A stretch of DNA of 64,000 nt, taken from the NCBI GenBank assembly GCA_964613055.1, contig CAZTGD010000006.1:5340-69339 (forward strand). Direction: 5' to 3'. The position numbers and the translations under genes are program-made. The notes beneath the pieces were generated by a model that had not been told where the DNA came from, did no database searches, and worked only from the letters and a program-made list of their open reading frames with translations. Each line of letters starts with the position of its first letter. Positions within the stretch are counted from its first letter, which is position 1. The stretch comes from an uncultured Caldisericales bacterium. Its GTDB lineage: Bacteria > Caldisericota > Caldisericia > JAAYUI01. Below are positions 1 through 64,000 of the stretch, piece by piece.

Positions 1-1
1 T

Positions 2-163
2 GGTTTCAAGGGAAGCCCCACGTGGGTCAAACGGATCTTCACTCCGCCACCACCAGAGGGTGGACCTCTGTTTGATGACGACAAAGCTGTTGAAAAAGCA
101 CTTGATCTTGTCTTTGAAAACAAACACTTTAGGGAAGCTGTTCTTGGTCAGGAGGCGGAGTGA
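2..163 (+). CDS. etfB: 3' end of electron transfer flavoprotein beta subunit (partial; window starts inside the gene). The stop TGA overlaps the etfA ATG.
   Basis: Frame-2 translation GFKGSPTWVKRIFTPPPPEGGPLFDDDKAVEKALDLVFENKHFREAVLGQEAE* resembles an EtfB/FixA C-terminus. It is directly followed by etfA, which is the expected operon context. Confidence 0.6.
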   Translation, partial: GFKGSPTWVKRIFTPPPPEGGPLFDDDKAVEKALDLVFENKHFREAVLGQEAE

Positions 164-1170
164 TGGCTGACAAAAAAGAATGGTTGGATGTACTAGTTTA
201 TATTGAAATATCAGATGGCAAACCACATGAAGTAGGTTGGGAGTTGTTGGGACAGGCAACACGTCTTGCCGGAAAACTCAACCAGAAGGTAAAGGCTCTC
301 ATCATCGGCAATGGAGCATCCAAGTTTGCCGAAGAAGCAGTTTCATACGGCGCTGAAACCGTGTATGTTGTGGACGATCTTGCATATGAAACATATGTAA
401 CTCGCACATACTGCAACGCATTCTGCAAGGTAGTAAACGAGTACAAACCAAAGATTGTTCTTATTGGTGCAACACCGCTAGGCAGAGACCTTTCAGGTGC
501 CGTAGCTACAAATCTTCAGGCTGGTCTGACAGCTGACTGTACAGGGTTGGACATAGACGAGAAGACTCACAAGCTGTTATCAACAAGACCGACCTTTGGT
601 GGTAACATAATGGCAACCATCTTCTGCCAGAAGGGTCAACCAGAGATGTCTACTGTCAGACCCAAGGTCATTAAGAAGGGTAAACCAGATACTTCTAGGA
701 AGGGTGAGATAGTAAACGTTGACATACCAGTCGATCCGAAAGACCTCACCGTAAAGGTACTCGAATTCATCCCAGACAAGGCCGGAACAGTTGAGATAGA
801 ACACGCCAAGATAATTGTAGCTGGTGGCAAAGGTGTCAACAGCCCGGAGGGCTTCGAGCAACTCAAAAAGCTGGCAGACCTACTTGGCGGTGAGGTTGCA
901 GGTTCAAGGCCAATGATCGAGGCCGGACTGCTTCCCCAAGAGCGTCAGGTTGGTCAAACGGGTAAAACCGTTTGCCCAAGGGTATTTATTGCGGTAGGTA
1001 TAAGCGGTGCCATCCAGCACCTGGTGGGCATGCAGAACTCCGATGTAATTATATCGATCAACAGTGATCCCGAGGCGGCGATCTTCCAGGTATCGACCGT
1101 TGGCATAGTCAAGCGTTGGCAAGAGGTTGTTCCAAACCTCATACAGGAGCTTGAGAGGAGGTTGAACTGA
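163..1170 (+). CDS. etfA: Electron transfer flavoprotein alpha subunit (EtfA/FixB)
   Basis: 336-aa ORF. The likely start is the ATG at 163; the ORF track used the GTG at 160. N-terminal Rossmann-like region and C-terminal FAD-binding ETF-alpha region with motifs ...IAVGISGAIQHLVGM..., typical of EtfA. Confidence 0.85.
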   Translation: MADKKEWLDVLVYIEISDGKPHEVGWELLGQATRLAGKLNQKVKALIIGNGASKFAEEAVSYGAETVYVVDDLAYETYVTRTYCNAFCKVVNEYKPKIVLIGATPLGRDLSGAVATNLQAGLTADCTGLDIDEKTHKLLSTRPTFGGNIMATIFCQKGQPEMSTVRPKVIKKGKPDTSRKGEIVNVDIPVDPKDLTVKVLEFIPDKAGTVEIEHAKIIVAGGKGVNSPEGFEQLKKLADLLGGEVAGSRPMIEAGLLPQERQVGQTGKTVCPRVFIAVGISGAIQHLVGMQNSDVIISINSDPEAAIFQVSTVGIVKRWQEVVPNLIQELERRLN

Positions 1171-2474
1171 TGGAAGAGAAATTTGACCTGATCATCGTTG
1201 GATCTGGACCAGCAGGCATCAGTTCAGCAATCGTTGCGGCAATGGGTGGTTTGAAGGTAATCGTGATTGAGCGAGGTGAGTTCCCCGGCTCAAAGAGTGT
1301 TTTTGGAGGCGTAGTCTACGCATCCGAGATTGCAAAACTCGTACCCGAATTCTGGAACGAGAAGAGGATACCCATTGAACGCAGGATTACCGACTCCAGA
1401 CTCGTATACATGAATGACAACGGCGCGCTCCAGGTTGGCTATAAAACGGGCAAGTTCGCAGAGGATCCACCTAATGTGCTTTCCGTACACCGTGCTAAGT
1501 TTGACCGCTGGTTTGCCAAGAAAGCGCAAGAAGCAGGAGCACTTATCATATGCAACACGTGTGTTGAAGAGGTGCTTCGGGATAACACCGGCAGAGTTAC
1601 CGGCGTGAGGACCGGAAGACCCGACGGAGATGTGTTTGGAAAGATGGTCATCTTCGCAGATGGTATCCAGTCACCTCTCACTGTTAGAGCCGGCATACGC
1701 CCCGAGGTAAAGCCAGAGAATGTAGCACTTTCTGTTAAAGAGAACATCCAAATCGGCGAAGAGGAAGTCAACAAGCGATTTTCAGTCAAGCCGGGCGAGG
1801 GTGTGACCTTTGAAATGCTTGGTTCGATGGCAGACGGCATGGACGGCGTTGCCATAATGTACACCAACAAGGACACGGTTTCACTTGGAGTTGGTGCAAA
1901 CCTGAAACAATGGATGGTGAACAGGAACACACCGTATGAATTGATTGACAGACTCAAGGAACACCCATTTGTCAAGCCGTTTGTTGAGGGTGGCACCCTG
2001 AAGGAATACACAGCACACTGGCTACCTGAGGGTGGTTGGGACACCATACCAAAGCTCTATGGTGATGGCTATCTGTTGACCGGTGACACGGCGATGCTGT
2101 TCAACACACTTCACAGAGAGGGTACAAACCTCGCTCAGGCAACGGGTCGCATGGCAGGTGAGATGGCTTTGGAAGCCATTAGCAAAGGAGACACGAGCGA
2201 AAAAGCCCTAAAGGTGTACAACACACGCGTCATGAAGAGTTTTGTCGGCAAGGATATGAAAAAATACAAGGGCTTTGGTCACTTCCTCTTCAAGAACAAA
2301 GACCTCTTCAGCACACTCCCCGAGTTTGTCGGCGAGACATGTGAGGAGATGCTCAGGGTAGATGGAGCTTCAAAGAGGGAGAAACAAGCCAGAATCAAGA
2401 AGAACTTTGGCAAGAAGATAGGGCTGATGAAACTTCTAAAAATCGGTTGGAAAGGATGGAGGATTGTAAGATGA
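1170..2474 (+). CDS. fixC: FAD-dependent ETF-quinone oxidoreductase-like protein (FixC family)
   Basis: 434 aa. N-terminal FAD-binding motif DLIIVGSGPAGISSA. Overlaps the etfA stop (ATGA). Followed by a FixX-like ferredoxin. Confidence 0.85.
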   Translation: MEEKFDLIIVGSGPAGISSAIVAAMGGLKVIVIERGEFPGSKSVFGGVVYASEIAKLVPEFWNEKRIPIERRITDSRLVYMNDNGALQVGYKTGKFAEDPPNVLSVHRAKFDRWFAKKAQEAGALIICNTCVEEVLRDNTGRVTGVRTGRPDGDVFGKMVIFADGIQSPLTVRAGIRPEVKPENVALSVKENIQIGEEEVNKRFSVKPGEGVTFEMLGSMADGMDGVAIMYTNKDTVSLGVGANLKQWMVNRNTPYELIDRLKEHPFVKPFVEGGTLKEYTAHWLPEGGWDTIPKLYGDGYLLTGDTAMLFNTLHREGTNLAQATGRMAGEMALEAISKGDTSEKALKVYNTRVMKSFVGKDMKKYKGFGHFLFKNKDLFSTLPEFVGETCEEMLRVDGASKREKQARIKKNFGKKIGLMKLLKIGWKGWRIVR

Positions 2475-2755
2475 GTAAGATAGAAGACAAGCTGTACACA
2501 ACTCGATTCAAGGTCGACGAAACCCCTCATCTGAAGATTGCCGATCAGTCAATCTGCTTGAAATGCCTTAAGGAACACGGACAACCCTGCACCATCTTCT
2601 GCCCGGCAAAGGTCTACATCTGGGAAGAGGATCACATAAATGTCGTGTATGAGGGTTGCCTGGAATGTGGTAGCTGTCGCATCGGATGTCCCTACACCAA
2701 CATCACCTGGAACTTCCCCAGGGGTGGATTTGGGGTGATGTTCAAGCTGGGATAA
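2471..2755 (+). CDS. fixX: Ferredoxin-like protein FixX
   Basis: Cys pattern C..C..C...CP is FixX-like. The ATG overlaps the fixC stop (ATGA) at 2471; the ORF track start at 2447 is probably an over-extension. Confidence 0.8.
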   Translation: MSKIEDKLYTTRFKVDETPHLKIADQSICLKCLKEHGQPCTIFCPAKVYIWEEDHINVVYEGCLECGSCRIGCPYTNITWNFPRGGFGVMFKLG

Positions 2756-2808
2756 TAAAAAATGGCTGACAGTCGATAAACTGATGTCAACCAAAGAAGT
2801 AGGTTAAT

Positions 2809-3801
2809 ATGTCATTTGCTGATTGGATCCAAATTGGAGTTTCAGTTTTACTGGCTTTTATTGGTATTGGATTTTCAATATACTCAATTACAAGGAATAA
2901 AGCTGAGTCAAAATTGATAAAATCCTACAATGATAGCTTTGATAAGAAGATTGATGGATTAGACAAGACACTTACCAAAGTTTATATAAGCCATTTAGAA
3001 GGCAAGAATATAAAGAAGCAACCTGATACTCTGGACGATCCCCAAAAAGACGATGCGTATAGCATTATTTGTAAATTGAATGACAGACAAAAAAGGTTTC
3101 TTTCTGCTATCGATCTTTTTCCAAAACAATATGGTATCTCAAAAATTGCTGGTCATGATGGGTATGATGAGAAATTCAAAGTCAATGATATCGATCTTAA
3201 TAGAGCACAATTTATCAAAGGCGATAAAAAGATAAAAAGTACTATCACTACACTCAAAACAATCGATTTAATTGGAGAAGGTTATGATGAAAAATTACCT
3301 AACTGCAATCACTTTTTCGTACTAAAGAAGACTGGGGAGGAAGTTCTATCCATACTGCGAGGAAATAAAGGTGACCCATTAATTAATTTAATAAATGACA
3401 TCAATGAAGATGTTTCTAAATATAACGATAATTTGTATAGAATTCTAGAAGATCTGCATAACCTAAAATCAGAAAGCTATTATCTTCAAGACTGTACAGC
3501 AGGAAATCACAAATTTTACAGATGTGATAAGGTAATTGCAGATCCAAAGAATTTGAAATCTCTTATAGAAAACGAAAATATAACTGAATTGGATAAGGAT
3601 GAAAGGTTTGAATATCTCGGTGAGTGTCTATCTCGCGAATTAAGGCAAGCAAGACAAAACTCTCTTTTATCAGACGGAAAAGAAATTACTAAATCTCTCT
3701 ACTTTGTCAGTAATTCAGCCTGTGGCTCACAGTACCTTTGGGTAAAGAATAATCAGGATAAGGTACGCGAAATACTGAATAAACAACCATCACAAGTATA
3801 A
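2809..3801 (+). CDS. Hypothetical membrane-anchored protein (single N-terminal TM helix) inside an AT-rich island
   Basis: 330-aa ORF with a hydrophobic N-terminus (WIQIGVSVLLAFIGIGFSIYSI). Local GC is clearly lower than in flanking genes. No recognisable family. Confidence 0.5.
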   Translation: MSFADWIQIGVSVLLAFIGIGFSIYSITRNKAESKLIKSYNDSFDKKIDGLDKTLTKVYISHLEGKNIKKQPDTLDDPQKDDAYSIICKLNDRQKRFLSAIDLFPKQYGISKIAGHDGYDEKFKVNDIDLNRAQFIKGDKKIKSTITTLKTIDLIGEGYDEKLPNCNHFFVLKKTGEEVLSILRGNKGDPLINLINDINEDVSKYNDNLYRILEDLHNLKSESYYLQDCTAGNHKFYRCDKVIADPKNLKSLIENENITELDKDERFEYLGECLSRELRQARQNSLLSDGKEITKSLYFVSNSACGSQYLWVKNNQDKVREILNKQPSQV

Positions 3802-3815
3802 CTCCTAACATAGCT

Positions 3816-4142
3816 GTGCTACTCACTATGATATTAATTCAAGTTGCCTTCAGGTCAAGAATATCTATGTCTTTACCTGTTGACTTTCTTTTTTCACTGA
3901 TTACAATTTATTACATGGAATGGTTTGTTAACAACTTGGGATCAGTAGCTCTTATCGTAATAATCGTTGGTGTTGTGCTTGCCTTACTACTGTATCGTTC
4001 TTCATTGAGATCGCTGGGTTTTGGCAGGAACGTATCTGAGAAGTCTGGTGATGCTCCAAAGGATCATAAGGAAGGAGATAAAAAACTCAAAAACAAATTG
4101 AAGAACATGGCAGAAGAAACTAAATGGGACTGTTACTACTGA
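3816..4142 (+). CDS. Small hypothetical membrane protein. The true start is possibly the internal Met near 3915 (MEWFVNNLGSVALIVIIVGVVLALLLY...).
   Basis: ORF with one clear TM helix followed by a charged Lys/Glu-rich tail. AT-rich context. Confidence 0.35.
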   Translation: MLLTMILIQVAFRSRISMSLPVDFLFSLITIYYMEWFVNNLGSVALIVIIVGVVLALLLYRSSLRSLGFGRNVSEKSGDAPKDHKEGDKKLKNKLKNMAEETKWDCYY

Positions 4143-4294
4143 TCTACTAACCTTATTTTAATCCAACCGCAATTACCGTTAGGTTCAACTGTTAGTTTCA
4201 CAATTTTGTAATAATATCAATAATATTCAATATAATTTAAACTTGACTGTGTGTAATATTTATGTTAATATTTTAAATACTTAAGGAGGTGTGT

Positions 4295-4423
4295 ATGATT
4301 GAGAGAGTTGTCGAATCTGATTTTGTTGGTAAGGGTCCGGTTAATGAGATGTTGAGACTAATTGATGACGATGGTAACTGGCAAAATGGTGAGTTGAAAG
4401 TCAGAATGAGAGTAGTTAATTAA
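4295..4423 (+). CDS. Small ORF (42 aa) with a near-perfect Shine-Dalgarno site
   Basis: TAAGGAGGTGTGT precedes the ATG at 4295. Peptide MIERVVESDFVGKGPVNEMLRLIDDDGNWQNGELKVRMRVVN. Below the 60-aa cutoff of the ORF track. Confidence 0.3.
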   Translation: MIERVVESDFVGKGPVNEMLRLIDDDGNWQNGELKVRMRVVN

Positions 4424-4623
4424 GATGCAGGTTTTGATGATAAAATGAATAAGCAATTCAGTGTTTCTATAAGACAATCAGTTCATCCTAGCATTATAAC
4501 AGATAACCCCATACTAGAAGATGTAGAAAAAAAACGATGATAACGTATACACTTGGACATATTATATTAGAGCAAAGAAGTACTAGATACATAGTGCTCT
4601 ATTCATTTATAAAAACGGCGAAA

Positions 4624-5505
4624 TCAATGTAAGAATAATTGTACTCTCGACCAAACACTCTTGATATTAGCAGACACCTCACCATCCTGCTCAACTATTA
4701 TCTTTCCCTCTGATAGAATCCTTGGCACCGATTCATCATATCGAATGCGACCGACAGACATCACACCATTCTCTTTTGCAACCCGGTCAATCTCAGCCGA
4801 CACTTCTGGATTTATGTCCCACTTGTTGATACACATGGCTACCTTCATTTTGAAGCTGTCTGCTAGCTGGATGACACGTTCCATGTCATGCTTACCCGAC
4901 TGGGTGGGTTCTGTTACCAAGAGAAGCAGGTCAGCCCCGCTTATAGAAGCAATTACAGGACATCCAACGCCAGGGGGTCCATCTACAATCAGGACATCAG
5001 AATTATCATCCCTGGCTTTGACCCTCGCCTTTGACTTGACCAGTGAAACGAGTTTCCCTGAGTTCTCGCCTCCCGCATCCAGCAGGGCGTGGATCATTGG
5101 ACAATATTTCGTATCCGATTCCATCCACACACCCCTCTTCGGGGTGGACAGCTTGATAGCGTTAGCTTTACAAACATAGTCACATAGCGAACAGCCTTCG
5201 CATTTTAGTTCATCAATCCTGTAGATAGTTTTACCACTTTTATCAGTCGATTTGTCAATAGCATCGAATCGACAGTGTTCATAGCAGAGACCACAAAAGG
5301 TGCATTTGTTCTGATCTATTTCTGCCAGCAGACCGCTGTGAAAATCGTGGGTCCGAGTTTTTTCAGGCTTCATCAGGATGTGCATGTTCGGTGCGTCAAC
5401 ATCACAATCCGATATCACAGAGTTTTTTGCTAAGCTAGCAAACGATGCTGATACAGTGGTTTTGCCACTGCCCCCCTTACCACTAATTATTACAAGCTCT
5501 TTCAT
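4624..5505 (-). CDS. MinD/ParA-family P-loop ATPase with an inserted 2x[4Fe-4S] ferredoxin domain
   Basis: Deviant Walker A GKGGSGKTT. Two CxxCxxCxxxC clusters (CTFCGLCYEHC and CEGCSLCDYVC). 4-bp overlap with the upstream paralogue. Confidence 0.8.
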   Translation of the reverse strand: MKELVIISGKGGSGKTTVSASFASLAKNSVISDCDVDAPNMHILMKPEKTRTHDFHSGLLAEIDQNKCTFCGLCYEHCRFDAIDKSTDKSGKTIYRIDELKCEGCSLCDYVCKANAIKLSTPKRGVWMESDTKYCPMIHALLDAGGENSGKLVSLVKSKARVKARDDNSDVLIVDGPPGVGCPVIASISGADLLLLVTEPTQSGKHDMERVIQLADSFKMKVAMCINKWDINPEVSAEIDRVAKENGVMSVGRIRYDESVPRILSEGKIIVEQDGEVSANIKSVWSRVQLFLH

Positions 5506-6332
5506 GCGATACCCTCAATCCTGTTCATCAACTGCCTGAAAAGATCAGCGTATTCTGGGATTGACTGAACGACTGTGTCTCCCATAGAATAAGCCTTGGC
5601 AATCCTCATGTCATTTGGAATTCGAGCGAGTATCGGAATCCCCTTTGCATCACAGAACTTTTCAACCCCATCATCACCAATATCACTACGGTTTATCATA
5701 ACGCCAAAACGTAATGCTCTTCTCTCCAGCAAAGCCACTGATAGTTTCAGGTCATGCAGTCCAAAGGGTGTAGGCTCTGTGACCAACACCACATAGTCAA
5801 CTCCGTCAACAGCCTCTATTGCCGGACATGTGTTGCCGGGTGGTGCGTCTATGATGTTCAATCCATTCACTGAAATGTGTTTTTTGACAGACGATATGAG
5901 TTGGGGAGACATCACATTGCCTATCTTGAGCTGACCCTGAACCAGGGTTGTCTCGCCATTTCTAAATATACTTATCTCTCCTAGTTTCTTGGGGTTGGTA
6001 GTGATCGCGTCATGAGGACAGACAATCCAACCACCACAGCTGTGGCACATTTCATCATATACAATAACCTTTTTTGGGAGAGTGATAATTGCATTATACT
6101 TACAGAAATCACTGCACACGCCACATTTTGTGCAAAGTTGGTCGTTTACTGAAGGGGTCTCTATTGACACATCGGTTTGGTCAATCAAATCACCACCGAT
6201 GAAGAATGCATCGTTGGGCTCCTCGACATCACAGTCGAGAAGGGTAACAGGGGTCTTGGCAATTCTGGCAAGATTACATGCAACAGTGGTCTTACCCGTA
6301 CCGCCTTTTCCAGAAGCTATTGCAATCAACAT
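5502..6332 (-). CDS. MinD/ParA-family P-loop ATPase with an inserted [4Fe-4S] ferredoxin domain (paralogue)
   Basis: GKGGTGKTT Walker A. Cys clusters CTKCGVCSDFC / CHSCGGWIVC. Confidence 0.8.
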   Translation of the reverse strand: MLIAIASGKGGTGKTTVACNLARIAKTPVTLLDCDVEEPNDAFFIGGDLIDQTDVSIETPSVNDQLCTKCGVCSDFCKYNAIITLPKKVIVYDEMCHSCGGWIVCPHDAITTNPKKLGEISIFRNGETTLVQGQLKIGNVMSPQLISSVKKHISVNGLNIIDAPPGNTCPAIEAVDGVDYVVLVTEPTPFGLHDLKLSVALLERRALRFGVMINRSDIGDDGVEKFCDAKGIPILARIPNDMRIAKAYSMGDTVVQSIPEYADLFRQLMNRIEGIA

Positions 6333-6366
6333 ATTAGTGATATGAATATCCTTAAGATGCTTATAC

Positions 6367-6684
6367 TTAATTCAGATTATGCTTTTCAATGGCTTTAGAG
6401 ATAGTGGATTCATCGGTCACGATTATCTTAAGGCCTGCTGACTCCAGCACATCCTGTGCCTTTGGCCCGCAGTTCATACACACCATCACATCAATGCCAG
6501 CTTTTGAAACAGTTTCAGCTGATTTAATACCAACTCCATGAGCCGCACTAAGATTGGCGGTATTGTCGATGATCTTGATCTCTTTGGTTTCAGTATCAAA
6601 AATAAGGAAACTCTTTGCTCTGCCAAACACATCCTCGATGGCTGAGTTCAGATTGTCGCCTGCAGTGGGGAATGCTATCTTCAT
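6367..6684 (-). CDS. NifX/NifB-like dinitrogenase FeMo-cofactor-binding-domain protein
   Basis: 105 aa. MKIAFPTAGDNL...KIIVTD resembles the Nitro_FeMo-Co domain family. It commonly sits beside Fe-S MinD-like ATPases. Confidence 0.7.
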   Translation of the reverse strand: MKIAFPTAGDNLNSAIEDVFGRAKSFLIFDTETKEIKIIDNTANLSAAHGVGIKSAETVSKAGIDVMVCMNCGPKAQDVLESAGLKIIVTDESTISKAIEKHNLN

Positions 6685-6756
6685 ATTTCACCTTCCATGA
6701 TCGATTTTGGTGCACCGACATCAAGTCAGTGCACAGCGCTAGATTATACAGCGATT

Positions 6757-6984
6757 CTATTCGTTGTCGTTTTTCTTATCGGTGGTAGTCTGTTGTGAGC
6801 CCCAGCCAAAGAAGCCACGCCCAAATCCACGTCCTCTACCGAATCCCCGGCCCAGACCTCTTCCCGATCCTCGACCGAAACCATAGGGACGGTCTATAGG
6901 TTTTCCACCATTGCTACACGGTCCAAGCCTTCTACCTGTTCCTGCGCCCCTTCCGTCTGGTCCTTTTCCATCAAAACCTGGCAT
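6757..6984 (-). CDS. Small Gly/Arg-rich protein with RGG/FGRG repeats
   Basis: 75 aa, ...GFGRGSGRGLGRGFGRGRGFGRGFFGWG.... Strong SD (AGGAGGTGAG) immediately upstream on the minus strand. First gene of the operon. Confidence 0.5.
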   Translation of the reverse strand: MPGFDGKGPDGRGAGTGRRLGPCSNGGKPIDRPYGFGRGSGRGLGRGFGRGRGFGRGFFGWGSQQTTTDKKNDNE

Positions 6985-7174
6985 ATCTCACCTCCTAATA
7001 ATTTATCGCAATAACATTCTACGATTGTAAATATTTATTACAATTAAATTGCAATTATTGATTCCATCATCGATCCTAATCAATAGGCATAGCTGTCGAT
7101 CTCAGCTAGCCTAATTGATTTACCTTGAAACCGATTGCCTGCTAAATACTATTGACGGGGAAGGTAGGAAATAT

Positions 7175-8467
7175 ATGAAAAGAACCCTTGCAAAAGACGC
7201 CGTTGACCATATTGGCGAGACAATCACCCTTGAGGGGTGGCTTCACAACGTCCGTGAACTCTCAGATTTTTCATTTGTTATTCTGCGTGATCGCTCAGGC
7301 ACTGTTCAGGGAATAATTGAGAATCCAGACTTTGAGGTGCCAGAGCTGACCAATGAATCTATCATCAGGCTTCATGGCAATGTTGTAAAATCTGAATTTG
7401 CAAGAGCAGGCTTTGAGGTCAGGGTTACAGGGATTGATATCATTGAAAAGGTTGAAGAAGAACCACCAATCCAACTCAACAAGAAGAACGTCAAGGAACA
7501 CCTGGAAAGGGTGCTTGATTTCAGATACTTCTCTTTGCGCCATCCATCAATCAAATCGATATTCGAGATTCAATCAACCATAGCACAGGCATTCAGGGAT
7601 TACCTTCTGTCGCAGGATTTCACAGAAATCAGGACACCAAAACTCGTTGCTTCAGGGACAGAAGGTGGAGCAAACCTGTTTAGGGTCGATTATTTCGAAA
7701 CTAACGCCTATCTCGCTCAATCTCCACAATTCTACAAGCAGATGATGGTCGGTGTCTTTGAGCGTGTATTTGAGATAGGACCCGTTTTCAGAGCTGAACC
7801 CCATAAGACAACCAGGCACGTGAATGAATATACATCTTTGGATATGGAGATGGGTTTCATCAGGGATGAATTTGATGTGATGGACACTCAAGAGGGCATC
7901 CTCAGGCAGATGGTGAACTCAGTCATTGAGAATCATGGAGACACACTACAAACGATGAAGGCTGAGATATCAATCCCCGATGAGATTCCAAGGCTCAGGA
8001 TGAGCGAGGTACACGATATCCTGAAGAATAAATACAAGGTTACCTATGAGAAGAACTTTGACATAGATCCCAATGGTGAAAAAAAGATATGTCATTGGGC
8101 AAAGAAAGAATACAACTCTGACTTTGTCTTCATCACTGGCTATCCAAAGATGAAGCGACCCATGTATACCATGCCTGATCTCGATCACGAGGGAGAAACA
8201 AGGGGCTTTGACCTTATCTACAGAGGCACAGAAATAACGACAGGCGGACAGAGGATTCATGATCACAAAATGCTTAGTGACAATATCGCTGGTTTTGGAA
8301 TGAATCCGGATGATTTCACTTTCTACACGGATGTTTTTAAGTATGGTATCCCACCGCATGGCGGTCTGGCAATGGGTCTCGAGCGTATCACCTGCCAGAT
8401 GCTGGGCCTGAAGAACATTCGTGAGGGTGTGCTGTTCCCACGTGACCTTGAGAGACTCACCCCCTAG
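7175..8467 (+). CDS. aspS: Aspartyl-tRNA synthetase, archaeal/eukaryotic type (short form, no GAD insertion)
   Basis: Class II aaRS motifs (FRAE, GGLAMGLERI). About 430 aa from the ATG at 7175, which has GGAAGGTAGG upstream. The ORF track start at 7115 is an over-extension. Confidence 0.85.
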   Translation: MKRTLAKDAVDHIGETITLEGWLHNVRELSDFSFVILRDRSGTVQGIIENPDFEVPELTNESIIRLHGNVVKSEFARAGFEVRVTGIDIIEKVEEEPPIQLNKKNVKEHLERVLDFRYFSLRHPSIKSIFEIQSTIAQAFRDYLLSQDFTEIRTPKLVASGTEGGANLFRVDYFETNAYLAQSPQFYKQMMVGVFERVFEIGPVFRAEPHKTTRHVNEYTSLDMEMGFIRDEFDVMDTQEGILRQMVNSVIENHGDTLQTMKAEISIPDEIPRLRMSEVHDILKNKYKVTYEKNFDIDPNGEKKICHWAKKEYNSDFVFITGYPKMKRPMYTMPDLDHEGETRGFDLIYRGTEITTGGQRIHDHKMLSDNIAGFGMNPDDFTFYTDVFKYGIPPHGGLAMGLERITCQMLGLKNIREGVLFPRDLERLTP

Positions 8468-8470
8468 TAG

Positions 8471-9730
8471 ATGAAATCAACCTTTTTTATCCACACACTT
8501 GGCTGTCAGATGAACAAGGCTGACTCCGAGTTTTATGCGTCAGTATTGAAGAGTATCGGATATGAGGCATCCGATGAGCAATCAGCAGATATCATGATGG
8601 TGAACACTTGTGCTGTTCGACAGGCATCCGTTCACAAGATGGAGTCACTCATTGGTAAGTGGGTTGCCATGAGAAATAAAACAGGCAAACCAAGAAGGAT
8701 AGGTGTCATAGGTTGTGTGCCAGCCATCGATATTCAGTCATTCAAATCCAACCATCAGCAGGTAGATTTTGTCATCGGTACCTACCCCAACAAGGATCAG
8801 ATGATAGAAGCAATGAAGGATACATTTGAGTTTGCGAGTAGTATAAATCTTAAAACAGAATCTCAAGTTTCTGCATACGTTCCGATAACCTCTGGTTGTA
8901 ACTGTTTCTGCACATATTGCATTGTCCCCTATACGAGAGGGCTCCTCAAATCTAGAAATGAGGATGAAGTTCTTGATGAGGTAAAAAACAGAATATCGAA
9001 CGGAGCAGTTGAGATTGTGCTTCTCGGTCAGAATGTCAATGAGTTTGGACTGGATAAAGGCGATAAGCACGGTTTCATAAAGTTGCTTGAGCGTATCGAC
9101 AGTATAAAAGGTTTGATGAGACTAAGATTCATAACCAGCCATCCAAAAGATATGGATGACCATACTATCGAAAGGATGTCAAAACTTGATAGACTCGCGC
9201 CTTACTTCCACCTTCCAGTTCAATCCGGTTCAGATGATATACTCAGACGGATGGCTAGGGGATATTCAAAAGATCAATACCTTCATCTCGTCAAAAAGAT
9301 AAGAGAAGAGTTTCCAGTGTGTGCAATTACAACGGATACAATCGTTGGATTCCCTGGCGAGACCGAAGGGCAGTTTCAAGAAACGTTAGATTTGATGGAT
9401 AATGTGCAATTCGATCAGGTTTTCTGTGCCATGTACTCTCCAAGACCAAAAACAGCCGCCCAGAAAATGACTGGAAGATGCACCAGTGAAGAACTCCACA
9501 GGCGAATAAACCTTCTACTGGAGAAACAGAAGGTCATCGGCAAACGAATTACAAACAACTACCTGAACACTCATACAAAGGTTCTCACTCTCAGCTACAC
9601 TGACAATAATACAACAGGCATCAATGAAAGAGGAAGGTTTGTAGAGATAGATGGAAGACACCCAATCGGCAATATTGTTAATGTTTTCATCAAATCCGTT
9701 GACGGAAGGCTGAAGGGGATAATCGTCTGA
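8471..9730 (+). CDS. MiaB/RimO-family radical-SAM methylthiotransferase. Size and context suggest an MtaB-like tRNA ms2t6A enzyme.
   Basis: N-terminal MTTase domain (FIHTLGCQMNKADSE). Radical-SAM CxxxCxxC (CNCFCTYCIVP). C-terminal TRAM-like segment. 419 aa. Confidence 0.8.
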   Translation: MKSTFFIHTLGCQMNKADSEFYASVLKSIGYEASDEQSADIMMVNTCAVRQASVHKMESLIGKWVAMRNKTGKPRRIGVIGCVPAIDIQSFKSNHQQVDFVIGTYPNKDQMIEAMKDTFEFASSINLKTESQVSAYVPITSGCNCFCTYCIVPYTRGLLKSRNEDEVLDEVKNRISNGAVEIVLLGQNVNEFGLDKGDKHGFIKLLERIDSIKGLMRLRFITSHPKDMDDHTIERMSKLDRLAPYFHLPVQSGSDDILRRMARGYSKDQYLHLVKKIREEFPVCAITTDTIVGFPGETEGQFQETLDLMDNVQFDQVFCAMYSPRPKTAAQKMTGRCTSEELHRRINLLLEKQKVIGKRITNNYLNTHTKVLTLSYTDNNTTGINERGRFVEIDGRHPIGNIVNVFIKSVDGRLKGIIV

Positions 9731-10947
9731 TGGATGCAAAAACATACGAGTTTGTAAGACATTGCGAGAATAATCTGATTGATAGATTTGCCGATGTTGA
9801 CCAGATTGGTGACATTAACCTGGAAAAGGTACTTTATGCTTTCAGAGTAGTCGGTTTGACCACCTCAGACCTTGCAGGTTCTACTGGCTATGGACTGGGG
9901 GATGCGGGACGCGACAAACTTGAACGGGTATTCTCTCATGTCTTCGGTACAGAATCAGCACTGGTTCGACCACAGATAGCATCGGGAACCCATGCCATTG
10001 CTTCAGTGTTGTTTGGTCTCTTACGACCTGGAGATAGAATGGTATCCATAACAGGTCGACCGTATGACACGCTTGAAGAGGTGATTGGTATCCGTCAATC
10101 AAGAGGTTCTCTTGCTGAGTTTGATATTGATTATGCAGAATGCGACTGGAGACTCGAACAGTCGACAGATTCCCTTGACGAACCTACCAAAATCGTCTAC
10201 ATCCAGCGCTCCAGCGGGTATCGACCAGGTCCCTCCGTTACCATCGAACAACTCGAAGACTGGATAAACAGAATAAAGGTCAGATCCCCACAATCTGTCA
10301 TCGTCGTAGACAACTGCTACTGCGAATTCGTAAGTGTAAAAGAGCCTGCTGATGCAGGGGCTGACATCACCATAGGATCGCTTATCAAGAACCCTGGCGG
10401 AGGCATCGCCCGAACGGGTGGTTACATTGCTGGCATAAAGGATCTTATAGACAGGATCGCAACTCGAGTAACCGCCCCTGGTGTTGGTGCTGAAATCGGT
10501 GCTACATGGGGATTCCTAGATTCTTTTTTCCAGGGTATCTACGTCTCACCTCCAGCTGTTGCCTCAGCAGTCAAAGGGGCAATCCTCATTTCTGAATGCC
10601 TTTCTCAGTTGGGTTATGGTGTCTACCCAAAGATCACCGATGACAGGGCAGACATAGTAACATCGATTGAGCTACCTGACAGGGAGTCATTCATGGCTGT
10701 TGGATCAGCCATTCAAACCATGTCTCCTCTCGACTCAACGGCAATTCCAGAACCGTTTCCTCAGGGTGGCTATACAGCAGATGTAATGCTTGCAGGTGGA
10801 GGATTTGTGTCTGGCTCTACACTTGAGCTTTCTGCAGATGGTCTTGATAAATCACCATACACCATCTATATTCAGGGTGGTGTGAATATGAATCATATTC
10901 GTCTGGGGTTATCTAATATTATCTCAGCTCTCGAAAGGGTGCGATGA
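9730..10947 (+). CDS. Methionine-gamma-lyase-family PLP protein (aluminium-resistance / YnbB-like)
   Basis: GYGLGDAGRDKLERVFSHVFGTESALVRPQIASGTHAI closely matches the conserved YnbB-family N-terminal region. Confidence 0.8.
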   Translation: MDAKTYEFVRHCENNLIDRFADVDQIGDINLEKVLYAFRVVGLTTSDLAGSTGYGLGDAGRDKLERVFSHVFGTESALVRPQIASGTHAIASVLFGLLRPGDRMVSITGRPYDTLEEVIGIRQSRGSLAEFDIDYAECDWRLEQSTDSLDEPTKIVYIQRSSGYRPGPSVTIEQLEDWINRIKVRSPQSVIVVDNCYCEFVSVKEPADAGADITIGSLIKNPGGGIARTGGYIAGIKDLIDRIATRVTAPGVGAEIGATWGFLDSFFQGIYVSPPAVASAVKGAILISECLSQLGYGVYPKITDDRADIVTSIELPDRESFMAVGSAIQTMSPLDSTAIPEPFPQGGYTADVMLAGGGFVSGSTLELSADGLDKSPYTIYIQGGVNMNHIRLGLSNIISALERVR

Positions 10948-11339
10948 AACGACTGGATGTTTCAACCAACAAGAGAGAGGAATTTATAGACATTACACAC
11001 CTGATATCTTCAGCTTGTGCAGAATATGGGTGGAGCAGTGGTGTGCTAACCCTGTTCGTACCCCATACCACCTGTGGTATCACCATAAACGAAAATGCAG
11101 ACCCACATGTAAAAGAAGACATGAACTCTTATCTTTCGAAACTAATCCCTCAATCTCAATATTTCAAACACGCTGAGGGGAACTCTGATTCACACATTAA
11201 AGCATCGCTTGTTGGTTCATCAGTTTCCCTGATAATAGAAGATGAGAATCCTAAACTCGGCACATGGCAAGCTGTATACCTTGCTGAGTTTGATGGACCA
11301 CGAAGGAGAAAAGTTTGGCTGAAATTTCAAATGGATTAG
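10944..11339 (+). CDS. YjbQ/UPF0047 family protein (secondary thiamine-phosphate synthase-like)
   Basis: HTTCGITINENADPHV...HIKASLVGSSVSL...GTWQAVYLAEFDGPRRR are family-typical motifs. Confidence 0.75.
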   Translation: MKRLDVSTNKREEFIDITHLISSACAEYGWSSGVLTLFVPHTTCGITINENADPHVKEDMNSYLSKLIPQSQYFKHAEGNSDSHIKASLVGSSVSLIIEDENPKLGTWQAVYLAEFDGPRRRKVWLKFQMD

Positions 11340-11932
11340 TACTGGGCATCATTTCTGCCACTCATCCTCAGTATGTTTTCCTAGCTGAAGACAACTCTAT
11401 TCTTATTGAGAAAAAGCTTGTTAGAACAAGGATGACAGGGAACAGAATCATACCCAGCGTTCGGTCTTGCCTCGATGAGATAGGTTGCGGGATTCAATCA
11501 GTCGATACATTTCTCGCATTATCAGGACCAGGAAGCATGACCGGTATACGCGTTGGACTTGCTCCTGTCAGGGCTTGGGCATACACGAGCGGCAAAAGCG
11601 TTGTCACCCTTGATACACTTTCGGTTTTAGCGGAGGGATTTGAGAGACCAACACTAGCGCTTATGTCTGCCGGACAGGTCAATTGGTGGATTCAGGCATT
11701 TTCAGGTTCTATTTCAGATACACCACGACTTGTAGACAGAAGCAAGCTTTATGATTACGACAAAGTTGATTGGAATTGGGTCACGCCAAGTAGAATTGAA
11801 CCTAAACATGCAAAGAAGATAACTCAATCACCAACCCCTACACAGGTGCTTTCATCCATGAACTCTGCGCCTGCAACAAACTGGGTGAAAGCTAGACCCA
11901 GATACCTTTTTGAGCTTTCAAAGAATGGATAA
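11315..11932 (+). CDS. tsaB: tRNA t6A biosynthesis protein TsaB (inactive Kae1/TsaD paralogue)
   Basis: ASKHA-fold N-terminal region (LGIISATHPQYVFLAED). It is adjacent to tsaD. The exact start is uncertain, since the ORF overlaps the yjbQ 3' end. Confidence 0.7.
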   Translation: MAEISNGLVLGIISATHPQYVFLAEDNSILIEKKLVRTRMTGNRIIPSVRSCLDEIGCGIQSVDTFLALSGPGSMTGIRVGLAPVRAWAYTSGKSVVTLDTLSVLAEGFERPTLALMSAGQVNWWIQAFSGSISDTPRLVDRSKLYDYDKVDWNWVTPSRIEPKHAKKITQSPTPTQVLSSMNSAPATNWVKARPRYLFELSKNG

Positions 11933-11983
11933 ACAATTGAATAATGTAATCAATATAATTCAAATAAGGATTACAGAACACCA

Positions 11984-12979
11984 ATGATTTCACTTGGTAT
12001 TGAAACCTCTTGCGATGATACAGCTGTTGGTATAGTCGATGGTGTAGATATCATTGCGCAGGTCAAATCATCACAGGACAGGGTACACGCCGAGTGGGGT
12101 GGCATCGTTCCTGAACTAGCATCTCGTGCTCATCTGGAAAACATAATCCCAATAATAGATGTTGCCATGAAGGATGCGGGTTTAACAAAGGATGGGATTG
12201 ATATCATCTCTTGTACCTATGGACCTGGATTGGTCGGCTCATTACTGGTTGGCATTGAGACAGCCAAAGCTTTGAGTTATATCTGGAACAAACCACTGGT
12301 CGGGGTTAACCATCTGCGTGGGCATGTCGCTTCAGCGATGCTTGCCAATCCTGAGATGGAACTACCATCGCTCGGATTACTCATCTCAGGCGGACACACT
12401 GAAATAATAATGTTCAATCCTGATTTCACACTCAAGCTCATATCGACAACGAGAGATGACTCTGTTGGTGAGAGTCTCGACAAGTTTGGAAGGGTGCTTG
12501 GTCTTTCATACCCAGCAGGACCTGAGCTGGACAGGATGTCTCTGATTGGTGATTCCTCAAAAGTAGAGTTACCCACGGTCAAACTCAAGGACAATAGTCT
12601 GGATTTCAGCTTCTCAGGTCTCAAAACAGCAGGTATCCGGGCAATACAGCGCTATCCAGAATTACCTAAAAGAGACCTTTCAGCCTCATTTATGAAAGCT
12701 ATTAGCAATCAATTGTTTGATAGATTGATGACAGCTACTGTTCGATACAAACCAGAATCCATTTTCTCTGTTGGTGGGGTTTCAGCAAGCAGGTATATTA
12801 GATCGCGTATAAAGAGTTTCTGTGAAACTATGAATCTTCCATTGCATGTACCACCAACAGAATTATGTACTGATAATGGTGCAATGATTGCGTATTGTGG
12901 TTTACTCTACTACCGATTCGGTATTAAATCAGGTCTTGGTCTTCAACCTATATCCAGACTCCCGCTTGATTCTGTCTGA
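11984..12979 (+). CDS. tsaD: tRNA N6-adenosine threonylcarbamoyltransferase TsaD
   Basis: GIETSCDDTAVGIV signature. Metal-binding H..H motif (VNHLRGH). 331 aa. Confidence 0.9.
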   Translation: MISLGIETSCDDTAVGIVDGVDIIAQVKSSQDRVHAEWGGIVPELASRAHLENIIPIIDVAMKDAGLTKDGIDIISCTYGPGLVGSLLVGIETAKALSYIWNKPLVGVNHLRGHVASAMLANPEMELPSLGLLISGGHTEIIMFNPDFTLKLISTTRDDSVGESLDKFGRVLGLSYPAGPELDRMSLIGDSSKVELPTVKLKDNSLDFSFSGLKTAGIRAIQRYPELPKRDLSASFMKAISNQLFDRLMTATVRYKPESIFSVGGVSASRYIRSRIKSFCETMNLPLHVPPTELCTDNGAMIAYCGLLYYRFGIKSGLGLQPISRLPLDSV

Positions 12980-12995
12980 CCTCAATTACAATATG

Positions 12996-13023
12996 TTGAC
13001 AAGTTAAATTGTAAGGTTAAACT
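12996..13023 (+). promoter_or_regulatory. Candidate sigma70-type promoter for the two-component operon
   Basis: TTGACA (12996-13001), 16-nt spacer, TAAACT (13018-13023). SD AGGAGG lies before the ATG at 13047. Confidence 0.3.
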
Positions 13024-13046
13024 GTTGATAGTCAGGAGGCTCCGAT

Positions 13047-13802
13047 ATGGCCGAAAGAACAAAGAAAGAGAAGAAGAAGATACTGATAATCGAGGATGAG
13101 TACCGCATTGTTGAGTCTCTTAAATTCAACCTCGAGGGTGAGAATTACAGTGTATATCATGCATCACTTGGCAAGGAAGGTTTGGAGCTTTTCAAGAGAC
13201 GAAAACCGGATTTAATTCTCTTAGACCTCATGCTCCCCGAGGGACAGAGTGGAATCGATATACTCAGGCGTATCAGGCAAGAAGATCCGAGTGTACCTGT
13301 GATAATTATAACTGCAAAGACAACTGAGATTGATGAAGTTGTTGGCATGGAGATGGAGGCTGATGATTACATTACCAAACCTTTCTCAATGGCAGTTCTG
13401 AAATCTCATATAAAGAGAAGACTCAAGGTAGCCGAGCAGAAAGGTGCCGCCGAAGAGAAGGAAGAAGAACGCAAGGAAATCACGAACGGCGATATCTATA
13501 TGAACTATGCACAGCGTGAATGCAAAGTTCGAGGCAAACCGGTCAAGCTCGGGTATAAGGAATTTGAGATCCTCTGGTATCTTGCATCCAACTCCAACCA
13601 AGTCTTCAAGCGTGAACAGATCATGGAAGAGGTTTGGAAAGTAGATCAACCACTGGATACAAAAACAGTTGATGTCCATATTAGGTGGATAAGGAAGAAG
13701 ATCGAACCTAAGCCAGAGGCACCCAGATATATTGAAACGGTTAGGGGTGTGGGATACAAATTCTCCTCATCGCATCAGAGCCCACAAAACGATAACAGTT
13801 GA
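13047..13802 (+). CDS. OmpR-family response regulator (receiver + winged-helix)
   Basis: Receiver motifs (ILIIEDE, DLILLDLMLP, ITAKT). C-terminal trans_reg_C-like region. Confidence 0.85.
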   Translation: MAERTKKEKKKILIIEDEYRIVESLKFNLEGENYSVYHASLGKEGLELFKRRKPDLILLDLMLPEGQSGIDILRRIRQEDPSVPVIIITAKTTEIDEVVGMEMEADDYITKPFSMAVLKSHIKRRLKVAEQKGAAEEKEEERKEITNGDIYMNYAQRECKVRGKPVKLGYKEFEILWYLASNSNQVFKREQIMEEVWKVDQPLDTKTVDVHIRWIRKKIEPKPEAPRYIETVRGVGYKFSSSHQSPQNDNS

Positions 13803-15520
13803 GTTTTTGGGTCAGGCTCTTCCTGACCTTCACACTATGCCTGCTATTTACTCTCTTGTTACTTGGGGCATACGTTTATTTTGCTATCTCCAGTAATATT
13901 GCAGAAAGACTTACCATTGATGCTTTTACGCTGAAAGCATGGGTGAAATACGATATAAGTAACGGGTTAGCTGATTCAAGTCTTGCTGATTTAGAGATAT
14001 ACCTTACAGAAAAATATTCGAAAACCATCCCCATGTTTTTGGTAGACGAGGATGGTATCCTGTTCGAAACGAACAGACCTTCTGGTATTCATCCCATTAA
14101 TGATTACCCCGAGCTTGAGGCTACCTGGAACGGGGAAGAGGATAATTCAATAAGGATGATAGATGGCAGGCTGTATGTTGTAGTCGCGAGTCCCATTATT
14201 CATGAAGATGATCATGTTGCCAGCCTCGTCATTAACTACCCTGCTGATGCACTAGTTAACCAGATCAGGGAATTGATTCAACTGATCATTGCAACATTCG
14301 TAACTGCTTTGATTATTGGGGCAATTGTTATTTATTTCACAACACGTTACCAAACAAAACCATTACTCGAGCTCATTGATGATGCCAGAGCAATAAGCGC
14401 TGGTGATTTCGAACGTAAATTCACATTGTTGGGTAATGATGAGATATCTCAGTTGTCACGCGCTCTTCAAATTATGGTCACTAGACTCAAAGCGGCACTC
14501 ACAGTCGCTCAAGAAGAAAAAAGTCGTTTTAATGCTATATTTACTCACATGATGGACGGGTTGATTGTTGCTGACATAGATGGAAGGCTCGTTCACGCAA
14601 ACGCCTCTTTTTTGACAATGTTTGGGTTGTCGCTCCCAGAACTTATTGGATTTGATGTCCGGCAGTGTAACCTTCCAGTTCAGATGAAAGAGAGTATCCT
14701 GTCTGCGGAGGGTGAAACCGTTTTGACAATTGACAAACCCAGCAAAAGAGTGATTCGCGTCAGGACAACAGCCATCGAGGGGGAAAGGGAGCTCGTAGGA
14801 TCGATTACAATCTGTGAGGACATTTCTCGAGAAAAGGAACTTGAGGCATCTGAGAGGGAGTTCACTCAGTACATTAGCCACGAGCTGAAAACACCGCTTA
14901 CATCACTTTCAGCGGCAGTTGAAACCCTTCAATTGATACCAGATGATGACAAGAAGAACAAAAAACGTTTTCTTGCGATCCTACTCGACGACATTGGACG
15001 ATTGAACAATCTCGTAACATCCATCATTGAGTTCCAAAAGAACAGGAATGTGGCTTTCGAACTACAGCGGTTTGGAGCAGTTGACCTTGCAATCGAGATA
15101 CAGGACAAGTACCTGGCGTACGCCTTCAAGAAAGGTGTGAACCTCGATATAAACATCCCAGACGATGAGGTGAAGGTAGTAGCCAATAGGGACAGAATAG
15201 TTCAGGTAATGATGAATGTCACCGACAATGCCATCAGATTTACACCGAAGGGCGGTAGGATAGTCATTGGAGTAAAACCTGGAGAAAACCGTGTTTTATT
15301 CTGGATCGAAGACAGCGGTATCGGCATTCCCAACAATTATATACCCAAACTCGGTGAACGATTTATTAAGATACCCAGGAAGGAACACAAATATGACACA
15401 CAGGTCGGATTGGGATTATCAATATGCATAGATATACTGAATCAACACGGGAGCAAGCTAGAAATTGAGTCGGAGGAGGGCAAGGGATCAAGATTCAGCT
15501 TCTATTTGAAAAAGGGGTAG
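13799..15520 (+). CDS. Sensor histidine kinase (2 TM + periplasmic sensor, HAMP, PAS-like, HisKA, HATPase_c)
   Basis: H-box SHELKTPL. N/G boxes (DNAIRFT, DSGIGIP, GLGLSI). 4-bp overlap with the RR gene. Confidence 0.85.
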   Translation: MSFWVRLFLTFTLCLLFTLLLLGAYVYFAISSNIAERLTIDAFTLKAWVKYDISNGLADSSLADLEIYLTEKYSKTIPMFLVDEDGILFETNRPSGIHPINDYPELEATWNGEEDNSIRMIDGRLYVVVASPIIHEDDHVASLVINYPADALVNQIRELIQLIIATFVTALIIGAIVIYFTTRYQTKPLLELIDDARAISAGDFERKFTLLGNDEISQLSRALQIMVTRLKAALTVAQEEKSRFNAIFTHMMDGLIVADIDGRLVHANASFLTMFGLSLPELIGFDVRQCNLPVQMKESILSAEGETVLTIDKPSKRVIRVRTTAIEGERELVGSITICEDISREKELEASEREFTQYISHELKTPLTSLSAAVETLQLIPDDDKKNKKRFLAILLDDIGRLNNLVTSIIEFQKNRNVAFELQRFGAVDLAIEIQDKYLAYAFKKGVNLDINIPDDEVKVVANRDRIVQVMMNVTDNAIRFTPKGGRIVIGVKPGENRVLFWIEDSGIGIPNNYIPKLGERFIKIPRKEHKYDTQVGLGLSICIDILNQHGSKLEIESEEGKGSRFSFYLKKG

Positions 15521-15531
15521 AAAGCGTCTAT

Positions 15532-16878
15532 CTAATCAACAGAGCCTGCCCATACGGCAACCAGCTCATCTTCTTGAAGTCTAAAACAGACAGACAGATT
15601 TGAATCACCTGGGAATCTCAACTCGAATCGATTACTGCCGGCTGGCAACCATGTTCCAATAATTGCTGTAAAATCTCCATTGGCAACTTCCGGGTTACTT
15701 GCAAACCCAAGTTCCCTTGTCCATGTGTACGTATTACATACTAAATCTCTGTACTCAAGATTTATCCCAAACACATCATCATATTGTACTACTGACAAAT
15801 TTTTCGGGAATACATCTATATTGTGTTGTGAGAGAATCTTGTTGTCTGAAAGGTCAATTACTACGAGCTTGTAACCAGTTGAAGAACATATAACCGTTGC
15901 AATCGTTTGTTCATCAATAAAGTCAATTGGACTCGCTTCACCATCAACGTGATTGAAAGCGCCCAAAGCCCACTTACCTTCCCATATTGGTTTTACAGAG
16001 TCACCGTCCAGCTCAACAACCTTTTGCCTACCTTCAGTTGTTATGTAATTCCAAATTGTGGTTTTGTCTGTTTTTCGACCATGAAAGGCTACATTTCCTT
16101 TGTATGTAGATACTACTTTATTATCGTTTATAAGCTGACAACTGCCTTCTTGAAAGGTGGTCAGTGAAATGTCATCATCAAACTCTCTAGCTCTTGGATA
16201 ACTCCAGAAGGGTCTCGAATCCATCCATTCCACTTCTTCAAGTTTTAACATAGCGTCAGTTAATGAGCCAAGGGAACAGACACCATAATCCCCATTATCA
16301 GAGCATACTGCGAGTCCAACTATGTCTACAAAGTTTGTATTCTCGTTAAAGCCTGCCAAAGGCATTATCTTTGTCCAATCTCCCGTTATAGGAGTCTCTT
16401 CCAGGTCAAATGTATGTGTTTCACCAGTGACAATGGAGGAGATCAAGCAAGTTGCATCAGACGCTTCTGGAACTGTTCGGATTCGGAATCCTTCATTGGT
16501 GAGAATGGGCTTGTGTTCAGCATCCACCTCTCTCTCGGTATCAAGCTTAATCGTGTATCTGTTGTCATCGCCCTTCATAACATCGACGAATACTCTTTTT
16601 GGAAGATAACCCACATGCGATACTTCAACATCTATTACACCTGGTTCTACTATGAGCTCATTAATAGGTGCGATATGAGTTGAGTCTTTGATAGAGACAG
16701 TGGCATTGTCTGGAACTGTAAAGATGGTTAATGTAGTTTCAGACTCACACGCAACAAGTAGAACACAAGCCACCAACGAGAGTGCCAACCACCATCTCTT
16801 AAACAGCGTACCCTTTAGATAGTTAGATAATTTACCGGAAAATACAGAAAGATGTGACATCAATCCACCTTGAACCAC
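15532..16878 (-). CDS. Secreted lipoprotein with an N-terminal PEGA-like domain
   Basis: Lipobox LVAC. PEGA-like pattern (FTVPDNATVSIKD...VSHVGYLPKRVFV). The N-terminal extension before the signal peptide suggests a later start. Confidence 0.5.
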   Translation of the reverse strand: MVQGGLMSHLSVFSGKLSNYLKGTLFKRWWLALSLVACVLLVACESETTLTIFTVPDNATVSIKDSTHIAPINELIVEPGVIDVEVSHVGYLPKRVFVDVMKGDDNRYTIKLDTEREVDAEHKPILTNEGFRIRTVPEASDATCLISSIVTGETHTFDLEETPITGDWTKIMPLAGFNENTNFVDIVGLAVCSDNGDYGVCSLGSLTDAMLKLEEVEWMDSRPFWSYPRAREFDDDISLTTFQEGSCQLINDNKVVSTYKGNVAFHGRKTDKTTIWNYITTEGRQKVVELDGDSVKPIWEGKWALGAFNHVDGEASPIDFIDEQTIATVICSSTGYKLVVIDLSDNKILSQHNIDVFPKNLSVVQYDDVFGINLEYRDLVCNTYTWTRELGFASNPEVANGDFTAIIGTWLPAGSNRFELRFPGDSNLSVCFRLQEDELVAVWAGSVD

Positions 16879-18287
16879 TCGATGAATTTCTGATACTCCA
16901 TTTCGTATCTGCCATCTTCATTCATCAACTTTATATTGAAGAAGTTGGTTTCACCTATGTATATCGTGACTATCTGGTTTGTCTGCTCTTCGTTGATTTC
17001 AAACTGAACAGCATCCTTGTCACCAAGCTTAACATGCTTCATCTCTCCAACATTCATACCAGGATCTTCCTGATAGAAAGAGTACATGATTTCGTTATCT
17101 ATACCGGAATATGTTGAAGCATCCTGGACGTCTATAGAAATGAATGAACTGTTAGAATTACCTGGGGGAAGAACAAAGGATTGAAGGTTTGAGACTTCAT
17201 CAAACGACCACCCTGCAGGAAGTGTTGCAACATATGTATCGGTTACTGCCTTCTCACCCTTTGGAACGGACTGATTCCCGTTTGTTTTATCCGGGTTGGA
17301 GTCCTGGTTCGAATCGTTTGCATTATCTCGATCTTCTCTGGCAATCTGACCAGGGTCCTTGTCCATAAAATAGGTGAATGAATGGATTATCTCGTTCATT
17401 ACATCATCTTCAACGGAATTGTGTACTGACAATACGAGCACCTTGCCCTTGAGTGGCATGTAGTATGATGAGTATCCATCAGCATCATCAGATCTAATCG
17501 AGGTATGTGTAAACACCTTCATTTCAGCAGAGGCTTTGTATTCATCAGAGCAATTCTCATCAAGCCACGATACAATTGAAGAGGGGGCTGATGGATTGGC
17601 AGATGGATAAGGGTAATCGGTTACTGTAAGGGCTGGTACGCCATCAAAATCGATAAACTCGATCAAGTTGTCTGTCTTTTCTATCTCCCAATCACTGTTA
17701 TAGTTCATAAACCAAAACTCGTTATCAAATATATCAAACTGTTGATTGTCCTGCCGTTGGGCGACATCTTCATATTTCCATTCTGTGATGATTGGCTTGA
17801 ATGTTCCACATGAAGCTTTTGCCTCCGCAAATTCACGGGCTTTATATTTGCCTGGGGAAACCTGCATTACATATACTGCACCGGTGATCGGGACAAAAAC
17901 TATAAGCCCCTTGCCGTTGTCATTTCTCGTCTCTATCCATCTCGATGGAATCGTCTCTTCGGCTTCTTCAGCTTTCAAAGGCAGAGATTCAAGTTTATCT
18001 GATATTACACTTTGATCACCTGTCATCATTTCAACAAGGGAAGAGGAGATTGAATTAATATAACGGAAACTAGAGTTCTTGTCTTCAACAACCCCATACT
18101 GAAGCATCATTCCACTGCTAACAATCCTTACTGCAGATTCCTCCTTATCAAGATCCCATTCTGATGGGTAATCAAACGAAAACAGATCACCATTATAACT
18201 CTTTGAAAGATTGATTTCCTTCGATGTACAGGAGGAAATCAAAATCATCACTAGCATCACGGCAATGACCTTGAAAATGTTTCTCAT
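16860..18287 (-). CDS. Lipoprotein, three tandem modules of the local paralogous family
   Basis: Lipobox ISSC. Modules begin FSFDYPSEWDL / FWFMNYNSDWEI / ATLPAGWSFDEV. Family C-motif DVMNEIIHSFTYFMD. Confidence 0.55.
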   Translation of the reverse strand: MRNIFKVIAVMLVMILISSCTSKEINLSKSYNGDLFSFDYPSEWDLDKEESAVRIVSSGMMLQYGVVEDKNSSFRYINSISSSLVEMMTGDQSVISDKLESLPLKAEEAEETIPSRWIETRNDNGKGLIVFVPITGAVYVMQVSPGKYKAREFAEAKASCGTFKPIITEWKYEDVAQRQDNQQFDIFDNEFWFMNYNSDWEIEKTDNLIEFIDFDGVPALTVTDYPYPSANPSAPSSIVSWLDENCSDEYKASAEMKVFTHTSIRSDDADGYSSYYMPLKGKVLVLSVHNSVEDDVMNEIIHSFTYFMDKDPGQIAREDRDNANDSNQDSNPDKTNGNQSVPKGEKAVTDTYVATLPAGWSFDEVSNLQSFVLPPGNSNSSFISIDVQDASTYSGIDNEIMYSFYQEDPGMNVGEMKHVKLGDKDAVQFEINEEQTNQIVTIYIGETNFFNIKLMNEDGRYEMEYQKFIEWFKVD

Positions 18288-18329
18288 AATCTCTCTCCTT
18301 CGTTTATAATGTTAACAGGATTTAAATTT

Positions 18330-18833
18330 TTATTCAAGGTTGGGTTTTTCAATATATTTGACTGAAGAAAGAACAATCCTCGCTCCTTCACTGAGTTTGT
18401 TGTTAAAATTCCCATAGGTAAACACGTATGCATCATCATCAAATGTGATAATATAGGAATGTGTTATTATGTTTTGTGTTATTGTTATCTTAGCGTATTT
18501 ATTCTCACCGAATTGAACTTCTTCTGGTTGAGAGATATTATCCAATTCATCCTGTACTTTTTTAGCAAAGTCCATGGATGGTAATTGAATATCTTCGATG
18601 AGTTGAACATCGATCACAAACGTATCTCCTGAGGTTCTGTTCGATTCAAGCGTTAAGGACTCCCCTTCCCCACTACTTACAACCCAATCCGCAGGTCTGT
18701 TGAACACGATGTTTTCAAAGACCTGCTCGGCTGTTTCAATCTCGCTTGTAAAGAAGTTATTTTCGCCACCACATGAAATAAAACAGGATATAACTATTAA
18801 GAAGAAAATAAGAGCAGTCGAGACTCTTCTCAT
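18330..18833 (-). CDS. Lipoprotein, single-module member of the paralogous family
   Basis: Lipobox FISC. IVFNRPADWVV start motif. Confidence 0.55.
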   Translation of the reverse strand: MRRVSTALIFFLIVISCFISCGGENNFFTSEIETAEQVFENIVFNRPADWVVSSGEGESLTLESNRTSGDTFVIDVQLIEDIQLPSMDFAKKVQDELDNISQPEEVQFGENKYAKITITQNIITHSYIITFDDDAYVFTYGNFNNKLSEGARIVLSSVKYIEKPNLE

Positions 18834-19396
18834 CTAAGCACCTTTATTGAATCTAGTAGGGAATCTAGCTCTTGGGTATTCTCCGGTACACCAGTGACAC
18901 TAATTAAAACTATATTCCCGTCTTCAGTGTTTGTTACATATTGCCACAGTTGTGTTTGTGAGTCAGAACCAGAAATAGTTGCAATAAGCTCTTGAAACAC
19001 AACATTGCTTGGATTTGGATCACGTGTATTCAGTTGTTGTGGGTTTGATGCACCTCGAGCGGTAGTGTCAATATATTGCTTGGCATTCATTATACCGCCA
19101 GTGTCGATAAACTGTATTGTTACACCTGATATCCCACTATCTTCATTCATCAGAGACATTGAAATATTAGATTCGTTTCGATTAACAATCGACCAACCAT
19201 CTGGCATAACAAACTCAATGAAGGAATTACTGATCTTGTTTGCATCTTTATCATAGGAGTTTTGTCCCAATGAAATCGTTTTCTCATCAGTGACATCGAT
19301 ATCTGCTCTTTCAGTCTTCTCTGTTGTGCATGAGGTGATAAACACTGACAAAACGAGCATCAGGCAAACCATCAATGTTATTGGCTTGTTATTCAT
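18830..19396 (-). CDS. Lipoprotein, paralogous family
   Basis: Lipobox ITSC. FIEFVMPDGWSI start motif. C-terminal LDSLLDSIKVLR. Confidence 0.55.
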   Translation of the reverse strand: MNNKPITLMVCLMLVLSVFITSCTTEKTERADIDVTDEKTISLGQNSYDKDANKISNSFIEFVMPDGWSIVNRNESNISMSLMNEDSGISGVTIQFIDTGGIMNAKQYIDTTARGASNPQQLNTRDPNPSNVVFQELIATISGSDSQTQLWQYVTNTEDGNIVLISVTGVPENTQELDSLLDSIKVLR

Positions 19397-19403
19397 ATAT
19401 ACC

Positions 19404-20438
19404 TCACTTCATCTCGATAGTTTTTAATACATACATTGCATCATCGGGGATTCTATTCGACCAGCTAAAAACTGAAATCATTAAAGGTTCTAAGTCATCT
19501 CTTTCTGCAACCAGATGAAACTCAGAATAGCTATCGCTTTTAGATTCAATAAGACGGTACTTGATATTTCCAAGCTCCATTGAAGTAATTGAGCTGTTGA
19601 GTTGATCTGCTATGCCTTGAGCATATTCTTCAACCTTCATATCATCACCAAGGTTAACATACTGAATTGAAAGGGAGATCAGATCACTGTTCACGCCCTC
19701 TTTCGGTTCAAGAATCGTCAATCTGTCATCATCAGATGTCAGCTCAAGAAAGGGTGATATTTCAAAATCAATATATTTATTTGAGTAAAGCTCTGTTTTA
19801 TCGTCTTGATTCGAGTCTGTGAAATTTCCGTTGCTGTTATCTTGATCTTCTCCATTACTATTGTCGACATCCCCATCATTGCTATCCGATGTGTTATTGT
19901 CATCCTTATCGAAATAATCTGGGTCGGTCAGTCTGAAAGACTTCACAATGTCAACAGCTTTATCAAAGTCACCTTTAGTATTTGGAAGGGGATCTGTGAA
20001 AACAGTAATAATACGTTCTTCCACTGGAACGAATAATGCCACAGCCATTTTTTTATCAGTATTCCCGGTTATCAACACCCCTATGGTATCCTTTTCCTCT
20101 ATCGTTTCTCTTTCCATGTTTACAAGTTCGGACTCGACTGCACTGAGTGCTTCTTCAATTGTGTCAATATCTCCTATCAATGCTCCCTGATGATCTTTGA
20201 CCTCTACTATAACAGAGAAAGGATTTCCACTGATTTCCAAAACATCTTCCATCCATCTCCCCTGAAACCCTTCTGGGCAGTTGATGGCGTAGTAGGGTCC
20301 CAGAAGCACATTGCCGCTATCTTTCTCTACTGGACCTCCGCATGAAACGGTGGCAGGCATCATGAGGACAACAAACAAAATTACCAAGAAAATCCTGGAG
20401 AAAAGCATTTGCCGCATAATCATTTCCTTTCTTCTCAT
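19404..20438 (-). CDS. Lipoprotein, two modules joined by a D/N/S-rich low-complexity linker
   Basis: Lipobox VSCGG. FDKAVDIVKSFRLTDPDYFD C-motif. Acidic linker DSNDGDVDNSNGEDQDNSNG. Confidence 0.55.
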   Translation of the reverse strand: MRRKEMIMRQMLFSRIFLVILFVVLMMPATVSCGGPVEKDSGNVLLGPYYAINCPEGFQGRWMEDVLEISGNPFSVIVEVKDHQGALIGDIDTIEEALSAVESELVNMERETIEEKDTIGVLITGNTDKKMAVALFVPVEERIITVFTDPLPNTKGDFDKAVDIVKSFRLTDPDYFDKDDNNTSDSNDGDVDNSNGEDQDNSNGNFTDSNQDDKTELYSNKYIDFEISPFLELTSDDDRLTILEPKEGVNSDLISLSIQYVNLGDDMKVEEYAQGIADQLNSSITSMELGNIKYRLIESKSDSYSEFHLVAERDDLEPLMISVFSWSNRIPDDAMYVLKTIEMK

Positions 20439-20543
20439 CTGTCATCATTATAGCAAGCAGTGTGTATCAGTTCCAGAATAGCACAAAGCCCTGCCTTATA
20501 CCAGACAGGGCTTTGAATTGTAGTCTGCAAAGTAAATGAAATA

Positions 20544-21662
20544 CTAGTCGAAATAATTGTCGTTGGTGATAACGAATGATTCAACCATTGCGTTAAAGGT
20601 GTCTATGTATTCTTCAGAGTCGATCTCGGAAGTTCCATTTATTATTATTGCCCAGTCATCCATTTCTATGGCGTAGTTATACACAAAAGAATCGTTGAAC
20701 GTTGTCCTTGTTGCAACCGCATTGTGTCCTGAGATAACCATTGTTGTGTCTTCGATCGATCCCATACTCATTGCTGTAGTATCTTTTGAACCTGTTACGG
20801 TGATGAATAGCTCGTCAATCTCAAACATGGTTGTCGTTATCTCATCTGTACTGAAGCTGTTAACCTCTGCTGAAGATGGATGCTTGATTGTGAAGAATTC
20901 ACCTTTGTATGTTTTGCCCAGAGTCATTGCATTGGGTCCAACCTCAATCTCCGTTGGCAGTGAAACATTCACATCTATTTCGTTACCCTCTTCATCTTTG
21001 AATGATGCTGAATATTCACCATCTTTGCTGTCGTTGACACCCTCTTTATCCCCCTGATCAGTATCAGGGTACTCCTCTTCATAATCCTCTTCTATAGGTT
21101 CTGTTTCTATTTCGACTGGTTCAAAATCTATAGATTCGGGCATATCCGTATTGGTGACCCTTAGGGATCTTATTATTTGCCTTGTCAGTTCAACGTCCTC
21201 GTCATTTTTACCCGGCTCATCAGTTATTGCCATAAGCACCCATTCATCAAACGGTACAAACGCGGCAACACCGTGGTAGCCATCATTTTCTCCTTCAATC
21301 CACAAAGCTTTATGTCTGCCCAGCTTCATTTCCTTCTCGGAGTAGTTGGATATCTCTGATTTGATATCGCTCTTAACTGAATCAATTGAACCAAGGTCAC
21401 CCATCTTTGATTCCTTCATTGGCATACATATCGCTTCAATCTTAATGCCGTTCTTGCCTTCGAGGGTTACTCCCCCTTCATGCTCCTTAACTTGAAATTC
21501 AGGTGTATAGCCGATTGTCAGAAATCTTCCATCAAAACTATTCCCAAGGTTAGCGGATGCTTCTGGATTTGTGTTAGCGTTTCCCTCATCTCCTCCACAA
21601 CCCACAACCATTCCCACAGCAATCACTGCAACTAATAAAAAGACCGGAATCCTTTTCATCAT
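20544..21662 (-). CDS. Lipoprotein, two modules joined by an acidic linker
   Basis: Lipobox VVGC. ELTRQIIRSLRVT and FNAMVESFVITNDNYFD C-motifs. Confidence 0.55.
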   Translation of the reverse strand: MMKRIPVFLLVAVIAVGMVVGCGGDEGNANTNPEASANLGNSFDGRFLTIGYTPEFQVKEHEGGVTLEGKNGIKIEAICMPMKESKMGDLGSIDSVKSDIKSEISNYSEKEMKLGRHKALWIEGENDGYHGVAAFVPFDEWVLMAITDEPGKNDEDVELTRQIIRSLRVTNTDMPESIDFEPVEIETEPIEEDYEEEYPDTDQGDKEGVNDSKDGEYSASFKDEEGNEIDVNVSLPTEIEVGPNAMTLGKTYKGEFFTIKHPSSAEVNSFSTDEITTTMFEIDELFITVTGSKDTTAMSMGSIEDTTMVISGHNAVATRTTFNDSFVYNYAIEMDDWAIIINGTSEIDSEEYIDTFNAMVESFVITNDNYFD

Positions 21663-21728
21663 TTCTCCTCTCTGAAGTCAGCTTTTAATCCAGCCAACCA
21701 GAACGTTTTATCGGGAAGCGATTATATA

Positions 21729-22709
21729 TCACCTGGAACGGAATTGCAAATGATCAATTATCCTAATGCTGTATAAAGCTGATCCCGCTGACAAGATCTC
21801 TTTTTTGCTATCAAGACTTTTGGCTACTGCTGAAATGTATCCACCCTCAAGTGGTATCATAATTGATATTGTCTTTTCAGACTCTTTCAGTGTTTCAGTC
21901 CATATACTATCAAACACACCGATATTGATCACTTCAATTGCAATAGCACCGAGGTTCACATCATCCCAGTTCTGAATGCTCATGAGTCTTTCAATATCGA
22001 AAGGATCCATCATCCAATCATCAATCCAATCGATGAAAATCTCAAAACCATCACAATCAATACTCAGTTTGTTGTAACTATTCTCAATGACTGTCCCATC
22101 CACATTTATCTGTAATGCTTCGGTGCTTACCACATTATCGGAAAATGTGAGTTCTCTGTTATGGTCAAATTGTTCGTATTGAGGACCTTCAAGATCAAAA
22201 GAATAGTCCTCTTCAATAATTCTCAAAGACATGACAATCTCCCTGGCAAGCATGAATTCATCTGTAGAGAAGTTTGTTACAGTTGCTATCATCTCCCATC
22301 CATCTCTTGGGATCATGACGGATATAAATGGCCACTCAAACTCATTTTTCGTGTAGGCAAACAAGGCAGAATCTTCACCGAGTTTCACTTCAGACAACTC
22401 ATCCCAGTAATCCTCACCATTGTGCCAAAGACTATAAAGGTCACCTTCCCTACGGTCACTGTTCCAGTTTGAGTAAGCTTCAATTTGAAGATCAGTGTCT
22501 TTTGATGACAGTATTACACCTGGATTCTTTTCGGTTATGCTGAGGGGTGTGAATCCTGCCGGATAATCAAGAGAAAAGAACTCACCATTATAAGTTTTTT
22601 CCAACAAAGGTTTGTCTTGCTCAGAGACACCATTGGATTCATCACTTGAGCAAGAAATTATAACCGGCAATATAAGCGCTGTAGCAAGAAGTAATCTAAT
22701 GGTTTTCAT
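21729..22709 (-). CDS. Lipoprotein, two modules
   Basis: Lipobox IISC. YNGEFFSLDYPAGF start. MLAREIVMSLRIIEEDYSFD C-motif. Confidence 0.55.
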   Translation of the reverse strand: MKTIRLLLATALILPVIISCSSDESNGVSEQDKPLLEKTYNGEFFSLDYPAGFTPLSITEKNPGVILSSKDTDLQIEAYSNWNSDRREGDLYSLWHNGEDYWDELSEVKLGEDSALFAYTKNEFEWPFISVMIPRDGWEMIATVTNFSTDEFMLAREIVMSLRIIEEDYSFDLEGPQYEQFDHNRELTFSDNVVSTEALQINVDGTVIENSYNKLSIDCDGFEIFIDWIDDWMMDPFDIERLMSIQNWDDVNLGAIAIEVINIGVFDSIWTETLKESEKTISIMIPLEGGYISAVAKSLDSKKEILSAGSALYSIRIIDHLQFRSR

Positions 22710-23238
22710 GAAATTGTATCGTCTCGACTATTCTATGCCCGAGTTCAATATCATCTGGCACCTGTGGAGTCAATTCTACCTTAAGAAGTTTGCCATCGAG
22801 AGGGATGGTGTATTCGATTATCTCCACTATACTCATTCCAGATATCCCTCCAGGGATTGCCATCTTGACAAACAATGACCTCACTCCATCAACCTTAACG
22901 TCTTTCATCTCACAATTCATAGCTTTAGATGAAATATCGTTGTACTGAGCATAAAGATTGGTCGTATCTCCCTTAGTCATGCCACTAATGCTTAGCATTG
23001 AAAACCTCAACATTGGACTGATATTGCCAATATCTTTAATGACTATGTCTGCTTCTCCAGACTCAGATACTTGCATTATGGACGGATACTCGACACTGAA
23101 ATATTGATTATCATAGATATTGTCAAAACTCGGAGAACCACAACTTACAAGCAGTGTCAAGGATACCATAATACCTACCATTATCTTTCGAGAAATTATC
23201 ATAGAATATTCAATACACCCAATCAGCAGATCTGTCAA
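22696..23238 (-). CDS. Lipoprotein, single module (the true start is probably the internal Met before the signal peptide)
   Basis: Lipobox LVSCGS. YFSVEYPSIMQV start. LGHRIVETIQF end. Confidence 0.5.
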   Translation of the reverse strand: MTDLLIGCIEYSMIISRKIMVGIMVSLTLLVSCGSPSFDNIYDNQYFSVEYPSIMQVSESGEADIVIKDIGNISPMLRFSMLSISGMTKGDTTNLYAQYNDISSKAMNCEMKDVKVDGVRSLFVKMAIPGGISGMSIVEIIEYTIPLDGKLLKVELTPQVPDDIELGHRIVETIQFHENH

Positions 23239-23342
23239 GCCATTATCATTACTTATTACGGCAAAGCTACTTAAATTGAATCCTTGTTAATGATCTATAG
23301 GCTGTTACTATTATCTTACACAAAATCACACAGGAGGTAAGA

Positions 23343-24539
23343 ATGAACTCAAAGCAATATATGGAACTGGAGCGTAAACATGGAGCCAGTAACTATGAAT
23401 CATTAGAGGTCGTGCTTTCAAAAGGTGAAGGCGTTTGGGTCTGGGACGTTGAGGGCAATAAATACATGGACATGCTCAGTGCTTATTCTGCTGTCAACCA
23501 TGGTCATCGCCACCCAAAGATAGTCAAAGCCATGAAGGATCAGATTGACAGACTGACCTTGACCTCAAGAGCCTTCTTCAATGATCGTCTTCCTGCTTTC
23601 TGTCGGCGAGTTTGCGAATTTACCGGCAAGGAAATGTTCCTACCAATGAACACCGGTGCAGAAGCCGTTGAAACGGCTATAAAAACGATCAGAAAATGGG
23701 GATACGAGGTAAAGGGTGTTGAACCTGAAACGGGTGAGATCATAGTATTTGAGAACAACTTCCACGGCAGAACCACGACCATCGTAAGTTTTTCAACTGA
23801 TATGAATGCCCACAAGAACTTCGGTCCATTCACCCCTGGTTTTGTGATTGTTCCATACAATGATTTGAAAGCTATTGAAGATGCAATCACAGACAAAACA
23901 ATAGGTATAATGGTTGAACCAATTCAGGGAGAAGCTGGTATCAACGTCCCCGACATGGGTTACCTGAAGGGGATTCGAAAGATATGCGATGACAACAGTA
24001 TAGTCTTTGCCGCAGATGAGATCCAATCTGGATTCGGAAGGACAGGCAAACGCTTCTGTTGCGACCATGAGAATGTTGAACCTGACCTATTCATACTCGG
24101 TAAAGCCCTTGGTGGTGGTGTATTCCCGGTATCAGGTGTTGCCGCAGATGAGCAATACCTCGGTGTATTCAAGAAGGGTCAGCATGGTTCAACGTTTGGC
24201 GGAAATCCTCTGGGATCAGTTGTTGGTACGACAGCAATAGATGTACTGGTTGAAGAGAAGCTGGTAGATAATTCAGCCAAACTGGGTGAGTACTTCATGG
24301 GTAAGCTCAAAACGCTTGAAGGTAAAATCATAGAGTGTGTCCGTGGAAGAGGGTTGATGATTGGAATAGATATAAAAGAAAGCGCTGGGCATGCCCACGA
24401 TTATGTCGTCAAGCTTCGTGACAATGGTATCATAGCTAAAGAAACTCACGACACCATCATCCGCTTTGCTCCTCCTTTAACTATAACAAAAGATGAACTA
24501 GACTGGGCGTTTGAGCGAATAAAAAAAGTCTTTGCATAG
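23343..24539 (+). CDS. rocD: Ornithine aminotransferase (class-III PLP aminotransferase)
   Basis: N-terminal HGASNYESLEVVLSKGEGVWVWDVEGNKYMDMLSAYSAVNHGHRHPKI is OAT-like. AGGAGGT SD precedes the ATG. Confidence 0.85.
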   Translation: MNSKQYMELERKHGASNYESLEVVLSKGEGVWVWDVEGNKYMDMLSAYSAVNHGHRHPKIVKAMKDQIDRLTLTSRAFFNDRLPAFCRRVCEFTGKEMFLPMNTGAEAVETAIKTIRKWGYEVKGVEPETGEIIVFENNFHGRTTTIVSFSTDMNAHKNFGPFTPGFVIVPYNDLKAIEDAITDKTIGIMVEPIQGEAGINVPDMGYLKGIRKICDDNSIVFAADEIQSGFGRTGKRFCCDHENVEPDLFILGKALGGGVFPVSGVAADEQYLGVFKKGQHGSTFGGNPLGSVVGTTAIDVLVEEKLVDNSAKLGEYFMGKLKTLEGKIIECVRGRGLMIGIDIKESAGHAHDYVVKLRDNGIIAKETHDTIIRFAPPLTITKDELDWAFERIKKVFA

Positions 24540-24561
24540 AAATAATTGAATCAGAATAACT

Positions 24562-24603
24562 GGGTGGGGGTTTCATTTCATACCCCCACCTTTTCTTTTT
24601 TTT
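24562..24603 (+). terminator. Rho-independent terminator after rocD
   Basis: GGGTGGGGG...CCCCCACC hairpin followed by TTTTCTTTTTTTT. Confidence 0.5.
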
Positions 24604-24625
24604 CAAGTTTTATATAATTCAAGTC

Positions 24626-25123
24626 ATGCGGAAGATTATAGTCATCACGATTGTCTCACTATTGACACTTATTTCATGTGGCAGTGAAAAATCCATACCT
24701 GAAGAGCTGAAGTTCTCAAAAACAACATCACTTTACAGGGTGTACTACCCGGAAGGATGGGAAGCCACGATGGGAGCAAACGGCAGTTGTACCATTTCAT
24801 ACAACGATACCGCAATAACCATCCCGTTCCTCATTATTCCAGATGAAAACGCCAAACCGAATGATATTGAAAGCCTCGGTGAGTTGAAGGATGTACTCAT
24901 TCAGAATAATCCAGAAGGTACAACCGAAATAGAATCGATCTCAGGCAAGAAAGCATTGTGGTGGTTTTTCGATGTGAAGGGTGTTGAACTCGCAAGCTTC
25001 ATGTTGCCACTGGATGGCGTTATTTTGACGGGCATGGTCTGGCCAAGTCAGAATGAAGATTTCACATACCGTGAACTGGAGCTTGCCAGGCAAATTGTGG
25101 ACAGTTTCAGGTTGTTGAAATAG
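24626..25123 (+). CDS. Lipoprotein, single-module member of the paralogous family
   Basis: Lipobox LISC. YRVYYPEGWEA start. YRELELARQIVDSFRLLK end. Confidence 0.55.
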   Translation: MRKIIVITIVSLLTLISCGSEKSIPEELKFSKTTSLYRVYYPEGWEATMGANGSCTISYNDTAITIPFLIIPDENAKPNDIESLGELKDVLIQNNPEGTTEIESISGKKALWWFFDVKGVELASFMLPLDGVILTGMVWPSQNEDFTYRELELARQIVDSFRLLK

Positions 25124-25304
25124 CTATTTCATGTTTGATGAATTATTCAATGTTCACGTAATTACTCACCAAATATTTTTTGTGCTAGATAGTGTTTGCT
25201 TGTTACATTACTTGATAAGATCATATTTTTTGAAACATTGAAATTAATCTGCTAAGACAACACCAAGTTTTTCTATGGGATTCGTTTATAAATAAATATT
25301 TGTT

Positions 25305-25547
25305 TTATCTGTCCATTAGAGATACCCTAACGCCTTTACTTTTCTGTTGCTCGAGTATCCACGCCCTTGCCTCCTCTACGGTATTGAATATCTCTTTTCT
25401 ATTGCCAGACAATTTACCGTAAAGCTCTGTCGCGACATGCTCCAAAAGACTACTGCAAACAACGCAGTAATCAATCACATACATATCCGAATTGGGGGTG
25501 TCCATTTCAGCAAAGCGATTCACATACTTTAGATGTGCCATCTCCAT
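25305..25547 (-). CDS. Small hypothetical protein (80 aa)
   Basis: ORF only. An in-frame stop is confirmed at 25734-25736 and no upstream Met, so it is 80 aa from the ATG at 25547. No family assignment. Confidence 0.3.
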   Translation of the reverse strand: MEMAHLKYVNRFAEMDTPNSDMYVIDYCVVCSSLLEHVATELYGKLSGNRKEIFNTVEEARAWILEQQKSKGVRVSLMDR

Positions 25548-25728
25548 GCCTGTGATATCGTTTATCTGCCAAACCTTGAAAGCATTTCCCTTCTTATACC
25601 TTACAAGACTCTTTCTGGCTATGAACTCAGCATCCTCAACAGACGAGGGCGTACCTATAAACTTGTTGTAGAGAATATTAGTTTCCGCATCATATTCAGC
25701 CTTGAAATCTATAATCTGCTCCCACTTA

Positions 25729-27360
25729 TTACATCATTTCTGGTGCTGACACACCCAATACTGACAGTGCCGATTTTAACACGCACCGAGTTGCTTTAAC
25801 CAACAACAGTCGTTTGTTTCTGATCTCATCGTCTTCATCCAGTACTCTGCACTTATGATAGAAATGATGAAACGCTCCAGCCACCTTCTCTGCAAACTGA
25901 GTGATCCTGTTTGGTGCTCGTGCATTTGAAGCACTGACTATTACATTGGGGAAAGAAATTATCTCTCTGATGAGATTAAGCTCAGCATCCTCTGTAAACA
26001 CAGATACATTGCTTATATCAGCGTCACCAGCTCTCTCGTCGCTGATTATTGCGTTGCATCTGACATATGCATACTGTACATAGTAGGCAGGATTATCCAT
26101 CGATTTGCTCTTCGCCTGGTCAATGTCAAAATTCAAATGCGTATCTGACGTCCTCATCTGATAGAAGTACCTAGAGACATCCACACCAACCTCATCCAGT
26201 AGTTCCTCAAGGGTGATAAACTCGCCGGAACTCTTACTCATCTTCACCTGTTTACCATCCTTGAACAGATGAACTAGTTGATATAAATGGAACTCGAGTT
26301 TGTCTTTGTTATAGGCGAGAGCTTCCAAACCAGCCTTCATAGGTCCAATGTGTCCATGATGATCAGCACCCATCACGTCAATCACATGATCAAATCCTCG
26401 ATTGAATTTGTTTATGTGGTAGGCGATATCAGTAGCTGTATACGTGATATCACCATTGCTTTTTATTATTACAAAATCCTTGTCATCTCCCAAGTCTGTT
26501 GAACGCATCCATGTAGCACCATCCTCTTCATACAGCATACCACGCTCTTTCAATATGTTAATAGCATCCTCAATCTCACCTGTCTCAACCATCTTTTTCT
26601 CAGAAAACCAAACATCGAATTTGATACCAAATCTTGAAAATACATCCCTTTGCCATTTGATAATTCTGTCAACCGCTTCTTTCCGGAAAAATTGGTGTCG
26701 CGACTCATCATCCATTTCGAGGGGTATTGTCCCGTATTCCATCTTTATCTCAACTGCTATATCGAGTAGATACTCACCTGGATAGCCTTCCTCCGGTATA
26801 TTCCATTCTAGGTTGTGTGCCTGTTTAAAACGTTCCTCAAGAGAGTAAGCCAAATTATCTATCTTAGCACCACGGTCATTTACATAGAACTCTCGAGAGA
26901 CATCGTGACCAGTCCATTCAAGCAGACGTGCGATAGTGTCACCGAGAGGTGCACCTCTACCGTTTGCAACTGTCACAGGTCCTGTAGGGTTGGCTGAAAC
27001 AAACTCAACCTGTACCTTTCTATCACCACCAATATCCCACCTGCCAAAATCATCCTTGAGTGCGTGGCGAAGCCACTGAACAAAGACATCTCCCGTTAGG
27101 AAGAAGTTTATGAATCCAGGACCAGCTATCTCTACTTTACTGAACATTGATTTATCAATGGATTCGATGATCTCTTCAGCAATCTTGCGGGGGGGCATCT
27201 TTAACTTACCTGCCAAACCCATGGCAATGTTGCTTGAATAATCCCCATGCTTGGGTGTATCAGGCCTCAGCACTTCAAACGAATGGTCGTCAACACTTTT
27301 TTGTCGCAGGTAATCATCAAGAATACCTGCAATCCTATCTCTTATACTGCAATTTATCAA
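25729..27360 (-). CDS. argS: Arginyl-tRNA synthetase
   Basis: Class I HIGH motif region (ANPTGPVTVANGRGA). KMSKS (VKMSKSSGEF). Typical C-terminal ...APEMM. Confidence 0.9.
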   Translation of the reverse strand: MINCSIRDRIAGILDDYLRQKSVDDHSFEVLRPDTPKHGDYSSNIAMGLAGKLKMPPRKIAEEIIESIDKSMFSKVEIAGPGFINFFLTGDVFVQWLRHALKDDFGRWDIGGDRKVQVEFVSANPTGPVTVANGRGAPLGDTIARLLEWTGHDVSREFYVNDRGAKIDNLAYSLEERFKQAHNLEWNIPEEGYPGEYLLDIAVEIKMEYGTIPLEMDDESRHQFFRKEAVDRIIKWQRDVFSRFGIKFDVWFSEKKMVETGEIEDAINILKERGMLYEEDGATWMRSTDLGDDKDFVIIKSNGDITYTATDIAYHINKFNRGFDHVIDVMGADHHGHIGPMKAGLEALAYNKDKLEFHLYQLVHLFKDGKQVKMSKSSGEFITLEELLDEVGVDVSRYFYQMRTSDTHLNFDIDQAKSKSMDNPAYYVQYAYVRCNAIISDERAGDADISNVSVFTEDAELNLIREIISFPNVIVSASNARAPNRITQFAEKVAGAFHHFYHKCRVLDEDDEIRNKRLLLVKATRCVLKSALSVLGVSAPEMM

Positions 27361-28268
27361 AGTCTAGGCTCCAGTTCCATATACACATTCTTGACACCAG
27401 GTATATTGGATACCAGTTTCTCAGCAGATATTATCTCGCTTGTGTCCTTCACATAACCTCGCAGGAATACATGACCGCCGATCACCGTTATGTTGACATC
27501 CCTGGCGCGAATATTGTCTGATTGTTTTATTCCCGAATAGATGGATTTCTCCAGTTTGTCGTCTTCTGTTTCTCCGGTTCCATGCAATCGGATGCTTGAT
27601 ATGACAGACTTGACTCCAGCCACCTTACTGGCAATCTTATCGGATTTTTTTATTGAATCCTTATCAGAGGAGTTACCTGAAAGGAATACATGACCTGATT
27701 TAGCAAAGACCTGAAGGTGATAAACCTTTATGTCTCTGTTGTTACCCAGACTGTAGACTACCGCATTGGCAAGATCAACATCCCCCATCGTGTAGGGGGT
27801 CCTCATTTTATCGATAACCTTTGAAACACCCTGAGTCTGTTGAGCCATTTCTAGTACCGCTTCTCTGGCTCTTGCATTGCTTATTCTTCCAACGATTGTA
27901 AGGGTACCACTTTCAGCAATGCCTGATATTTTATTTTCTTTGGGAAGGTATCGACTGATCTGATCACTGAAGTGTTCTTCAATTTCGTCATTGTCAAGGG
28001 CGTTTTTTGTGCGTCTTTCATCATCATCGATATCAACCAGTTCGGAATATCTGGTTTCGTGAATAGCGTTGACCAGGGTCTCTCTCTTTGTTTCCTCCAG
28101 GTCGCTTGGCAATCTTACGATCACCCTTCCAGCCTTGAGCGTAACGGAGTATCCTTCAATCTTCCTCTTCTCCAGCGTTGTTGTCACTCGCCTTGCCACC
28201 TGCCTGGCTATTCTGTTGTCCTTGCGATCCCGATAGATCATCCTATTCAGATTCTTACCTCTTGCCAT
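27357..28268 (-). CDS. BON-domain protein (OsmY-like, three BON repeats)
   Basis: Repeated BON-type endings (VAGVKSVISSIRL, IPGVKNVYMELE). 4-bp overlap with the argS start. Confidence 0.6.
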   Translation of the reverse strand: MARGKNLNRMIYRDRKDNRIARQVARRVTTTLEKRKIEGYSVTLKAGRVIVRLPSDLEETKRETLVNAIHETRYSELVDIDDDERRTKNALDNDEIEEHFSDQISRYLPKENKISGIAESGTLTIVGRISNARAREAVLEMAQQTQGVSKVIDKMRTPYTMGDVDLANAVVYSLGNNRDIKVYHLQVFAKSGHVFLSGNSSDKDSIKKSDKIASKVAGVKSVISSIRLHGTGETEDDKLEKSIYSGIKQSDNIRARDVNITVIGGHVFLRGYVKDTSEIISAEKLVSNIPGVKNVYMELEPRL

Positions 28269-28285
28269 AAACCTCCTCTGTCTTT

Positions 28286-28933
28286 CTATTGTTGGAACAT
28301 CTGCAGACCGTCAGCTGATCCAACGATGCGCTCACAGGCTCTTTCAGGGTGTGGCATCATACCCACTACGTTCCCTTCTCTGTTGCAGATTCCTGCTATA
28401 TCATATATAGATCCATTTGGATTACAGTTCTTGTATCTGAACACAATCTGATCGTTTGTAATGAGTTCGTCAAGTGTCACATTGTCAACATAATACCGAC
28501 CTTCATTATGTGCTATCGGAACATGAAGCATTTGTCCAACGTTCAACTTTTTAGTAAATGGTGTTCTCGTTGTTATCGTTTCGATGTCCACCCAGCGAGA
28601 TTCAAACCTAAGCGTATCATTGGGCAGAAGTGCTCCGGGAAGAAGACCGCACTCAGTTAGGATCTGAAACCCATTGCATATGCCTATCACACTCCCGCCA
28701 GTTTCTGCAAAACGCTTCACCTCTTCCATGACAGGGGAAAACATCGATATCGCGCCTGACCGCAGATAGTCACCATAAGAGAAACCACCGGGAACAATTA
28801 TGATGTCTGATCCCTGAAGATCATGTGATTTATGCCAGATGGGGAAGGATTCATTGCCAGCGATATCTCCGGCAGACCACAAAGCATCTGTGTCACAGTT
28901 GCTTCCCGGAAAGACAAGAACTCCTACCTTCAC
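28286..28933 (-). CDS. purQ: Phosphoribosylformylglycinamidine synthase, glutamine amidotransferase subunit PurQ
   Basis: MKVGVLVFPGSNCDTD. Catalytic GICNGFQ motif and the HPE region. Confidence 0.85.
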   Translation of the reverse strand: MKVGVLVFPGSNCDTDALWSAGDIAGNESFPIWHKSHDLQGSDIIIVPGGFSYGDYLRSGAISMFSPVMEEVKRFAETGGSVIGICNGFQILTECGLLPGALLPNDTLRFESRWVDIETITTRTPFTKKLNVGQMLHVPIAHNEGRYYVDNVTLDELITNDQIVFRYKNCNPNGSIYDIAGICNREGNVVGMMPHPERACERIVGSADGLQMFQQ

Positions 28934-29175
28934 TCAGCAATCCTCACAGAGAATATCTCCATGACTGGATTTGAAAGCAATCTTTCAGCGGTCTCACACG
29001 CCATTTTTTCAGCTTCATCCCTTTTATCCGTATCGATCTTTAGTTTGATACTCTTACCAACCCGGACAGATTCGATCTTGTTGTAACCCATATGTGTCAG
29101 GGCTTTGGCAATCGTCTTGCCCTGCGGATCAAGTATGTCGGGTTTGAGTTCCACTACCACCTCAACTTCAATCAC
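28930..29175 (-). CDS. purS: Phosphoribosylformylglycinamidine synthase subunit PurS
   Basis: 81-aa PurS-like sequence. Overlaps purQ (ATGA) and purC. Confidence 0.85.
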   Translation of the reverse strand: MIEVEVVVELKPDILDPQGKTIAKALTHMGYNKIESVRVGKSIKLKIDTDKRDEAEKMACETAERLLSNPVMEIFSVRIAE

Positions 29176-29866
29176 TGCGAATCCTCCTGGAGACCTCTTT
29201 GTATGCTGAGAGTACTCCGCCTAAATCCCTTCGAAATCTATCCTTGTCTAGCTTCTCACCTGTTTCGACATCCCACAGTCTGCATGTATCCGGTGTCCAC
29301 TCATCCGCTAGTATAACTTTATCATGAAATACGCCAAACTCCAACTTAAAATCGACCAACTGCAGTCCCACTTCAGAGAAGAATCGCTTCATGTGATCGT
29401 TTATCTCATAAGTAAGTCTGGTCATCTCATCGATCTGATCTTGGCTTGCACACCCAAACATTACTATGTGATCTCTGCACAGGAATGGATCGTGGAGTTC
29501 ATCGTTTTTATAGCAGAACTCTAGTAAAGGTTTTTCCAGCTGTTTGCCTTCAGAGAAACCAAAACGCTTGCATATCGAACCGGCAAGAGTATTCCTCATG
29601 ATAACCTCTATGGGGAGAATCTCCACCCTCTTCACCAGGTGTCTGTTTGGTGGTTCGTATTCAATGAAGTGATTCGGTACGCCACAAGCAGTGAGATACT
29701 TCATTATGACTGATGATATCTCAGCGTTTATTCGACCCTTACTCGCCATCTGGTCGTATTTAGTGCCGTCAAACGCTGTCAGGTCATTCTTGAATTCAGC
29801 TATCAGGACATCAGGATCGTCTGTTCCAAACAGAACCTTTGCCTTGCCTTCATATAGCTTGTTCAT
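29168..29866 (-). CDS. purC: SAICAR synthetase
   Basis: MNKLYEGKAKVLF...IPIEVIMRN is PurC-typical. Confidence 0.9.
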   Translation of the reverse strand: MNKLYEGKAKVLFGTDDPDVLIAEFKNDLTAFDGTKYDQMASKGRINAEISSVIMKYLTACGVPNHFIEYEPPNRHLVKRVEILPIEVIMRNTLAGSICKRFGFSEGKQLEKPLLEFCYKNDELHDPFLCRDHIVMFGCASQDQIDEMTRLTYEINDHMKRFFSEVGLQLVDFKLEFGVFHDKVILADEWTPDTCRLWDVETGEKLDKDRFRRDLGGVLSAYKEVSRRIRSD

Positions 29867-31175
29867 CGGTCTCCTCCAATACCTTGTAAAAAATCGTATC
29901 TATATATCTCAGGTAGTAGTCAAGATCAAAGATGGATTCTATCTCGGCTTCACCGAGAATACTTTGTGTTTCAGGATCATCCAACGCTAACTGCCTCAAA
30001 TGTCCCATGCCTTTAGATGCTGGTATTGCCAGTCTTTGTACGATCTGATATGCCCTTGTCCTTGATAAACCTCTACTCATGAGTGACACCAGGAATCTTC
30101 CAGAGAATATCGCTCCACCTGTTATGTCGATGATCTCTCTCATCCTGTCTTCGTGGACGACTAATCCAGATATGATTTCGTTCATCTTCTTCAGCATGTA
30201 CGATGTAAGAATGGATGAATCGGGAAGGATTATACGTTCTACGGACGAGTGAGATATGTCGCGCTCATCCCAAAGGGCTACGTTTTCCAATCCAGCTAAA
30301 GCGTTGGATCTCAGTACACGAGATAACCCAGTAAGTTGCTCTGATGTTTTGGGATTTTTCTTGTGCGGCATGGCGGAGGAACCGGTTTGACCCTTTCCAA
30401 ACGCCTCTTCTACTGCACCTATCTCAGTTCGTTGTTCAGTTCTCAACGATACGGCAATCCGCTCAATCGATGCACCGACTTGAGCGAGTGCCAACAGATA
30501 CTGAGCATGCCTGTCTCTTGAGATAACCTGTGTGCTAACTGGATCTGGCTTGAGACCCAACTCGTCACACATTGCCCTTTCAAGATCAGGATGAAGATTG
30601 GAGTATGTTCCAACAGCACCAGACATCTTACCCACTCGATTCATCTCGATGGCTGATTCTAACCGTGTCATATCTCGAGACAACTCAGCGTACCAGGATA
30701 GCATCTTCAAACCAAACGTCATTGGCTCAGCGTGAATGCCGTGCGTTCTGCCCATCATGGGTGTGTGCTTGAATTCAATGGCTCTTACCTTCGCAGTTTC
30801 AAGAAGTGATTTAAGGTCAGCCTTTAGGATGTTTCCAGCTCTCACAATCTGTATAGATGTTGCAGTATCAAGGATATCGGATGAGGTTGCGCCTTTGTGG
30901 ATGTAACAGGCATCATCGCCAACCGTCTCACCAAGCGCATTGATGAAAGCTACAACGTCGTGGTCCGTTATCCGTTCAAGCTCATCTACTCTCTCCAGAG
31001 TGAATGTTGCGTTGTTTTTGATGTTGAGAACGGAGTCGCGAGGTACTTCGCCCATCTGACCCCATGCTGATACTAGGGCGACCTCAACATCCTTCATGAT
31101 GCTGAAGCGGTTCTTTCTGTCCCATACCGCTTTCATATCAGGTACAGAGTATCTCTCTATCATGGTCTCCTCCAA
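29850..31175 (-). CDS. purB: Adenylosuccinate lyase
   Basis: IERYSVPDM N-terminus. Fumarase/ASL family signature GSSAMPHKKNP. Confidence 0.9.
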   Translation of the reverse strand: MEETMIERYSVPDMKAVWDRKNRFSIMKDVEVALVSAWGQMGEVPRDSVLNIKNNATFTLERVDELERITDHDVVAFINALGETVGDDACYIHKGATSSDILDTATSIQIVRAGNILKADLKSLLETAKVRAIEFKHTPMMGRTHGIHAEPMTFGLKMLSWYAELSRDMTRLESAIEMNRVGKMSGAVGTYSNLHPDLERAMCDELGLKPDPVSTQVISRDRHAQYLLALAQVGASIERIAVSLRTEQRTEIGAVEEAFGKGQTGSSAMPHKKNPKTSEQLTGLSRVLRSNALAGLENVALWDERDISHSSVERIILPDSSILTSYMLKKMNEIISGLVVHEDRMREIIDITGGAIFSGRFLVSLMSRGLSRTRAYQIVQRLAIPASKGMGHLRQLALDDPETQSILGEAEIESIFDLDYYLRYIDTIFYKVLEETDEQAI

Positions 31176-32437
31176 GCGGTACGTTTCTCTCCCGGACCTA
31201 CAGAGACAATGTTGATGGGAACACCAACATAATCCTCAATGAACCCGATGTATTCCTTAGTCTTATCAGGTAGATCATCTATCTGTTGATAATCCGAAAG
31301 ATTCTTCATCCATCCTTCAAATCGTTTGTATATAGGTTCAACATGAGCGAGATATCCGCTGTCAGGATTGAAATGTCTGACCGTTTTACCGCTTATTTTG
31401 TATTCTGTACACACCTTTATCTCATCGAATGTGTCAAGCACATCAATGAGTGTCAATGCGAGATCAGTAGTTCCAGATATTCTCACAGCGTATCTCAGCG
31501 CAACAAGGTCTAACCAGCCACAATCTCGCGGTCGACCGGTGGTAGTGCCATACTCATTCCCCCGCTCCCTGATCATCTGTCCTACATCATCATCGAGTTT
31601 TGTTGGGAATGGACCCTTGCCAACGCGTGTCTGATACGCCTTCACGACACCAGTAATGCGCCTGAGATGTTTGGGGGAAAGACCAAAAGTGGACATACCC
31701 GATACGGGCAGACACGATGAGGAGGTAACATATGGGTATGTGCCATGTTCAAGATCGAGAAGGATGCCCTGGTTACCCTCAAGCAGAATGTCCTTTCCTT
31801 CGCTTAATGCATCATGGGCAATCCTTGATGTGTCAGCGAGCATAGATCCGATAGCAGATATGGCTCTTTCAACAGGCTCATACACCTCATCAAAAGTCAA
31901 CGGTTTTGAATCATACAGTCTTTTAAAAATTGTGTTCTTTTTTTCAAGGTTTCGAGCTAGTATCTTCCTCAATCTGCGCTCATCCCTGAGTAGTCCCATC
32001 CTTATGCCAATGCGGTTGATCTTATCGGCATAGCAGGGACCGATGCCCCTCATCGATGTACCAATCGAACCCTTTCCTCTGGATTTCTCATCCAGGTCCT
32101 CCTGATATCGATGGTACTTCAGAATCATATGTGCGCCTTCCGATATGAATAATCTGCCCTTATAATCAGTGACCATCGATATATCTTTCAACTCCCGCAT
32201 CAAACCACCAGGGTCAACCACCATTCCAGAACCCATGAGATTGATTGAATCATGCTTCATTATACCCGCAGGAACAACATGAAGCTTGATCGTTTTATTG
32301 CCAGTCACTATCGTGTGCCCAGAGTTTGGCCCACCTGCGAATCTGGCTACATAGTCTGTGGAATCTGCCAGCAGGTGAGTAATCTTGCCCTTAGCCTCAT
32401 CCCCCCACTGCAGACCACATACCATCATTACTGGCAT
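31160..32437 (-). CDS. purA: Adenylosuccinate synthetase
   Basis: MPVMMVCGLQWGDEAKGKI...GGPNSGHT. AGGAGG SD precedes the ATG at 32437; the ORF track start at 32488 is an over-extension. Confidence 0.9.
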   Translation of the reverse strand: MPVMMVCGLQWGDEAKGKITHLLADSTDYVARFAGGPNSGHTIVTGNKTIKLHVVPAGIMKHDSINLMGSGMVVDPGGLMRELKDISMVTDYKGRLFISEGAHMILKYHRYQEDLDEKSRGKGSIGTSMRGIGPCYADKINRIGIRMGLLRDERRLRKILARNLEKKNTIFKRLYDSKPLTFDEVYEPVERAISAIGSMLADTSRIAHDALSEGKDILLEGNQGILLDLEHGTYPYVTSSSCLPVSGMSTFGLSPKHLRRITGVVKAYQTRVGKGPFPTKLDDDVGQMIRERGNEYGTTTGRPRDCGWLDLVALRYAVRISGTTDLALTLIDVLDTFDEIKVCTEYKISGKTVRHFNPDSGYLAHVEPIYKRFEGWMKNLSDYQQIDDLPDKTKEYIGFIEDYVGVPINIVSVGPGEKRTAWRRP

Positions 32438-32512
32438 ATTAACCTCCTGAGAACGAATGATTGTAACCGCTGAATACACTGTCTGCAACCAATTTTGAGT
32501 GTTGAAATGAAC

Positions 32513-33040
32513 CTAGACACAATTGAGTTTCCTCTTGCAGTAACAGATTGCCGAGTCATTAATCTTCCAATCATCGATCACTTTGATAATATCAAACCCT
32601 TTCTTCAGCTGATCGATTGGCATGTGTCTTGATTCATCTTTCAATCCATGGCTTTTTAGGTACTGCATGTATTCTCCCTCCAAAACAGATAAAATACTTA
32701 CATTTTGGTTCATTTGAATAACCACTGTGTAAACTGTGTTTTTTAGGCTGGAAGGTGATTCTGGAAACGTCTCGTCATTTTTGTATCTTTCTGCAGGTAT
32801 TCCAACCATAATTCCCACTATCTCTTGATGCCTTCGATAGATAATCGGTATAGTTTCAGGATAATCAATATACTTATCCAGATTTGCCAGGTTGAGGATA
32901 GTCAGGGTCAAAGGTTTGAGCAACAGCAGGCAATCTCGATCCTGACGCTTAATTGATTTAATCAGCTCAATCCTGTCACTTGAATTAATTATATTTATCA
33001 GTTCTGTTGGTGATGACATACAATACTCATTATACATCAA
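32513..33040 (-). CDS. Hypothetical protein, divergent from the XRE regulator
   Basis: 175-aa ORF, no recognised family. Confidence 0.4.
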   Translation of the reverse strand: MMYNEYCMSSPTELINIINSSDRIELIKSIKRQDRDCLLLLKPLTLTILNLANLDKYIDYPETIPIIYRRHQEIVGIMVGIPAERYKNDETFPESPSSLKNTVYTVVIQMNQNVSILSVLEGEYMQYLKSHGLKDESRHMPIDQLKKGFDIIKVIDDWKINDSAICYCKRKLNCV

Positions 33041-33135
33041 AAAATGTCATAATCCACCTTCTATGTATTTCTTCAATGCAATATCTTCACAATATGGATA
33101 TTGCATTGTACTGATTTTATGGTATAAGTACAATC

Positions 33136-33465
33136 GTGAACGAAAGAATAAGCATAGGCGAAAAGATAAGGAAACTCAGGCTTGAGATGAACTATACTCA
33201 GAAAGACATCCAACAAGGTACGGGTATTCCACAGTCGAACCTCTCCGAGCTTGAGCGAGGAAGGTTCACTCCACAGATAAAGACACTTCGAAAAATTGCT
33301 GATTTCCTGGGGATCAATCTTTCATATCTATTGGATGTTGATGATACAAACCTTGATGATATAAGACTTAACATCAGAATGAACAAGGAACTCAGCGAGG
33401 AAGGCAAGAATGAGATCCTTGACTTCATTGATTTTGTCAAGCAGAAAGAGGAGAAAGGGAAATAA
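33136..33465 (+). CDS. XRE-family helix-turn-helix transcriptional regulator
   Basis: IGEKIRKLRLEMNYTQKDIQQGTGIPQSNLSELERGRFTPQIKTLRKIADFLGINLSYLL is a canonical HTH_XRE. Confidence 0.75.
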   Translation: MNERISIGEKIRKLRLEMNYTQKDIQQGTGIPQSNLSELERGRFTPQIKTLRKIADFLGINLSYLLDVDDTNLDDIRLNIRMNKELSEEGKNEILDFIDFVKQKEEKGK

Positions 33466-33595
33466 AGAGTGTATTCTCTCTCGCCCGTCGTCTTTCCTCA
33501 TCTTTCTCCACACCTGACTCAATACTAATTGAGAACATCTTTTCCAGATTAGAACTAAAGCTGATCTATAAGGTTTTTCGTGTCTGGTTGGTTTA

Positions 33596-33850
33596 TTGGT
33601 CAGAACAGCCTGTGGTACACATGCAGGTATAAACTCTAAACTCCCGCTTGGTAGAAAGCGCTTCACCATAGCCCAAGAGCTGTGCCACTACTTTTTACAT
33701 AACGGTTGTCATACAGATTCATTCGAACAGGCTCAACCAAATCGGATCGAACGTGAAGCTAATAGATTTGCTGGAGAACTGCTGATGCCTGAAAGACTAT
33801 TGAGAAAATCAATAACTGAGCTAAAAAGCTCTTCACCTTTACTCTATTGA
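33596..33850 (+). pseudogene. Truncated ImmA/IrrE-family zinc-metallopeptidase fragment (core HExxH only)
   Basis: LPLGRKRFTIAQELCHYFLH...EREANRFAGELLMPE holds the HEXXH and E.EAN motifs, but the ORF is only 84 aa. Stops close both termini. Confidence 0.45.
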
Positions 33851-33930
33851 TACAACGAGGGATTGGCATGGATATTCAAAACATCACAACAAGTTATGGA
33901 TATCCAACTGAATAGGCTGAACCTGAGAGT

Positions 33931-35862
33931 TTAGCCCTGGAACAATCTTTTAATATTGTCCAACTCTTCCTTTTTAGAAAACACAGTTGCAACATCTCCC
34001 TTCTTCAATACAAAATCGCCTAGGGGAATGTGTGCATTCCCAGCTCTCCTGATCAGAGAGATGATAGCTCCTTTTGGGATCATCAGCTCTTTCAATGATT
34101 TGTTATAGAGCATGGGGTTGGATACCACCAGCTGATCTGCTATGACATTTAAATCCTTCTCTCCCAAAAGGCACAAAGCAGAGCTATGATGAACAATTGA
34201 CTCTATCGTTTGAGCGGCGGAGATTGTTGGACTCATCGCTTTTATGCCCAGCTCTGAAAATGCTTCCATCCTCGATGGCATAGATATAAGACAAATAATA
34301 TCTTTTATTTTGAAGGTTGATTTGGCAATTTGAGCGATCATAAGGTTCTTTGAATCAGAAGAAGTGATAACAATCAGATACTGGGCATCCTCTATACCCG
34401 CACTCCTTAAAACTTTCTCGTCCGTAGCATCCCCCAGGTAGGCTTCAAAGCCCATGCCTTCTGCAATATCTACCTTGTTCCTGTCTATATCAATCAGGGT
34501 CACGCTGTCTCCCCTCTTCTCGAGAAATCTGGCAGTTTCAAACCCAATTGCGTTTGCTCCTATTATAATGATCTTCATTGGAATTACCCCCAGTCTTTTT
34601 GCCAACGGTTTGGCAATGAAGGATACAAATGCGACACTTATTATGATAACACCGAAGACCAGCGCTTTTATTATTGTACTCTCAGCGTTCATACCATGCT
34701 TGCTGAGTTCTACTGCCGCAAGTGACGCTACTGATGCGGCAACAATACCTCGAGGACCAGTAAAAGCGATGTACAGTTTTTCTTTTATATTGACTACCAG
34801 CGTACATGTGACGGTAAAAACCATCAACGGTCTCACCAGGATTATCACTCCAAAGGCAAATACGATACCCATCCAGCCAATTGATGTCATGATTGACAGA
34901 TCGATCGTTGCGGCAAGCACAACAAAAACCATTGAAATAGCCAGGGTAACCAATTCACTCTTGAACTTCAGACAGGCTCTCTTCCCCGCATAAAGCATGT
35001 TGCCCATCACTAAACCTGCCACGGCAGTGCTGATTATACCACTCTCTTTATAGATATATTCGGGGATAGCATAAGCAATCAGTGCTGTGGCAAACGTTAT
35101 GGCAACGGCTGGCCCTATGTCCTTGAGCTTGGTCAGACGAATGGTTGTAACAGCCAACCACCCGGTGATGAAACCCGTGATAGAGCCTATCAATATACTG
35201 CCAACAAAATGTGATACTATGGCAGTCGTTGCTCCTTGAGTGAGAATGAATTCGAGGAGAAGGATTGAGATCACAGCACCGACAACGTCAGCGATGATGC
35301 CTTCTGCAGACATGATCCTTTTGATAGAGGGTAACACGTCTATCCTCTTGAACAGTGGAGTAATAACAGTTGGACCAGTGACCGACAGAATGGCTCCGAT
35401 TAACAGAGACGTTACCCAGTCAAGCGAAAAGAGGTAGTGCGCCAGCACTGCAATAAGAGCGATTGTTATCGGCATACCAAAGACAATCAGATTAACAACT
35501 GTTTTGCTGGTCTCCCTCAATTTCTTGATATCCAATGCCATCGCGCCTTCAAAAATTATCAACCCCACTACAGGGCCGATAATACCACTGGCTATGTTGT
35601 TGAGTTTAGCAGATTCGATAATACCAAAACCAGTCGAACCGAGTAAGAGTCCCGCCAGGATTCCAAACACGAGGTAAAACACGATTGAGGGTAACTTCAA
35701 TTTTGATGAAGCCAACAACCCTATCGCTCCGAGGGCGAATGCCACCGATATTATCATCAGAACCTGCATACTCATCATCTCTATTATACATGAAGCATCA
35801 ATTATTGGGAAGGGGCTTTTGACTTCACAGTATAAAAACTGTATAATACTGTATATAATCAC
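33931..35862 (-). CDS. Monovalent cation:proton antiporter (CPA family) with C-terminal TrkA-N/TrkA-C regulatory domains
   Basis: About 12 TM helices. Rossmann motif KIIIIGANAIGFETARFL. TrkA-C-like tail. The real start is likely an internal Met (MMSMQVLMII...). Confidence 0.7.
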   Translation of the reverse strand: MIIYSIIQFLYCEVKSPFPIIDASCIIEMMSMQVLMIISVAFALGAIGLLASSKLKLPSIVFYLVFGILAGLLLGSTGFGIIESAKLNNIASGIIGPVVGLIIFEGAMALDIKKLRETSKTVVNLIVFGMPITIALIAVLAHYLFSLDWVTSLLIGAILSVTGPTVITPLFKRIDVLPSIKRIMSAEGIIADVVGAVISILLLEFILTQGATTAIVSHFVGSILIGSITGFITGWLAVTTIRLTKLKDIGPAVAITFATALIAYAIPEYIYKESGIISTAVAGLVMGNMLYAGKRACLKFKSELVTLAISMVFVVLAATIDLSIMTSIGWMGIVFAFGVIILVRPLMVFTVTCTLVVNIKEKLYIAFTGPRGIVAASVASLAAVELSKHGMNAESTIIKALVFGVIIISVAFVSFIAKPLAKRLGVIPMKIIIIGANAIGFETARFLEKRGDSVTLIDIDRNKVDIAEGMGFEAYLGDATDEKVLRSAGIEDAQYLIVITSSDSKNLMIAQIAKSTFKIKDIICLISMPSRMEAFSELGIKAMSPTISAAQTIESIVHHSSALCLLGEKDLNVIADQLVVSNPMLYNKSLKELMIPKGAIISLIRRAGNAHIPLGDFVLKKGDVATVFSKKEELDNIKRLFQG

Positions 35863-36706
35863 TTATACAAATGAGATAACCGGAGAATATGTGAGAATAG
35901 TCGATGCCATTTCAGTTCTAGTTTGCACATCACAGATGATGTGGTTGTCTTGGATAATAATATACTCCAGTGTTCTTTCATTGATGAGACTTATACTCAA
36001 CAGTGGTGGCATGATTGATTGGATAAACGCCCTTACTCTCAAATCTATTCCCGTCGACCACCCAGCCGTGCTGTTCAACCATGCTTTATCGCTTGATAAA
36101 GGGATTCAAGGCATTGTTTTCATTGTGATTGTTTATCTCTGCCTGTTCGTCACTGTAAGCATGGTTGAATCTCTACTCTATCCATATGTATTGGATTCTG
36201 TGAGAAACACTCTGCCAGATTTTGGCTGGGATTTCTGGAGGAAATGGAAGAAATTCGCACTATTCTTTATCATGTTCACTCCGATCTGGATACTGTCTGG
36301 ACTACTTGGTTACACAGCAACGGTTATCAGCCAAGGTACAAACTTTCCAACAATTGTTGCTGAACTTATAAAGTTCACCTTGATGTCTGTCCCACTGATA
36401 ATCCTTATCCCCGCGAGATTCTATTACTCTGATGGATACGGTTTTCTTAGATCGATAATGGAGTCACTTTTAAACATACAGAAATATTTTAAGTCAACCA
36501 TCCTGATACTAATTCCTTCAGGATGCATATATGTATTTTTGGTTCAGCTTACGCAGAATTCAATGACTGGCCTACAAACGTTATTGTCTTTTTCACCATT
36601 ATTGTATGCATTGGGTGCTCTTTTCTGGTTTGCCTGGGCTGTTTCAGTATTTTACACCGTTAGAATTTATCAAAACATAAATAGAAACACAGGAGGTTAT
36701 TCATGA
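35819..36706 (+). CDS. Hypothetical polytopic membrane protein
   Basis: Multiple hydrophobic helices. Start uncertain. Confidence 0.4.
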   Translation: MTSQYKNCIILYIITYTNEITGEYVRIVDAISVLVCTSQMMWLSWIIIYSSVLSLMRLILNSGGMIDWINALTLKSIPVDHPAVLFNHALSLDKGIQGIVFIVIVYLCLFVTVSMVESLLYPYVLDSVRNTLPDFGWDFWRKWKKFALFFIMFTPIWILSGLLGYTATVISQGTNFPTIVAELIKFTLMSVPLIILIPARFYYSDGYGFLRSIMESLLNIQKYFKSTILILIPSGCIYVFLVQLTQNSMTGLQTLLSFSPLLYALGALFWFAWAVSVFYTVRIYQNINRNTGGYS

Positions 36707-37578
36707 CAAATTTCTGGCATAGAACACTTAACAGAATGATACCACGTCACGGCGCTGGTCTGTTTGGAGTCGGTTCGGCACTTTCGGCTTCTCTTTACAT
36801 CTCGGTTCTGTTTGCTGAGATAGTATCCACTTTCATCGAGAGTAATAGCGTCTCTATGATCGAAACACTGATCACCTTTGTTACCACTCCAACCATAGAA
36901 GGTGCAATAACTATTCTTATCTTCTCAGTATTGTGGATATTTCTGGGTGCGATAGCACTTGCGGGTGGTTGTCGCTATCTGATTGGATGTGTTGATCCAA
37001 AGCATATAGCCCAAAGAACCTTCTTTAACGGTATTCGATACTACTGGGTGAAAATGCTTAGATACACTGTATTCTTGACCTTCGGTGGACTTTTCTTCCT
37101 AATGCTCTTCTGGATACTCTGGCAGTTGATCGCTGGTATGGTAGGAGTGTTCGTTGTTCTTATTATTGTACTTTTTGTTATCCTGGCAACTGCCTTCTGG
37201 TCAAAACTGGCATTCACTCCTTACTTCATGGTTTCGGGGATGGGCCTGTTCCCCTCTATTGTAAAATCTTGGGGTGCGACAAACAAAAGGATTTGGTCCA
37301 CAACGATACTCAGGTTGTGTCTGGTGATATTCATTTCCATGCCAGTCATGTTTAGATTCACCATAGAACCAGAAGTCATGGTTCCGTCTCTTTCTGTCTG
37401 GCCCTTCGTTGCACTCATTGTATTCGGTTACATCGAACTCATTGTGGTGAGAGGGTACCAGGAATGGCAGGAGAAGGAAAAACTTCCAATGGTTTCATCC
37501 AAGTTTGTAAAGAGTGATGTGCAGATACTGGATATATATGATTCAAATGTAAACGGACCCAGAAGCATGGAATACTAG
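36703..37578 (+). CDS. Hypothetical polytopic membrane protein
   Basis: Several TM helices. ATGA overlap with the upstream gene. Confidence 0.45.
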   Translation: MTNFWHRTLNRMIPRHGAGLFGVGSALSASLYISVLFAEIVSTFIESNSVSMIETLITFVTTPTIEGAITILIFSVLWIFLGAIALAGGCRYLIGCVDPKHIAQRTFFNGIRYYWVKMLRYTVFLTFGGLFFLMLFWILWQLIAGMVGVFVVLIIVLFVILATAFWSKLAFTPYFMVSGMGLFPSIVKSWGATNKRIWSTTILRLCLVIFISMPVMFRFTIEPEVMVPSLSVWPFVALIVFGYIELIVVRGYQEWQEKEKLPMVSSKFVKSDVQILDIYDSNVNGPRSMEY

Positions 37579-37631
37579 CAGATCTAAATCATGACTTGAG
37601 AGTTATCTGTTTGCATGTAAGCTGTAAGTTG

Positions 37632-38108
37632 ATGAGAATTCTTCTAGTTTATGCACTTTGTTTCTTCGCTTTGCTGATATCATGTGACATTCAAACAGAT
37701 TTAAAGCGGGTTGATCTAGATTTCTTCTCTTTTATTTCTCCTGCATCGTTGAATATGGTTGCTAGTGGTGAGGGTGTCTGTCGTTTTGCAGGGAACATTG
37801 GCAGTATAGATCTTTCCTGGTCCTTTGACCAGTTCTCAAGGAAAAACATGCCTGCAAGGGAATCAGGAAGAAAACAACCGGGTGAGGAGATAATAGAATC
37901 CACCAAGGCTACGCTTGGTGACAGGCACATCTGGTGGAACAAAACCCGCATTAACAATATAATAACTGTTAGAATGACAATCCCACTCGACTCAGGCTAT
38001 CTCAAAGCTGAGGGAGTTGCAACTGAAGACAACATTGAACAGATTGAAAGATCTTTAAGGAGTTTAGTAATAAATGATGAGAATTACTTCATTGATAATT
38101 TCGATTAG
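37632..38108 (+). CDS. Lipoprotein, paralogous family
   Basis: Start adjusted to the Met giving signal peptide + lipobox LISC. C-terminal IEQIERSLRSLVINDENYFIDNFD family motif. Confidence 0.5.
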   Translation: MRILLVYALCFFALLISCDIQTDLKRVDLDFFSFISPASLNMVASGEGVCRFAGNIGSIDLSWSFDQFSRKNMPARESGRKQPGEEIIESTKATLGDRHIWWNKTRINNIITVRMTIPLDSGYLKAEGVATEDNIEQIERSLRSLVINDENYFIDNFD

Positions 38109-38679
38109 CCTTATCCTCATTTCCTTAGGTGTTATTACAGGATGTGATAGCTCCGAAGGCAGATTCAGGTATGAAGGTCCATTCTACTCTCTGGAAATGA
38201 GTGACAGTTGGCATATGCACGACTTTGGTGGTGATAACCTGAAGATACACGGATACTACAGGTGTGTCACGTTCAGCAAGAGACCCATTCAGCTTCGGGA
38301 ACTGTCTGAGATAAACCAACTGGAATATGCAATCACATGCGCGAGTATATTTGATTCAACACTCACCCAGGGGGATTTCGAAGCCATTGAGATACCCTCG
38401 CAGATAGCTGGCATAACAATTGTCGAGAAGAAGCAAATAGAGATAGACGGGGTACCCGCCCGGTGGCTCGAGTGCGAAACCACATTTGAAGGTAAACAGA
38501 ACGCGTCTGTTCTTCTGGATGTACCACTGAACAATGGATACATTCAGATTGATTTCTTCGGACCCAAGGGTGATGAGAGCCTGCAAACAGAGGCAAGGCG
38601 TATCGTTAGGTCACTTACAATATCCAATCCAGATTATTTTATTGAGAATACTCAAAAGGAAACATGGAGGACGGAATGA
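38074..38679 (+). CDS. Lipoprotein, paralogous family
   Basis: Lipobox ITGC. FYSLEMSDSWHM start. ARRIVRSLTISNPDYFIE end. Confidence 0.55.
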   Translation: MMRITSLIISISLILISLGVITGCDSSEGRFRYEGPFYSLEMSDSWHMHDFGGDNLKIHGYYRCVTFSKRPIQLRELSEINQLEYAITCASIFDSTLTQGDFEAIEIPSQIAGITIVEKKQIEIDGVPARWLECETTFEGKQNASVLLDVPLNNGYIQIDFFGPKGDESLQTEARRIVRSLTISNPDYFIENTQKETWRTE

Positions 38680-39632
38680 TGAATCTATTAATTGCATACC
38701 CAACAGACGATGAAATGAGAGTCGGTTTTTCCGAAAACAATGACAGCAAACCTGCTTTTCTCTCTATTGGCTATCCTACATCTCATGAGGACTTTGAAAA
38801 TGCAATCAAAGAGGCTTTCAGCGAGATGGGCAATCCAGTATTTGATATTGGTGTGGCATGTTACGGCATGACTCAAAAGACCGACAAACCTTCTATCGAG
38901 TTGACATCCGATGTTATTAAGTCGCTTTCAGCCTGTGAGTATGGAATGGACCCTTCCAATATGACCAGTGTTCTCATCCATGCCCTTAACCCCAACAAGG
39001 CAATACTCGCCTATCCACTAACATATGATTGCCTGTCACCGATTGCTAGACTGTCTGGTATTCCTGAGATTGAAAGGCGCATGGTTGCCAGAACCATGGA
39101 CCACCTGATGGCGGGAGAAGGCAAAAAGACATTGACCGTATATCTCTCGCAAGGTGAAATGTCTGTATGCGCTCAGGATAAGGGCAAGGTTATTGATATC
39201 ACAAACTCCTATGATGGAGAGGGCCCGATGACTCCAACCAGGTCTGGTTTCTTCCAGCAGAAGTGCGTCTATTCCATGGCATTTTCCGGGAAGTACAGCA
39301 GAGAAGAGCTCCTCGATAAGATAAGAGTCAGAGGTGGTCTGCTTGCTTATCTGGGTACATCAGACCTAGATGAAGTATATGGGATGATTGATGGTGATGA
39401 TGAGAAAGCAAAGCTCATCTATGATGCGATGTTATACACCTTGTTCAAGGAGATCGGAAGCAAATCAGCTTGGTTGTGTGGTGATTTTGAGAGTATAATC
39501 CTGACTGGACCTCTTTCTGACAATAAGAGACTTGTTGATGATATTAAGGCTGGCATCACGAAACTTGGTAACGTTTCTGTCAATAATGATCTCTGTGTGG
39601 CAACATTTCTTAGAAGCCAGGGGATAATTTAA
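38664..39632 (+). CDS. Butyrate-kinase-family (ASKHA) paralogue with a degenerate ATP phosphate-1 motif
   Basis: C-terminal two-thirds align well to butyrate kinases (KGKVIDITNSYDGEGPMTPTRSG, FSGKYSREELLDKIRVRGGLLAYLGTSD, ILTGPLS). The N-terminal NPGSTSTK position reads YPTDDEMR instead. Confidence 0.6.
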   Translation: MEDGMMNLLIAYPTDDEMRVGFSENNDSKPAFLSIGYPTSHEDFENAIKEAFSEMGNPVFDIGVACYGMTQKTDKPSIELTSDVIKSLSACEYGMDPSNMTSVLIHALNPNKAILAYPLTYDCLSPIARLSGIPEIERRMVARTMDHLMAGEGKKTLTVYLSQGEMSVCAQDKGKVIDITNSYDGEGPMTPTRSGFFQQKCVYSMAFSGKYSREELLDKIRVRGGLLAYLGTSDLDEVYGMIDGDDEKAKLIYDAMLYTLFKEIGSKSAWLCGDFESIILTGPLSDNKRLVDDIKAGITKLGNVSVNNDLCVATFLRSQGII

Positions 39633-39635
39633 TCA

Positions 39636-40343
39636 ATGAAAGAACCGAGAATAACCATCTTTGCAGGTCCGGTTGGCGCTGGTAAAACAGAGATTTCAAT
39701 CAATTACGCTTTAAAGCTGAAACAGTTTGGAACAGAGGTAGCACTCATAGACTACGATGTCGTAAAACCTTACATCCGAGTCAGAGATGCCGCTGGTATT
39801 CTGTCGGAAAATGGTCTGACAGTGCTGATGCCTGATGGGAAGGTCGCCTTTGCTGATATGCCCATTGTACCTCAAAAGATTTATCAATGGATTGCTGATG
39901 ATTCCAGACATCTTGTTATGGATGTTGGTGGAGACAAGCAGGGATCAACAGCGTTGGGTCAGATAATGCCAAGGCTTTCAGAGGATGAATATGAATTCTG
40001 TCTTGTCATAAACCCATACAGACCATTCACCAATTCCATTGCCGGCATAAAGCGTTTGGCAGAAGAGGTCTCTCTAGGCGCGCGCACCAAATTTGACTCT
40101 ATCGTTGGCAATCCTCATGTAAAGGAAATGACTACAATCAAGGACTTTATGGACGGTCTCAGGCTCATCCGAGAGGCTTCAGCTGAGATGAATCTCCCAA
40201 TCAAGTTCATAGGTGTATCCGAGGGTCTGTATCCACAGGTTAAGGTGGACAGTGTCGATGAGGAGCTACTGCCCATGCAGATGTTTGTTACATATCCATG
40301 GCAGGACAGATGTGAGTGTGTCAATTGGATATACAAGGGGTAG
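39636..40343 (+). CDS. P-loop NTPase (SIMIBI/G3E-like), function unknown
   Basis: Walker A GPVGAGKT. VMDVGGD Walker-B-like segment. No clear NKxD. Begins 4 bp after the buk-like gene. Confidence 0.5.
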   Translation: MKEPRITIFAGPVGAGKTEISINYALKLKQFGTEVALIDYDVVKPYIRVRDAAGILSENGLTVLMPDGKVAFADMPIVPQKIYQWIADDSRHLVMDVGGDKQGSTALGQIMPRLSEDEYEFCLVINPYRPFTNSIAGIKRLAEEVSLGARTKFDSIVGNPHVKEMTTIKDFMDGLRLIREASAEMNLPIKFIGVSEGLYPQVKVDSVDEELLPMQMFVTYPWQDRCECVNWIYKG

Positions 40344-40387
40344 CTATCTTGTTTCTATCGATATAGATATGTATTAGGAGGTTCTGT

Positions 40388-40846
40388 ATGAATAGGGTAA
40401 TTGTGTCAATCATACTAGTGACAATTCTTGCAACACTTTTCCTATCTGTATCATGTGGGTGTAATTTGAAAGATGATGATATCAATTCCGACTTAGAAGT
40501 ATTTGCTGAGAAAAGATTGAATCATTTATTAAAAGGTTTCCGTACCGCAGGTTGGAAACTGGGTGAAGATATTACAAAAGAGATAGCAATCGATGGTATG
40601 TGTAACATGATTAACAGTTTTTGTGATATCTTTGGATCGGATTCACATAAGAGTGGGTGTTACAAGCCAATATTTGATGACTGGATACAGTATAAATTAT
40701 ATGAAATCTATATATTAGATGATCGTAGTAGCAGTGATGACATAGGTTTGGAGAGGCTTAGAAGTAGACATCCTGAATTGTATGACAGCGATAGCTGTAA
40801 TGACTGGGAAAGGCTTTTAATACATGAAAGCAAGAAAAAATACTAA
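40388..40846 (+). CDS. Small Cys-rich lipoprotein (AT-rich region)
   Basis: Signal peptide + lipobox VSCGC. Six further Cys. GGAGG SD. Confidence 0.45.
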   Translation: MNRVIVSIILVTILATLFLSVSCGCNLKDDDINSDLEVFAEKRLNHLLKGFRTAGWKLGEDITKEIAIDGMCNMINSFCDIFGSDSHKSGCYKPIFDDWIQYKLYEIYILDDRSSSDDIGLERLRSRHPELYDSDSCNDWERLLIHESKKKY

Positions 40847-41094
40847 TATTTTCAGAGACATTATCCCAGTACCTTTGCCAATACCAGAACCATACCCACC
40901 AGCACAGATTCCACCATGGACGAGACAAGTAGTTACAAGCTAAATTCTGGACATATCAGGGTGGTTTTATTTGGTTGGGTTGTTGCATAGAATACATTTT
41001 AATATTGATAAGTATTTAATCTTATTCATAGAATTCTATTATGCTTGAGAAATCAAGCTGGGAGGATATAATCACCATATGGAGGTAGCAGAAA

Positions 41095-42705
41095 ATGGAG
41101 AGAGCAAGAACAACAATAGCAGTTTTAATTGCCCTACTATTAGTATCTGTTGTATTTACATGCTGTACAATGTCTGGTGACAATGGTGTGGATACTGAAG
41201 ATGACCATGTAAGAATAGCCAAATGGGTCACCATTGACGGTGATGATTATGATCCTAATACCGATTGTTATGCTCCTTTAATTGATAATGGGGCATCAAT
41301 TCAGTACGTGTATGTTGATTCCAATGGCACAATAAATGCGATGGTGAATATTGGTCATACAGTTTTTGTAAGAAGGGTGGGTAACGATTGGGTGGACATC
41401 AAAGGCACACCGTTGGATAAAATAATGGAAAGTACAGAATATGATATACTCAAACATCAATCACCTCCCTTTTTAAATTGTCATGCCGATCAATTAAAGA
41501 TTGATAGTAATGGTTATCCCCATATTCTATCTCAGTACCTTTTGCTAAACGGTGAATCGTATTATTCTAGGGGGTATGTTAAATCTAACGGTTCAGACCT
41601 GTTATATATGAAATGGAATGGTACTGATTGGGTCAATATTTACGGAGAGAAGATATATAATAATAATATAACAATTTCAAGACTACATGTAGGCGACGGT
41701 AATGGTTATTGCGAAGTGTGTCGAATGCAACTAGACAGCGAAGATCGACCACATATATACTGGGAAAGAAAACGTGATATTGAAAAAGATACTATGGACA
41801 AATCTTATTACATTCATTGGGATGGGGACAAATGGCTTACAGCATCTGGTGCAGAATATCAAGATAATAGAAACGATTCTTTAGTGATAAGTGGTAAAAT
41901 TAATTATGGTGTGAATGTTGAGTTGTTTTTAGGAATTGATGATTCGCCACATATATTCATGGTATTGGAAAAATACTATGAAGAGGGTGAAGGCAAGGCA
42001 AAAAATATTTACTATACTGATGAATTACCTGTTTGTTATTTACACTATGAGAATGGAGCTTGGAGGGATATTGATGGCAATATATTCAAACACAGCTGTA
42101 CAAGTAACCCTATAATTTATGAAACTAGATTATTTTACGGTGATTATTGTTCATTTTACAAAAGCGATTCAGACAAACCTTTCATCCTTTGGACAGATCA
42201 AATATATCGACCGTTTAAGCTTGGATTAGTTCAGGGTTTAGATAATGATTGGGTCACGTTGAAAAGTGAATTGTGGAATAAGGATGTTGAAAATCATATT
42301 TTGGATATATACAAGGGTAAAACAAATGTTCTGTTATATGATTACTTCAAACCAATAATTCGAGAAGATAATAGAGAAAATATACATATTGCATGGTGCA
42401 AAATAACATCTGATACTAATTACGACGAATTATTATCAATTCATTATTTAAGATATAACGGCGTTGACTGGTTGGATTTTGAAGGAAGAAAGATTAACTT
42501 AGATAAAAATATTGATGGAGCAGTAATATCTGAAAAAGATGTAACATGGAATGATGATAATGGTCATCACACGTTGGATGTAAAAGATTTTCACCTTTAC
42601 ATTGATAAGGAAAACAAGCCCCATCTTATATGGTTGTTCTCTGATCTAAACAAGTGTAGATATAATAATACCCACAACTACATTAAGGGGATTCCTGTTG
42701 AGTGA
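41095..42705 (+). CDS. Secreted lipoprotein with at least six ~65-aa repeats (beta-propeller-like)
   Basis: Repeated G.DWV.I.G motif (NDWVDIKGTPL, TDWVNIYGEKI, DKWLTASGAEY, GAWRDIDGNIF, NDWVTLKSELW, VDWLDFEGRKI). Signal peptide with Cys. Confidence 0.5.
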   Translation: MERARTTIAVLIALLLVSVVFTCCTMSGDNGVDTEDDHVRIAKWVTIDGDDYDPNTDCYAPLIDNGASIQYVYVDSNGTINAMVNIGHTVFVRRVGNDWVDIKGTPLDKIMESTEYDILKHQSPPFLNCHADQLKIDSNGYPHILSQYLLLNGESYYSRGYVKSNGSDLLYMKWNGTDWVNIYGEKIYNNNITISRLHVGDGNGYCEVCRMQLDSEDRPHIYWERKRDIEKDTMDKSYYIHWDGDKWLTASGAEYQDNRNDSLVISGKINYGVNVELFLGIDDSPHIFMVLEKYYEEGEGKAKNIYYTDELPVCYLHYENGAWRDIDGNIFKHSCTSNPIIYETRLFYGDYCSFYKSDSDKPFILWTDQIYRPFKLGLVQGLDNDWVTLKSELWNKDVENHILDIYKGKTNVLLYDYFKPIIREDNRENIHIAWCKITSDTNYDELLSIHYLRYNGVDWLDFEGRKINLDKNIDGAVISEKDVTWNDDNGHHTLDVKDFHLYIDKENKPHLIWLFSDLNKCRYNNTHNYIKGIPVE

Positions 42706-42864
42706 GGATTGTGACTTCAGACTCACAGAGAAGAGTATCTTCTCCAACAAGGTACCTTTTATCTTCTTTCCCTGCTGGCCTATGTTTTCCCTAATACCAC
42801 ATATCTAAACTATCATAACCTTTGACAAACTGTATCCGGTTAGTACACTCCCCTAGAAAGGAGT

Positions 42865-43632
42865 ATGGATATGGACACGGACAATGTCATTAACCTGTAT
42901 GACGGGGAAACCTATGACGCGAGAGGTTATCACTTTGATGGGGAGCTTGATTTCTGGCAAAAGATGGCAGATAAATCAGGTAGTTACATCCTCGAACTCT
43001 GCTGTGGTTCGGGCAGGCTGGCTATCCCTCTTGCGGTAAAGGGATTCAACCTAACTGGAATAGATCTAAACGATTCAATGCTTCACAGAGCTAAGAAGAA
43101 TGCTGAGGATGCAGATGTATCGATTGACTGGATAAACGGTGACATCAGGAATTTCAATATTCCAAAAGAATTCGATATGATATTCATTGGTTTTAACTCC
43201 ATGCTTCACCTACTTGCATATGATGACGTCGATTCAATGCTATCTTGTGTTTACAACCATCTCCACGCCTTCGGGAGATTTGTGACATCCATCTTCAATC
43301 CTTCCTTTGAAATCCTGAGTAGAAATCCAAAGGACAGGTATCCACATGCGATATTCAATGACCCAAAGACAGGTGAGAGTATTACGATTGAAGAATCAGT
43401 CAATTACGATAAAACCACACAGATAAACCATGTTACCCTCTATTACCAATTTGAGGATGGAAGCGAAGAAACCAAACCTCTGGACATCCGCATACTCTAC
43501 CCCAAGGAGATCGAATACATACTAAAGCAAAACGGATTCAGGATTGAAAACAAATACGGGGGTTATGACATGAGTGAATTCGTGTCTGCATCACCCCTCG
43601 ACATCATCTCGAGTTTGAAGGAGAGTTACTAG
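42865..43632 (+). CDS. Class I SAM-dependent methyltransferase
   Basis: Motif I LELCCGSGRLAIPLA. Acidic post-I motif GIDLNDSM. Motif II DMIFIGFNS. Confidence 0.7.
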   Translation: MDMDTDNVINLYDGETYDARGYHFDGELDFWQKMADKSGSYILELCCGSGRLAIPLAVKGFNLTGIDLNDSMLHRAKKNAEDADVSIDWINGDIRNFNIPKEFDMIFIGFNSMLHLLAYDDVDSMLSCVYNHLHAFGRFVTSIFNPSFEILSRNPKDRYPHAIFNDPKTGESITIEESVNYDKTTQINHVTLYYQFEDGSEETKPLDIRILYPKEIEYILKQNGFRIENKYGGYDMSEFVSASPLDIISSLKESY

Positions 43633-43940
43633 TTCGGTCTCTTGTGCATTGTGATCCTGCTCTTCATTGCAACCTCCAGGGCTGTCCTGTATTGGTCGGT
43701 AAAATCAGCCGGACCCAACTGTCTGAGTTCCTCCAGGTGGAAGTCAGTCAGTGTCATGTACCCCTCAAGATCACAACCATATTCCTTCGCCAGACTGTCC
43801 CTCGTTTTTATCGGTAATATGACCTGATCTGTGAATCCACCGTCCCATTCTCCATTGCAGAATTTTACGATATAGGCAAGACCGTCGGACTCTGTGTCTG
43901 CAAGCTTCAGGATCTTCTCAGCAACCTCTTCTAGCGTCAT
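43629..43940 (-). CDS. Hypothetical cytoplasmic protein
   Basis: 103-aa ORF with a strong SD (AAGGAGGTTATCA-ATG) on the minus strand. Confidence 0.45.
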   Translation of the reverse strand: MTLEEVAEKILKLADTESDGLAYIVKFCNGEWDGGFTDQVILPIKTRDSLAKEYGCDLEGYMTLTDFHLEELRQLGPADFTDQYRTALEVAMKSRITMHKRPN

Positions 43941-44147
43941 TGATAACCTCCTTCTCGCTTGAGTGATATGATAGTCAAGTGTAGGTCATTTGCAAATCAT
44001 CAAAAAATAATTGAATCGGGAAACTGTGACTTACAAAAAAGTACTTAGCTCAAATGGTGATTACTTCAATTGGATTTGAACTGATTAGTATTCATTAGAC
44101 AATTTAGCTAAACACCCAAATAATTACTCATTTTTTACATTACCATC

Positions 44148-45998
44148 TCATTTCACATTAAAACGCCTGAGTGGTATCTCCCTATCCAGAACATAAAACA
44201 CACCATTACTCACACATGTAAAGGGCGAATAACAAATGTACTCGGGGGGTGCCAACGGCATGTTAAGGGGATATTGATCATGAATTGAGTAGTCTATCGA
44301 CAGCTCTCCGAAACCACACACGATAATATCATTATTTTTCATTACTCTTAAATCTGATTCTAAAAGCCACTCTTTCAAGTTGATCGAAGTTGCCGAATCA
44401 TACACTTCCATGGCAAACCCGACAAATACATCATCTATGCTAACAATTCCTTCGTCAAACCTTGCTAGCTCGAAGTCAACAAACCTACATCCGCTCATGT
44501 TATCGGATCGAACCTTATATTTTGTTGAATAATCACCAACCTGTTTTAAGAAAAACGGCGTTATAAACACCTTTGAATCGGGCATGTAAACAGCAAAACC
44601 TTCACCTTTGATATACTCAATTTTAGATTCAATTGGAACTATAAATGTCAAAGCAAGCCGATTCATCTCACCTGTGACCTTGCTTTTGAACCTAATATGA
44701 GATAGTTGAATAAGCTTGTTTGCATTGTGGTCACAGAAAACAGGGATATTCAGATGGTTATAACCGGAACCCCCGCCAACACTGGGTAATCTTGAAGGGT
44801 TATCATTGACTGATATAACCGGCACTAGTTGACAACTACATTGTGTTTTTCTGGATAGATCAATTACAACCGTCCTGTCCTGGGCACCATAGCTCCTGCC
44901 AGTGCTACCGACGGTAAATGATTGATCAAAGTAAGTCTTTCTAATAGCCCATGGATCATCTGACCACCTGGATTGAAACAGAAATTCTCTATCGATTCGT
45001 GACATCAGATCATCCATCCAACTGGGAAAAGTATAATCGAAGTAGCAGGTTGATATATCACCTACGCTACCTATCATATCTTTGGTTAATCCTCCCCTGA
45101 TGTGTCTAACCAGCTCTAAAACTGTGCCACCTGTGCCGGCTATAACATTGTAGCTTCTAGAGTTCGCCCCACATATCCAATTCTGCTTCCCAACAAAATG
45201 AATCATGGCATCTGTCAGAATAAAATCAATCCAGTTCTGTGCAACTTTTCGCATTGTTTCATCAGTTGAATATCTTTCGATTGAGTAGAGTGCTTGAAGG
45301 TCAACTGCAAGATAGGTTGGAGAGTTGAATTCTGTGATTCCATTCTCCAAAGTCCACTCGACAAAGGCATCAAAAGCTATCTTTGCAAAACCCTCCCCGA
45401 TTCCATTCCCTGAAATCTCTGATGATATTAGAAGATCAGAAACAAACATTAGATGGTAATTTGTATGAGACAGAGTCGATCTATAATCGGAAAACCATGT
45501 TAAAACAAGTCCTTTTGAACAAATTACTATTGACTCCTGCATCAATTCGATTACATCTTCTTCGAGTCTATCTCTCACATCAAACCATATCTGAAAAACT
45601 ATCAGTGGGATAAACATGTCCCATTCCAATCCTTCATCTACTGCAACGTACTCAGGGTACCGCCATGAGCCATAGTAGGGATTGTCAGTATTGCGAACCT
45701 GACTGACAAGATACTTGCGCAGGATGGAATTGCCCAGTTCATGATAATTTTCCTTGTTTGAAGATAACAGGCACAATGCAAACCTGAACTCATCCCTACA
45801 CGTTGGTATGTTACCCATCTCCCTGAATCTTAACCCTTCAATATCATACAGGTCGCGCGAGAAAACCTTCTCAATAATGAGATCAGCAACCTGTTGGACA
45901 TTAAGAAACTCTTCATCAGCCTCAACTACACAAACACAGGAAATCGTGTTAATCGATAATAAAATGACAATCAAGACAGCTATTAACTTATTAATCAT
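44148..45998 (-). CDS. Large secreted lipoprotein, possibly an (alpha/alpha)-toroid polysaccharide-active enzyme-like protein
   Basis: Signal peptide/lipobox ISCVC. 616 aa. No firm family match from sequence alone. Confidence 0.45.
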   Translation of the reverse strand: MINKLIAVLIVILLSINTISCVCVVEADEEFLNVQQVADLIIEKVFSRDLYDIEGLRFREMGNIPTCRDEFRFALCLLSSNKENYHELGNSILRKYLVSQVRNTDNPYYGSWRYPEYVAVDEGLEWDMFIPLIVFQIWFDVRDRLEEDVIELMQESIVICSKGLVLTWFSDYRSTLSHTNYHLMFVSDLLISSEISGNGIGEGFAKIAFDAFVEWTLENGITEFNSPTYLAVDLQALYSIERYSTDETMRKVAQNWIDFILTDAMIHFVGKQNWICGANSRSYNVIAGTGGTVLELVRHIRGGLTKDMIGSVGDISTCYFDYTFPSWMDDLMSRIDREFLFQSRWSDDPWAIRKTYFDQSFTVGSTGRSYGAQDRTVVIDLSRKTQCSCQLVPVISVNDNPSRLPSVGGGSGYNHLNIPVFCDHNANKLIQLSHIRFKSKVTGEMNRLALTFIVPIESKIEYIKGEGFAVYMPDSKVFITPFFLKQVGDYSTKYKVRSDNMSGCRFVDFELARFDEGIVSIDDVFVGFAMEVYDSATSINLKEWLLESDLRVMKNNDIIVCGFGELSIDYSIHDQYPLNMPLAPPEYICYSPFTCVSNGVFYVLDREIPLRRFNVK

Positions 45999-46057
45999 AT
46001 CGATTATGATACATCCCTTGGAGATAAATAACAGACAAGGTAAAACTAATTGGTCTT

Positions 46058-46090
46058 GACGTCAACCGTTTTCATGGCACAATAACCTGC
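46058..46090 (+). promoter_or_regulatory. Candidate promoter for tRNA-Tyr
   Basis: TTGACG, 17-nt spacer, TGgCACAAT extended -10-like element, ending about 6 nt before the tRNA 5' end. Confidence 0.25.
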
Positions 46091-46095
46091 CTGCT

Positions 46096-46181
46096 GGGCA
46101 GTTAGCGAAGTGGTCAAACGCGGCAGACTGTAAATCTGTTGACATACGTCTTCGGAGGTTCGAATCCTTCACTGCCCACCA
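46096..46181 (+). tRNA. tRNA-Tyr (anticodon GTA), class II with long variable arm, CCA encoded
   Basis: Acceptor stem GGGCAGT/ACTGCCC. D-loop with GG. Anticodon loop CTGTAAA (U33, GTA, A37). Variable stem GAC-ATAC-GTC. T-loop TTCGAAT. 3' ACCA. Confidence 0.85.
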
Positions 46182-46393
46182 TTACTATTCCAAATGGTTA
46201 TCTTCCAGTTGTCTTCACTATCTGAAATGAAAATATAGACATATTTTATACATTCTTCAAAATTATAACAGCTATGATCTAAGTTTTCCTGGAATCACTG
46301 ATTATTTTTCTTAACACCAGCCATGAAACTTCATGTGTCATTACTTATTCGAAGCAAGCAGTAGGCGAATCAAGAGTTTTTATACGACTGGCT

Positions 46394-47398
46394 CTATTCC
46401 TGCCCCTTCACAGTTACAGAATAGTTATGCTCATCCACATGTATTACCGTTGCGACAGTATCGTTTACCACCCAAGCGTTTTCAGGGAGGGCTTCACGTT
46501 TGGTAGGATCAGGCAGTCCACACACGATTATCTCTTTTGGATTTAGCGCATTTATAAATACTTCATTCATACTACCAACCGGAGCACCGTTTGTGGCAAT
46601 AACGACATCGGTCTGTTGTATCTTACCACGCTCAAGCATCTTCTTCTCATCTAGTGAATCTATTTGACTGGTTAACAAAAAGGATATCTCTCCCATCGAA
46701 AAACGTATAACCATCGCGCCATCATCGTCATCACCTGGATTGAGTGGATATAGCACCTCAAACGTAACACCACTAAGGTTCCAGATGGCACCAGCCTTCT
46801 GCTGTTCAGCCATCACACTGTTTTCCCTAGAGGTCCTAAATACATCTGCGATTGCACCTTGACCACTTTTATATCCGGCAAATCCTAGGAATCCAACTGG
46901 AATATCCTGTAGAATGGCTGATGCACCTTCGAATGTCCCATCAATGTTTGAAGGAATCATCAGATAATTCAAAGCGGGAACGTTGTTTTCCTTTAGATAT
47001 CTTCGAACAATTTCCCCTGACTCAATATCACCAGCCCCGTATAGAATAGCAAATTGACCTTTTGATTCAATGAGAACAGGGTTGCCCATGACGGGAATAA
47101 TATGAATATTGAATCCAGAAGTGTCTGACAAACCTGCACCGGGTATATATCTTCTATCAACAGATGAGGTCTTTTTGCCATCAACAGACATCTTGTCACC
47201 AGTCATTGATTCTATTGTTGGCGTTTCATTGATTGATTTCTCCTCTGGAGCTAAATATTCATAGGAGTTGTCACTTACCTCACCGGCAGTGCCATCGGTT
47301 GTTTCATCTTCACCACATGAAACGAGCACCGGCACGGCTATCAGAAGTGTAATTAAGAATGCAATAAATAGCTTTTTCATTGTTCCTCCGCTGATCAT
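46394..47398 (-). CDS. Lipoprotein with a degenerate metallo-beta-lactamase-like (ComEC-C-like) fold
   Basis: Lipobox LVSC. Segment FAILYGAGDIESGEI...NYLMIPSNIDGTFEGASAIL follows the spacing of the MBL HxHxDH/H motifs but lacks the His ligands. Confidence 0.4.
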   Translation of the reverse strand: MISGGTMKKLFIAFLITLLIAVPVLVSCGEDETTDGTAGEVSDNSYEYLAPEEKSINETPTIESMTGDKMSVDGKKTSSVDRRYIPGAGLSDTSGFNIHIIPVMGNPVLIESKGQFAILYGAGDIESGEIVRRYLKENNVPALNYLMIPSNIDGTFEGASAILQDIPVGFLGFAGYKSGQGAIADVFRTSRENSVMAEQQKAGAIWNLSGVTFEVLYPLNPGDDDDGAMVIRFSMGEISFLLTSQIDSLDEKKMLERGKIQQTDVVIATNGAPVGSMNEVFINALNPKEIIVCGLPDPTKREALPENAWVVNDTVATVIHVDEHNYSVTVKGQE

Positions 47399-47406
47399 AC
47401 CATCGA

Positions 47407-48582
47407 CTAGGACAGAAGTTTCTCAGCTAATTTAATGGATAACCAGGATGTGTCTTCCCAGGTCAACTCTGGTATCTCTCTACCGAAATGCCCGTAGTTC
47501 GTTGTAAAGGAGTAGATGGGTCTCATCAAATCCAGATGCTCAATTATTCCCTGCGGTTTCAAATCGATTAGTTCCTTGATTGCTCCTTCTATTCTACTGC
47601 TATTTACATCACCCGTTCCAAACGTTCTAACGGCAAAGTGTGTGGGTTCTGCCCTACCAATTACATAAGATATTTCGATCTGACACGCTTTCGCCAATCC
47701 TGCTCTTACAACGTTTTTTGCCAAATATCGAGTCATATAAGCGGCTGATCGGTCTACTTTCGATGGATCTTTCCCTGAGAAAGCACCACCACCATGGGGA
47801 CATGCACCACCATATGTGTCAACGATAATCTTTCTACCCGTTACGCCTGCATCTGATACTGGACCTCCAATGACAAACTTCCCAGTTTGATTTATGTAGA
47901 AGTTGACATCATCGTCTAGTAGATCGGCTGGGATTACTTTATCAATGACCTCTTGTCGCAGTTTCAGTTTTGCATCCTCCCGCATCTGGGATGGATCATT
48001 CGGATCGAGAACATCCTCTTTGTGTTGAGCGCTGAGTACAACTGTTTTTATTTTCTTGGGTGTCCCATTTTCATACTCAACGACAACCTGGCTCTTACCA
48101 TCAGGTCCCAGCCATGGGATTGTACCATCCTTACGGACATCGGTGAGTCTCTTGGTCAATTTATGAGCATAGTGTATGGGCATGGGCATTAATTCTGGTG
48201 TTTCGTTGACTGCAAACCCGAACATCATACCCTGATCGCCAGCTCCACCCTTGTCTACTCCCTGAGCAATGTCAGGCGATTGCTTGCCAATGGCATTGAG
48301 TATGCCAACCGTATCTGATGTGAACTTGAGCCAGGATTTGTTGTATCCGATTTCATTGATCCGCCGTCTGACGAGATTGTGCAGATCAACATAAGAGGTT
48401 GTTGTTATCTCTCCCCCCACAATCACCAAACCCAGCCCCGTGAATGTTTCACAGGCGACTCTCGCTCCCTCGTCATGAGTAAGAATCTCATCTAGCACTG
48501 CATCTGAGATGGAGTCACACACCTTATCGGGATGACCTTCGGTGACAGACTCAGACGCAACAAAACGTTTCTCTCTATGCAT
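47407..48582 (-). CDS. metK: S-adenosylmethionine synthetase
   Basis: GHPDKVCDSISDAVLDE and GGGAFSGKDPSKVDRS signatures. Confidence 0.9.
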   Translation of the reverse strand: MHREKRFVASESVTEGHPDKVCDSISDAVLDEILTHDEGARVACETFTGLGLVIVGGEITTTSYVDLHNLVRRRINEIGYNKSWLKFTSDTVGILNAIGKQSPDIAQGVDKGGAGDQGMMFGFAVNETPELMPMPIHYAHKLTKRLTDVRKDGTIPWLGPDGKSQVVVEYENGTPKKIKTVVLSAQHKEDVLDPNDPSQMREDAKLKLRQEVIDKVIPADLLDDDVNFYINQTGKFVIGGPVSDAGVTGRKIIVDTYGGACPHGGGAFSGKDPSKVDRSAAYMTRYLAKNVVRAGLAKACQIEISYVIGRAEPTHFAVRTFGTGDVNSSRIEGAIKELIDLKPQGIIEHLDLMRPIYSFTTNYGHFGREIPELTWEDTSWLSIKLAEKLLS

Positions 48583-48649
48583 CCATCAGCCTCCTGCTAA
48601 TCTAGTAAATTTAGTCAATTGAGAATAAATGTCAATTATATTCACACTC

Positions 48650-51600
48650 TTAATTATTTCCAGTCACGAACAACTGGGGTGCTTTTATCCAAAGGTTTCT
48701 GTCCAATCCAGCCTCTTGGTCATACAGATCATTTACAAACATGAACGTAATTATGTGGTTACCTTGTGTCTGACGAAAACTGATTTGCTTTGATTCATAC
48801 TGCTGTGATGAAATGTCGATCGATTCAATTAACTGTCCATCAACTAGAATCCTCAGCTGAGCATTTTCTTCACCGGCCTTATCCTGTCTGGCAAGAAAGG
48901 TCAGGACTACATCCGAATCGCTGTCAATATAAAACTCACCTGTAGCAGAACTGTTTGACATGAACACCGTTTCCTCACCGATGATCTTGACCAGGTTCTT
49001 CGACTCAGTAAGTGAGAATGTGATCTGTTGACTCGGAAATGATTTAACCCCCAGCTCCAGCAACAAAGTTGCCAAAGGGTGGTTCCAGTTTCTTTCCCAA
49101 TGAAGGTTATTGATTATGAGATCAGGTTTGCTGTCACTTGTGAGGAGGCATAGATGACCCATTACTATGAAGTCAACATCGTATCCTCGCGCGTTAATCT
49201 TAACCATTGGCATCCCACTTGGACTCTCATACTCTCCAGTTAATATTGAATCTAACAAAGCCTTTCTCCCATGGTTATAATCACAGGCATTGGCAAGCAT
49301 AAAACGTGTCAGGCTGGGAAATTTCTGTTTATTGAGGGGAATCATACCGACTGGTTTTTGTGGTTCCGCCTTGTACTCGATATCTATTCCCATTTCATCC
49401 AACACACTATCATCTACTCCATCCAGTATCACAGTTGATTCAGCTGAGAGTTCCTTAAGATCAACACCCTTACAGCCTTTACCATAGTAGTAAACGCAAG
49501 GATCAGCTATATTATTGCCTGATTTAAATCCCAATACTGAAAGCATGATAGATGAAGCCTTACTGGATACGAGAGGTGTGTTATTACTATCATTGGTTTT
49601 GTCATCAACATATCTTATCAATTCAGACAGGATTTCACCGCATCTAGGTTCGCTTGTAAACTTCTGTTCGATGGCAACCGTTGAAAAAACACCCATAGTC
49701 GGAACATCAACTATTGGATAGAACTGCCCCCAACCCGTACCCGCACACAGCATGGGTTTGCATGGAAGCCCATTGATTAGCTTGAACGCATCCCTGGCTA
49801 CAATGTTGTCACCAGCAAAGAATCTCATCAGCTCATCTGCATCCCAACTGCCAAAGTCACTGACCCAGCTTGTGGTTGTAAATCCATCCTGGAATCTGTT
49901 TCTGCAGAGTTTACCCACTCCAGCAGTTCTCAGTGGTATGTAATCCAGGTTATCCTGCGGAAAAAGGATGACATATTTATTATTCAGCTTGAAGAGATCA
50001 GCGTCTTTCATCAAAGCATTTGGCGCTACAACGACAGGCAGGTCTCCATTTATACCATCAATTTCTTTGATAACTTCAAATGAAAAACCGGCATGATTAA
50101 GCTCTTTTGAAAATGCATTATTTATGTCTAACAGTTGAAACTTGGGAGCAGAAAACTCATAGGGGTAAATATGCATCTCGTGTGTTTCTTTGTGTACAAT
50201 TTCTCCATCTGATCGCATGTTCATCTTCAAAGGAAGGTTTTTTTGTGTGTTTACAGGTGGAGTTTTGGTGCTGATCTCAATCACCTTGCTCTCAGAAGGA
50301 TTTATTATCCCTGACCATTTCCCACTGTCTTCTGCAAACTCCCATTTGAAATCGATACTTTTAGGTTTCTCTGACCAGTTCTGCAGATACACTGTTCTGT
50401 CTAGTGTTCTGTCAGCGAAGTGATAGTTGTCATGCTGTATGACAAAAAAGCGAGTGGGTTTGTACAATTCGCACGTTGCACTGGCTACCAACTCACCATC
50501 CTCAAGTGGATTCCAAGGGTTGAATGCGGATACTCCCTGCACTCGGAATGCTGATACGTAGTGGTCAAACAACTCTGTTTTAGCTTCCATCTTGTATCGA
50601 TTAATATCTTCAAGTGAAACATCTCCGAGTACGACAGAGCTGGCATACATAGGCTCTGGTAACCAGAGAAACTCACCCATGTACATCGGTTTGTCTCGAT
50701 TCCATGTATAGGGACCTGCAGGGAAACTACCACAGATGAACTCTTCATCAAAGAAGTATGCATCTTGAGGATATGTATGGTGAGTTGAAGGTTCATGACA
50801 ATAGTGCAGGTTGTATATGTCAGCACAACCGTTTGGATCATCATCCCCTTCAAACATTATCAGTCTGTTGGACGTTTCTTTGACATACTCACCGAGTTGT
50901 TCCAATCGATCTGGCACTCCTTCGTAGACACCTCCTCCTGTCAGTAACAGCTCATTCTCAATTGATGCAATCACCCAGCTCGGATGGTTGTAGTCCCTGT
51001 AGATATGTTCATTCCAGGTATTTTTTAAGTTTGCCCAGAACAGATCAGAACCCAGATCATACCTGTCACCCATAGTCCATGCAGATGACTCATTGATAAT
51101 GAGTAGACCTTTCTCATCTGCGACATCCAGGAATTCCTCGGGGAATGGATTTGCATGGAGTCTGAGTGCATTAGCATTCATTGACTTCACGCGTCCAATG
51201 AGACTCTGTGCATAATCCTTAGCATGAGATTCAACAGGCCAAATGTGCTTGGAGCAGGCTCGAAGATATATCTTTGTCCCATTCAGATAGAAATCAGACC
51301 CTCTTATCGAAAACTCTCTGAATCCAAATCTTTCAGTCAGCGAATCTATTAAAGTATTATTCTTTTTAATCCTAACAACAGCGTTATAGAGATTTGGCGA
51401 CTCGGGACTCCACAATCTTGGATTGCCCCATGAAGAAGATAGTTCAGCTCTTCCTCCGTTTCTATCCACTTCAAACTCTGAGCTTGGCAATGATAATACT
51501 TTTCTTCCATCAAGTGTTTCAATGACTACTTCAGCAGTGAAAGCACCGTAACCCTCTTCAGGCACACTGACATCGGCAAACACACAGATCATATGGTTTG

Positions 51601-52207
51601 AAACACTGGTATCTATCCAGACCTTCTCAATGTGTGTCCGAGGTTTCCTGACTATCTCTGATGGTATCCACATACCAGCCATATGTGGAGCAGAACCAAC
51701 TGGAAAGATTATGGATGCTTTTGGAAGTGTGTGCTTGTTAATTGGTGTTTTTATTTCTAAACCACTTCTCAAACATGCATTCACATCCTGAACTCCGAGA
51801 ATAACCTTGTTTTTACCATGCATAAGGAGATCAGTCACGTTGAACTCAAAGGGAAGATATCCACCAAGATGAGTGCCAGCCGGTTTACCATTAACCCATA
51901 ACCTTGCTTTGAAGTTAACGGCTGGGAACTTGAGAAACAGCAAATCCTCTCCATCCCATTCAATCTCCCCTTTGTAATACCCACAGTTGAATGGCTCATC
52001 GGCAGTTATCTGTTGAATAAACCAGTTATGAGGGAAGAGTAAAGGTTTCCAGCCATCCTCTGGAACATTATCCAACGTGAGTTTGTCAGCCCATGACGGA
52101 GCGAAAAACTCAAAAACGGGGTCATTGATGACTGTGATCTCCTCACCTTTACCAAAAGGTGGAACTATTTGAAGCAGTGTCAACAATACTACAAGCACAA
52201 CCTTCAT
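48650..52207 (-). CDS. Secreted glycoside hydrolase family 2-like enzyme (beta-galactosidase/mannosidase-type) with extra C-terminal domains
   Basis: Signal peptide. GH2 sugar-binding-domain pattern (ARLWVNGKPAGTHLGGYLPFEFNVT). Acid/base motif NHPSWVIASIENE. Confidence 0.65.
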   Translation of the reverse strand: MKVVLVVLLTLLQIVPPFGKGEEITVINDPVFEFFAPSWADKLTLDNVPEDGWKPLLFPHNWFIQQITADEPFNCGYYKGEIEWDGEDLLFLKFPAVNFKARLWVNGKPAGTHLGGYLPFEFNVTDLLMHGKNKVILGVQDVNACLRSGLEIKTPINKHTLPKASIIFPVGSAPHMAGMWIPSEIVRKPRTHIEKVWIDTSVSNHMICVFADVSVPEEGYGAFTAEVVIETLDGRKVLSLPSSEFEVDRNGGRAELSSSWGNPRLWSPESPNLYNAVVRIKKNNTLIDSLTERFGFREFSIRGSDFYLNGTKIYLRACSKHIWPVESHAKDYAQSLIGRVKSMNANALRLHANPFPEEFLDVADEKGLLIINESSAWTMGDRYDLGSDLFWANLKNTWNEHIYRDYNHPSWVIASIENELLLTGGGVYEGVPDRLEQLGEYVKETSNRLIMFEGDDDPNGCADIYNLHYCHEPSTHHTYPQDAYFFDEEFICGSFPAGPYTWNRDKPMYMGEFLWLPEPMYASSVVLGDVSLEDINRYKMEAKTELFDHYVSAFRVQGVSAFNPWNPLEDGELVASATCELYKPTRFFVIQHDNYHFADRTLDRTVYLQNWSEKPKSIDFKWEFAEDSGKWSGIINPSESKVIEISTKTPPVNTQKNLPLKMNMRSDGEIVHKETHEMHIYPYEFSAPKFQLLDINNAFSKELNHAGFSFEVIKEIDGINGDLPVVVAPNALMKDADLFKLNNKYVILFPQDNLDYIPLRTAGVGKLCRNRFQDGFTTTSWVSDFGSWDADELMRFFAGDNIVARDAFKLINGLPCKPMLCAGTGWGQFYPIVDVPTMGVFSTVAIEQKFTSEPRCGEILSELIRYVDDKTNDSNNTPLVSSKASSIMLSVLGFKSGNNIADPCVYYYGKGCKGVDLKELSAESTVILDGVDDSVLDEMGIDIEYKAEPQKPVGMIPLNKQKFPSLTRFMLANACDYNHGRKALLDSILTGEYESPSGMPMVKINARGYDVDFIVMGHLCLLTSDSKPDLIINNLHWERNWNHPLATLLLELGVKSFPSQQITFSLTESKNLVKIIGEETVFMSNSSATGEFYIDSDSDVVLTFLARQDKAGEENAQLRILVDGQLIESIDISSQQYESKQISFRQTQGNHIITFMFVNDLYDQEAGLDRNLWIKAPQLFVTGNN

Positions 52208-52280
52208 ACTGCACCTCTTTGCTTATCGTTCATGTAAAATTGGCAGTTACAAGTCTGGAATGCTTATTCAGCAATATATT

Positions 52281-53843
52281 CTATAAATTCTTTGAATCTT
52301 TTTTTTGTATATCAAGCCAATCTAATAACGCCTCAACTACCTTTGGATCAAACGCTCTACCTGACTGTCTTTGTAGCCAGTTCACTTCTGTGTCAATTCG
52401 AAGCATATCAAGCGCATTTGTGAAGTAGTTTTCTGTTCTGTATGAGAGTGACTGGGCAAGATGAAGTATTCGAGAGAGTCTTGGTATTTGTTCACCTTTG
52501 AGACCTTTTGGATATCCAAGTCCATCCCACCTTTCGTGATGAGTAGCTACAATCTCTGCACAATCAGAAAGTTCCGGCTGATGCTCTAACAGCTCAGCTG
52601 TCCTAAGCGGGTGGTCATGAACATCTTTTAGTATGCCAGAATTAAGTGTGCTTGTCCCGTGTACCAGGTATCTCTGGAGTGTTTCGTAATCAAGGTAGAT
52701 TAGGGAGACATCGATCAACTTCGCTGACAGCATGAGCGTTTTAATGTCCTCAGATGACAATTTCAATGCCTTACACAACTGGCTTAATACCAGATTCATA
52801 TTGCTAAGTCTTCTTGACAGAACTGGATGCATTGAGTCAACAAGTCTTGAAACAGATATGAGGTGAGATGTGTATATATTCGATAGAGAATCCTCCGTTT
52901 TCATCCTGGCATAGGAGTCTGAGATAATGGTAATACATACATCACTCAGATTTCTTGATAAACTCGATTCGGCATTTTTTGGTGTTATCACCAATGAGGT
53001 GCCAAAGTGTATGTTGTCAAATACAACTGGTTTTGACGTTAACAGCCTCCCATCAGGTAGGCTGTTTATATAATCCTCTTGACTCTCAATAATCGAATAG
53101 ACTTCTTCTTGAAAGACGTCAAAAACACTTTTCCCAATATTTCCTCTCTCAGAACAATCAATTATTTTCCATCCATCAGATAGAATAGCATTGACTGAGG
53201 TTCCCTTGGCTAGAGGAATATTTGATAGAATCGATCTTTTATTTATGCTCTCATTCAACAGATTAAATATGCTGTTGAATTCAGTAATGTTGGATGTTAG
53301 TAGTTTTGACAACTCATGATTGTTTCTATCCAAAGAGGATGACAGAATTGAGCTATCTGTGAGTATTCCGAGTTGAATCGATGAGTTTCTTAGTAGTATC
53401 TGTTCGTTAGATTTATATGGACTAATTTTCTTTGCATATGCAAAAACACCCTGCAAAACCTGCCTTTTTTTCCATGGTATGAACAAGAGATGTAAAGTAC
53501 CATTATCATAATCTACACTCATGGACAGTTTATGCTCTACGCTCAATCTCCCCTCTATCTCTGGTATTTTTTCCCTGATTATATCTAATACCTTTTTCTC
53601 CACTTGTGGGGATGAGCTCCATGATGATAGTATTGATAGTTTCTCTCCTCTACCGATTGATGCCATTATCGCAGAAATGGAATCGGTAGCTCTGACAACA
53701 TTAACCAAAGCATCCCGAAGTTTGGATTTCGATGTTACTCCCGAGAAAATCCTTTCATACCAGTTGTAGAATATATTCAGCTGTTCGTATGTACTAGCCA
53801 ATTCCTCTAACAGAATTTCATCTTTATCCATGGATGCTACCAC
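52281..53843 (-). CDS. HD-GYP domain c-di-GMP phosphodiesterase-type protein with an N-terminal sensory region
   Basis: C-terminal HD...HHERWDGLGYPKGL motif. Confidence 0.75.
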   Translation of the reverse strand: MVASMDKDEILLEELASTYEQLNIFYNWYERIFSGVTSKSKLRDALVNVVRATDSISAIMASIGRGEKLSILSSWSSSPQVEKKVLDIIREKIPEIEGRLSVEHKLSMSVDYDNGTLHLLFIPWKKRQVLQGVFAYAKKISPYKSNEQILLRNSSIQLGILTDSSILSSSLDRNNHELSKLLTSNITEFNSIFNLLNESINKRSILSNIPLAKGTSVNAILSDGWKIIDCSERGNIGKSVFDVFQEEVYSIIESQEDYINSLPDGRLLTSKPVVFDNIHFGTSLVITPKNAESSLSRNLSDVCITIISDSYARMKTEDSLSNIYTSHLISVSRLVDSMHPVLSRRLSNMNLVLSQLCKALKLSSEDIKTLMLSAKLIDVSLIYLDYETLQRYLVHGTSTLNSGILKDVHDHPLRTAELLEHQPELSDCAEIVATHHERWDGLGYPKGLKGEQIPRLSRILHLAQSLSYRTENYFTNALDMLRIDTEVNWLQRQSGRAFDPKVVEALLDWLDIQKKDSKNL

Positions 53844-54231
53844 CTACATTCAATACAGAATTGATGACAGCGACTAAACCCGACGGAGAGAAGGGTTTGG
53901 TCATGAATTCAGAAGCCCCTAAACGCATCGCTTTTGTTTTGTCCTCCTCCTGCCCCCTGCAGGTAAGAACTATAACAGGTATTGTTTTCAGTTTGCCATT
54001 TTTCTCCATGTGTTCGAGTATCTCAAAACCAGACATAACCGGTAACATGAGATCAAGGATGATAATATCTGGGTTTTTACTATCTATTAATTCAAGAGCT
54101 TCCTCCCCCTCATGAGCAAGGAGCACCTCAAAACCAGAGTTCTCAAGCACATATCGGATCAACTTTGCGATTGCAAACTCATCCTCTATTACTAACACCT
54201 TTGTTGGTTCTGCATCATCAGTCATTGGCAC
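53824..54231 (-). CDS. Single-domain response regulator receiver (CheY-like)
   Basis: VLVIEDE, DIIILDLMLP and LTCRG motifs. Overlaps the HD-GYP gene. Confidence 0.75.
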   Translation of the reverse strand: MPMTDDAEPTKVLVIEDEFAIAKLIRYVLENSGFEVLLAHEGEEALELIDSKNPDIIILDLMLPVMSGFEILEHMEKNGKLKTIPVIVLTCRGQEEDKTKAMRLGASEFMTKPFSPSGLVAVINSVLNVGGSIHG

Positions 54232-54748
54232 CCTCCTTTTGAGTTGCTATAGGTACGATATCTGCCCATACCCATGGTCTGTGAGGGTGGCTGTTTAGAA
54301 TATACTCATCTATAATCATAACCTCACCTGACATTTCATTATACAAAGGACTCCCTCCGGTATACATGGTGTCCTTGGGGTCAGCATATCTGTTTAGTTC
54401 ATTTGATTCTATCCACTCTTCTAACTGAAGGGTTTCATTTGGAGACAGTTTTTTCAACCAATGTGAAGGGATGTTTAACCATGGCCTGTCTCGATTATTA
54501 CTCCTAATAAAATCAAGTCTTTCATCATAGCTTTCAAATTTCATTGTGGAGTATTCATGAAGTTCTAGTAGGTCTACTCCTCTCGGATCAAGACCTTCCC
54601 ATGCGATCCAAGCCTCAACCATTGGTGCTTCATCGGGTGTTATGGGTCCAACCGGAACTCCGCCAAAGACAGCCACTGAAACCAGAATAGATGCAATCAG
54701 GAAGACAGCACTCACAGCAACCGCACTAGGTACACTCATTTTACTCAT
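54218..54748 (-). CDS. Hypothetical membrane-anchored exported protein, first gene of the RR/HD-GYP operon
   Basis: N-terminal TM/signal anchor (AVAVSAVFLIASILVSVAVF). No family assignment. Confidence 0.4.
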   Translation of the reverse strand: MSKMSVPSAVAVSAVFLIASILVSVAVFGGVPVGPITPDEAPMVEAWIAWEGLDPRGVDLLELHEYSTMKFESYDERLDFIRSNNRDRPWLNIPSHWLKKLSPNETLQLEEWIESNELNRYADPKDTMYTGGSPLYNEMSGEVMIIDEYILNSHPHRPWVWADIVPIATQKEGAND

Positions 54749-55090
54749 GTTTAGCTCCGAACATATGACCTATATTATAATACACAGTCAGATGAAGTAA
54801 AGCGTTGTTGTCAATACGTTTGTTGAGAAATGTTAACATTTTTGCAATAAGTTCTATCAGCTAAAACTATCTTTCAATTGGTCTAGCATACTAAAAGTAG
54901 CAACTATACACAGATGAATTAGACTTACACCCAAAGTACAACAGTGATCAGCTACAGTATGAATCGCATACAGATAAAGGATTATCAATCAAAGAAGGTT
55001 TTAGGAATAATGAATCTATTCATAATAATAGTAATGCGTATGTTCTGAAATGAACCAACAAATATCATACCACATAGAAACACATCACCT

Positions 55091-55130
55091 AAAAAAACCG
55101 AAACCCCCCTGTGGCCTAGGAGGGGGGTTT
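55091..55130 (-). terminator. Rho-independent terminator for the 55190..56212 gene
   Basis: Minus strand reads AAACCCCCCTCCTAGGCCACAGGGGGGTTT followed by CGGTTTTTTT. Confidence 0.5.
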
Positions 55131-55189
55131 CAAGTAACGGAAACAAAGGAGAGTTGCTTGATTGCTTACGCAACTGCCTACATTACACC

Positions 55190-56212
55190 CTATTCAATCT
55201 TTTTGTTCCCAATATTCACTCTGATACGGTTGTAGATAAACAAGCCAAGGAGCACGAGCAGGAATATGACAGCCGATATGACTATCATCATAATGAGGAA
55301 ACCAATAAACCACACAGCACCATCCTGGATGTCATTCCAAAGACGATGAAGACCGCGTACAAATCTTGATGGCTCAGAGGTTGGCTCAATCTCAACATCT
55401 GGCTGGCTAATCGTCATGTGGATTCGGGACATCGATGTCATGGCTCTCAGATACTTCATCCTTCCCTCTATCTGATCGACTTCCTCTTGAACCTGCTGAA
55501 TCTGATAGTAGATATCAATAGAATCATCGACATCCTTTGCCTTGCTGTAGAACTTATTCAACTCAGCAATAAGCATTTTCTTTGAGGAGAGTCTGCTTTC
55601 CAGGTCCACATACTCCTCTGTAACATCATCTTCTGATTCGCTTCTATCAATCACATCACCAAGTTGATAAATGGTTTCAATTACTGAATCGAAGTGTTCA
55701 GTTGGAACTGAAAGTGTGCAGGTTATGGTCTGATACCTTTTATCTTCGTAATCAGAAACATTTTCATTGTAATCTGAAACCCTACCACCTACAGACATTG
55801 CCTTCTGTTTAGCACTGGAGTATATCTCATAGGGATTCTCTCCCTTGATACGGATATTCGCATCCTTCTTTATCATCCTGTTCCACTCACCAGCACTGAC
55901 AGAACCAATAGAGATAGGTGAACTTACATCACGGTGATAGCTGGAATCCGGCATTTCCGCCATGGCTAGGTCATCAACAGCACCCGCTGGACTTCCAGAG
56001 TTTGTAGTTGATTTTTGAGCTCTCTCCATATCGAATTCATCTTCAGTATCATAGGAATAGCTTTCACTTGGTGTCTCTTCATATCCCCAATCACCATCAT
56101 AATCGTAGCTGTCACCACCACTACCCAGACTCGTCATCACAACAACAGATGCTACAAACGCTATCACAACTCCAACAACGATCACCCACTTCATATTCTT
56201 GTTTACTTTCAT
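55190..56212 (-). CDS. DUF4349-like membrane protein (N-terminal anchor, coiled-coil middle, C-terminal TM pair)
   Basis: Topology and composition resemble DUF4349/anti-sigma-like proteins. Assignment from general architecture only. Confidence 0.35.
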   Translation of the reverse strand: MKVNKNMKWVIVVGVVIAFVASVVVMTSLGSGGDSYDYDGDWGYEETPSESYSYDTEDEFDMERAQKSTTNSGSPAGAVDDLAMAEMPDSSYHRDVSSPISIGSVSAGEWNRMIKKDANIRIKGENPYEIYSSAKQKAMSVGGRVSDYNENVSDYEDKRYQTITCTLSVPTEHFDSVIETIYQLGDVIDRSESEDDVTEEYVDLESRLSSKKMLIAELNKFYSKAKDVDDSIDIYYQIQQVQEEVDQIEGRMKYLRAMTSMSRIHMTISQPDVEIEPTSEPSRFVRGLHRLWNDIQDGAVWFIGFLIMMIVISAVIFLLVLLGLFIYNRIRVNIGNKKIE

Positions 56213-56319
56213 TCTTTCTAATTCCTTTCTATTACATTTTCTATCATACAGTTCTTCATTCTATTAGTTCCAAGAACCGAGAGGGGGCATTTCGAATCTG
56301 ATGATTTACTTGTCTCAAA

Positions 56320-57246
56320 CTACGTTCTTTTCTGATAACCCTGGGTATCGAGATACTCCAGGATGTCGTCTGTAGTCGGTGAATTAAAGACAGTGAAGTC
56401 TTCTCTGCCTGAAAGGAATGATAGTTGCCGTTTTGCGTATCGTCTTGTATCAGTTTTCATACGTTCAAGAGCGAAATCGATAGTGCATATACCGTGAAGA
56501 TGGTCGAGTAGGGCAGGGTACCCATGCCCCATGACGTCTCTCACATATGGTTCAAGTCCGTCTTTGATGATCATTTCAATCTCTTCTAATAACCCATTTT
56601 CTATCATCTCATCGACTCTCAGATTTATCCTTCTGTAAAGGTCTTGCCTTGGTCGAGTAATGCCAACCTTGAGAAAATCAAATGGTAAAATAATCTTTTC
56701 TCTGAACACCTCTGAACGTGGTCTGCCCGTGATCGTAATGATTTCAAGAGATCGAATTATTCTTCTGCGGTCGGCAGGTGAAATCTTTTCTGCTGACTGC
56801 GGATCGAGTTTTTTAAGTTCTTCATAAAGACAATCTAGCCCATCGCTATCAGCTCTTTCCTCAAGGTTCTCTCTCAGCTTCAAGTCGGCAGGTGGTGTTG
56901 GAGAGAATCCATCAACCATGCTGGCTATCCACATATACGTCCCACCAGTTACGATGGGTAGTCGTTTCCTTTGAAGAATTTCTTGAATGACATCTTCTGC
57001 ATCGGTAAGATACCTTGAAACATTGTACCTGTCTCTGACAGACACATGTCCTATCAGGTGATGGATGACTCCACTCATCTCCTCAGTGGTTGGTCTGGCT
57101 GTGCCTATCATCAACTCCTTATAAACCTGTTGTGAATCAACTGAAACTATATCTCCACCGACTGCTTTTGCTACCTCAACGGCAAGTTTTGTCTTTCCGC
57201 TTGCAGTCGGTCCAAAGATGATGAGTACGGTTTTATCTTTGTTCAT
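56320..57246 (-). CDS. miaA: tRNA dimethylallyltransferase
   Basis: P-loop GPTASGKT and VDSQQVYKELMIGTARPT are MiaA-typical. Confidence 0.85.
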   Translation of the reverse strand: MNKDKTVLIIFGPTASGKTKLAVEVAKAVGGDIVSVDSQQVYKELMIGTARPTTEEMSGVIHHLIGHVSVRDRYNVSRYLTDAEDVIQEILQRKRLPIVTGGTYMWIASMVDGFSPTPPADLKLRENLEERADSDGLDCLYEELKKLDPQSAEKISPADRRRIIRSLEIITITGRPRSEVFREKIILPFDFLKVGITRPRQDLYRRINLRVDEMIENGLLEEIEMIIKDGLEPYVRDVMGHGYPALLDHLHGICTIDFALERMKTDTRRYAKRQLSFLSGREDFTVFNSPTTDDILEYLDTQGYQKRT

Positions 57247-57745
57247 TACACTTTATATTATATCTTAAGAAACTGTCTGACAAGAAGCGAATGGCAGTGA
57301 TCCATGCCTTATTATTGTCTAACAACATCATAGATGAATTGGTTAGTGACCAAACCAGATATTGAGTAGTTTTGTTTTAATGTGATACAGCTTAGCCATA
57401 TCTGAGTCTATTATAACTCTTTTCCCTTGACCATGTAGATGAGATTTGTAATATCCCCTATCTTATCATTGTACTTAAGATCTTTTGCTAATGAGAATAA
57501 TGACTTTAGATCGTTATTTTTATTTCGCATACCTGATAGTTCAGTTTGCATCTCACCTCCATAAATATGTCATATTGTTTCAACTCCATAACAAATCGTA
57601 GTAAATATAACACGAATTTGTTGTTCAGAGTTGAATACTGTTTTGATAAAATGTCGATTTAGTGTATTGATGTCAAATGTCAGCACCTTCACAGATAAGT
57701 GGTTTGTGGTATAATGTTGCTGAATCGGGAAAGATAAGGTGACAT

Positions 57746-59890
57746 ATGAAAAAAGCCACAAAGATTGTATGCTTGATGATATTGATGATCTCATTAGTTA
57801 TGACTCCTGTGATAGTTTCTTTTGCCAATACATCAAATCATTCCATGTTGATGGTTCTCCAGCCAAATGGAGGGGAGATGTGGGGTTCGGGTGAAACACA
57901 CATCATTGCATGGGCATCTGGTGGATTAAACCCACAAGGACGCATATTCATTTATGTGGGAGATGAGGGTAACTGGAGTAAAATTGCCGGACCTATGCCC
58001 GTAACACTCAACGCATGGTCATGGAACATAAAAGACCCTGGATGCACCCACGCCAAGATAAAAGTCGTCTGTTATGTTGAATCAAATTGTCAGATAATGG
58101 ATATTTCAAACGGGTACATAACCCTCACTGGCACAAAACCCACACTACAACCACCAACACTTATTACACCGTTGAACAACACGATTGAAGTCTCAACTAA
58201 ACCAACGTTCACATGGGAAGCAAACACCATGTCATACTCATACAGATTACAGATTTCCAGATATGAAACCTTCACAGATATATATATGGACAGATGGATT
58301 ATTGACGATACCTCATACAAACCCGAATACTCGCTACCAGACGATTCAAAGCTATACTGGAGAGTTGCGTCATACGACTCTAGTGGCAACCCCAGTTTGT
58401 GGTCGTATCCATGGTCATTTTCCACCGGCAGAGCAGATAATGCAGACTTCTTTATGGCAAACGGCAAGGTGACCACTGAAAATGGCTACCTGTTGGATGA
58501 CGTATATATGGATTTCGTCTGTCAACACAACTCAAAACACCAACCTCAACCGGTATTAACTGATTACAGGGGATACTGGACACAGACAGGATTTGAATCA
58601 GGATACACATACAAGGTTATACCCAGCAAACCCGGCTACACTTTTGACCCACCTCAGATGTTCATCGAACAGTGGAACTCATCGGATATAAACTTCACTG
58701 CAAAATCGATACTCTCAGGATCGATAACGGTTGCTTGGCCCAACGGCATGGAAACCATCAAAGCTGGTGAAGAGAAGAAGATCCTATGGACATCCACCAA
58801 CCTAAATCCAAAAGCGAAGATCTATATCAGCCTGATCAAGAGCATCGGACCGAGTGAACTCATTGCAGGACCAATTTCCAGCAACACCCGATCGTTTACA
58901 TGGATTGTACCCAACTACGAAATACATATGGCAAAGATCAGGATTGAATGCAGAGAGGATGACAAGCTAACGGCAATAGATGAGAGTGACTGGTGGTTCA
59001 AGATCTCAAAAGAGCCCCAAATCCAACTCAGACCATCCCTCACATCACCCTTAAATGGTCAGCAGTGGGTGTCAACACATCCAACACTCTACTGGGAACC
59101 GATCACCAGTTACGACAACTATCAGGTACAACTCAGCGACAACCCATACTTCACCAACCTCATCATCGATCGCTACACAACCAACACCTGGGTCAACATC
59201 ACCCCCAGTCTGAATTATGGCATGAAGTACTACTGGCGGGTCAAGGCTTTCAACAATGCAACCAACGACACAACAGAGTGGAGCTACTGGAATCACTTTA
59301 CCACCGGATACGAGAGAGAAGAGGAAACCTGGCAGGCACAAGGTTGGGTGGAGGACGACAACGGCAACCCCGTCTATGGATGCATGATTTCATTCGTGTC
59401 ATTGTCAGGAAACGCCTCTGTGCCAGCGGTTGCTGTCACAAATGATAAGGGGTTCTGGTCACAGACGGGCTTTGTATGCGGAGAGGAGTACAAGGTATAT
59501 CCCGCCATTCAGGGTGTTTCATTCAGCCCCTCAAGCATGGTCATATCTGAGTCCGTATCCTCTAGTATTAACTTCACTGCTTTCGGTCTGGGTTCATCGG
59601 CTGACCTGATCGTCCGATCCCCTGAGGCTGGTTCATACAAGCGTGGCACAACCCAGTCCATCTCCTGGTCGGTCAACTCCATCCCTGAAGACGCAGTCTT
59701 CTATATCAGCCTCATGCACGACGGAAAGGTTACCCAGATTGACGGACCACTTCCTTCCTATGACCGTCACAAGGTGTGGACAGTGCCAGACATCATCACA
59801 AATGACGCAAGGATAAGGGTGCAGGCATGGCGAAACGCCCAGATCATAGCAGAGGCAAAGGGACCCACATTCTCAATAACAGGACCATAG
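57746..59890 (+). CDS. Large secreted protein with internal Fn3-like and other triplicated repeats
   Basis: Signal peptide. Repeats ...TFTWEANTMSYSYRLQISRYETF... / ...TLYWEPITSYDNYQVQLSDNPYF... and GPMPVTLNAWSWNIKD / GPISSNTRSFTWIVPN / GPLPSYDRHKVWTVPD. Ends 4 bp before the RM gene. Confidence 0.55.
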   Translation: MKKATKIVCLMILMISLVMTPVIVSFANTSNHSMLMVLQPNGGEMWGSGETHIIAWASGGLNPQGRIFIYVGDEGNWSKIAGPMPVTLNAWSWNIKDPGCTHAKIKVVCYVESNCQIMDISNGYITLTGTKPTLQPPTLITPLNNTIEVSTKPTFTWEANTMSYSYRLQISRYETFTDIYMDRWIIDDTSYKPEYSLPDDSKLYWRVASYDSSGNPSLWSYPWSFSTGRADNADFFMANGKVTTENGYLLDDVYMDFVCQHNSKHQPQPVLTDYRGYWTQTGFESGYTYKVIPSKPGYTFDPPQMFIEQWNSSDINFTAKSILSGSITVAWPNGMETIKAGEEKKILWTSTNLNPKAKIYISLIKSIGPSELIAGPISSNTRSFTWIVPNYEIHMAKIRIECREDDKLTAIDESDWWFKISKEPQIQLRPSLTSPLNGQQWVSTHPTLYWEPITSYDNYQVQLSDNPYFTNLIIDRYTTNTWVNITPSLNYGMKYYWRVKAFNNATNDTTEWSYWNHFTTGYEREEETWQAQGWVEDDNGNPVYGCMISFVSLSGNASVPAVAVTNDKGFWSQTGFVCGEEYKVYPAIQGVSFSPSSMVISESVSSSINFTAFGLGSSADLIVRSPEAGSYKRGTTQSISWSVNSIPEDAVFYISLMHDGKVTQIDGPLPSYDRHKVWTVPDIITNDARIRVQAWRNAQIIAEAKGPTFSITGP

Positions 59891-59894
59891 AAAC

Positions 59895-62800
59895 ATGTCT
59901 TCAGAGCTGAAGCAAGCATACAGTATCTATATCAAGCAGATTGAGCTTGACCACCGTAAAGGGAATGACACGGAGATAACCCACCGTGACGCCTTTTCCG
60001 CGTATGTCAAAGCTGTGCTAACCGATGGTTACACTGTCTCTCAGGAAACAAAACAAGAGGATGGCAACAAACCGGACTATGAAATAGAGAGCAAATCAAG
60101 AACAGTTGGATTCATCGAAACCAAGAAGATAGACTATCCCCTTGACAGGCTCGAAGGTGACGATCAACTGCAGAGATACTTTGAAGCGGTTGGCAATGTG
60201 ATAACCACAAACTACCTGGAGTTTAGATGGTATTCAAAGATTGAAAACACAGATGATTACGATGGCTCCAAACTGATACCAATCAGATCACTCAAGGTCG
60301 CCCACTGGGATGGTAAACGGATTGTAACCGATATAAAAGACCCACATCTGAAGCTGGCTGATTTCATTAGGGGGTTTACCTATGCAAAGGTGAGAACCGT
60401 CCGCAAGCCCGTTGAGCTTGCGCGGAGGATGTCATCGACAGCAAAGATGATTCGCGATTCAATGACGGAGGAATTGGCAGGAGAAACCAATGAAATTGAT
60501 CCGCTTTCATCTCAACTGGAATCTTTCAGGGAAACGATTATTGCTGACCTGTCTCCACAGTTGTTTGCGGACATGTACGCTGAAACCATAAGCTATGGTC
60601 TCTTTTCGGCAAAGAACGCCGTTGGCTCAAAAGAGATAACCTGGCAGGGAGCATCCCATTCCATTCCCGCAACCAATCCCTTCCTCAAGAGACTCTTCAA
60701 CGAACTCGTTCAGCAGTTGCCCCCTGCTGTTACCAGATACACGAATCTGCTTGTAAACCTGATGAACGCCATTGACCTGGAATCGGTTATGAAGGGGTTT
60801 GGCAAGGGTAGAGCGAAAGACCCCGTATTTCATTTCTACGAGACATTCCTTTCAGAATACAACCCTAGCCAGCGTGAGAGGCGCGGGGTGTACTACACCC
60901 CAAAACCAGTCGTGAGGTTCATTGTCCGCTCAGTCGACCATATCCTCAGAACCACCTTTGGTTTAAACGGAGGATTGGCAAACGCTGAAGAACAAGACGA
61001 TGGCGTCAAGAGACTCACCATCCTCGACCCAGCCACAGGCACTGGCACCTTTCTCCATGAGGTATTAAACCAGATATTTGAAGAGATTGGTGTCGCCCAG
61101 GCCGGTGGATTCGACAGGAATGACAAAGGGGTAAACGAGGATATCATCCCCAGGCTCTATGGTTTTGAGCTGATGATCGCTCCATACACCATAGCCCACC
61201 TGAAGCTGGGTATGTTGCTTGCAGAGAATGGCTACCAGGGCAGTCAGAGGCTGAATGTGTATCTGACCAACGCGCTGGAGGAGGCGCACAGGTTTGATGA
61301 TGACAGCACAAAAGGGCTCTTTGGATTCACAAAGACAATCATGGCGGAGTCAGAAGGCGCATCGAAAGCCAAGAGTGAACTGCCCGTGATGGTGGTGCTT
61401 GGCAATCCGCCATACTCCGGTCATTCCGCAAACGATATCGAGTGGATGGATGAGCTGATGAGAGGCAAGTGCTACACTGGCAACCCCAAAGAAAAGCTGT
61501 CACAAAGACCTCATGAAAAAACGCACAACTACTTTGAGGTGGACGGCAAGGGTCTTGGTGAGAGGAATCCCAAGTGGCTCAACGATGACTATGTCAAGTT
61601 CATCCGCTGGGGTCAGTGGCGCATAGAGCAGACGGGCGCTGGTGTGCTGGCGTTCATAACAAACCACGGCTATCTTGACAACCCAACCTTCCGAGGCATG
61701 AGGCAGTCACTGCTTGAAGCGTTTGACGAGATTTACATCACCGACCTGCACGGCAACGCCAAGAAGAAGGAGGTCACACCAAGTGGTGGCAAGGATGAGA
61801 ACGTGTTTGACATCCAGCAGGGCGTTGCCATAGGAATATTTGTGAAGCACCCCAAACCCCCCTGCCCTGCACAGGATAATAACCCCCTTTTCAAGGGGGT
61901 CGAATACGACAAAGTCGGATTCGGGGGGTTTAACAAACACTCAAAATACCTAAACAAATCCTTCACCAACGAGAGGATAAAGCAATACAACCTCATATCC
62001 AACGGCACACACCTGCCATACGCAGATGATCTAAAAGACAAAGCCAGAGAACTGAGAAAGAGCCAAACACCAGCAGAGAAGAAACTGTGGTATGAATACC
62101 TAAGCAGACTCGACCTTCGCTTCAAGCGTCAGCACCCGATAGACAACTACATAGTAGACTTTTACTGCACGAAACTCGGTTTGGTGATTGAGATTGATGG
62201 TTCATTGCACAACGAAGACCTACAGCATGATAAAGACAAAAAGCGTACTGCGATACTGGAGAAATATGGTCTGACCGTGATTCGTTTTTCCAACGATCAG
62301 GTTTTAAAGGAGTTTAAGGGTGTCTGTCAGGTTGTAGATTCGTATATAAGCAAAGATAAACCCCCCTACCCTGCTGTGCAGGGCATCCCCCCTCGAAGAG
62401 GGGGGTGTAAGTATGCTACGGTGTATCATCATGACCTGTGGGGGGTGCGTGAGATACGGGTCAATTCAAAAAAAGAGAACGATAAAACAGAGCTGGTGGG
62501 TGGCAAGTATCACTGGCTGGATACACACAGTGTGGGTGAAGGTGTCGACTGGAAGGTGCTGAACCCGCAACAACCCTTCTATCTGTTCAGCCCCTTTGAC
62601 AACGAGCTTGCCCATGAGTATGAGTGTGGCGTGAAGATTACCGATCTGTTTCCCACCAACTCGGTTGGGATAGTGACAGCAAGGGATAAGTTCGTTATTG
62701 ATTTCGAAAGAAACAATCTGGTTCAGAGATTAAATGAGTTCTGCTCAAAAGAGATATCCGATGATACAGCAAAAAGGAATTTTCTATCGAATCGAGACAA

Positions 62801-63533
62801 ACTAGATGTTTCTAAAGCCCGAAACGAGGTTAGAAAAGTAAATATTGAAAATTATGTTGATGACATCTTATACCGACCTTTTGACACGAGACCAATCATT
62901 TATTTGCCAGCTTTGATTGAGAGAAGCAGGGATGATGTCATGAAACACATGCTGGCGGGGGATAATGTTGGTTTGATAACCACAAGACAAGTTGCTGTAA
63001 GTATTTTCAATCATTCACTTATCACCAATAGCATTATTGACAATCGTCTAACAAGAAGCAATAAAGGCATCTGTTACCTTTTCCCGCTGTACTTGTATCC
63101 ACACGGCGACTCACTGGATGTTAAGTCAACCTCCTGGCGGGAGGGTGAAAACGGACGCATACCAAACCTGAACAGGAAGCTGATTGAGGGCATCGCTAAA
63201 CGTTTGGGTGTGATTTTTATTTCGGAGGGCAAGGGCAACATCATTCAAACCCCCCTGCCCTGCACAGCAGGGCGTCCCCCCTCGAAGAGGGGGGGCAAAG
63301 GACCCCCTTTTGAAGGGGGTCGAATCCGCTTCTGGCGGATTCGGGGGGTTGACAATCGGTCCAGAGGACATCCTCAGCTACATCTACGTCATCCTCCACA
63401 GCCCAACCTACCGCACCCGTTACGCACCATTCCTGAAGATGGACTTCCCCCGTGTGCCCTTCACCTCCAACCTGGAGCTGTTTGCCAAACTCTCAGCCAT
63501 CGGCTCAAGACTTATCAGCCTGCATCTGCTTGA
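59895..63533 (+). CDS. Type IIG (MmeI-like) RM enzyme as it reads in this sequence; authentic to ~63295, then out of frame
   Basis: PD-(D/E)xK (PDYEIE...GFIETKK, aa 60-78). MTase motif I ILDPATGTGTF. YYTPKPVV. NPPY at 61404-61415. Family-typical ...DENVFDIQQGVAIGIFVK and ...VYHHDLWGVREIR.... After the G7 tract at 63289-63295 the frame gives low-complexity P/Q/L-rich sequence. Confidence 0.7.
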   Translation: MSSELKQAYSIYIKQIELDHRKGNDTEITHRDAFSAYVKAVLTDGYTVSQETKQEDGNKPDYEIESKSRTVGFIETKKIDYPLDRLEGDDQLQRYFEAVGNVITTNYLEFRWYSKIENTDDYDGSKLIPIRSLKVAHWDGKRIVTDIKDPHLKLADFIRGFTYAKVRTVRKPVELARRMSSTAKMIRDSMTEELAGETNEIDPLSSQLESFRETIIADLSPQLFADMYAETISYGLFSAKNAVGSKEITWQGASHSIPATNPFLKRLFNELVQQLPPAVTRYTNLLVNLMNAIDLESVMKGFGKGRAKDPVFHFYETFLSEYNPSQRERRGVYYTPKPVVRFIVRSVDHILRTTFGLNGGLANAEEQDDGVKRLTILDPATGTGTFLHEVLNQIFEEIGVAQAGGFDRNDKGVNEDIIPRLYGFELMIAPYTIAHLKLGMLLAENGYQGSQRLNVYLTNALEEAHRFDDDSTKGLFGFTKTIMAESEGASKAKSELPVMVVLGNPPYSGHSANDIEWMDELMRGKCYTGNPKEKLSQRPHEKTHNYFEVDGKGLGERNPKWLNDDYVKFIRWGQWRIEQTGAGVLAFITNHGYLDNPTFRGMRQSLLEAFDEIYITDLHGNAKKKEVTPSGGKDENVFDIQQGVAIGIFVKHPKPPCPAQDNNPLFKGVEYDKVGFGGFNKHSKYLNKSFTNERIKQYNLISNGTHLPYADDLKDKARELRKSQTPAEKKLWYEYLSRLDLRFKRQHPIDNYIVDFYCTKLGLVIEIDGSLHNEDLQHDKDKKRTAILEKYGLTVIRFSNDQVLKEFKGVCQVVDSYISKDKPPYPAVQGIPPRRGGCKYATVYHHDLWGVREIRVNSKKENDKTELVGGKYHWLDTHSVGEGVDWKVLNPQQPFYLFSPFDNELAHEYECGVKITDLFPTNSVGIVTARDKFVIDFERNNLVQRLNEFCSKEISDDTAKRNFLSNRDKLDVSKARNEVRKVNIENYVDDILYRPFDTRPIIYLPALIERSRDDVMKHMLAGDNVGLITTRQVAVSIFNHSLITNSIIDNRLTRSNKGICYLFPLYLYPHGDSLDVKSTSWREGENGRIPNLNRKLIEGIAKRLGVIFISEGKGNIIQTPLPCTAGRPPSKRGGKGPPFEGGRIRFWRIRGVDNRSRGHPQLHLRHPPQPNLPHPLRTIPEDGLPPCALHLQPGAVCQTLSHRLKTYQPASA
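61854..61930 (+). repeat. GC-rich modular hairpin repeat, copy A, translated in frame
   Basis: AAACCCCCC-TGCCCTGCACAGG-ATAATAA-CCCCCTTTTCAAGGGGGT-CGAATACGACAAAGTCGGATTC-GGGGGGTT. About 65% GC in a ~43% GC gene. Confidence 0.7.
61932..62354 (+). other. Embedded DUF559-like (Vsr/PD-(D/E)xK-fold) endonuclease domain, in frame within the RM gene
   Basis: LRKSQTPAEKKLWYEYLSRLDLRFKRQHPIDNYIVDFYCTKLGLVIEIDGSLH...KDKKRTAILEKYGLTVIRFSNDQVL matches the DUF559 domain consensus. No ATG or stop of its own. Confidence 0.65.
62358..62405 (+). repeat. GC-rich modular hairpin repeat, copy B (5' modules only)
   Basis: AAACCCCCC-TACCCTGCTGTGCAGGGCAT-CCCCCCTCGAAGAGGGGGG. C6/G6 symmetric hairpin. Confidence 0.7.
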
Positions 63534-63858
63534 GGACGACGTGCTGAAATCCGACAGATCGGTCAGCTTCACAGGAGACGGCGACCACGTGGTGGGCAGA
63601 ATCAGACATGAAAACAACCGCGTCTACATCAACAAAGACGAATACTTTGAGGGTGTGCCGGCGGACGTCTACAGATTCATGGTCGGCGGGTACCAGGTCG
63701 CAAACAAATGGCTGAAGGACAGAAAGAAAAGGGAGCTTGTAAGGGAGGAGAGGACTCGATACTGCAGGATAATCACCTCGCTTAAAATGACCTTAAAGGC
63801 GATGGATGATATCGATGAGATTATTGATTCCGCAGGCGGATTCCCTCTTAAAACCTGA
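63187..63858 (+). CDS. C-terminal module of the same RM enzyme, in the +1 frame (ORF track 63310..63858)
   Basis: Open frame from 63187. Contains LSYIYVILHSPTYRTRYAPFLKMDFPRVPF and MVGGYQVANKWLKDRKKRELV, conserved at C-termini of type IIG/ISP-like enzymes. Deleting one G of the G7 tract joins it to the 59895 ORF. Confidence 0.65.
63247..63350 (+). repeat. GC-rich modular hairpin repeat, copy C (full set of four hairpins); contains the C6/G7 asymmetric tract where the frame breaks
   Basis: AAACCCCCC-TGCCCTGCACAGCAGGGCG-TCCCCCCTCGAAGAGGGGGGG-CAAAGGACCCCCTTTTGAAGGGGGT-CGAATCCGCTTCTGGCGGATTC-GGGGGGTT. Confidence 0.7.
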
Positions 63859-63882
63859 CTGGGCAGAAAAACACCAAACTGA

Positions 63883-63913
63883 AAGGGGACGACCTTAGCC
63901 GGTCGCCCCTTTT
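63883..63913 (+). terminator. Rho-independent terminator after the RM gene
   Basis: GGGGACGACC-TTAGCC-GGTCGCCCC followed by TTTT. Confidence 0.45.
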
Positions 63914-64000
63914 CGATAAAAATGCACTAGAGATATGCTAAGTTAAGTGGATTACGGGTTGATGCAGGTTCCGCTTCCGTCTCCAGGTCCTCTGCTACCT

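What the first reader, a model, noticed from the sequence alone, without database searches (positions are those of the whole stretch)
2756..4623. AT-rich island between convergent fixX and the Fe-S ATPase operon, carrying membrane proteins and an SD-led 42-aa ORF
GC here is clearly lower than in both flanks. The island sits where two convergent transcription units end. It encodes a 330-aa N-terminally anchored protein with no recognisable family, a small TM protein with a charged tail, and a 42-aa peptide (4295..4423) preceded by a near-perfect SD (TAAGGAGGTGTGT). A compositionally foreign block of a membrane protein plus small peptides is the kind of place where toxin/abortive-infection-like or precursor-peptide loci hide.
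Basis: partly seen in the sequence, partly recalled or inferred. Interest (0 to 1): 0.5.

Follow-up and report, generated by a model that had tools for sequence, protein, structure and literature searches.

The report
Variable gene slot after fixX
The AT-rich block is the cargo of a gene slot just after the fixABCX operon that holds different genes, often anti-phage ones, in related Caldisericia; here it carries a membrane-anchored protein of a four-member orphan family plus two small strain-specific genes, so it is a candidate, untested, new defence gene.

Summary
Window 2756-4623 has 33% GC, the lowest stretch of its size in the window (mean 42.4%). It lies between convergent fixX and a Fe-S ATPase operon.

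It carries a 330-aa N-terminally anchored ORF, a small single-pass membrane ORF and an SD-led 42-aa ORF. None matches Pfam, NCBIfam, PADLOC, PHROGs, PDB or Rfam.

Comparison with related Caldisericia contigs changes the reading. Homology between lineages stops at or just past the fixX stop codon, and what follows is AT-rich and differs by lineage:
- The 330-aa family follows fixX in three lineages, at 24-26% mutual identity, against 85% (L007) for FixC.
- A GmrSD restriction enzyme, a KAP/PifA-like NTPase and a DUF4917/PDC-S21 protein follow it in three others.
- An unrelated membrane ORF plus GIY-YIG follows it in one, and the slot is nearly empty in one.
- Two contigs with about 90% identical flanks carry GmrSD versus KAP/PifA, a clean cassette swap.

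The 330-aa gene is real. Its frame is open where the other two frames have 22 and 44 stops, and its membrane anchor and two motifs are conserved. It evolves under weak constraint (dN/dS 0.6).

The family has four members among 1.84 billion representative proteins. The 42-aa module is confined to one strain type.

Best reading: cargo of a defence-enriched slot, with ORF330 a candidate defence gene (inference only). There is no support for a precursor peptide or a toxin-antitoxin pair.

The parts
2471..2755 (+). fixX (ferredoxin-like last gene of etfBA-fixCX); left anchor of the variable slot
   Evidence: Pfam Fer4_ETF_QO, E 1.2e-11. In the lineages where the junction was mapped, DNA homology ends at or near the stop codon: L007, L008, L027, L029 and L034. 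L031 and L033 share 111 further bases. dS between two strains rises from 0.026 (etfA) to 0.60 in the last 47 codons, with dN 0 there.
2756..4623 (.). AT-rich variable cargo region (the finding)
   Evidence: GC 0.33, the minimum of the window. The equivalent region in relatives is also AT-rich but holds other genes.
2809..3801 (+). orf330: single N-terminal TM anchor with a predicted cytoplasmic domain of about 300 aa; orphan family of 4 members
   Evidence: The frame is open where the other two frames carry 22 and 44 stops. Homologues P0002 (L007) and P0004 (L027) lie right after fixX. A profile search of 1.84e9 representative proteins found only P0001, P0002 and P0004. The conserved motifs are LSAIDxF and W(V/I)(K/H)xN..(K/R).(K/R)xI. 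dN/dS is 0.60.
3130..3186 (+). hypervariable patch in orf330 (residues 108-126)
   Evidence: 10 of the 20 non-synonymous codon changes between the two strains lie here, all within residues 110-124. dS is 0.35 and dN 0.29 in the patch, against 0.033 and 0.015 elsewhere. It is not an inversion.
3851..3895 (+). terminator-like hairpin plus T-run after orf330; the 29-nt hairpin segment is inverted between strains
   Evidence: Segment 3851-3879 has 9 mismatches to L021 read directly but 2 to its reverse complement. The hairpin folds at -9.2 kcal/mol in both strains and is followed by TTGACTTTCTTTTTTC.
3880..3907 (+). promoter-like site for the small TM gene
   Evidence: TTGACT-16-TACAAT, 10 of 12 matches. 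It is kept in L021 as TTGACA-16-TACAAT. The -10 element ends 7 nt before ATG 3915, so the mRNA would be leaderless or nearly so (inference).
3915..4142 (+). TM75: 75-aa single-pass membrane protein with a Lys/Glu/Asp-rich tail (revised start)
   Evidence: Hydrophobic windows cover residues 1-34. The upstream extension has stop codons in L021, but this ORF is intact there at 91% identity. dN/dS is about 0.95 on 9 changes. No family match was found. It is absent from the L007 and L027 loci.
4147..4623 (.). strain-type-specific right-hand module
   Evidence: L021 is 95.8% identical up to 4146 and unalignable after it. Contig L003 from another sample ends exactly at 4146. No stable RNA fold was found (z +1.0 to +1.6) and no Rfam match.
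4243..4271 (+). promoter-like site for orf42
   Evidence: TTGACT-17-TAATAT with TG before the -10 element. Promoter-like matches are not significantly enriched in this AT-rich region (14 found, 9.0 +/- 2.9 expected).
4295..4423 (+). orf42: SD-led 42-aa soluble acidic product, no homologue
   Evidence: The AGGAGGT motif starts at 4284, with a 5-nt spacer to ATG. In the window, 6 of the 8 AGGAGGT + 5-6 nt + ATG sites precede long genes. Only itself was found among 5.8e9 proteins. There are no hydrophobic windows and the net charge is -2. The TAA stop is followed by 38 more open codons in frame.
4624..5505 (-). MinD/ParA-type ATPase with 4Fe-4S domain; last gene of the convergent operon; right border in this lineage only
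   Evidence: Pfam CbiA, Fer4 and ParA. This operon was not found in the roughly 6-10 kb held downstream of fixX in L007, nor in the 1.3 kb held in L008.

Best explanation
The island is the current cargo of a clade-specific variable slot that begins at or within about 110 nt after the stop codon of fixX in a group of Caldisericia.

Shown:
- Related lineages keep etfBA-fixCX but carry different AT-rich genes directly after it.
- Those genes include three recognised or candidate anti-phage genes.
- Two contigs with about 90% identical flanks have swapped cassettes.

In this genome the cargo has three independent pieces.
1. orf330 is a genuine but weakly constrained gene. It encodes a protein with one N-terminal membrane anchor. 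By the positive-inside rule, a domain of about 300 residues faces the cytoplasm. It belongs to an orphan family found only in this slot, and a terminator-like hairpin follows it.
2. TM75 is a 75-aa single-pass membrane protein with its own promoter-like site.
3. A strain-type-specific segment carries an SD-led 42-aa ORF.

Inferred, not shown: orf330 is an accessory gene under arms-race-like or relaxed selection, most likely a single-gene anti-phage (abortive-infection-type) factor. Its cytoplasmic domain would detect infection and act at or through the membrane. TM75 and orf42 are later, unrelated additions of doubtful or unknown function.
For: Slot variability.
- Homology of L007, L008, L027 and L029 to the window ends at or within a few bases of the fixX stop.
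- L008 and L027 are 92.7% identical up to the stop and unrelated after it.
- L031 and L033 share 91.5% and 87.9% identical flanks but hold 1457 nt against 1858 nt of different cargo.

Defence content of the slot.
- L033: GmrSD_N plus GmrSD_C (E 3e-37 and 6e-24; PADLOC Orf5/HEC-06, E 2e-88).
- L031: KAP_NTPase (E 5e-40; PADLOC PifA, E 1e-54).
- L029: DUF4917 (E 3e-10; PADLOC PDC-S21, E 3e-24).

Composition. The GC drop after fixX is -0.07 to -0.25 in this clade. In 41 other fixX loci it averages -0.037 +/- 0.041.

orf330 is real and belongs to the slot.
- Its frame is open where the other frames carry 22 and 44 stops.
- Three diverged members all lie directly after fixX, on the same strand, each with a single N-terminal TM segment and two shared motifs.

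Selection. dN/dS is 0.60, against 0.12-0.15 for etfA and fixC in the same strain pair, and there is a hypervariable patch.

Dispensability for Fix. The family is absent from L008, L029, L031-L034 and all 73 more distant fixX loci.

Precedent. Hotspots flanked by core genes with low-GC cargo, mostly of unknown function, have yielded new defence systems (PMC10250203, read).
Against: - No member of the family matches any PADLOC, Pfam, NCBIfam or PHROGs model, so the defence role rests on location alone.
- The census covers only 8 lineages.
- Not all cargo is defensive. The L007 region after the orf330 homologue encodes secreted or lipoprotein-like proteins, and other AT-rich stretches of the window encode lipoproteins.
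- The right flank is not conserved across lineages, so this is a one-sided slot at a synteny break rather than a textbook two-flank hotspot.
- The constant same-strand position after fixX also fits operon membership.
- dN/dS below 1 is not statistically established from 31 substitutions.
- AlphaFold models were unusable (pLDDT 33 and 39), so no fold supports any mechanism.
Confidence: 0.4

Rival explanations
1. orf330 is a lineage-specific, fast-evolving membrane protein with a non-defence role, for example in envelope or cell-surface physiology. The slot is simply a general variable region where poorly constrained, AT-rich accessory genes accumulate.
For: - Other AT-rich parts of the window (17.9-19.4 kb and 40.4-42.7 kb) encode lipoprotein or secreted proteins. 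One of them, p536, has a 29%-identical relative inside L007's AT-rich region after fixX.
- orf330 is present on all 14 same-species contigs read.
- Identity of 24-26% is what vertical descent at dN/dS of about 0.5 would give once synonymous sites are saturated. fixCX DNA is only about 75% identical.
Against: - Three of the five lineages that lack the family carry a recognised or candidate defence gene as the first gene after fixX. That is far above the share of such genes in genomes generally.
- By the positive-inside rule the large domain of orf330 is cytoplasmic, not surface-exposed (sequence).
Confidence: 0.3
2. orf330 is an accessory membrane subunit or tether of the FixABCX (EtfAB-FixCX) electron-transfer complex, co-transcribed as the fifth gene of the operon.
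For: - In all three lineages that have it, the gene follows fixX on the same strand within about 50-65 nt.
- In the window no strong terminator or promoter lies between fixX and orf330.
- The protein is membrane-anchored with a cytoplasmic domain, as a tether would be.
Against: - Close relatives with intact fixABCX lack it and carry defence genes or other ORFs instead. One example is L008, against its 92.7%-identical sister L027.
- No member was found in 73 more distant fixX loci.
- L007 and L027 have a GC-rich hairpin between fixX and the gene.
- Constraint is 4-5 times weaker than on FixC and EtfA.
- It has no redox-cofactor motifs and no invariant Cys or His.
Confidence: 0.13
3. One reading: TM75 is a small membrane toxin, and orf42 is an antitoxin or regulator, or a precursor peptide of a modified natural product.
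For: - TM75 is a small single-pass hydrophobic protein with its own promoter-like site that is conserved between strains.
- orf42 has a strong SD and a promoter-like site.
Against: - The two are not inherited together. L021 has TM75 but diverges completely 4 nt after the TM75 stop codon, before the orf42 segment begins.
- Neither has a homologue, and neither has a hit that passes a family threshold.
- orf42 has no Cys and no leader/core pattern.
- No modifying enzyme is adjacent. The nearest radical-SAM gene (8471-9730) has the UPF0004 plus Radical_SAM architecture of a tRNA methylthiotransferase, per the precomputed Pfam domains.
- TM75 dN/dS is about 0.95.
- Promoter-like hits are not enriched in this AT-rich DNA.
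Confidence: 0.07
4. TM75 and orf42 are not functional genes. They are chance or decaying ORFs in AT-rich spacer DNA, and orf42 may be the stump of a gene of about 80 codons cut by a nonsense mutation.
For: - TM75 dN/dS is about 0.95 on 9 changes.
- orf42 has no homologue among 5.8e9 proteins.
- Its TAA stop is followed by 38 more open codons in the same frame, up to 4541. My own rough estimate of the chance of that is about 0.04 at this composition.
- No conserved partner exists in the other lineages.
Against: - AGGAGGT at the ideal spacing from ATG is highly predictive of real starts in this window (6 of 8).
- TM75 stays open in L021 while the stretch just upstream acquired two stops, and its promoter-like site is kept.
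- This rival does not apply to orf330, which is clearly a real gene.
Confidence: 0.3

Closest known systems
Core-gene-flanked defence hotspots (cDHS1/cDHS2 of Pseudomonas aeruginosa, PMC10250203; E. coli defence-island hotspots, PMC10121019)
   Same: - A conserved core gene marks the border.
- Cargo differs between related genomes and has lower GC than the genome.
- Known defence genes alternate with genes of unknown function.
- Many occupied sites carry no mobility gene.
   Different: - Only the left flank (fixX) is conserved across lineages. The right flank is shared only within sublineages (L031/L033).
- The cargo is tiny (1.4-1.9 kb, often a single gene).
- The host is an uncultured Caldisericia clade.
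- The census covers 8 lineages, not hundreds of genomes.
Single-gene abortive-infection proteins with low GC, e.g. lactococcal Abi proteins and PifA of the F plasmid (own knowledge)
   Same: - Lower GC than the host.
- Single gene, sporadic distribution and rapid divergence.
- Membrane association in some cases.
- A PifA-like KAP NTPase occupies the same slot in L031.
   Different: - orf330 has no sequence similarity to any of them, and no NTPase, nuclease or other catalytic motif.
- No phenotype is known.
FixABCX / EtfAB-FixCX operons (Pfam ETF, ETF_alpha, ETF-QO_FixC_C, Fer4_ETF_QO)
   Same: orf330 is physically appended to such an operon on the same strand.
   Different: - It is not part of the conserved gene set. 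It is absent from most fixX loci examined and replaced in close relatives.
- It has no cofactor motifs.
Small membrane toxins of type I toxin-antitoxin systems and holin-like proteins (own knowledge)
   Same: TM75 is short, has one TM helix and a charged tail, and has its own promoter-like site.
   Different: - At 75 aa it is longer than most type I toxins.
- No antisense RNA or antitoxin has been identified.
- No family match passes a threshold. The best are SCIMP (E 0.02) and FliL (E 0.03), both far below their cut-offs.
- It is not conserved outside one species.

Membership tests
Core-gene-anchored defence hotspot | Cargo differs between related genomes at a fixed position next to a conserved core gene | tested here: met
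   Eight lineages carry six kinds of content right after fixX. In five of them, similarity to the comparison sequence ends at or within a few bases of the fixX stop. L031 and L033 show a swap between about 90% identical flanks.
Core-gene-anchored defence hotspot | Both flanks are conserved core genes | tested here: inconclusive
   The left flank is always fixX. The right flank differs by lineage: the ATPase operon here, ZnuA in L027, and a 181/198-aa ORF plus tRNA-Thr in L031/L033. It is conserved only within the L031/L033 pair.
Core-gene-anchored defence hotspot | Recognised defence systems among the cargo | tested here: met
   GmrSD is in L032/L033, a KAP/PifA-like protein in L031, and DUF4917/PDC-S21 (a candidate only) in L029.
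Core-gene-anchored defence hotspot | Cargo compositionally distinct from the genome | tested here: met
   GC falls by 0.07-0.25 after fixX in the clade, against -0.037 +/- 0.041 in 41 other fixX loci. orf330 has the lowest GC3 in the window.
Known anti-phage defence protein families (PADLOC-DB 2.0) | Significant match of the protein to a defence-system HMM | tested here: not met
   No hit at E <= 1 for orf330, the 108-aa ORF 3816-4142 that contains TM75, or orf42. No hit at E <= 0.01 for P0002 or P0004.
Known anti-phage defence protein families (PADLOC-DB 2.0) | Protection against phage when expressed | not testable with these tools
   Requires experiment.
FixABCX complex component | Co-occurrence with fixABCX across genomes | tested here: not met
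   A family HMM run on all ORFs of the fetched fixX loci found members only in the window-type contigs, L007 and L027.
RiPP precursor-peptide locus | Adjacent modifying enzyme, and a leader/core peptide with modifiable Cys/Ser/Thr-rich core | tested here: not met
   The neighbours of orf42 are TM75 and an Fe-S ATPase. orf42 has no Cys, only 1 Ser and no Thr (sequence). No homologue was found.
Toxin-antitoxin pair | Two adjacent genes inherited together, and a match to toxin or antitoxin families | tested here: not met
   L021 keeps TM75 but diverges completely 4 nt after the TM75 stop codon, before the orf42 segment begins. No family hits were found.
Integrative mobile element / IS | Integrase or transposase, terminal repeats, tRNA or att site | tested here: not met
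   No flanking repeats were found and no tRNA lies nearby. No mobility domain appears in any island ORF. In L031/L033 a tRNA-Thr lies about 0.7 kb beyond the cargo.
Structured non-coding RNA | Rfam match, or a fold more stable than shuffled sequence | tested here: not met
   No Rfam match at E <= 1 in 2700-4700. Fold z-scores are +0.96 to +1.56.

The most novel reading that the evidence does not exclude
The orf330 family (four known members, all encoded right after fixX in Caldisericia) is a new single-gene, membrane-anchored anti-phage system with a fold and mechanism unrelated to any catalogued defence protein. The fixX-adjacent slot is then a usable 'bait' for finding further defence genes in this uncultured phylum.
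Probability: 0.3. Interest if true: 0.6.

Novelty: new member of a known kind. Interest (0 to 1): 0.4.

Why it matters
Defence hotspots anchored on core genes have been mapped mainly in well-sampled Proteobacteria. Here the same kind of site appears in an uncultured, deep-branching phylum (Caldisericota), anchored on the end of an electron-transfer operon.

The slot gives a concrete, cheap handle for defence-gene discovery in that phylum: take whatever follows fixX. It also flags one orphan membrane-protein family for testing.

If the family does not act in defence, the locus is still a clean example of a gene evolving to saturation (24-26% identity) in place, next to neighbours that stay 85-94% identical.

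Tried and rejected
1. 'The island was transferred recently between strains.' This was first suggested by dS 0.047 in orf330 against 0.40 in the adjacent 79 codons of fixX. I rejected it after extending the comparison with L028. Background dS is 0.026 in etfA and 0.065 in fixC, so the island is ordinary. The anomaly is a local dS spike in the last about 50 codons of fixX.

2. Structure. AlphaFold2 on 3- and 4-sequence alignments gave pLDDT 33 and 39. Foldseek against PDB gave nothing below E 0.2, with TM-scores of about 0.1. I draw no conclusion from these.

3. A PDB profile search gave only Cullin-3 at E 0.17, which is noise.

4. The profile search hit P0005 (1903 aa, 17 stretches) is a repeat protein whose unit contains 'NNNPEKVKEIIEQ'. 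It matches only the C-terminal motif and I do not take it as a relative.

5. No relatives were found in viral contigs, phage genomes or plasmids for orf330 or in phage genomes for TM75. The only orf42 match in phage genomes was a chance one at E 0.9.

6. The L008 203-aa membrane ORF is not related to the orf330 family (hhalign probability 0.5%).

7. The hypervariable patch in orf330 is not a diversity-generating-retroelement pattern, because the changes are not confined to A. It is not an inversion either.

8. Six-frame reading of 4143-4623 shows no remnant of a longer gene, apart from the in-frame continuation of orf42.

9. No RNA family or stable structure was found.
Full report
OBSERVATION.

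The block 2756-4623 is real and stands out. Its GC is 0.330, against a window mean of 0.424 (sd 0.031 for stretches of the same length). The lowest such stretch of the whole 64 kb starts at 2801.

On the left lies etfA-fixC-fixX on the + strand, with fixX at 2471-2755 (Fer4_ETF_QO). On the right, on the - strand, lies an operon whose last gene ends at 4624. That operon encodes DUF5320, a NifX-like protein and two MinD/ParA-type ATPases with 4Fe-4S domains.

Inside the block are three ORFs:
- A 330-aa ORF (2809-3801) with a single N-terminal hydrophobic segment.
- A small membrane ORF.
- A 42-aa ORF (4295-4423), 5 nt after AAGGAGGT.

None matches Pfam, NCBIfam, PADLOC or PHROGs above noise. No Rfam family, tRNA, flanking repeat or mobility gene is present. 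orf330 has the lowest GC and GC3 of the 43 long ORFs of the window.

WHOSE GENOME.

Near-identical contigs (99.9-100% identical) come from a MAG (GCA_054921975.1) and from microbial-mat and other metagenomes. The nearest titled relatives, with FixC 85-86% identical, are a 'Caldisericia bacterium' chromosome (L007) and an uncultured-bacterium MAG (L008).

THE KEY COMPARATIVE RESULT.

I collected fixX loci from species-level genomes and from metagenomes. In every lineage of this clade where the junction was mapped, DNA similarity stops at or near the fixX stop codon (within 111 nt for the L031/L033 pair). This holds whether the comparison is to the window or between lineages. What follows is always AT-rich. 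GC drops by 0.07-0.25 there, against -0.037 +/- 0.041 in 41 fixX loci from other phyla.

What follows also differs by lineage:
- The window lineage, L007 and L027 carry a member of the orf330 family, on the same strand.
- L032/L033 carry a GmrSD type IV restriction enzyme (GmrSD_N E 3e-37, GmrSD_C E 6e-24).
- L031 carries a KAP-family NTPase that matches PADLOC PifA at E 1e-54.
- L029 carries a DUF4917 protein that matches the PADLOC candidate PDC-S21 at E 3e-24.
- L008 carries an unrelated 203-aa membrane ORF on the other strand, plus a GIY-YIG gene.
- L034 is almost empty.

Two pairs give clean evidence of cassette replacement.
- L031 and L033 are 91.5% identical up to 111 nt past fixX, and 87.9% identical from the next shared gene onward. 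In between they hold 1457 nt (KAP/PifA-like) against 1858 nt (GmrSD).
- L008 and L027 are 92.7% identical up to the fixX stop and unrelated after it.

The place is therefore a variable slot that is rich in defence genes. It is the same kind of feature as the core-gene-flanked defence hotspots described in Pseudomonas aeruginosa, where the cargo is also lower in GC than the genome and mostly of unknown function (PMC10250203). One difference is that only the left flank is conserved across all the lineages here.

THE 330-aa GENE.

It is a real gene. Its frame is open for 330 codons at 33% GC, while the other two frames carry 22 and 44 stops.

It has full-length relatives directly after fixX in L007 (P0002) and L027 (P0004). 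Each has a single N-terminal hydrophobic segment. Acidic residues precede the segment (clearest in the window protein and P0004) and basic residues follow it in all three. By the positive-inside rule the large domain is cytoplasmic. They share two motifs, (F/L)LSAID(L/I)F and W(V/I)(K/H)xN..(K/R).(K/R)xI near the C-terminus.

The family is tiny.
- A word-indexed search of 5.8 billion proteins found one 94%-identical variant, P0001.
- An exhaustive profile search of 1.84 billion representatives found only P0001, P0002 and P0004, plus a spurious repeat-protein hit.

The three lineage versions are 24-26% identical to one another. Against L007, FixC is 85% and FixX 94% identical.

Between two strains of the window species, dN/dS is 0.60. 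It is 0.46 outside a 19-residue hypervariable patch at residues 108-126. In the same strain pair, etfA gives 0.15 and fixC 0.12.

With fixCX DNA only about 75% identical between lineages, synonymous sites are saturated. Descent in place at this weak constraint could by itself give about 25% identity. I therefore cannot tell vertical descent from allele exchange.

The gene is present on all 14 same-species contigs read. It is absent from L008, L029 and L031-L034, and from 73 more distant fixX loci.

Structure prediction failed (pLDDT 33 and 39). Fold and PDB searches gave only noise.

THE REST OF THE BLOCK.

A 29-nt hairpin at 3851-3879 is followed by a T-run, so it looks like a terminator for orf330. 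The 29-nt hairpin segment is inverted between the two strains: 9 mismatches when read directly, 2 against the reverse complement.

Overlapping the T-run is a promoter-like TTGACT-16-TACAAT. It is kept in the other strain as TTGACA-16-TACAAT, and it ends 7 nt before ATG 3915. In the other strain the in-frame stretch upstream of 3915 has two stop codons, while the 75 codons from 3915 remain open. The small membrane protein is therefore most likely 75 aa (3915-4142), possibly made from a leaderless mRNA.

Its dN/dS is about 0.95 on only nine changes. It has no relatives outside this species. Its functionality is uncertain.

Similarity between the two strains ends abruptly at 4146/4147, four bases after the TM75 stop codon. 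A contig from another sample ends at exactly 4146. The right-hand 477 nt, which hold orf42, are therefore a separate strain-type-specific module.

orf42 has a strong SD at ideal spacing. In this window, 6 of the 8 AGGAGGT + 5-6 nt + ATG sites precede long genes. It also has a promoter-like site with an extended -10 element. Against this, it has no homologue at all. It is soluble and acidic, with no Cys. Its stop codon is followed by 38 further open codons in frame, so it could be the stump of a gene of about 80 codons. No stable RNA structure is predicted in the module.

A CORRECTION MADE ALONG THE WAY.

The first strain comparison suggested that the island was much less diverged at synonymous sites than fixX. 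Extending the comparison upstream showed the opposite picture. Background dS is 0.026-0.065 and the island is ordinary at 0.047. The last about 47 codons of fixX are the anomaly, with dS 0.60 and dN 0. A divergence spike in the core gene that borders the slot is what recombination with a divergent allele at the slot border would leave. That reading is an inference.

MECHANISM, WITH LEVELS OF SUPPORT.

Shown:
- The slot is variable and rich in defence genes.
- orf330 is a genuine, weakly constrained, membrane-anchored orphan gene specific to this slot.
- The block is composite.

Inferred (confidence about 0.4): orf330 is an accessory gene that most likely acts in phage defence. It would be anchored in the membrane, with a cytoplasmic domain that senses infection, in the manner of single-gene abortive-infection proteins.

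Rivals:
- A fast-evolving membrane protein with another accessory role (0.3).
- A Fix-associated tether (0.13). This is disfavoured because close relatives with intact fix operons have replaced the gene.
- For the small ORFs, a toxin-antitoxin or precursor-peptide role (0.07), or no function at all (0.3).

These figures are separate estimates for claims about different pieces of the block, so they are not meant to sum to 1.

VERDICT.

The finding is a new example, in a little-studied phylum, of a known kind of feature: a core-gene-anchored variable slot that is rich in defence genes. It carries an orphan gene family that is a reasonable but untested defence candidate. Interest is moderate.

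Noticed in passing
window 2612-2752 (last 47 codons of fixX): Between two strains of the same species, synonymous divergence spikes to dS 0.60 with dN 0. It is 0.026 in etfA, and it rises gradually through the second half of fixC (0.11). This looks like a recombination scar at the border of the variable slot.
   Followed up: partly
window 3851-3879: A 29-nt hairpin between orf330 and TM75 is present in opposite orientation in the two strains (a micro-inversion of the hairpin segment). It accounts for most of the 'mismatches' in this spacer.
   Followed up: yes
window 40388-42705 and 16860-20438: These are the other AT-rich stretches of the window. One holds a 152-aa and a 536-aa secreted or lipoprotein-like ORF (GC 0.34; GC3 0.28 for the 536-aa ORF, the second lowest in the window). 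The other holds a run of four lipoprotein-like ORFs. The 536-aa protein is 29% identical (E 7e-26) to a lipoprotein-like ORF inside L007's AT-rich region after fixX (L007:16094-17083).
   Followed up: partly
window 31720-31845: This is the only other AGGAGGT + 6 nt + ATG site in the window that does not precede a long gene. It leads a 37-aa ORF starting at 31732, so it is a possible small protein gene.
   Followed up: no
window 4424-4541: The TAA stop of orf42 is followed by 38 more sense codons in the same frame, including an internal ATG that opens a 31-aa ORF at 4446-4541. orf42 may be the remnant of a gene of about 80 codons, or be subject to read-through.
   Followed up: partly
L008:12289-12899 and L027:1640-1900: Palindromic GC-rich repeat elements (e.g. 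GGTACCCTGGATTCCTGGTCAAGCCAGGAATCCAGGGTACC) flank a GIY-YIG gene in L008. Related copies lie after the orf330 homologue in L027. They may be small mobile repeats associated with the slot.
   Followed up: no
L007:14403-15431: Two tandem paralogous ORFs of about 170 aa lie in L007's AT-rich region after fixX. Each has an N-terminal zinc-ribbon-like CxxC...CxxC motif and hydrophobic segments. Their function is unknown.
   Followed up: no
L031:7851-8447 / L033:8252-8797, with tRNA-Thr at L031:8514-8589: The right flank of the swapped GmrSD / KAP-PifA cassettes is a conserved 181/198-aa ORF of unknown function followed by tRNA-Thr(TGT). In that sublineage the slot therefore lies near a tRNA gene.
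   Followed up: partly
window 4624-6984 (- strand): A conserved four-gene operon encodes DUF5320, a NifX/Nitro_FeMo-Co-like protein and two MinD/ParA-type ATPases with 4Fe-4S ferredoxin inserts. It is of unknown role in a non-diazotroph. It was not found in the roughly 6-10 kb held downstream of fixX in L007.
   Followed up: no

Follow-up and report, generated by a model that had tools for sequence, protein, structure and literature searches.

The question raised by this locus is why a small, strongly basic glycine- and arginine-rich protein should be encoded at the head of an operon whose other products are a NifX-like protein and a pair of MinD/ParA-type ATPases with ferredoxin-like inserts. 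The window, by which is meant the whole 64-kb stretch of DNA analysed here, belongs to a probable Caldisericota genome, and the locus within it is a minimal operon of the ORP ("orange protein" complex) type. Among AspRS homologues, which served for the taxonomic placement, the nearest named match, at 70% identity, is from a "Caldisericales bacterium". A first-pass annotation had not recognised the linkage of the small gene to its neighbours. This linkage is not new, since the small protein falls within a catalogued family, DUF5320, and the operon is of the ORP type (PMC6345978, PMC8359166). The window protein is a further member of this known, uncharacterised family, and its pairing with the other genes is widespread in anaerobes and already catalogued. 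The identity of the locus (ORP-type operon, DUF5320) and the conservation of the linkage can be held with high confidence.

All four open reading frames lie on the minus strand (Table 1), in the order short-form DUF5320, NifX-like protein, ATPase A and ATPase B, and the operon structure first described was borne out in its coordinates, strand and domain matches. The two ATPase genes overlap at their ends by 4 nt (ATGA), an arrangement by which the gene for ATPase B is translationally coupled to the one upstream. The candidate promoter sits in the divergent intergenic region common with the AspRS gene, and the minus strand past position 4624 showed no intrinsic terminator. Throughout the 64 kb, the ATPase profile matched the two operon genes only. 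The adjacent genes, for AspRS and a MiaB-like protein, are divergently oriented, and distant loci do not conserve them.

Table 1. Features of the ORP-type operon, listed in the direction of transcription (positions are those of the window).
Feature	Position	Strand	Basis
Candidate sigma-70-like promoter (TTGTAA, 16 nt spacer, TAGAAT); tentative	7016..7043	-	Consensus scan, 9/12 matches
Shine-Dalgarno site AGGAGGTGA; AGGAGG ends 6 nt before the ATG at 6984	6988..6996	-	Read from sequence
Short-form DUF5320 gene, 75 aa	6757..6984	-	Pfam PF17253, ORF, conservation
NifX-like (Nitro_FeMo-Co / IPR003731) protein, 105 aa, single domain, no tail	6367..6684	-	PF02579, E=1.3e-21
MinD/ParA-type ATPase paralogue A, 276 aa	5502..6332	-	CbiA/ParA plus Fer4 matches
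MinD/ParA-type ATPase paralogue B, 293 aa	4624..5505	-	CbiA/ParA plus Fer4 matches

The product of the first gene is composed of 32% Gly, 13% Arg and 11% aromatic residues, with a pI of 11.2, a net charge of +7.5 and Cys23 as its only cysteine. It matches PF17253 with 46.4 bits (gathering cut-off 27; E=9.5e-12) across positions 1-70 of the 99 in the profile. The N-terminus bears the motif MPGFDGKGPDGRGAGTGRRLGPC, which includes the family-invariant Cys23, and an (F)GRG repeat core at residues 34-62 (pI 12) is followed by a short polar tail, SQQTTTDKKNDNE. Missing from the protein is the C-terminal coiled coil present in most DUF5320 members (profile positions about 71-99), and the same short form occurs in the loci L001, L003 and L090 and in further sequences, for example P0012, P0013, P0015 and P0020. 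An amphipathic or coiled-coil segment at the C-terminus is usual in the family without strictly defining it. In an alignment of 66 sequences including the window protein, which conforms to the N-terminal family motif MPGxDGxGPxGxGxxTGRxxGxC, residues G8, P9, G13, T16, G17 and C23 are invariant, while M1, P2, D5, G11, R18 and G21 are conserved in at least 90%. The protein had initially been described as carrying FGRG/RGG repeats behind a strong Shine-Dalgarno site; the gene is real and both the FGRG repeats and the site are present, but RGG triplets are not, as the sequence contains none of these, 7 GRG and 3 FGRG motifs, and has all 7 of its RG dipeptides within GRG. The AF2 model (mean pLDDT 54, pTM 0.12) contains no secondary structure, which is consistent with a protein disordered on its own, as had been suspected at first sight. 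A sequence search of the PDB with the small protein returned nothing meaningful and NCBIfam holds no model for it. PF17253 is found in all 120 of the sequence homologues listed and the family comprises 11,409 representative clusters at E<=1e-3. The searchable literature on DUF5320 contains two incidental mentions only, with no experiment on any member.

The product of the second gene is 37% identical to its ORP counterpart in Desulfovibrio sp. X2, and its matches in the PDB are 1RDU (1.6e-16), 2WFB (the D. gigas ORP; 3.6e-14) and 1EO1 (MTH1175; 9e-11). On these alignments it is homologous to Orp8, the orange protein of Desulfovibrio, and to TM1290 and MTH1175. The ATPases that follow are ancient paralogues, each with a deviant Walker A motif (SGKGGTGKT in A). 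In BLASTP comparisons, ATPase A scores 214 bits to the first ATPase after ORP in Desulfovibrio sp. X2 (X2_ATP1) vs 102 bits to the second (X2_ATP2), and ATPase B scores 246 bits to X2_ATP2 vs 112 bits to X2_ATP1, by which the two are the orthologues of the first and second X2 ATPases, respectively. Each had been credited with a Cys insert for two [4Fe-4S] clusters. This description holds for the 293-residue ATPase B, the only one of the window pair with two complete CxxCxxCxxxC motifs, and not for the 276-residue ATPase A, whose ferredoxin-like insert contains one complete motif and one degenerate motif (CHSCGG-WIVCP) that retains three of the four Cys residues. The third Cys of motif 2 is likewise missing from the orthologues of ATPase A in L001 and L003, and both motifs are complete in 144 of 149 ATPase homologues.

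The conservation of the linkage was surveyed in 80 loci anchored on the ATPase and drawn from many bacterial and archaeal phyla, 45 of which had full flanks, defined as at least 4 kb on both sides. NifX-like and DUF5320 reading frames were split by best score, because the iterated NifX profile, having taken up fusion tails and coiled coil, cross-matched standalone DUF5320 proteins, and fusions were re-checked against the curated Pfam models. A standalone DUF5320 gene accompanies the ATPase in 37 of the 80 loci and in 27 of the 45 with full flanks; of the 46 copies, 42 are placed upstream in the same orientation, at a median distance of 808 bp (binomial P=3e-21 vs random placement). The small gene is thus retained at the head of many homologous operons rather than absent from all of them, and the pairing of the ATPases with a Nitro_FeMo-Co protein, said from the outset to be common in anaerobes, recurs in 68 of the 80 loci. 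Conversely, NifX-like and ATPase genes occur in 8 of 10 places anchored on DUF5320. The DUF5320 gene is therefore a regular accessory of the ORP-type module across Bacteria and Archaea and no peculiarity of the window.

The composition of individual loci bears further on the role of the small protein. The same operon of four genes recurs in the close relatives L001 and L003. L093 encodes DUF134, DUF5320, a 117-residue NifX-like protein, two ATPases and a PAS/sigma-54 activator, and therefore holds a true DUF5320 in the Orp7 position. L091 comprises a DtxR-type repressor, two DUF5320 genes, NifX-like and ATPase genes, an EncFtn-like gene, DUF134 and ZIP. NifU_N lies directly upstream in L090, and a mod-type ABC transporter occurs in L007. 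Natural fusions of Nitro_FeMo-Co with DUF5320 pass the Pfam cut-off in L071, L079, L065, L023 and L042, and Gly/Arg-rich tails are attached to the NifX-like proteins of 22 of the 80 ATPase-anchored loci. These fusions carry the repeat and the coiled coil without the N-terminal Cys motif, whereas the window protein carries the motif and the repeat without the coiled coil, such that only the repeat is common to both. DUF134 was detected in 16 of the 80 loci, probably an underestimate given a profile built from 4 seeds only. DUF5320 is paired in L005 and L007 with DUF134 only, the surrounding 6 kb containing neither an ATPase nor a NifX-like gene, and its function is therefore not strictly dependent on the latter two.

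Taken together, handling of metal-sulfur species is a more likely role for the small protein than binding of RNA. The nearest precedent is IssA of Pyrococcus furiosus, a thioferrate iron-sulfur storage protein whose NifX-like domain is followed by a C-terminal cationic Gly/aromatic/Arg tail bearing its only Cys; IssA assembles thioferrate-protein particles, and binding of thioferrate by the tail has been proposed (PMC5524996). By analogy, DUF5320 may be a polycationic tail that acts in trans on anionic metal-sulfur species, a mechanism that is possible while falling somewhat short of probable; identity, linkage and mechanism together stand about as good a chance of being right as of being wrong. 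The (F)GRG repeat, both polycationic and aromatic, would wrap or neutralise an anionic inorganic species held by the NifX-like domain. Candidates for this species are an Fe-S polymer resembling thioferrate and a thiometallate cluster, of which the Mo-Cu-S cluster of ORP is an example. The conserved N-terminal peptide with its invariant Cys would serve as a docking or ligand element, standing in for the covalent link of the fusion proteins, and ATP-dependent, redox-active loading or transfer would fall to the ATPase heterodimer. Counted in favour of this mechanism were the Nitro_FeMo-Co/DUF5320 fusions, the Gly/Arg tails on NifX-like proteins and the IssA precedent; the iron and Fe-S neighbours in L091 and L090 and the mod-type transporter in L007; the co-purification of Orp3, Orp4 and Orp8, with Fe-S clusters received from MrpORP (PMC6345978); and the charge, aromatic content, single invariant Cys and disordered model of the protein itself. 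Counted against it were the want of any DUF5320 experiment in the searchable literature, the DUF134-only pairing in L005 and L007, the lack of the N-terminal Cys motif in the fusions, a tail of similar kind fused to DUF134 in L093, and points concerning Orp7, namely that the protein in the Orp7 position in Desulfovibrio sp. X2 has no PF17253 match, that Orp7 itself was reportedly not recovered with the ORP complex, and that Orp7 is missing from the list of ORP components (PMC6345978).

The main alternative has the disordered, RG-rich region binding to RNA, DNA or G-quadruplexes or promoting condensation, perhaps as a partner of DUF134 in the regulation of metal-cluster genes. DUF134 is a predicted helix-turn-helix protein resembling region 4 of sigma-70; it lies within 6 kb in 8 of the 10 DUF5320-anchored places, is the sole partner of the family in L005 and L007, and bears a fused Gly/Gln/Arg-rich tail in L093. 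Further, the small protein is RG-rich, cationic and disordered, and a scan based on motifs only flagged a DUF5320 protein and a DUF134 protein of Methanosarcina mazei as potential G4 binders (PMC7565180). Yet DUF134 is absent from the 64-kb window and from the orthologous loci of L001 and L003, and the small protein must therefore work without it here. Moreover, in the fusions verified with Pfam the partner is the metal-cluster-binding Nitro_FeMo-Co domain, and neither an invariant Cys nor a strictly conserved N-terminal peptide is a feature of RG-motif RNA binders. The AspRS and MiaB-like genes, in view of their orientation and their absence from distant loci, speak against this proposal as well. 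A nucleic-acid-binding role is thus decidedly unlikely, and of the "disordered RNA-binding or condensate-type protein" originally envisaged the disorder stands, as modelled by AF2, while the assignment to RNA or condensates had drawn on composition alone and is not supported, in view of the missing RGG triplets, the metal-cluster partners and the Nitro_FeMo-Co fusions.

A role for DUF5320 as a MinE- or ParB-like partner or activator of the ATPases, within a positioning or cell-division module of the kind proposed for the ORP complex, is highly doubtful. The conserved, Arg-containing N-terminal peptide would serve to stimulate the ATPase dimer or to dock on it, while the cationic region would bind nucleoid, membrane or cargo. 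Both ATPases do have the deviant Walker A motif typical of the dimeric MinD/ParA/NifH class, the ATPase pair follows immediately upon DUF5320 in 15 of 45 cases, and most members of the family possess the C-terminal coiled coil, although the window form does not. The ORP complex has been proposed to act in cell division (PMC4672049) and MrpORP localises to the poles (PMC6345978), but the proposed part of ORP in cell division is itself hypothetical. The operon of L003 abuts murD-ftsW-murG-murB, an adjacency to the dcw cluster seen in that one relative only, the window lacking it. Cluster chemistry is indicated instead by the ferredoxin inserts and by the NifX-like and Mrp partners, and DUF5320 occurs without the ATPases in L005 and L007. 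Lastly, the view that the small gene is a chance low-complexity reading frame in a locally GC-rich stretch, to which its shortness, its low complexity and an overlapping antisense ORF of 40 aa might lead, was rejected and has practically no chance of being right, given the PF17253 match above cut-off, the strong Shine-Dalgarno site, a position conserved in dozens of phyla, a dN/dS near 0.16 in comparison with the L001 orthologue (dN=0.146, dS=0.936; similar to the neighbours) at 76% amino-acid and 77% nucleotide identity, and the lack of any DNA-level tandem repeat, the protein repeats being written in varied codons.

ORP-type modules are restricted to anaerobes and spread over very many bacterial and archaeal phyla, with proposed functions that include cell division and metal-cluster handling, and the small gene that heads them has been ignored so far despite a family of more than 11,000 sequence clusters. 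The conserved position, the NifX-like fusions and the likeness to the IssA tail with its thioferrate binding make a testable hypothesis out of what was a curiosity of composition, and together suggest a way in which anaerobes store or traffic Fe-S or Mo/W-S species. In the broadest and somewhat unlikely form of the metal-sulfur reading, DUF5320 would represent a very large class of disordered prokaryotic proteins, so far unrecognised, with an inorganic ligand: detachable polycationic tails that template or shield anionic Fe-S or thiometallate polymers for NifX-like carriers and that are handed on by an ATP-driven, redox-active pair of MinD-like ATPases. Such a protein would correspond to the IssA tail while acting in trans, and would be the Orp7-type component that is missing from the ORP system of anaerobes. 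For annotation, the "RGG-like" small ORFs found beside NifX-like genes in prokaryotes are real PF17253 genes.

Compared with IssA, the window likewise pairs a Nitro_FeMo-Co (IPR003731) domain with a segment that is disordered, cationic and rich in Gly, aromatic residues and Arg and that contains a single Cys, and its NifX-like protein matches MTH1175, a tail-less member of the IssA clade. Unlike the IssA or IssX type, in which the tail belongs to the same polypeptide (pI at least 8-9), this segment is a separate gene product encoded upstream; there is no Pro-rich linker, and the likeness to the IssA tail is drawn as an analogy. With the eukaryotic RGG/RG (GAR) regions of the FUS, fibrillarin and nucleolin type, the window protein shares clustered RG, interspersed Phe, a high pI and predicted disorder. 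It differs from them in having no RGG triplets or di- or tri-RGG boxes and no RRM, KH or other RNA-binding domain, and in possessing a strictly conserved Cys-containing N-terminal motif and metal-cluster genomic partners.

The closest counterpart is the ORP system of Desulfovibrio, encoded by the operons orp7-orp8-orp9 and orp5-orp4-orp3 (PMC6345978, PMC8359166), for which a complex of five components has been given, Orp7 not among them (PMC6345978). The ORP loci of Desulfovibrio sp. X2 and a related contig stood in for DVU2107, and the 112-residue protein in their Orp7 position is Gly/Gln/Arg-rich with no match to PF17253; the equation of Orp7 with DUF5320 in Desulfovibrio is accordingly not claimed. 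In work by Fievet in 2011, DVU2107/Orp7 was reportedly not recovered in pull-downs of the ORP complex. Unlike the Desulfovibrio system, the window has no MrpORP (Orp9), DUF134 or other accessory gene anywhere in its 64 kb, its genes form one operon rather than two divergent ones, and one of its ATPases departs from the Orp3/Orp4 type in its degenerate second Cys motif. Nor does it share the sigma-54 and OrpR enhancer-binding control of D. vulgaris, as the best match to the sigma-54 consensus upstream of the operon has 3 mismatches and lacks the GG/GC core, and the GAFTGA-type motif that marks sigma-54 activators is absent from all frames of the 64 kb. Like the Desulfovibrio operons, the window nonetheless presents an ORP/Orp8-like protein and, after it, a pair of paralogous ATPases bearing ferredoxin motifs, each orthologous to one of the two beside ORP in Desulfovibrio sp. 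X2, and, as in L088, L089 and L093, a small Gly/Arg-rich gene precedes the ORP-type gene.

The 75-residue protein at the head of this minus-strand operon is a short-form member of a catalogued family, DUF5320, and sits inside a known operon type. The four tightly spaced ORFs described by the first-pass annotation at 4624-6984 are borne out by the ORF read and by Pfam assignments, with an ATGA overlap joining the two ATPase frames. Each ATPase had also been credited with an insert for two [4Fe-4S] clusters; Fer4 inserts are indeed found in both, but the second ferredoxin motif of the 276-residue paralogue (CHSCGG-WIVCP) lacks its third Cys, with a one-residue deletion. The same loss occurs in the orthologues of two close relatives sharing the operon (L001:6678-7508 and L003:6591-7421), while both CxxCxxCxxxC motifs are complete in 144 of 149 homologous ATPases. 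This pattern suggests that the second cluster of the first paralogue is either 3-Cys-ligated or absent in this clade.

Features of the operon and its surroundings
Feature	Position	Strand	Remarks
FixB/FixC/FixX-like genes	160-2755	+	Before the operon in window coordinates (upstream in plus-strand terms)
Two ORFs	2809-4142	+	330 and 108 aa; flanked by the FixABCX-like genes on one side and the operon on the other; no Pfam match
ATPase, second paralogue	4624-5505	-	293 aa; CbiA/ParA P-loop ATPase with Fer4 insert (Pfam)
ATPase, first paralogue	5502-6332	-	276 aa; CbiA/ParA P-loop ATPase with Fer4 insert (Pfam)
NifX-like gene	6367-6684	-	105 aa; Nitro_FeMo-Co, E=1.3e-21 (Pfam)
DUF5320 gene	6757-6984	-	75 aa; PF17253, E=9.5e-12, 46.4 bits, cut-off 27 (Pfam)
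Shine-Dalgarno region AGGAGGTGA	6996-6988	-	Ahead of the 75-aa ORF; AGGAGG ends 6 nt 5' of ATG
AspRS	7115-8467	+	450 aa from TTG at 7115 as listed; ATG at 7175 (MKRTLAKD...) fits the closest homologues, of 429-430 aa

The small ORF is a real gene, since comparison with its L001 orthologue gives dN=0.146 and dS=0.936, much as for the neighbouring genes, and since it contains no DNA tandem repeat and encodes its GRG units with varied codons; a spurious ORF was rejected on these grounds. The strong Shine-Dalgarno sequence noted earlier is confirmed, whereas the "RGG repeats" are a misnomer: the protein holds no RGG triplet, but seven GRG and three FGRG units. It is rich in Gly (32%), Arg (13%) and aromatic residues (11%), with a pI of 11.2, a net charge of +7.5 and a single Cys.

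The two ORFs at 2809-4142 look like a variable island, their position in L001 being taken by a restriction-modification pair (RE_EcoO109I and N6_N4_Mtase). Divergent from the operon lie genes for AspRS, a MiaB-family radical-SAM enzyme, a methionine gamma-lyase-like protein and TsaB/TsaD. The ATG start for AspRS would make the divergent intergenic region ~190 nt; its homologues, named as the non-discriminating aspartate--tRNA(Asn) ligase type, share 98%, 84%, 82% (L003) and 74% identity, followed by 70% for the nearest named one ("Caldisericales bacterium") and then 53%. The tRNA-Tyr of the window, at 86 nt, is of the long-variable-arm form typical of bacteria. L003, a 2.2-Mb genome, carries mur and ftsW genes. 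On the AspRS, tRNA-Tyr and mur/ftsW evidence, the window probably derives from a Caldisericota member. In L003 a murD-ftsW-murG-murB division and cell-wall cluster (8544-12219) directly follows the four-gene operon, unlike in the window; the adjacency is notable because a role in cell division has been hypothesised for the orange protein (ORP) complex.

Members of the DUF5320 family begin with the motif MPGxDGTGPxGxGxxTGRxxGxC (invariant G8, P9, G13, T16, G17 and C23), followed by an (F/M/W)GRG repeat and usually a C-terminal coiled-coil-like helix. The window protein retains the motif and repeat only. PF17253 is found in all 120 listed homologues, and a profile search of the family returned 11,409 representative clusters; some members of 160-180 residues (P0253, P0254 and others) hold two DUF5320 stretches. 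AlphaFold2, given a 66-sequence alignment, predicts no secondary structure (pLDDT 54, pTM 0.12), which is consistent with the disorder in isolation proposed at first pass. No functional literature was found on the family or its linkage, the only two mentions of DUF5320 being incidental.

An ATPase-anchored scan of species-representative genomes, regarded as an unbiased test, yielded 80 loci spanning many phyla of Bacteria and Archaea, whose six-frame ORFs were scanned with profiles built for this analysis. NifX-like genes occur in 68 of these loci and a standalone DUF5320 gene in 37 (27 of the 45 with at least 4 kb of flank on both sides), against a crude genome-wide expectation of ~1.4 assuming 3 copies per 3 Mb. 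Of 46 DUF5320 copies, 42 lie upstream in the same orientation, with a median distance of 808 bp to the ATPase pair (binomial P=3e-21 versus 25% under random placement). The small gene is therefore conserved at the head of homologous operons, far from being absent from all of them. Nine loci hold two copies in tandem (L009, L014, L018, L021, L024, L029, L032, L040 and L078). Approached from DUF5320 itself, eight of ten distinct neighbourhoods contain NifX-like and ferredoxin-ATPase genes within 6 kb, and DUF134 is present in eight, that is, in all but the window's own lineage; L005 and L007 have DUF5320 and DUF134 only.

The orp genes of Desulfovibrio vulgaris are split between two operons, orp7-orp8-orp9 and orp5-orp4-orp3. 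Orp8 is the orange protein, and Orp3 and Orp4 belong to the MinD-like ATPases, each containing two ferredoxin motifs; Orp3, Orp4 and Orp8 co-purify, and their Fe-S clusters are delivered by MrpORP (PMC6345978; PMC8359166). By sequence, the window operon is an ORP core plus a DUF5320 gene, differing from D. vulgaris in that all its genes lie in one operon and in that neither an Mrp-type or DUF134 gene nor a sigma-54 activator signature was detected across the 64-kb window, nor a sigma-54 promoter upstream of the operon. Its NifX-like protein matches TM1290 (1RDU, 1.6e-16), D. gigas ORP (2WFB, 3.6e-14) and MTH1175 (9e-11) in the PDB. Against the ORP locus of Desulfovibrio sp. X2, the 276-residue ATPase aligns best with the first ATPase (214 bits, versus 102 with the second) and the 293-residue ATPase with the second (246 bits, versus 112 with the first); these distinct best matches show that both paralogues, and the order in which they stand, are ancient.

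Whether in cis or in trans, cationic Gly/Arg-rich segments recur as an accessory of the ORP-type module, as seen in Pfam-confirmed fusions, tailed NifX-like and DUF134 proteins and Orp7-position genes. Several NifX-like proteins end in a (GMGRG)n repeat and the same amphipathic helix as DUF5320, five of which (L071, L079, L065, L023 and L042) exceed both Pfam cut-offs as Nitro_FeMo-Co+DUF5320 architectures; these fusions hold the repeat and coiled-coil-like helix only, leaving the repeat as the sole element in common with the window protein. Gly/Arg-rich tails occur on NifX-like proteins in 22 of 80 loci. L093, a locus with a PAS/sigma-54 activator, has a true DUF5320 in the Orp7 position and a DUF134 protein with a Gly/Gln/Arg-rich tail. 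The Orp7-position proteins of Desulfovibrio sp. X2 (L088:6562-6900) and a related contig (L089:6414-6752), encoded directly upstream of the orange-protein gene, are 112-residue, (GQGRG)n-rich proteins ending in ...LRxRDGSCRR; they match no Pfam family, PF17253 included, and are compositional analogues of DUF5320. A divergent NifX-like subfamily of ~146-177 residues (L088:6059-6565, L014:3803-4336, L025:1652-2173, L048:2724-3164 and L069:5466-5906) ends in MPG[CY] and a Gly/Arg-rich tail, a junction reminiscent of the MPG with which DUF5320 begins, as though an in-frame fusion to a DUF5320-like gene had taken place. Other NifX-like proteins (L010:3809-4504, L011:3705-4517 and L046:6449-7021) bear a Gly/Arg-rich linker and a CxCPxCGH...PC knuckle (e.g. 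CVCPSCGTKVPHQTGVPCY), which looks like another metal-binding tail variant.

The frequent adjacency of DUF134, together with a motif-only G4 suggestion (PMC7565180), would suit a nucleic-acid-binding or regulatory role shared with DUF134, an unlikely explanation given the absence of DUF134 from the window and the fusions of DUF5320 to the NifX-like domain. A MinE/ParB-like role as partner to the MinD-type ATPases, in positioning or cell division as has been hypothesised for the ORP complex (PMC4672049), is quite improbable.

Neighbouring genes in other genomes fit iron, Fe-S (or Mo) chemistry. An archaeal contig reached through a Woesearchaeota-named DUF5320 protein, P0102 (L091:5060-9030), places the module in an iron-homeostasis setting, in the order DtxR-type iron-dependent repressor, two DUF5320 genes, NifX-like gene, single ferredoxin-ATPase, EncFtn-like (encapsulated-ferritin-like) gene, DUF134 and ZIP transporter. 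L090 has a NifU_N neighbour, and at L007:6745-10063 a DUF5320-DUF134 pair without a nearby ATPase adjoins a molybdate-type ABC transporter (SBP_bac_11, BPD_transp_1, ABC_tran+TOBE) and a TrmO-like gene.

By analogy, the closest experimentally studied counterpart is IssA of Pyrococcus furiosus, an Fe-S storage protein whose IPR003731 NifX-like domain precedes a 70-residue cationic Gly/aromatic/Arg-rich tail carrying its only Cys; it keeps iron and sulfur as anionic thioferrate, a polyanion that the tail is proposed to wrap electrostatically, and many of its relatives, MTH1175 among them, have a shorter tail or none (PMC5524996). DUF5320 may likewise act in trans as the polycationic tail, with the Cys peptide at its N-terminus serving as a docking or ligand element and the ATPase pair powering loading or transfer. 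As a whole this mechanism is possible but tentative, a hypothesis generated by the present analysis and not a result. It is proposed because, in the window, a tail-less NifX-like protein adjoins a separate polypeptide of tail-like chemical character.

Follow-up and report, generated by a model that had tools for sequence, protein, structure and literature searches.

Do eight lipoprotein genes lying side by side in an uncultured Caldisericales bacterium form a variable repertoire of secreted proteins, or a fixed component of the cell envelope? Its genome is a metagenome-assembled one (MAG), and the neighbouring genes place the host in the Caldisericia. In the stretch of 64,000 nucleotides analysed here (the window), eight back-to-back minus-strand open reading frames (ORFs) span 15532..23238, and the product of each starts with a signal peptide that leads to a lipobox cysteine, as judged with a PROSITE-type pattern. 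An earlier note on this DNA had read them as a lineage-specific expansion that could provide a repertoire of variable surface or immunity-like proteins.

A lipoprotein array made of one recurring module

An iterated profile united 11 modules, each of which entered at an E value between 7e-8 and 6e-5, and the top unrelated ORF of the window scored 4 bits against the iterated family profile. The profile gave no matches to reversed and shuffled sequences and none in 72 non-Caldisericota loci (~1.4 Mb). For the divergent members (g2b, g2c, g3 and g4), membership was judged with profiles that shared no sequences with the target (Table 1). These comparisons show that the module similarity is not compositional and that the genes are genuine paralogues, encoding lipoproteins in which a single module of ~140–150 amino acids (aa) occurs once, twice or three times, as the earlier note had proposed. 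That note had also counted eight consecutive module-bearing lipoproteins among at least 11 members. The run of eight lipobox ORFs stands, but the module is present in seven of them: g1 had no match to the family HMM and reached 0.2% in hhalign. Because g1 lacks the module, the family consists of 10 member genes and 15 modules, with seven genes contiguous (g2–g8, 12 modules). Profile searches recovered all three genes that had been placed in the family outside the array (g9–g11).

The translations contain the aromatic motifs that had been described (FSFDYPSEW in g2, FFSLDYPAGF in g7, YRVYYPEGW in g9 and FIEFVMPDGW in g4), together with the C-terminal helix motif (for example AVDIVKSFRLTDPDYF, ARRIVRSLTISNPDYF and FNAMVESFVITNDNYF). 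All modules are acidic (pI 4.05–4.8), and acidic or D/N/S-rich low-complexity linkers connect those of g2, g5 and g6, again as described. The lipobox, defined as an N-terminal signal peptide ending in [LVI][ASTVI][GAS]C, was found in 10 of 10 family members and in g1 (ISSC, FISC, ITSC, TVSC, VVGC, IISC, LVSC, LISC, LISC, ITGC and LVAC). Every array gene of L009–L011 has it as well, as do 72 of 90 database proteins. The genes lgt and lspA are absent from the 64-kb window.

Table 1. Genes of the array and further family members in the window. Percentages under module evidence are hhalign values and those under orthologues are identities.
Gene	Position	Strand	Description	Module evidence	Orthologues
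g1	15532..16860	-	Lipobox protein, 442 aa from ATG at 16860; non-member		Same array end in L004, L005, L091, L010 and L011
g2	16860..18287	-	Three-module lipoprotein (aa ~21-172, 173-312, 338-475); D/N/S-rich linker aa ~313-337	Module a, family HMM 1.8e-38; modules b and c, 94.8% and 57%, broad profile 4e-15 and 8e-14	Three-module: P0008 (95%), P0027, P0037, and in L010 and L011
g3	18330..18833	-	One-module lipoprotein; divergent, 'second-module' type	Orthogroup profile vs disjoint family profile 90.5%, E 1.3e-6, 126 columns; matches L011_14048 second module, 2.3e-8	
g4	18830..19396	-	One-module lipoprotein; most divergent member	67.7%, E 4.9e-5, N-terminal half only; orthogroup profile matches full-length second module of P0012 (g5 orthologue), 3.8e-7	
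g5	19404..20438	-	Two-module lipoprotein; D/N/S-rich linker aa ~178-215	Domains 1.7e-38 and 1.1e-26; g5a vs g6a pairwise 1e-8	P0012
g6	20544..21662	-	Two-module lipoprotein; E/D-rich linker aa ~176-245	First module (g6a) is the family hub	
g7	21729..22709	-	Two-module lipoprotein; no low-complexity linker	Domains 2.2e-44 and 1.2e-37; g7a vs g6a pairwise 3e-9	
g8	22696..23181	-	One-module lipoprotein, 161 aa from ATG 23181	Entered iterated profile at 7e-8	
g9	24626..25123	+	One-module lipoprotein, far side of the ornithine aminotransferase gene (OAT); most conserved member	Family HMM 6.4e-44	58-76% in L004, L005 and L091; 32-39% in L009-L011, within the array
g10	37632..38108	+	One-module lipoprotein; first gene of a separate pair	Entered iterated profile at 2e-5; g10-g11 pairwise 4e-4	P0001 (91%), P0026 (52%)
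g11	38074..38679	+	One-module lipoprotein; overlaps g10 and the next gene (acetate-kinase-family)	Entered iterated profile at 3e-5	P0017 (54%), P0062, P0079

From g8, the first gene of the cluster, to g1, the last, the intergenic gaps are -14, 66, 105, 7, -4, 42 and -1 nt; g8 and g7 thus overlap by 14 nt, g4 and g3 by 4 nt, and the start of g1 shares 1 nt with the stop of g2. Judging from this spacing, the cluster is probably co-transcribed; promoter and terminator scans gave chance-level results. The start of g8 is probably the ATG at 23181, which is used on 13 contigs and gives a protein identical to P0006 across 161 aa, and the TTG at 23238 chosen in the first reading appears too far upstream. 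For g1, the ATG at 16860, as annotated in identical public contigs, is probably the true start, the alternative being a GTG at 16878 that would yield 448 aa. The N-terminal region of g1 is weakly PEGA-like (PF08308; aa 48–113, 16.3 bits, E 0.009, below the threshold of 20.8 bits) and is followed by ~330 aa predicted to be all-beta; its AF2 model (pLDDT 45.6) was unusable, being too poor to decide PEGA membership. Searching 5.8e9 proteins yielded just three homologues of g1, and we found no annotated relatives. Around the array lie genes for a two-component system, an aminotransferase, ArgS and purine synthesis. Neither an effector nor a recombinase nor a mobile element is found next to it, and nothing matched PADLOC or PHROGs.

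Relationship of the module to PsbP_2

The module chosen for modelling, g6a, gave an AF2 model with a pLDDT of 88.5. Foldseek searches with this model returned PsbP as the top match (E 4.5e-5), followed by Tsi3, BT_1490, CyanoP, Apa, DcrB and LpqN, and the model has the alpha-beta-alpha sandwich of the PsbP/Mog1 superfamily, an antiparallel sheet with one helix on each side. Sequence profiles pointed to the same group. In hhalign, 11 window modules aligned with 18 modules of PsbP_2 proteins at 97.7% (E 1.4e-12, 138 columns). A profile built from the window alone found P0043 at 3.3e-10 in 1.84e9 proteins, and P0043 in turn matches PsbP_2 (PF18933) at 5e-23; another database protein, P0064, does so at 2e-63, and 12 of the 89 matches of the window-only profile pass the Pfam PsbP_2 model. 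None of the window proteins themselves reached its gathering threshold of 27 bits: the best was g2, with 13.4 bits (E 0.082), and the others gave no match. Against NCBIfam PSII_PsbP, g9 scored 15 bits, with a cut-off of 60. Every module is thus predicted, with g6a as the modelled example, to be a highly divergent PsbP_2-type domain with the PsbP/Mog1 sandwich fold, which agrees with the PsbP-like character suggested at first reading. We regard the family as a divergent branch within a known fold family, one that the present Pfam and NCBIfam models overlook. The subfamily numbers only 89 cluster representatives when 1.84e9 proteins are searched at E<=1e-3, true PsbP_2 outliers included. The modules described here could supply a seed alignment to fill this Pfam/NCBIfam gap in PsbP_2-like domains, and in a phylum that has hardly been studied a fold and superfamily can now be assigned to ~10 'hypothetical proteins' in every 64 kb.

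PsbP_2 lies in the same superfamily as PsbP (PF01789) and DcrB (PF08786). It resembles the window family in its N-terminal strand motif (f-S-f-x-Y-P-x-g-W), its C-terminal helix (a-x-x-i-V-x-S-f) and the occurrence of multi-module proteins, such as P0064 with six modules, whereas the window family forms a fixed operon of 7–8 paralogues and falls below the Pfam threshold. We know of no established function for PsbP_2, and the fold alone leaves function unfixed because it also covers toxin-immunity proteins and cytosolic chaperones. CyanoP and PsbP, extrinsic proteins of photosystem II of which CyanoP is a lipoprotein, share 9–12% sequence identity with the window module. The window contains no photosystem genes and Caldisericia are non-phototrophic anaerobes, which rules out an identity as photosystem II PsbP or CyanoP, so the binding partner must differ from photosystem II. 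DcrB, an enterobacterial inner-membrane lipoprotein, is single-copy and single-domain, unlike the window family; no window protein matched PF08786, and the outlier P0064 alone did. The mycobacterial lipoproteins LpqN, Mtc28 and Apa belong to a Pfam family to which the window proteins had no sequence match, and no MmpL/RND transporter lies near the array. To our knowledge, this mycobacterial family has neither a multi-module architecture nor an operon organisation.

Conservation and divergence of the array

The order HK-g1-g2...g8-OAT-g9 is colinear gene for gene in L004, L005 and L091 (OAT 82–91% identical), and the module architecture is identical in these three genomes. Copy number is constant among the four colinear genomes, and strains at 97–100% identity have the same gene set as the genus-level genomes. 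Contigs of different samples are near-identical (99.9–100%). A similar array is present in the more distant L009–L011, and in Caldisericales whose OAT is ~70% identical it has seven genes and ends, as here, in a three-module gene and a g1-like gene. In L010 and L011 the two-component system that lies next to the array here is not linked to it. Outside the array, the order g10-g11-Acetate_kinase-like-ParA-like is kept in L092 and L093/L094.

The paralogues are only 11–28% identical to one another, and the array contains no DNA repeats beyond one 47-nt match (77%) and no tandem repeats. Gene-wide dN/dS was 0.10–0.45 for the family genes, which are under purifying selection, and 0.54 for g1. Orthologues of array genes diverge 2–3 times faster than their neighbours: their identity is 29–49% versus 59–88% for the flanks, a second pair of values being 53–67% versus 72–97%. 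Surfaces that are under loose constraint or driven from outside would account for this faster divergence no less well than scaffolds. Neither of the signs proposed for a variable repertoire, elevated dN/dS and copy-number variation between related genomes, was found, and with colinearity in three other genomes and the lack of DNA repeats the idea of a variable, lineage-specific expansion did not hold; the family is old and stable. The part of that idea that remains is the clearly faster evolution of the proteins relative to their neighbours.

Possible roles of the array

Most likely, we infer, the conserved cluster of PsbP_2-type lipoproteins g2–g8 provides membrane-tethered, non-catalytic docking or scaffold proteins on the cytoplasmic membrane, a reading that we hold with moderate confidence. 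Once exported by Sec and lipidated at the cysteine of the lipobox, the proteins would be located on the outer face of this membrane. Caldiserica lack LPS genes and are among the lineages discussed as having lost the outer membrane (PMC5007114; bioRxiv 10.1101/2021.05.31.446380). The modules would act in the manner of the extracytoplasmic same-fold proteins CyanoP, LpqN and DcrB, with the sheet face binding other envelope proteins or lipids and the acidic low-complexity linkers holding distal modules off the membrane. The fixed gene set suggests that the partners of the paralogues are distinct and complementary, or that the paralogues co-assemble with g1, and they would not be interchangeable variants. 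A fixed operon of 7–8 same-fold lipoproteins with a conserved partner offers a handle on the unusual and little-known Caldisericota envelope, although it does not yet open or settle a major question because the function is inferred.

Tsi3, TplEi and Tli4 are periplasmic immunity proteins of the same fold that act against T6SS effectors, and the array could likewise be a fixed battery in which each paralogue neutralises a different envelope-targeting toxin of a competitor. The tandem paralogues, their secreted or lipoprotein location and their faster evolution than the flanks would suit this reading, and Tsi3 and TplEi share both fold and extracytoplasmic location with the window family (for Tsi3, PMC3792639). 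We nevertheless consider it improbable, given that no effector, Rhs, VgrG, secretion gene or recombinase lies beside the array in 7 of 7 genomes, that gene order and number are constant across genera with no turnover, and that dN/dS is below 0.5. In addition, structural matches to PsbP, CyanoP and LpqN are equal or better, and the closest Pfam family by sequence is PsbP_2 and not an immunity family. Immunity of the Tsi3/TplEi type was rejected for the array, which has neither a cognate effector nor a variable island and is colinear in four genomes. A repertoire of surface proteins that are alternately expressed, or diversified against phage or predators, would agree with numerous acidic, presumably surface-exposed paralogues and with the lower orthologue identity of the array than of its flanks. 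Such a repertoire is very hard to reconcile with the scarcity of DNA repeats and conversion tracts, the constant copy number, the near-identity of contigs across samples and the low dN/dS, and the tight spacing and overlaps imply joint, not alternative, expression. We found neither near-identical DNA repeats nor copy-number differences of the kind that would assign the array to a variable surface-gene family.

Less readily dismissed, but still doubtful, is a role as carriers, in which the modules would shuttle hydrophobic or other ligands between membrane and wall. LpqN has MmpL3 and MmpL11 as partners and a link to lipids (PMC7458404), and carriage of this sort has been proposed for it with a trehalose-monomycolate mimic, which favours this reading, whereas no conserved transporter lies beside the array and the two membrane proteins upstream of g10/g11 are not conserved in L093/L094. 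Carriage of ligands overlaps with a docking or scaffold function and does not exclude it. We regard as a long shot the further proposal that the seven paralogues (12 modules) and g1 form one defined hetero-oligomeric structure at the membrane surface, a Caldisericia-specific envelope organelle or anchoring lattice. Such an assembly would account for a gene set, a gene order and a pairing of the three-module gene with g1 that are kept class-wide despite fast sequence drift. Caldisericum has a sheath-like outer layer, which a lattice of this kind may serve, for example.

A repeated module in clustered putative lipoproteins

Eight consecutive minus-strand genes (the array, g1–g8, with g8 promoter-proximal and g1 last) and three plus-strand genes elsewhere in the window (g9–g11) all encode a signal peptide with a terminal lipobox cysteine, and a lipobox-type pattern occurs in 13 of the approximately 62 window genes. 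From g8 to g1, the intergenic gaps are −14, 66, 105, 7, −4, 42 and −1 nt, a spacing that looks operon-like; consensus promoter and terminator scans gave matches at chance level only. In public contigs that are 99.9–100% identical to the window (including NCBI GCA_054921975.1), g8 and g1 start further in, at 23181 (161 aa) and 16860 (442 aa), and an exact-sequence look-up of g6 in public proteins found no match because public gene calls start at a different codon.

The earlier note had counted these genes as at least 11 members, eight of them contiguous, of one family built from one to three copies of a module, and this observation is real and mostly accurate. We cut off the signal peptides before comparing the 15 candidate modules (a, b and c denote successive modules of a gene), to keep scores from inflating. 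A core-module profile then admitted g8 (7e-8), g10 (2e-5), g11 (3e-5), g6b (6e-5) and g7b (6e-5), and the best non-family ORF among 285 window ORFs reached 4 bits. Reversed and shuffled control sequences produced no profile matches, nor did the family profile match any of 72 loci of other phyla (about 1.4 Mb), so the similarity of the modules is not compositional. In three of the multi-module proteins, the modules are separated by D/N/S- or E-rich spacers.

The four most divergent modules were tested with profiles having no sequences in common. Against the family, hhalign gave 94.8% for g2b, 57% for g2c, 90.5% for g3 (E 1.3e-6 over 126 columns, covering the whole module) and 67.7% for g4, in the N-terminal half only. 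The g3 and g4 results were positive only with this larger disjoint family profile; when their orthogroups were first aligned by hhalign with 11 window modules alone, the outcome was 0.8% for g3, a negative, and a weak 24.8% for g4. The g3 orthogroup profile also matched the second module of a two-module member (2.3e-8), and that of g4 matched the full-length second module of a g5 orthologue (3.8e-7). Both look like second modules, and the possibility that g4 and g3 are one split two-module gene was not supported. Rounds 2–3 of a leave-out iteration took in signal peptides, extending the model to 214 positions, and we did not rely on their E-values. Single-linkage clustering of matches at 1e-6 did not separate subfamilies.

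The repeated module thus stood, but g1 is not a member, which corrects the tally to 10 genes and 15 modules, seven of the genes being contiguous. We found no profile match between g1 and the family (hhalign 0.2%), and its sole family signal was a sub-threshold PEGA match. Only three g1 homologues were present in 5.8e9 proteins, none of them annotated; a profile sequence search of the PDB found no match, and an AlphaFold2 model from 3 sequences (pLDDT 45.6) was set aside as too poor. The g1-type proteins are predicted all-beta lipoproteins of 410–442 aa that share an FDLEETPxTGDW motif and a number of invariant cysteines, and a three-module family gene always precedes the gene that encodes them. 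A search of the window ORFs for additional family members found none.

Features of the window and of comparison loci (L numbers); coordinates are those of the window unless a locus is named
Feature	Coordinates	Strand	Size (aa)	Remarks
g1–g8 ORFs	15532..23238	minus	448, 475, 167, 188, 344, 372, 326, 180	sizes in coordinate order
g1-type lipoproteins	15532..16860; L010 17608..18840; L011 17458..18696		410–442	
g9	24626..25123	plus		lipobox
g10	37596/37632..38108	plus		lipobox
g11	38074..38679	plus		lipobox
Four-gene set: g10, g11, acetate-kinase-family protein, ParA/CbiA-like P-loop ATPase	37632..40343; L092 5541..8240; L093 1765..4607		316–322 (acetate-kinase-family); 233–235 (ATPase)	stops and starts overlap
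Two adjacent multi-pass membrane proteins	35819..37578		295, 291	directly upstream of g10–g11; no Pfam match
Two lipobox proteins outside the family	40388..40846; 46394..47398		152, 334	no Pfam match
Secreted glycoside hydrolase family 2 enzyme	48650..52207		1185	C-terminal CBM60 module
Secreted protein	57746..59890		714	Ig-like domains
Putative restriction-modification enzyme	59895..63533		1212	N6 DNA methylase, DUF559/REase_MTES_1575 endonuclease-like and Type ISP C-terminal specificity domains
P0064, secreted protein	L095 8001..10952		983	six PsbP_2 modules in series

Relation to PsbP_2

Scans of the window proteins against Pfam, NCBIfam, PADLOC and PHROGs returned nothing significant, the best sub-threshold matches being to PsbP_2 (13.4 bits; cut-off 27) and NCBIfam PsbP (E 0.014), and the family profile matched no PDB sequence. 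One module, g6a, was modelled: AlphaFold2 with an alignment of 11 window paralogues gave a pLDDT of 88.5 and a pTM of 0.82. The modelled chain runs through five strands and a helix, then four further strands, and closes with a C-terminal helix. Foldseek against the PDB placed plant PsbP at the top (E 4.5e-5, TM about 0.6), followed by Tsi3, BT_1490, CyanoP, Apa, DcrB, LpqN and Eag chaperones.

With the module alignment as query, a word-indexed search returned a single protein, and an exhaustive search of 1.84e9 cluster representatives with the window-only profile found just 89 at E ≤ 1e-3. Twelve of these passed Pfam PsbP_2, 11 passed PsbP and 1 passed DcrB. One database protein, P0043, was matched by the window-only profile at 3.3e-10 and by PsbP_2 at 5e-23. 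We also aligned the 11 window modules with 18 modules of validated PsbP_2 proteins by hhalign (97.7%, E 1.4e-12, 138 columns), which paired the fSfxYPxgW strand and the axxiVxSf helix, both spotted in the earlier note. The structural matches and this profile bridge confirm that note's guess of a PsbP/DcrB-like fold. Among PsbP_2-like domains the family forms a divergent branch, which existing models overlook; it is a newly found member of a known domain superfamily, in an old, stable and operon-like cluster of a poorly known phylum. P0064, from a metagenomic organism, is another of the PsbP_2-passing matches and carries six modules (PsbP_2 2e-63), so tandem multiplication of the PsbP_2 domain is not confined to Caldisericia. 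Our literature searches on Caldisericota lipoproteins and on the function of PF18933 found nothing.

Conservation and divergence of the array

The ornithine aminotransferase (OAT) of the window is 82–84% identical to that of Caldisericia MAGs, and named family members in databases are listed as 'hypothetical protein [Caldisericia bacterium]'. Many metagenomic contigs at 93–100% identity exist, and the organism occurs in samples from microbial mats and digesters. The order histidine kinase–g1 to g8–OAT–g9 is the same, in genes and modules alike, in L091, L004 and L005. In two more distant Caldisericales, L010 and L011 (OAT about 70%), seven family genes lie on one strand directly downstream of OAT, and these arrays also finish with a three-module gene and then a g1-like lipoprotein. 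Another distant relative, L009, has six family genes without this terminal pair, and L006–L008 have no family members within 10 kb of OAT. We rejected a tie to the two-component system encoded beside the array, as in L010 and L011 the two are no longer neighbours.

Paralogues are 11–28% identical, the conserved N-terminal motif holds the only DNA-level repeat (47 nt, 77% match) and there are no tandem repeats, which argues for ancient duplications without ongoing conversion. The family proteins diverge faster than their surroundings: compared with L091, identity is 53–67% for array genes, 76% for g9 and 72–97% for flanking genes, and compared with L004 and L005 it is 29–49%, 58–59% and 59–88%, respectively. 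Compared with two strains, at 97% and 93%, and from small substitution counts, dN/dS was 0.54 for g1, 0.30 for g2, 0.45 for g3, 0.15 for g4, 0.36 for g10 and 0.10 for g11; for neighbouring genes, one comparison gave 0.11–0.17 and another, in which substitutions were few, gave 0.44. These genes are real and evolve under purifying selection, which is perhaps somewhat relaxed.

Possible roles

The conserved array encodes lipobox proteins built from PsbP-fold modules. In published work, Caldiserica are without LPS genes and figure in discussions of lineages that have lost the outer membrane (PMC5007114; bioRxiv 10.1101/2021.05.31.446380); because of this, the predicted lipoproteins would be tethered to the cytoplasmic membrane at its outer face. 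Every module is acidic (pI 4.05–4.8). We know of no enzyme among the characterised members of the PsbP-type fold, and photosystem II is the docking partner of CyanoP and PsbP. LpqN interacts with MmpL3, MmpL11 and a lipid mimic (PMC7458404), and Tsi3 and TplEi bind toxins (PMC3792639). We therefore infer from fold, location and conservation that the modules are most likely non-catalytic docking or scaffold units that engage envelope proteins or lipids. Distinct partners, or joint assembly with g1, would account for the fixed gene set.

A role as lipid carriers, which would overlap with docking, is compatible with the LpqN and START fold neighbours, and we consider it unlikely. The earlier note had proposed a variable surface or immunity-like repertoire, which our results do not support. 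That the genes form a battery of immunity proteins would fit the fold neighbours Tsi3, TplEi and Tli4 and the fast divergence of the array proteins, but neither an effector nor a mobile element lies next to the array, its gene order is strictly kept from genus to genus and by sequence its closest family is PsbP_2, making this distinctly unlikely. A variable surface repertoire is contradicted by dN/dS values below 1, by an unchanging copy number, by the operon-like arrangement and by the lack of repeats, and we consider it highly improbable.

Other features of the window

The predicted secreted lipoproteins g10 and g11 are grouped with two cytosolic proteins in a four-gene set whose order is held even in a relative with a g11 only 32% identical, where the upstream genes differ. 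The membrane-protein pair upstream of g10 is present in the close relatives L001–L003 and in L092 and absent from L093 and L094. The 1,212-aa protein looks like a single-chain restriction-modification enzyme, judging by its domains. Two large secreted proteins, the glycoside hydrolase and the protein with Ig-like domains, suggest extracellular polysaccharide use.

Follow-up and report, generated by a model that had tools for sequence, protein, structure and literature searches.

A degenerate butyrate kinase paralogue coupled to a SIMIBI-class NTPase in a conserved four-gene unit

Two adjacent genes in the window, by which we mean the whole 64-kb stretch of DNA analysed here, encode a degenerate paralogue of butyrate kinase (Buk), called A in the following, and a P-loop NTPase of the SIMIBI class, called B. 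We consider it probable that A is a dead and repurposed descendant of a buk2 gene neighbouring B, and that B is the still competent SIMIBI NTPase of a fermentation operon. 2-Oxoacid:ferredoxin oxidoreductase (OFOR), phosphotransbutyrylase (PTB) and butyrate kinase together lead to butyrate and branched-chain fatty acids. This route, usually drawn with three enzymes, is central to energy conservation in anaerobes, the gut Clostridia among them. Inside the OFOR/PTB/Buk operons of many phyla lies a conserved P-loop NTPase which the literature searched on ptb-buk-OFOR clusters does not mention; the literature searched on T. maritima TM1755-1758 and on butyrate metabolism in Caldisericia gave nothing relevant. 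The pair described here suggests that amino-acid fermentation has an accessory factor which has escaped study so far.

Both genes are real and lie on the + strand (A, longest open reading frame 38664-39632, 322 aa; B, 39636-40343, 235 aa), and all peptides quoted in a preliminary description of this DNA (YPTDDEMR, KGKVIDITNSYDGEGPMTPTRSG, FSGKYSREELLDKIRVRGGLLAYLGTSD, GPVGAGKT and VMDVGGD) are present in them. A probably starts at ATG 38676. This codon and the stop of the gene before it form the overlap ATGA, and a GGAGGA Shine-Dalgarno sequence lies 5 nt upstream; the gene then spans 38676..39632 and encodes 318 aa, the length also found in public gene calls. A and B are tightly coupled as described before, the gap between them being 3 nt (TAA tca ATG) instead of the 4 bp given there.

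The NCBIfam butyrate kinase profiles find A with E-values of 4e-46 to 6e-48, far above chance, with scores that stay below the curated cutoffs (TIGR02707: 157.6 bits, cutoff 289.1; NF002834: 163.8 bits, cutoff 222). The Pfam profile PF00871 gives 33.5 bits at a cutoff of 22 and covers residues 153-294 only, and the PDB sequences 1SAZ/1X9J match with an E-value of 2e-33. Structure models covered A and B as monomers. The AF2 model of A (pLDDT 93) has a two-domain ASKHA fold, i.e. the full Buk fold, and matches T. maritima Buk2 (1SAZ/1X9J) with TM values of 0.83-0.85. Profiles and structure thus bear out the earlier alignment of A with butyrate kinases. The automatic JGI annotation even labels A "butyrate kinase", which would wrongly credit genomes with butyrate kinase capacity.

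Comparing the A-type clade with 54 canonical Buks reveals a loss of motifs that goes well beyond the one reported initially. The PHOSPHATE-1 motif (NPGSTSTK), intact in all 54 canonical proteins save for a K to A change in four Atribacterota distal copies, reads YPTDDEMR in the window and YP(T/G/S)xxx(I/M) across all A-types. In place of PHOSPHATE-2 (H-x-G-G-G-I-S) A has YLSQGEMS with a one-residue insertion, and in this region all A-types carry H160Y and G162S and have lost G163. The ADENOSINE motif (L-T-G-G-x-A) is changed to LTGPLS, P283 being invariant among A-types whereas 47 of the 54 canonical Buks have a G. Furthermore, the catalytic Asp of Buk (IVDPV) is gone through a three-residue deletion (AY---PLTY), non-conserved sequence takes the place of the Mg-binding Glu segment PGEDE, and the Arg of the RGG motif is missing from every A-type member. 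The IVDPV Asp and the PGEDE Glu are the equivalents of AckA Asp148 and Glu384. In total A-types have lost 27 positions with an invariance of 95% or more among canonical Buks, including N12, S15, T16, T18, R66, D117, H160, G162, G163 and E312, and 20 positions are newly invariant. The new invariants, among them H147, Y160, S162, E165, T192, Q199, C201, Y203 and R221, are mostly polar, and along the sequence they group near the former PHOSPHATE-2 and His regions.

A shares with Buk (EC 2.7.2.7; T. maritima Buk2, PF00871) the same full-length two-domain fold at 26-31% identity, as well as R138, R193, the conserved GPxxPxRSG loop and the C-terminal helices, but it is about 35 residues shorter and its nucleotide, catalytic-Asp, RGG-Arg and PGEDE-Glu sites are replaced or deleted, with about 20 clade-specific invariants gained. 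Its sequence predicts no butyrate kinase phosphotransfer activity, and the suggestion of a non-catalytic or repurposed ASKHA protein, formerly derived from PHOSPHATE-1, is strengthened by the further losses. A is kept by purifying selection (dN/dS 0.16), in a clade which reaches down to 38% identity with the frame intact throughout. This selection and the newly invariant residues fit repurposing, not decay.

In a neighbour-joining tree the A-types are monophyletic with 100% support, at a branch distance of 1.9 versus 0.5-0.8 among canonical Buks. A grouping with the adjacent-type Buk was obtained in 0 of 100 bootstraps, and the sister group of A is left unplaced, with long-branch effects. As the tree joins the very long A branch with neither Buk copy, the case for descent from buk2 is built on the location of the gene and a single indel: A stands where Buk precedes B in other phyla, and A and the B-adjacent Buk copy have the "EGP" indel state in common. 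The canonical Buk kept in A-type loci belongs to the other type, "-GP" (distal), and the tree puts it among the distal copies. Position and indel suggest that A descended from buk2 specifically.

The module, absent from the literature searched as had been supposed, consists of four genes and not of two. Upstream of A two small lipoproteins are encoded on the + strand, X (37632..38108, 158 aa from ATG 37632, as in public gene calls; longest open reading frame from 37596), the signal peptide of which ends in the lipobox LLISC, and Y (38074..38679, 201 aa) with the lipobox VITGC. X and Y share 35 nt, and the stop codon of Y runs into the start of A. Y is a paralogue of X, the profiles of the two finding each other with E-values of 1e-8 to 1e-14; dN/dS is 0.36 for X and 0.10 for Y. 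No Pfam family was found for X, nor for two membrane proteins encoded upstream of it.

A and B are adjacent in twelve independent loci (38-55% identity, flanks otherwise differing; genes called by a simple longest-ORF procedure), and all twelve have the fixed order X-Y-A-B, A and B being separated by -11 to +8 nt. X homologues are found in this place in every A-type locus, and all Y homologues found lie directly upstream of an A-B pair. In five of the twelve loci the unit directly follows buk-DUF2268-ptb-amino-acid dehydrogenase. None of the twelve has OFOR near the module, neither OFOR nor PTB is encoded within the 64-kb window, and no canonical Buk or OFOR is found nearby in the window and in three related loci. 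This dead-kinase version is rare, comprising about four clusters at 50% identity, and a scan of metagenomes for further A-type loci found only four. A defence system is not indicated, as A, B, X and Y gave no PADLOC match at E <= 0.01.

B has the Walker A motif GPVGAGKT, a DxD (D39, D41), DVGGD (96-100), N126/R129 and N159. With a SIMIBI fold in the model, the Walker A, the Asp after beta-2 and a DxxG switch II, it belongs to the SIMIBI class, as proposed before. All Pfam and NCBIfam scores are under their cutoffs and confined to the P-loop region, and B is a member of no curated or solved family. Assignment to MinD/ParA/Mrp fails because the Walker A (F-A-G-P-V-G-A-G-K-T, family consensus GxFGSGKT) is without the signature Lys of KGGxGK[ST], and the Pfam scores are 22.5 bits versus 25.4 for CbiA and 20.9 versus 27.1 for ParA. 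The affinity to G3E proteins (HypB/UreG/MeaB/CobW) which had been suggested does not hold: DVGGD replaces ExxG, NKxD is missing (the invariants being N126-x-x-R129 and N159-P), and Pfam cobW gives an E-value of 0.1 with 12.6 bits at a cutoff of 20.7. For SRP54/FtsY/FlhF neither DTAGR nor TKxD is present, and the SRP54 score is below the cutoff. From these families, and likewise from Get3/ArsA and BioD, B differs by its own set of invariants (E19, N23, P45-Y46, R48, R50, N126, R129-P130, N159, W222). As no conserved Cys or His is among them, a role as Fe-S or metal chaperone, in the manner of Mrp, CooC or HypB, was rejected. Every family invariant is kept in all ten A-associated B copies examined, so that B in the window should still be catalytically competent. 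All ten also have the clade-specific W85, R113 and K163 and a C-terminal WIYKG tail, changes consistent with co-adaptation of B to A.

Genes of the B family occur in more than 585 species. Among 80 species genomes, which are the best matches to the B of the window and not a random sample, OFOR alpha lies at most 2.5 kb downstream of B in 69, and 28 have a canonical Buk immediately upstream of B (median gap 14 nt, many ATGA overlaps). The typical order is buk1-ptb-buk2-B-ferredoxin-OFOR alpha/beta/gamma, in clusters of amino-acid dehydrogenase, PTB, Buk, ferredoxin, OFOR and sometimes a PAS-sigma-54 activator; the Bacillus subtilis bkd operon likewise has a sigma-54 activator, BkdR. The coupling of A and B is ancestral: in many phyla B normally comes after a fully canonical Buk and before OFOR genes. 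It is exactly in ptb-buk/OFOR (VOR-type) amino-acid fermentation clusters that the wider B family resides. The module in the window differs from these by its dead Buk, two added lipoproteins and the missing OFOR and PTB, while the five A-type loci mentioned above keep buk-ptb-dehydrogenase just upstream. OFOR-ptb-buk loci occur in gut Clostridia (bioRxiv 10.64898/2026.01.29.702580). No fusion of A or Buk with B was found among the homologues. One 597-aa match (P0224) is a canonical Buk in which part of the protein is duplicated in tandem, and a 456-aa B reading frame (L016) has an N-terminal extension without a Pfam domain and is probably over-extended.

How the unit could have arisen may be sketched as follows. 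The linkage of the OFOR genes to B would have been lost in a small Caldisericia-type lineage, and the buk2 copy would have dropped nucleotide binding and catalysis while the fold and one invariant substrate-side loop (EGPMTPTRSGFF) stayed; two paralogous lipoprotein genes then joined, presumably, to give the fixed and translationally coupled X-Y-A-B. B would cycle between nucleotide states like other SIMIBI proteins and act by direct binding to a partner of Buk fold. In canonical operons this partner might be the active Buk that catalyses the acyl-phosphate-to-ATP step, and in the Caldisericia-type lineage the dead Buk, serving as ligand-binding or adaptor subunit, so that the nucleotide chemistry of the pair would be confined to B. 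A and B may accordingly form a physical complex with a regulatory or adaptor role. That the NTPase was retained with a kinase-dead Buk after the rest of the pathway was unlinked is a natural "separation of function". It speaks for the Buk fold itself being what the NTPase works with, and it offers a clear experimental handle on this question. A further-reaching version can be put forward only tentatively: the B family would be an unrecognised NTPase needed for or regulating the ATP-yielding OFOR-PTB-Buk fermentation of amino acids and 2-oxoacids through direct contact with the Buk fold, and X-Y-A-B would be a signalling or adaptor device of a new type, whose dead kinase still binds an acyl ligand and passes its state to B and the envelope lipoproteins.

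The adjacency might instead be a relic of the operon, with no interaction between the two proteins. B would then serve an unlinked OFOR or another target, and A would have a new and unrelated role, for instance heteromerising with and regulating an active Buk1 paralogue as many pseudoenzymes do. The linkage of B across phyla speaks for this, being stronger to OFOR than to Buk (69 versus 30 of the 80 genomes); as many genomes have B-OFOR without a nearby Buk, Buk is possibly not the primary partner of B. A canonical Buk1 in the same cluster of five A-type loci is a possible partner of A, and T. maritima Buk2 is oligomeric, according to multi-chain PDB entries and established knowledge. However, the close A-B spacing is held in twelve loci despite their divergence and differing flanks, the clade-specific residues and tail of B occur only where it is paired with A, and the window and three related loci are without a nearby canonical Buk or OFOR. 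We therefore regard a mere relic as rather unlikely, although it is the strongest competitor of a functional A-B pair.

It is less likely still that A is an active kinase or phosphotransferase with a non-canonical site, the residues having migrated or the nucleotide being supplied by B in a split enzyme. The polar new invariants near the former PHOSPHATE-2 and His regions, the retained R138 and R193 and the strong purifying selection would agree with activity, but every member is without the catalytic Asp, the Mg-binding Glu, the RGG Arg and all three nucleotide motifs of ASKHA proteins, and canonical operons pair B with a complete Buk, which makes a nucleotide site supplied by B unnecessary. 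That X-Y-A-B is an envelope system unrelated to fermentation, in which A and B target or position lipoproteins, seems very improbable to us, even though the nearest folds of B are FlhF and FtsY and the ASKHA fold of A resembles FtsA and MreB. Finally, a mis-called start or alignment error hiding GSTSTK, or a decaying pseudogene, can practically be dismissed. The longest-ORF start at 38664 is probably four codons too early, but no alternative start brings the motif back, the N-terminal strand of A aligns position for position with the NPGSTSTK of every canonical Buk, and the loss is common to all homologues in the clade. An intact frame across this clade, clade-wide conservation and the low dN/dS speak against decay.

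Given a dead kinase in the A-B pair, the acetate/butyrate kinase family seems to have in A its first pseudoenzyme, none being described in the literature searched. Pseudoenzymes as partners of active enzymes are a general concept (reviews PMC10211241, PMC5106787). A resembles them in that an enzyme fold is selected after the loss of catalysis and is encoded beside an active protein, but its partner is an NTPase of another fold class and not an active paralogue.

The surroundings of the pair are as described before, with lipoproteins upstream (X, Y) and a 152-aa lipoprotein-like open reading frame downstream of B, and with a region of low GC content (0.34-0.36 at 41-43 kb). Immediately 5' of X, and co-directional with it, lie the genes of the two multi-pass membrane proteins (35891..37578, +, about 271-295 aa and 291 aa), which overlap by 4 nt at 36703-36706. 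Their homologues are found in the same place in the sub-lineage of the window (L008, L100, L101) and are absent from the other A-type loci. In this sub-lineage the two genes may be additional members of the operon.

The catalytically degenerate butyrate-kinase (Buk) paralogue, here called A, and the gene of the SIMIBI P-loop NTPase B are co-directional in the window (38664-39632 and 39636-40343, respectively), and all peptide strings cited in the preliminary description are found in window ORFs. The longest ORF of A encodes 322 aa, that of B 235 aa. A probably starts at 38676, giving 318 aa, because the ATG at this position overlaps the TGA stop of Y (ATGA) and is preceded by GGAGGA at 5 nt distance; public gene callers also chose this start (318 aa). 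The TAA of A is followed by 3 nt and the ATG of B, and the two small lipoprotein genes upstream of A, X and Y (37632-38108 and 38074-38679, + strand), overlap by 35 nt. At these junctions the X-Y-A-B genes are tightly coupled. The window comes from a microbial-mat metagenome and its nearest labelled relatives are Caldisericia/Caldisericales MAGs.

With the NCBIfam butyrate-kinase models A reaches E-values of 4e-46 to 6e-48, but its 158-164 bits stay far short of the 222 and 289 that the curated cutoffs demand; among the family models only the threshold of the broad Pfam Acetate_kinase is passed. Among solved structures T. maritima Buk2 matches best (E 2e-33), and the AF2 model of A (pLDDT 93) superposes on it over the full length with a TM of 0.83-0.85. 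A homologue search with A gives 19 proteins of 317-335 aa at E <= 1e-62, and canonical butyrate kinases (355-360 aa) follow only from E ~1e-37. We aligned the proteins of the A clade (A-types) with 54 canonical Buks from the loci studied. All A-types have YP(T/G/S)xxx(I/M) in place of PGSTSTK (PHOSPHATE-1), YLSxxEIS in place of HxGGG-IS (PHOSPHATE-2) and TGPLS in place of LTGGxA (ADENOSINE); the catalytic Asp region IVDPV reads AY---PLTY, the Asp being removed by a 3-residue deletion, the His region FHALN is variable with LD at the end, and the Mg-binding Glu (PGEDEM) is absent. Altogether the A-types have lost 27 positions with an invariance of 95% or more among canonical Buks, and 20 others are newly invariant, including H147, Y160, S162, E165, T192, F196, F197, Q199, C201, Y203 and R221, while the loop EGPMTPTRSGFF, R138 and R193 are kept. 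An artefact is ruled out by this clade-wide motif loss, and a decaying gene by the dN/dS of 0.16 against a 92%-identical variant (Y 0.10, X 0.36, B 0.32). Because of the motif losses, the new invariant residues and this dN/dS, A is on sequence grounds a maintained, repurposed pseudoenzyme, predicted to resemble butyrate kinase in its fold but showing none of the catalytic features that define membership. The earlier proposal of a non-catalytic or repurposed ASKHA protein that has lost the N-terminal phosphate-1 motif is supported.

The A clade is monophyletic (100/100 bootstraps), sits on a very long branch and is rare: among 1.84 billion representatives it forms about four clusters at 50% identity, after which scores fall from >350 to ~190 bits, and the metagenome search gave only four A-type loci. 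The order X-Y-A-B is found in 12 out of 12 independent A-type loci (the window and the compared loci L001, L002, L008/L101, L009, L088, L090, L092, L096, L097 and L100), so the adjacency of the pair is conserved. X and Y, both small lipoproteins with a lipobox cysteine, are paralogues of each other, and we found no Pfam family match for them; four loci carry a third copy. Among ~100 loci this family is confined to A-B neighbourhoods, save weak paralogues elsewhere in the window, and all Y homologues that the protein database yielded are followed by A-B. Immediately upstream of the module, five A-type loci carry buk(353 aa)-DUF2268-ptb-Glu/Leu-type dehydrogenase, where ptb encodes phosphotransbutyrylase. 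The Buk retained in these five loci is '-GP' in its indel state and clusters with the distal Buks from other phyla; A has 'EGP', as in B-adjacent Buk copies. The DUF2268 gene (predicted Zn-dependent protease), seen in Caldisericia-type clusters, is not a usual component of ptb-buk operons and lies consistently between buk and ptb (L088 3536-4408, L090 3545-4414, L096 1752-2633).

The B family comprises 956 proteins in a word-indexed search and occurs in >585 species genomes (Atribacterota, Bacillota, Halanaerobiales, Zixibacteria, Ignavibacteria, Anaerolineae, Deltaproteobacteria, Acidobacteriota, Calditrichota and others). Its invariants are GxxGxGKTE, N23, DxD (39, 41), P45-Y46, R48, R50, D96-V-G-G-D100, N126, R129-P130, N159 and W222, with no conserved Cys or His. 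Unlike MinD/ParA, B has no signature lysine, unlike G3E neither ExxG nor NKxD, and unlike SRP GTPases no SRP motifs. B is thus a SIMIBI protein outside all characterised families of this class, in agreement with the unclear family noted before; the suggested G3E link finds no support. The A-paired B proteins keep all invariant residues and have gained W85, R113, K163 and a C-terminal (N/S)WIYKG tail (10 of 10), which is missing from most other B proteins.

In a sample of 80 species-representative genomes, the alpha subunit of 2-oxoacid:ferredoxin oxidoreductase (OFOR) is encoded up to 2.5 kb downstream of B on the same strand in 69, usually in the order delta (72-77 aa, 2x[4Fe-4S]), alpha, then beta and gamma. 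A canonical Buk lies directly upstream of B in 28 of the 80 (median gap 14 nt, many 4-nt overlaps), usually as buk-ptb-buk-B. The three loci with neither have the Halanaerobiales/Bacillota layout, in which B lies just before the gene of a PAS-sigma-54 activator and dehydrogenase-ptb-dehydrogenase-buk-ferredoxin-OFOR come next. By these neighbourhoods B is therefore a regular, though unannotated, member of the operons that yield acids and ATP from amino-acid-derived 2-oxoacids. A recent paper on the identical OFOR-ptb-buk context mentions no NTPase (10.64898/2026.01.29.702580). The distal Buks of Atribacterota (L011 4765, L015 4784, L020 4806, L035 715) represent a second, milder motif variant inside buk/B operons, with PGSTSTA (Lys to Ala), HALS for HALN and five residues inserted into the ADENOSINE motif (TGNGAGDKGAL). 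One 597-aa match of the representative search (P0224) is a canonical butyrate kinase with a partial second Buk C-terminal domain, a tandem duplication in one ORF.

OFOR alpha was detected neither by HMM scan in the window and nine A-type loci nor among the annotations of L100 and L101. The Caldisericia MAG locus L019 retains the canonical buk-ptb-buk-B. The most economical reading is that in one Caldisericia-type lineage the buk copy beside B would have lost catalysis yet stayed with B, the OFOR genes would have become unlinked, and two lipoprotein genes would have entered the A-B transcription unit. Since the Buk fold alone stays adjacent to B after all else changed, and since B co-varies lineage-specifically, we infer that A and B may interact directly, and by extension Buk2 and B; B might supply a nucleotide switch and A a ligand-binding or adaptor surface. 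A search for A-B or Buk-B fusion proteins found none. That the adjacency is a mere relic keeps appreciable weight, because OFOR genes are more frequent neighbours of B across phyla than Buk genes are. No defence-system match was found, and our literature searches returned no description of the pair, in line with the earlier view that this two-gene module is not a described system. The finding brings to light an unstudied NTPase within a well-known fermentation pathway, and A offers a natural dead-kinase variant for probing it.

In L019 (5651-7235) and the Calditrichota MAG locus L034 (8887-11082), a gene for an unknown protein of 250-280 aa and then ftsZ come after the canonical buk-ptb-buk-B, and OFOR genes are absent there. 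In the window, three tandem ORFs on the - strand (20544-23238: 20544-21662, 21729-22709, 22696-23238) match the X/Y profiles weakly (E 8e-7 to 3e-4), which suggests a lipoprotein family with a lineage-specific expansion in this genome. Downstream of B (40388-42705) follow a 152-aa lipoprotein-like ORF and a 536-aa BNR-like repeat protein, in a region of low GC (0.34-0.36 at 41-43 kb). Neither is present in the syntenic L008, L100 and L101; there the gene after B encodes 190-194 aa with a molybdopterin-oxidoreductase domain. The stretch in the window has the look of a local insertion or replacement. One tRNA-Tyr (GTA) gene (46096-46181) is the only Rfam or ARAGORN match in the 64 kb. In L096 a CBASS-like pair (5080-7133; DUF6602 protein and SMODS cyclase with AGS_C sensor domain) lies between the amino-acid dehydrogenase and X, splitting buk-ptb-dehydrogenase from X-Y-A-B. 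The otherwise syntenic module of L101 is flanked by a Type ISP restriction-modification gene with an HTH/Peptidase_M78 pair (519-4815) and by a second methyltransferase-Mrr gene (12439-14199), and its neighbourhood appears to be a hotspot of defence-gene insertion.
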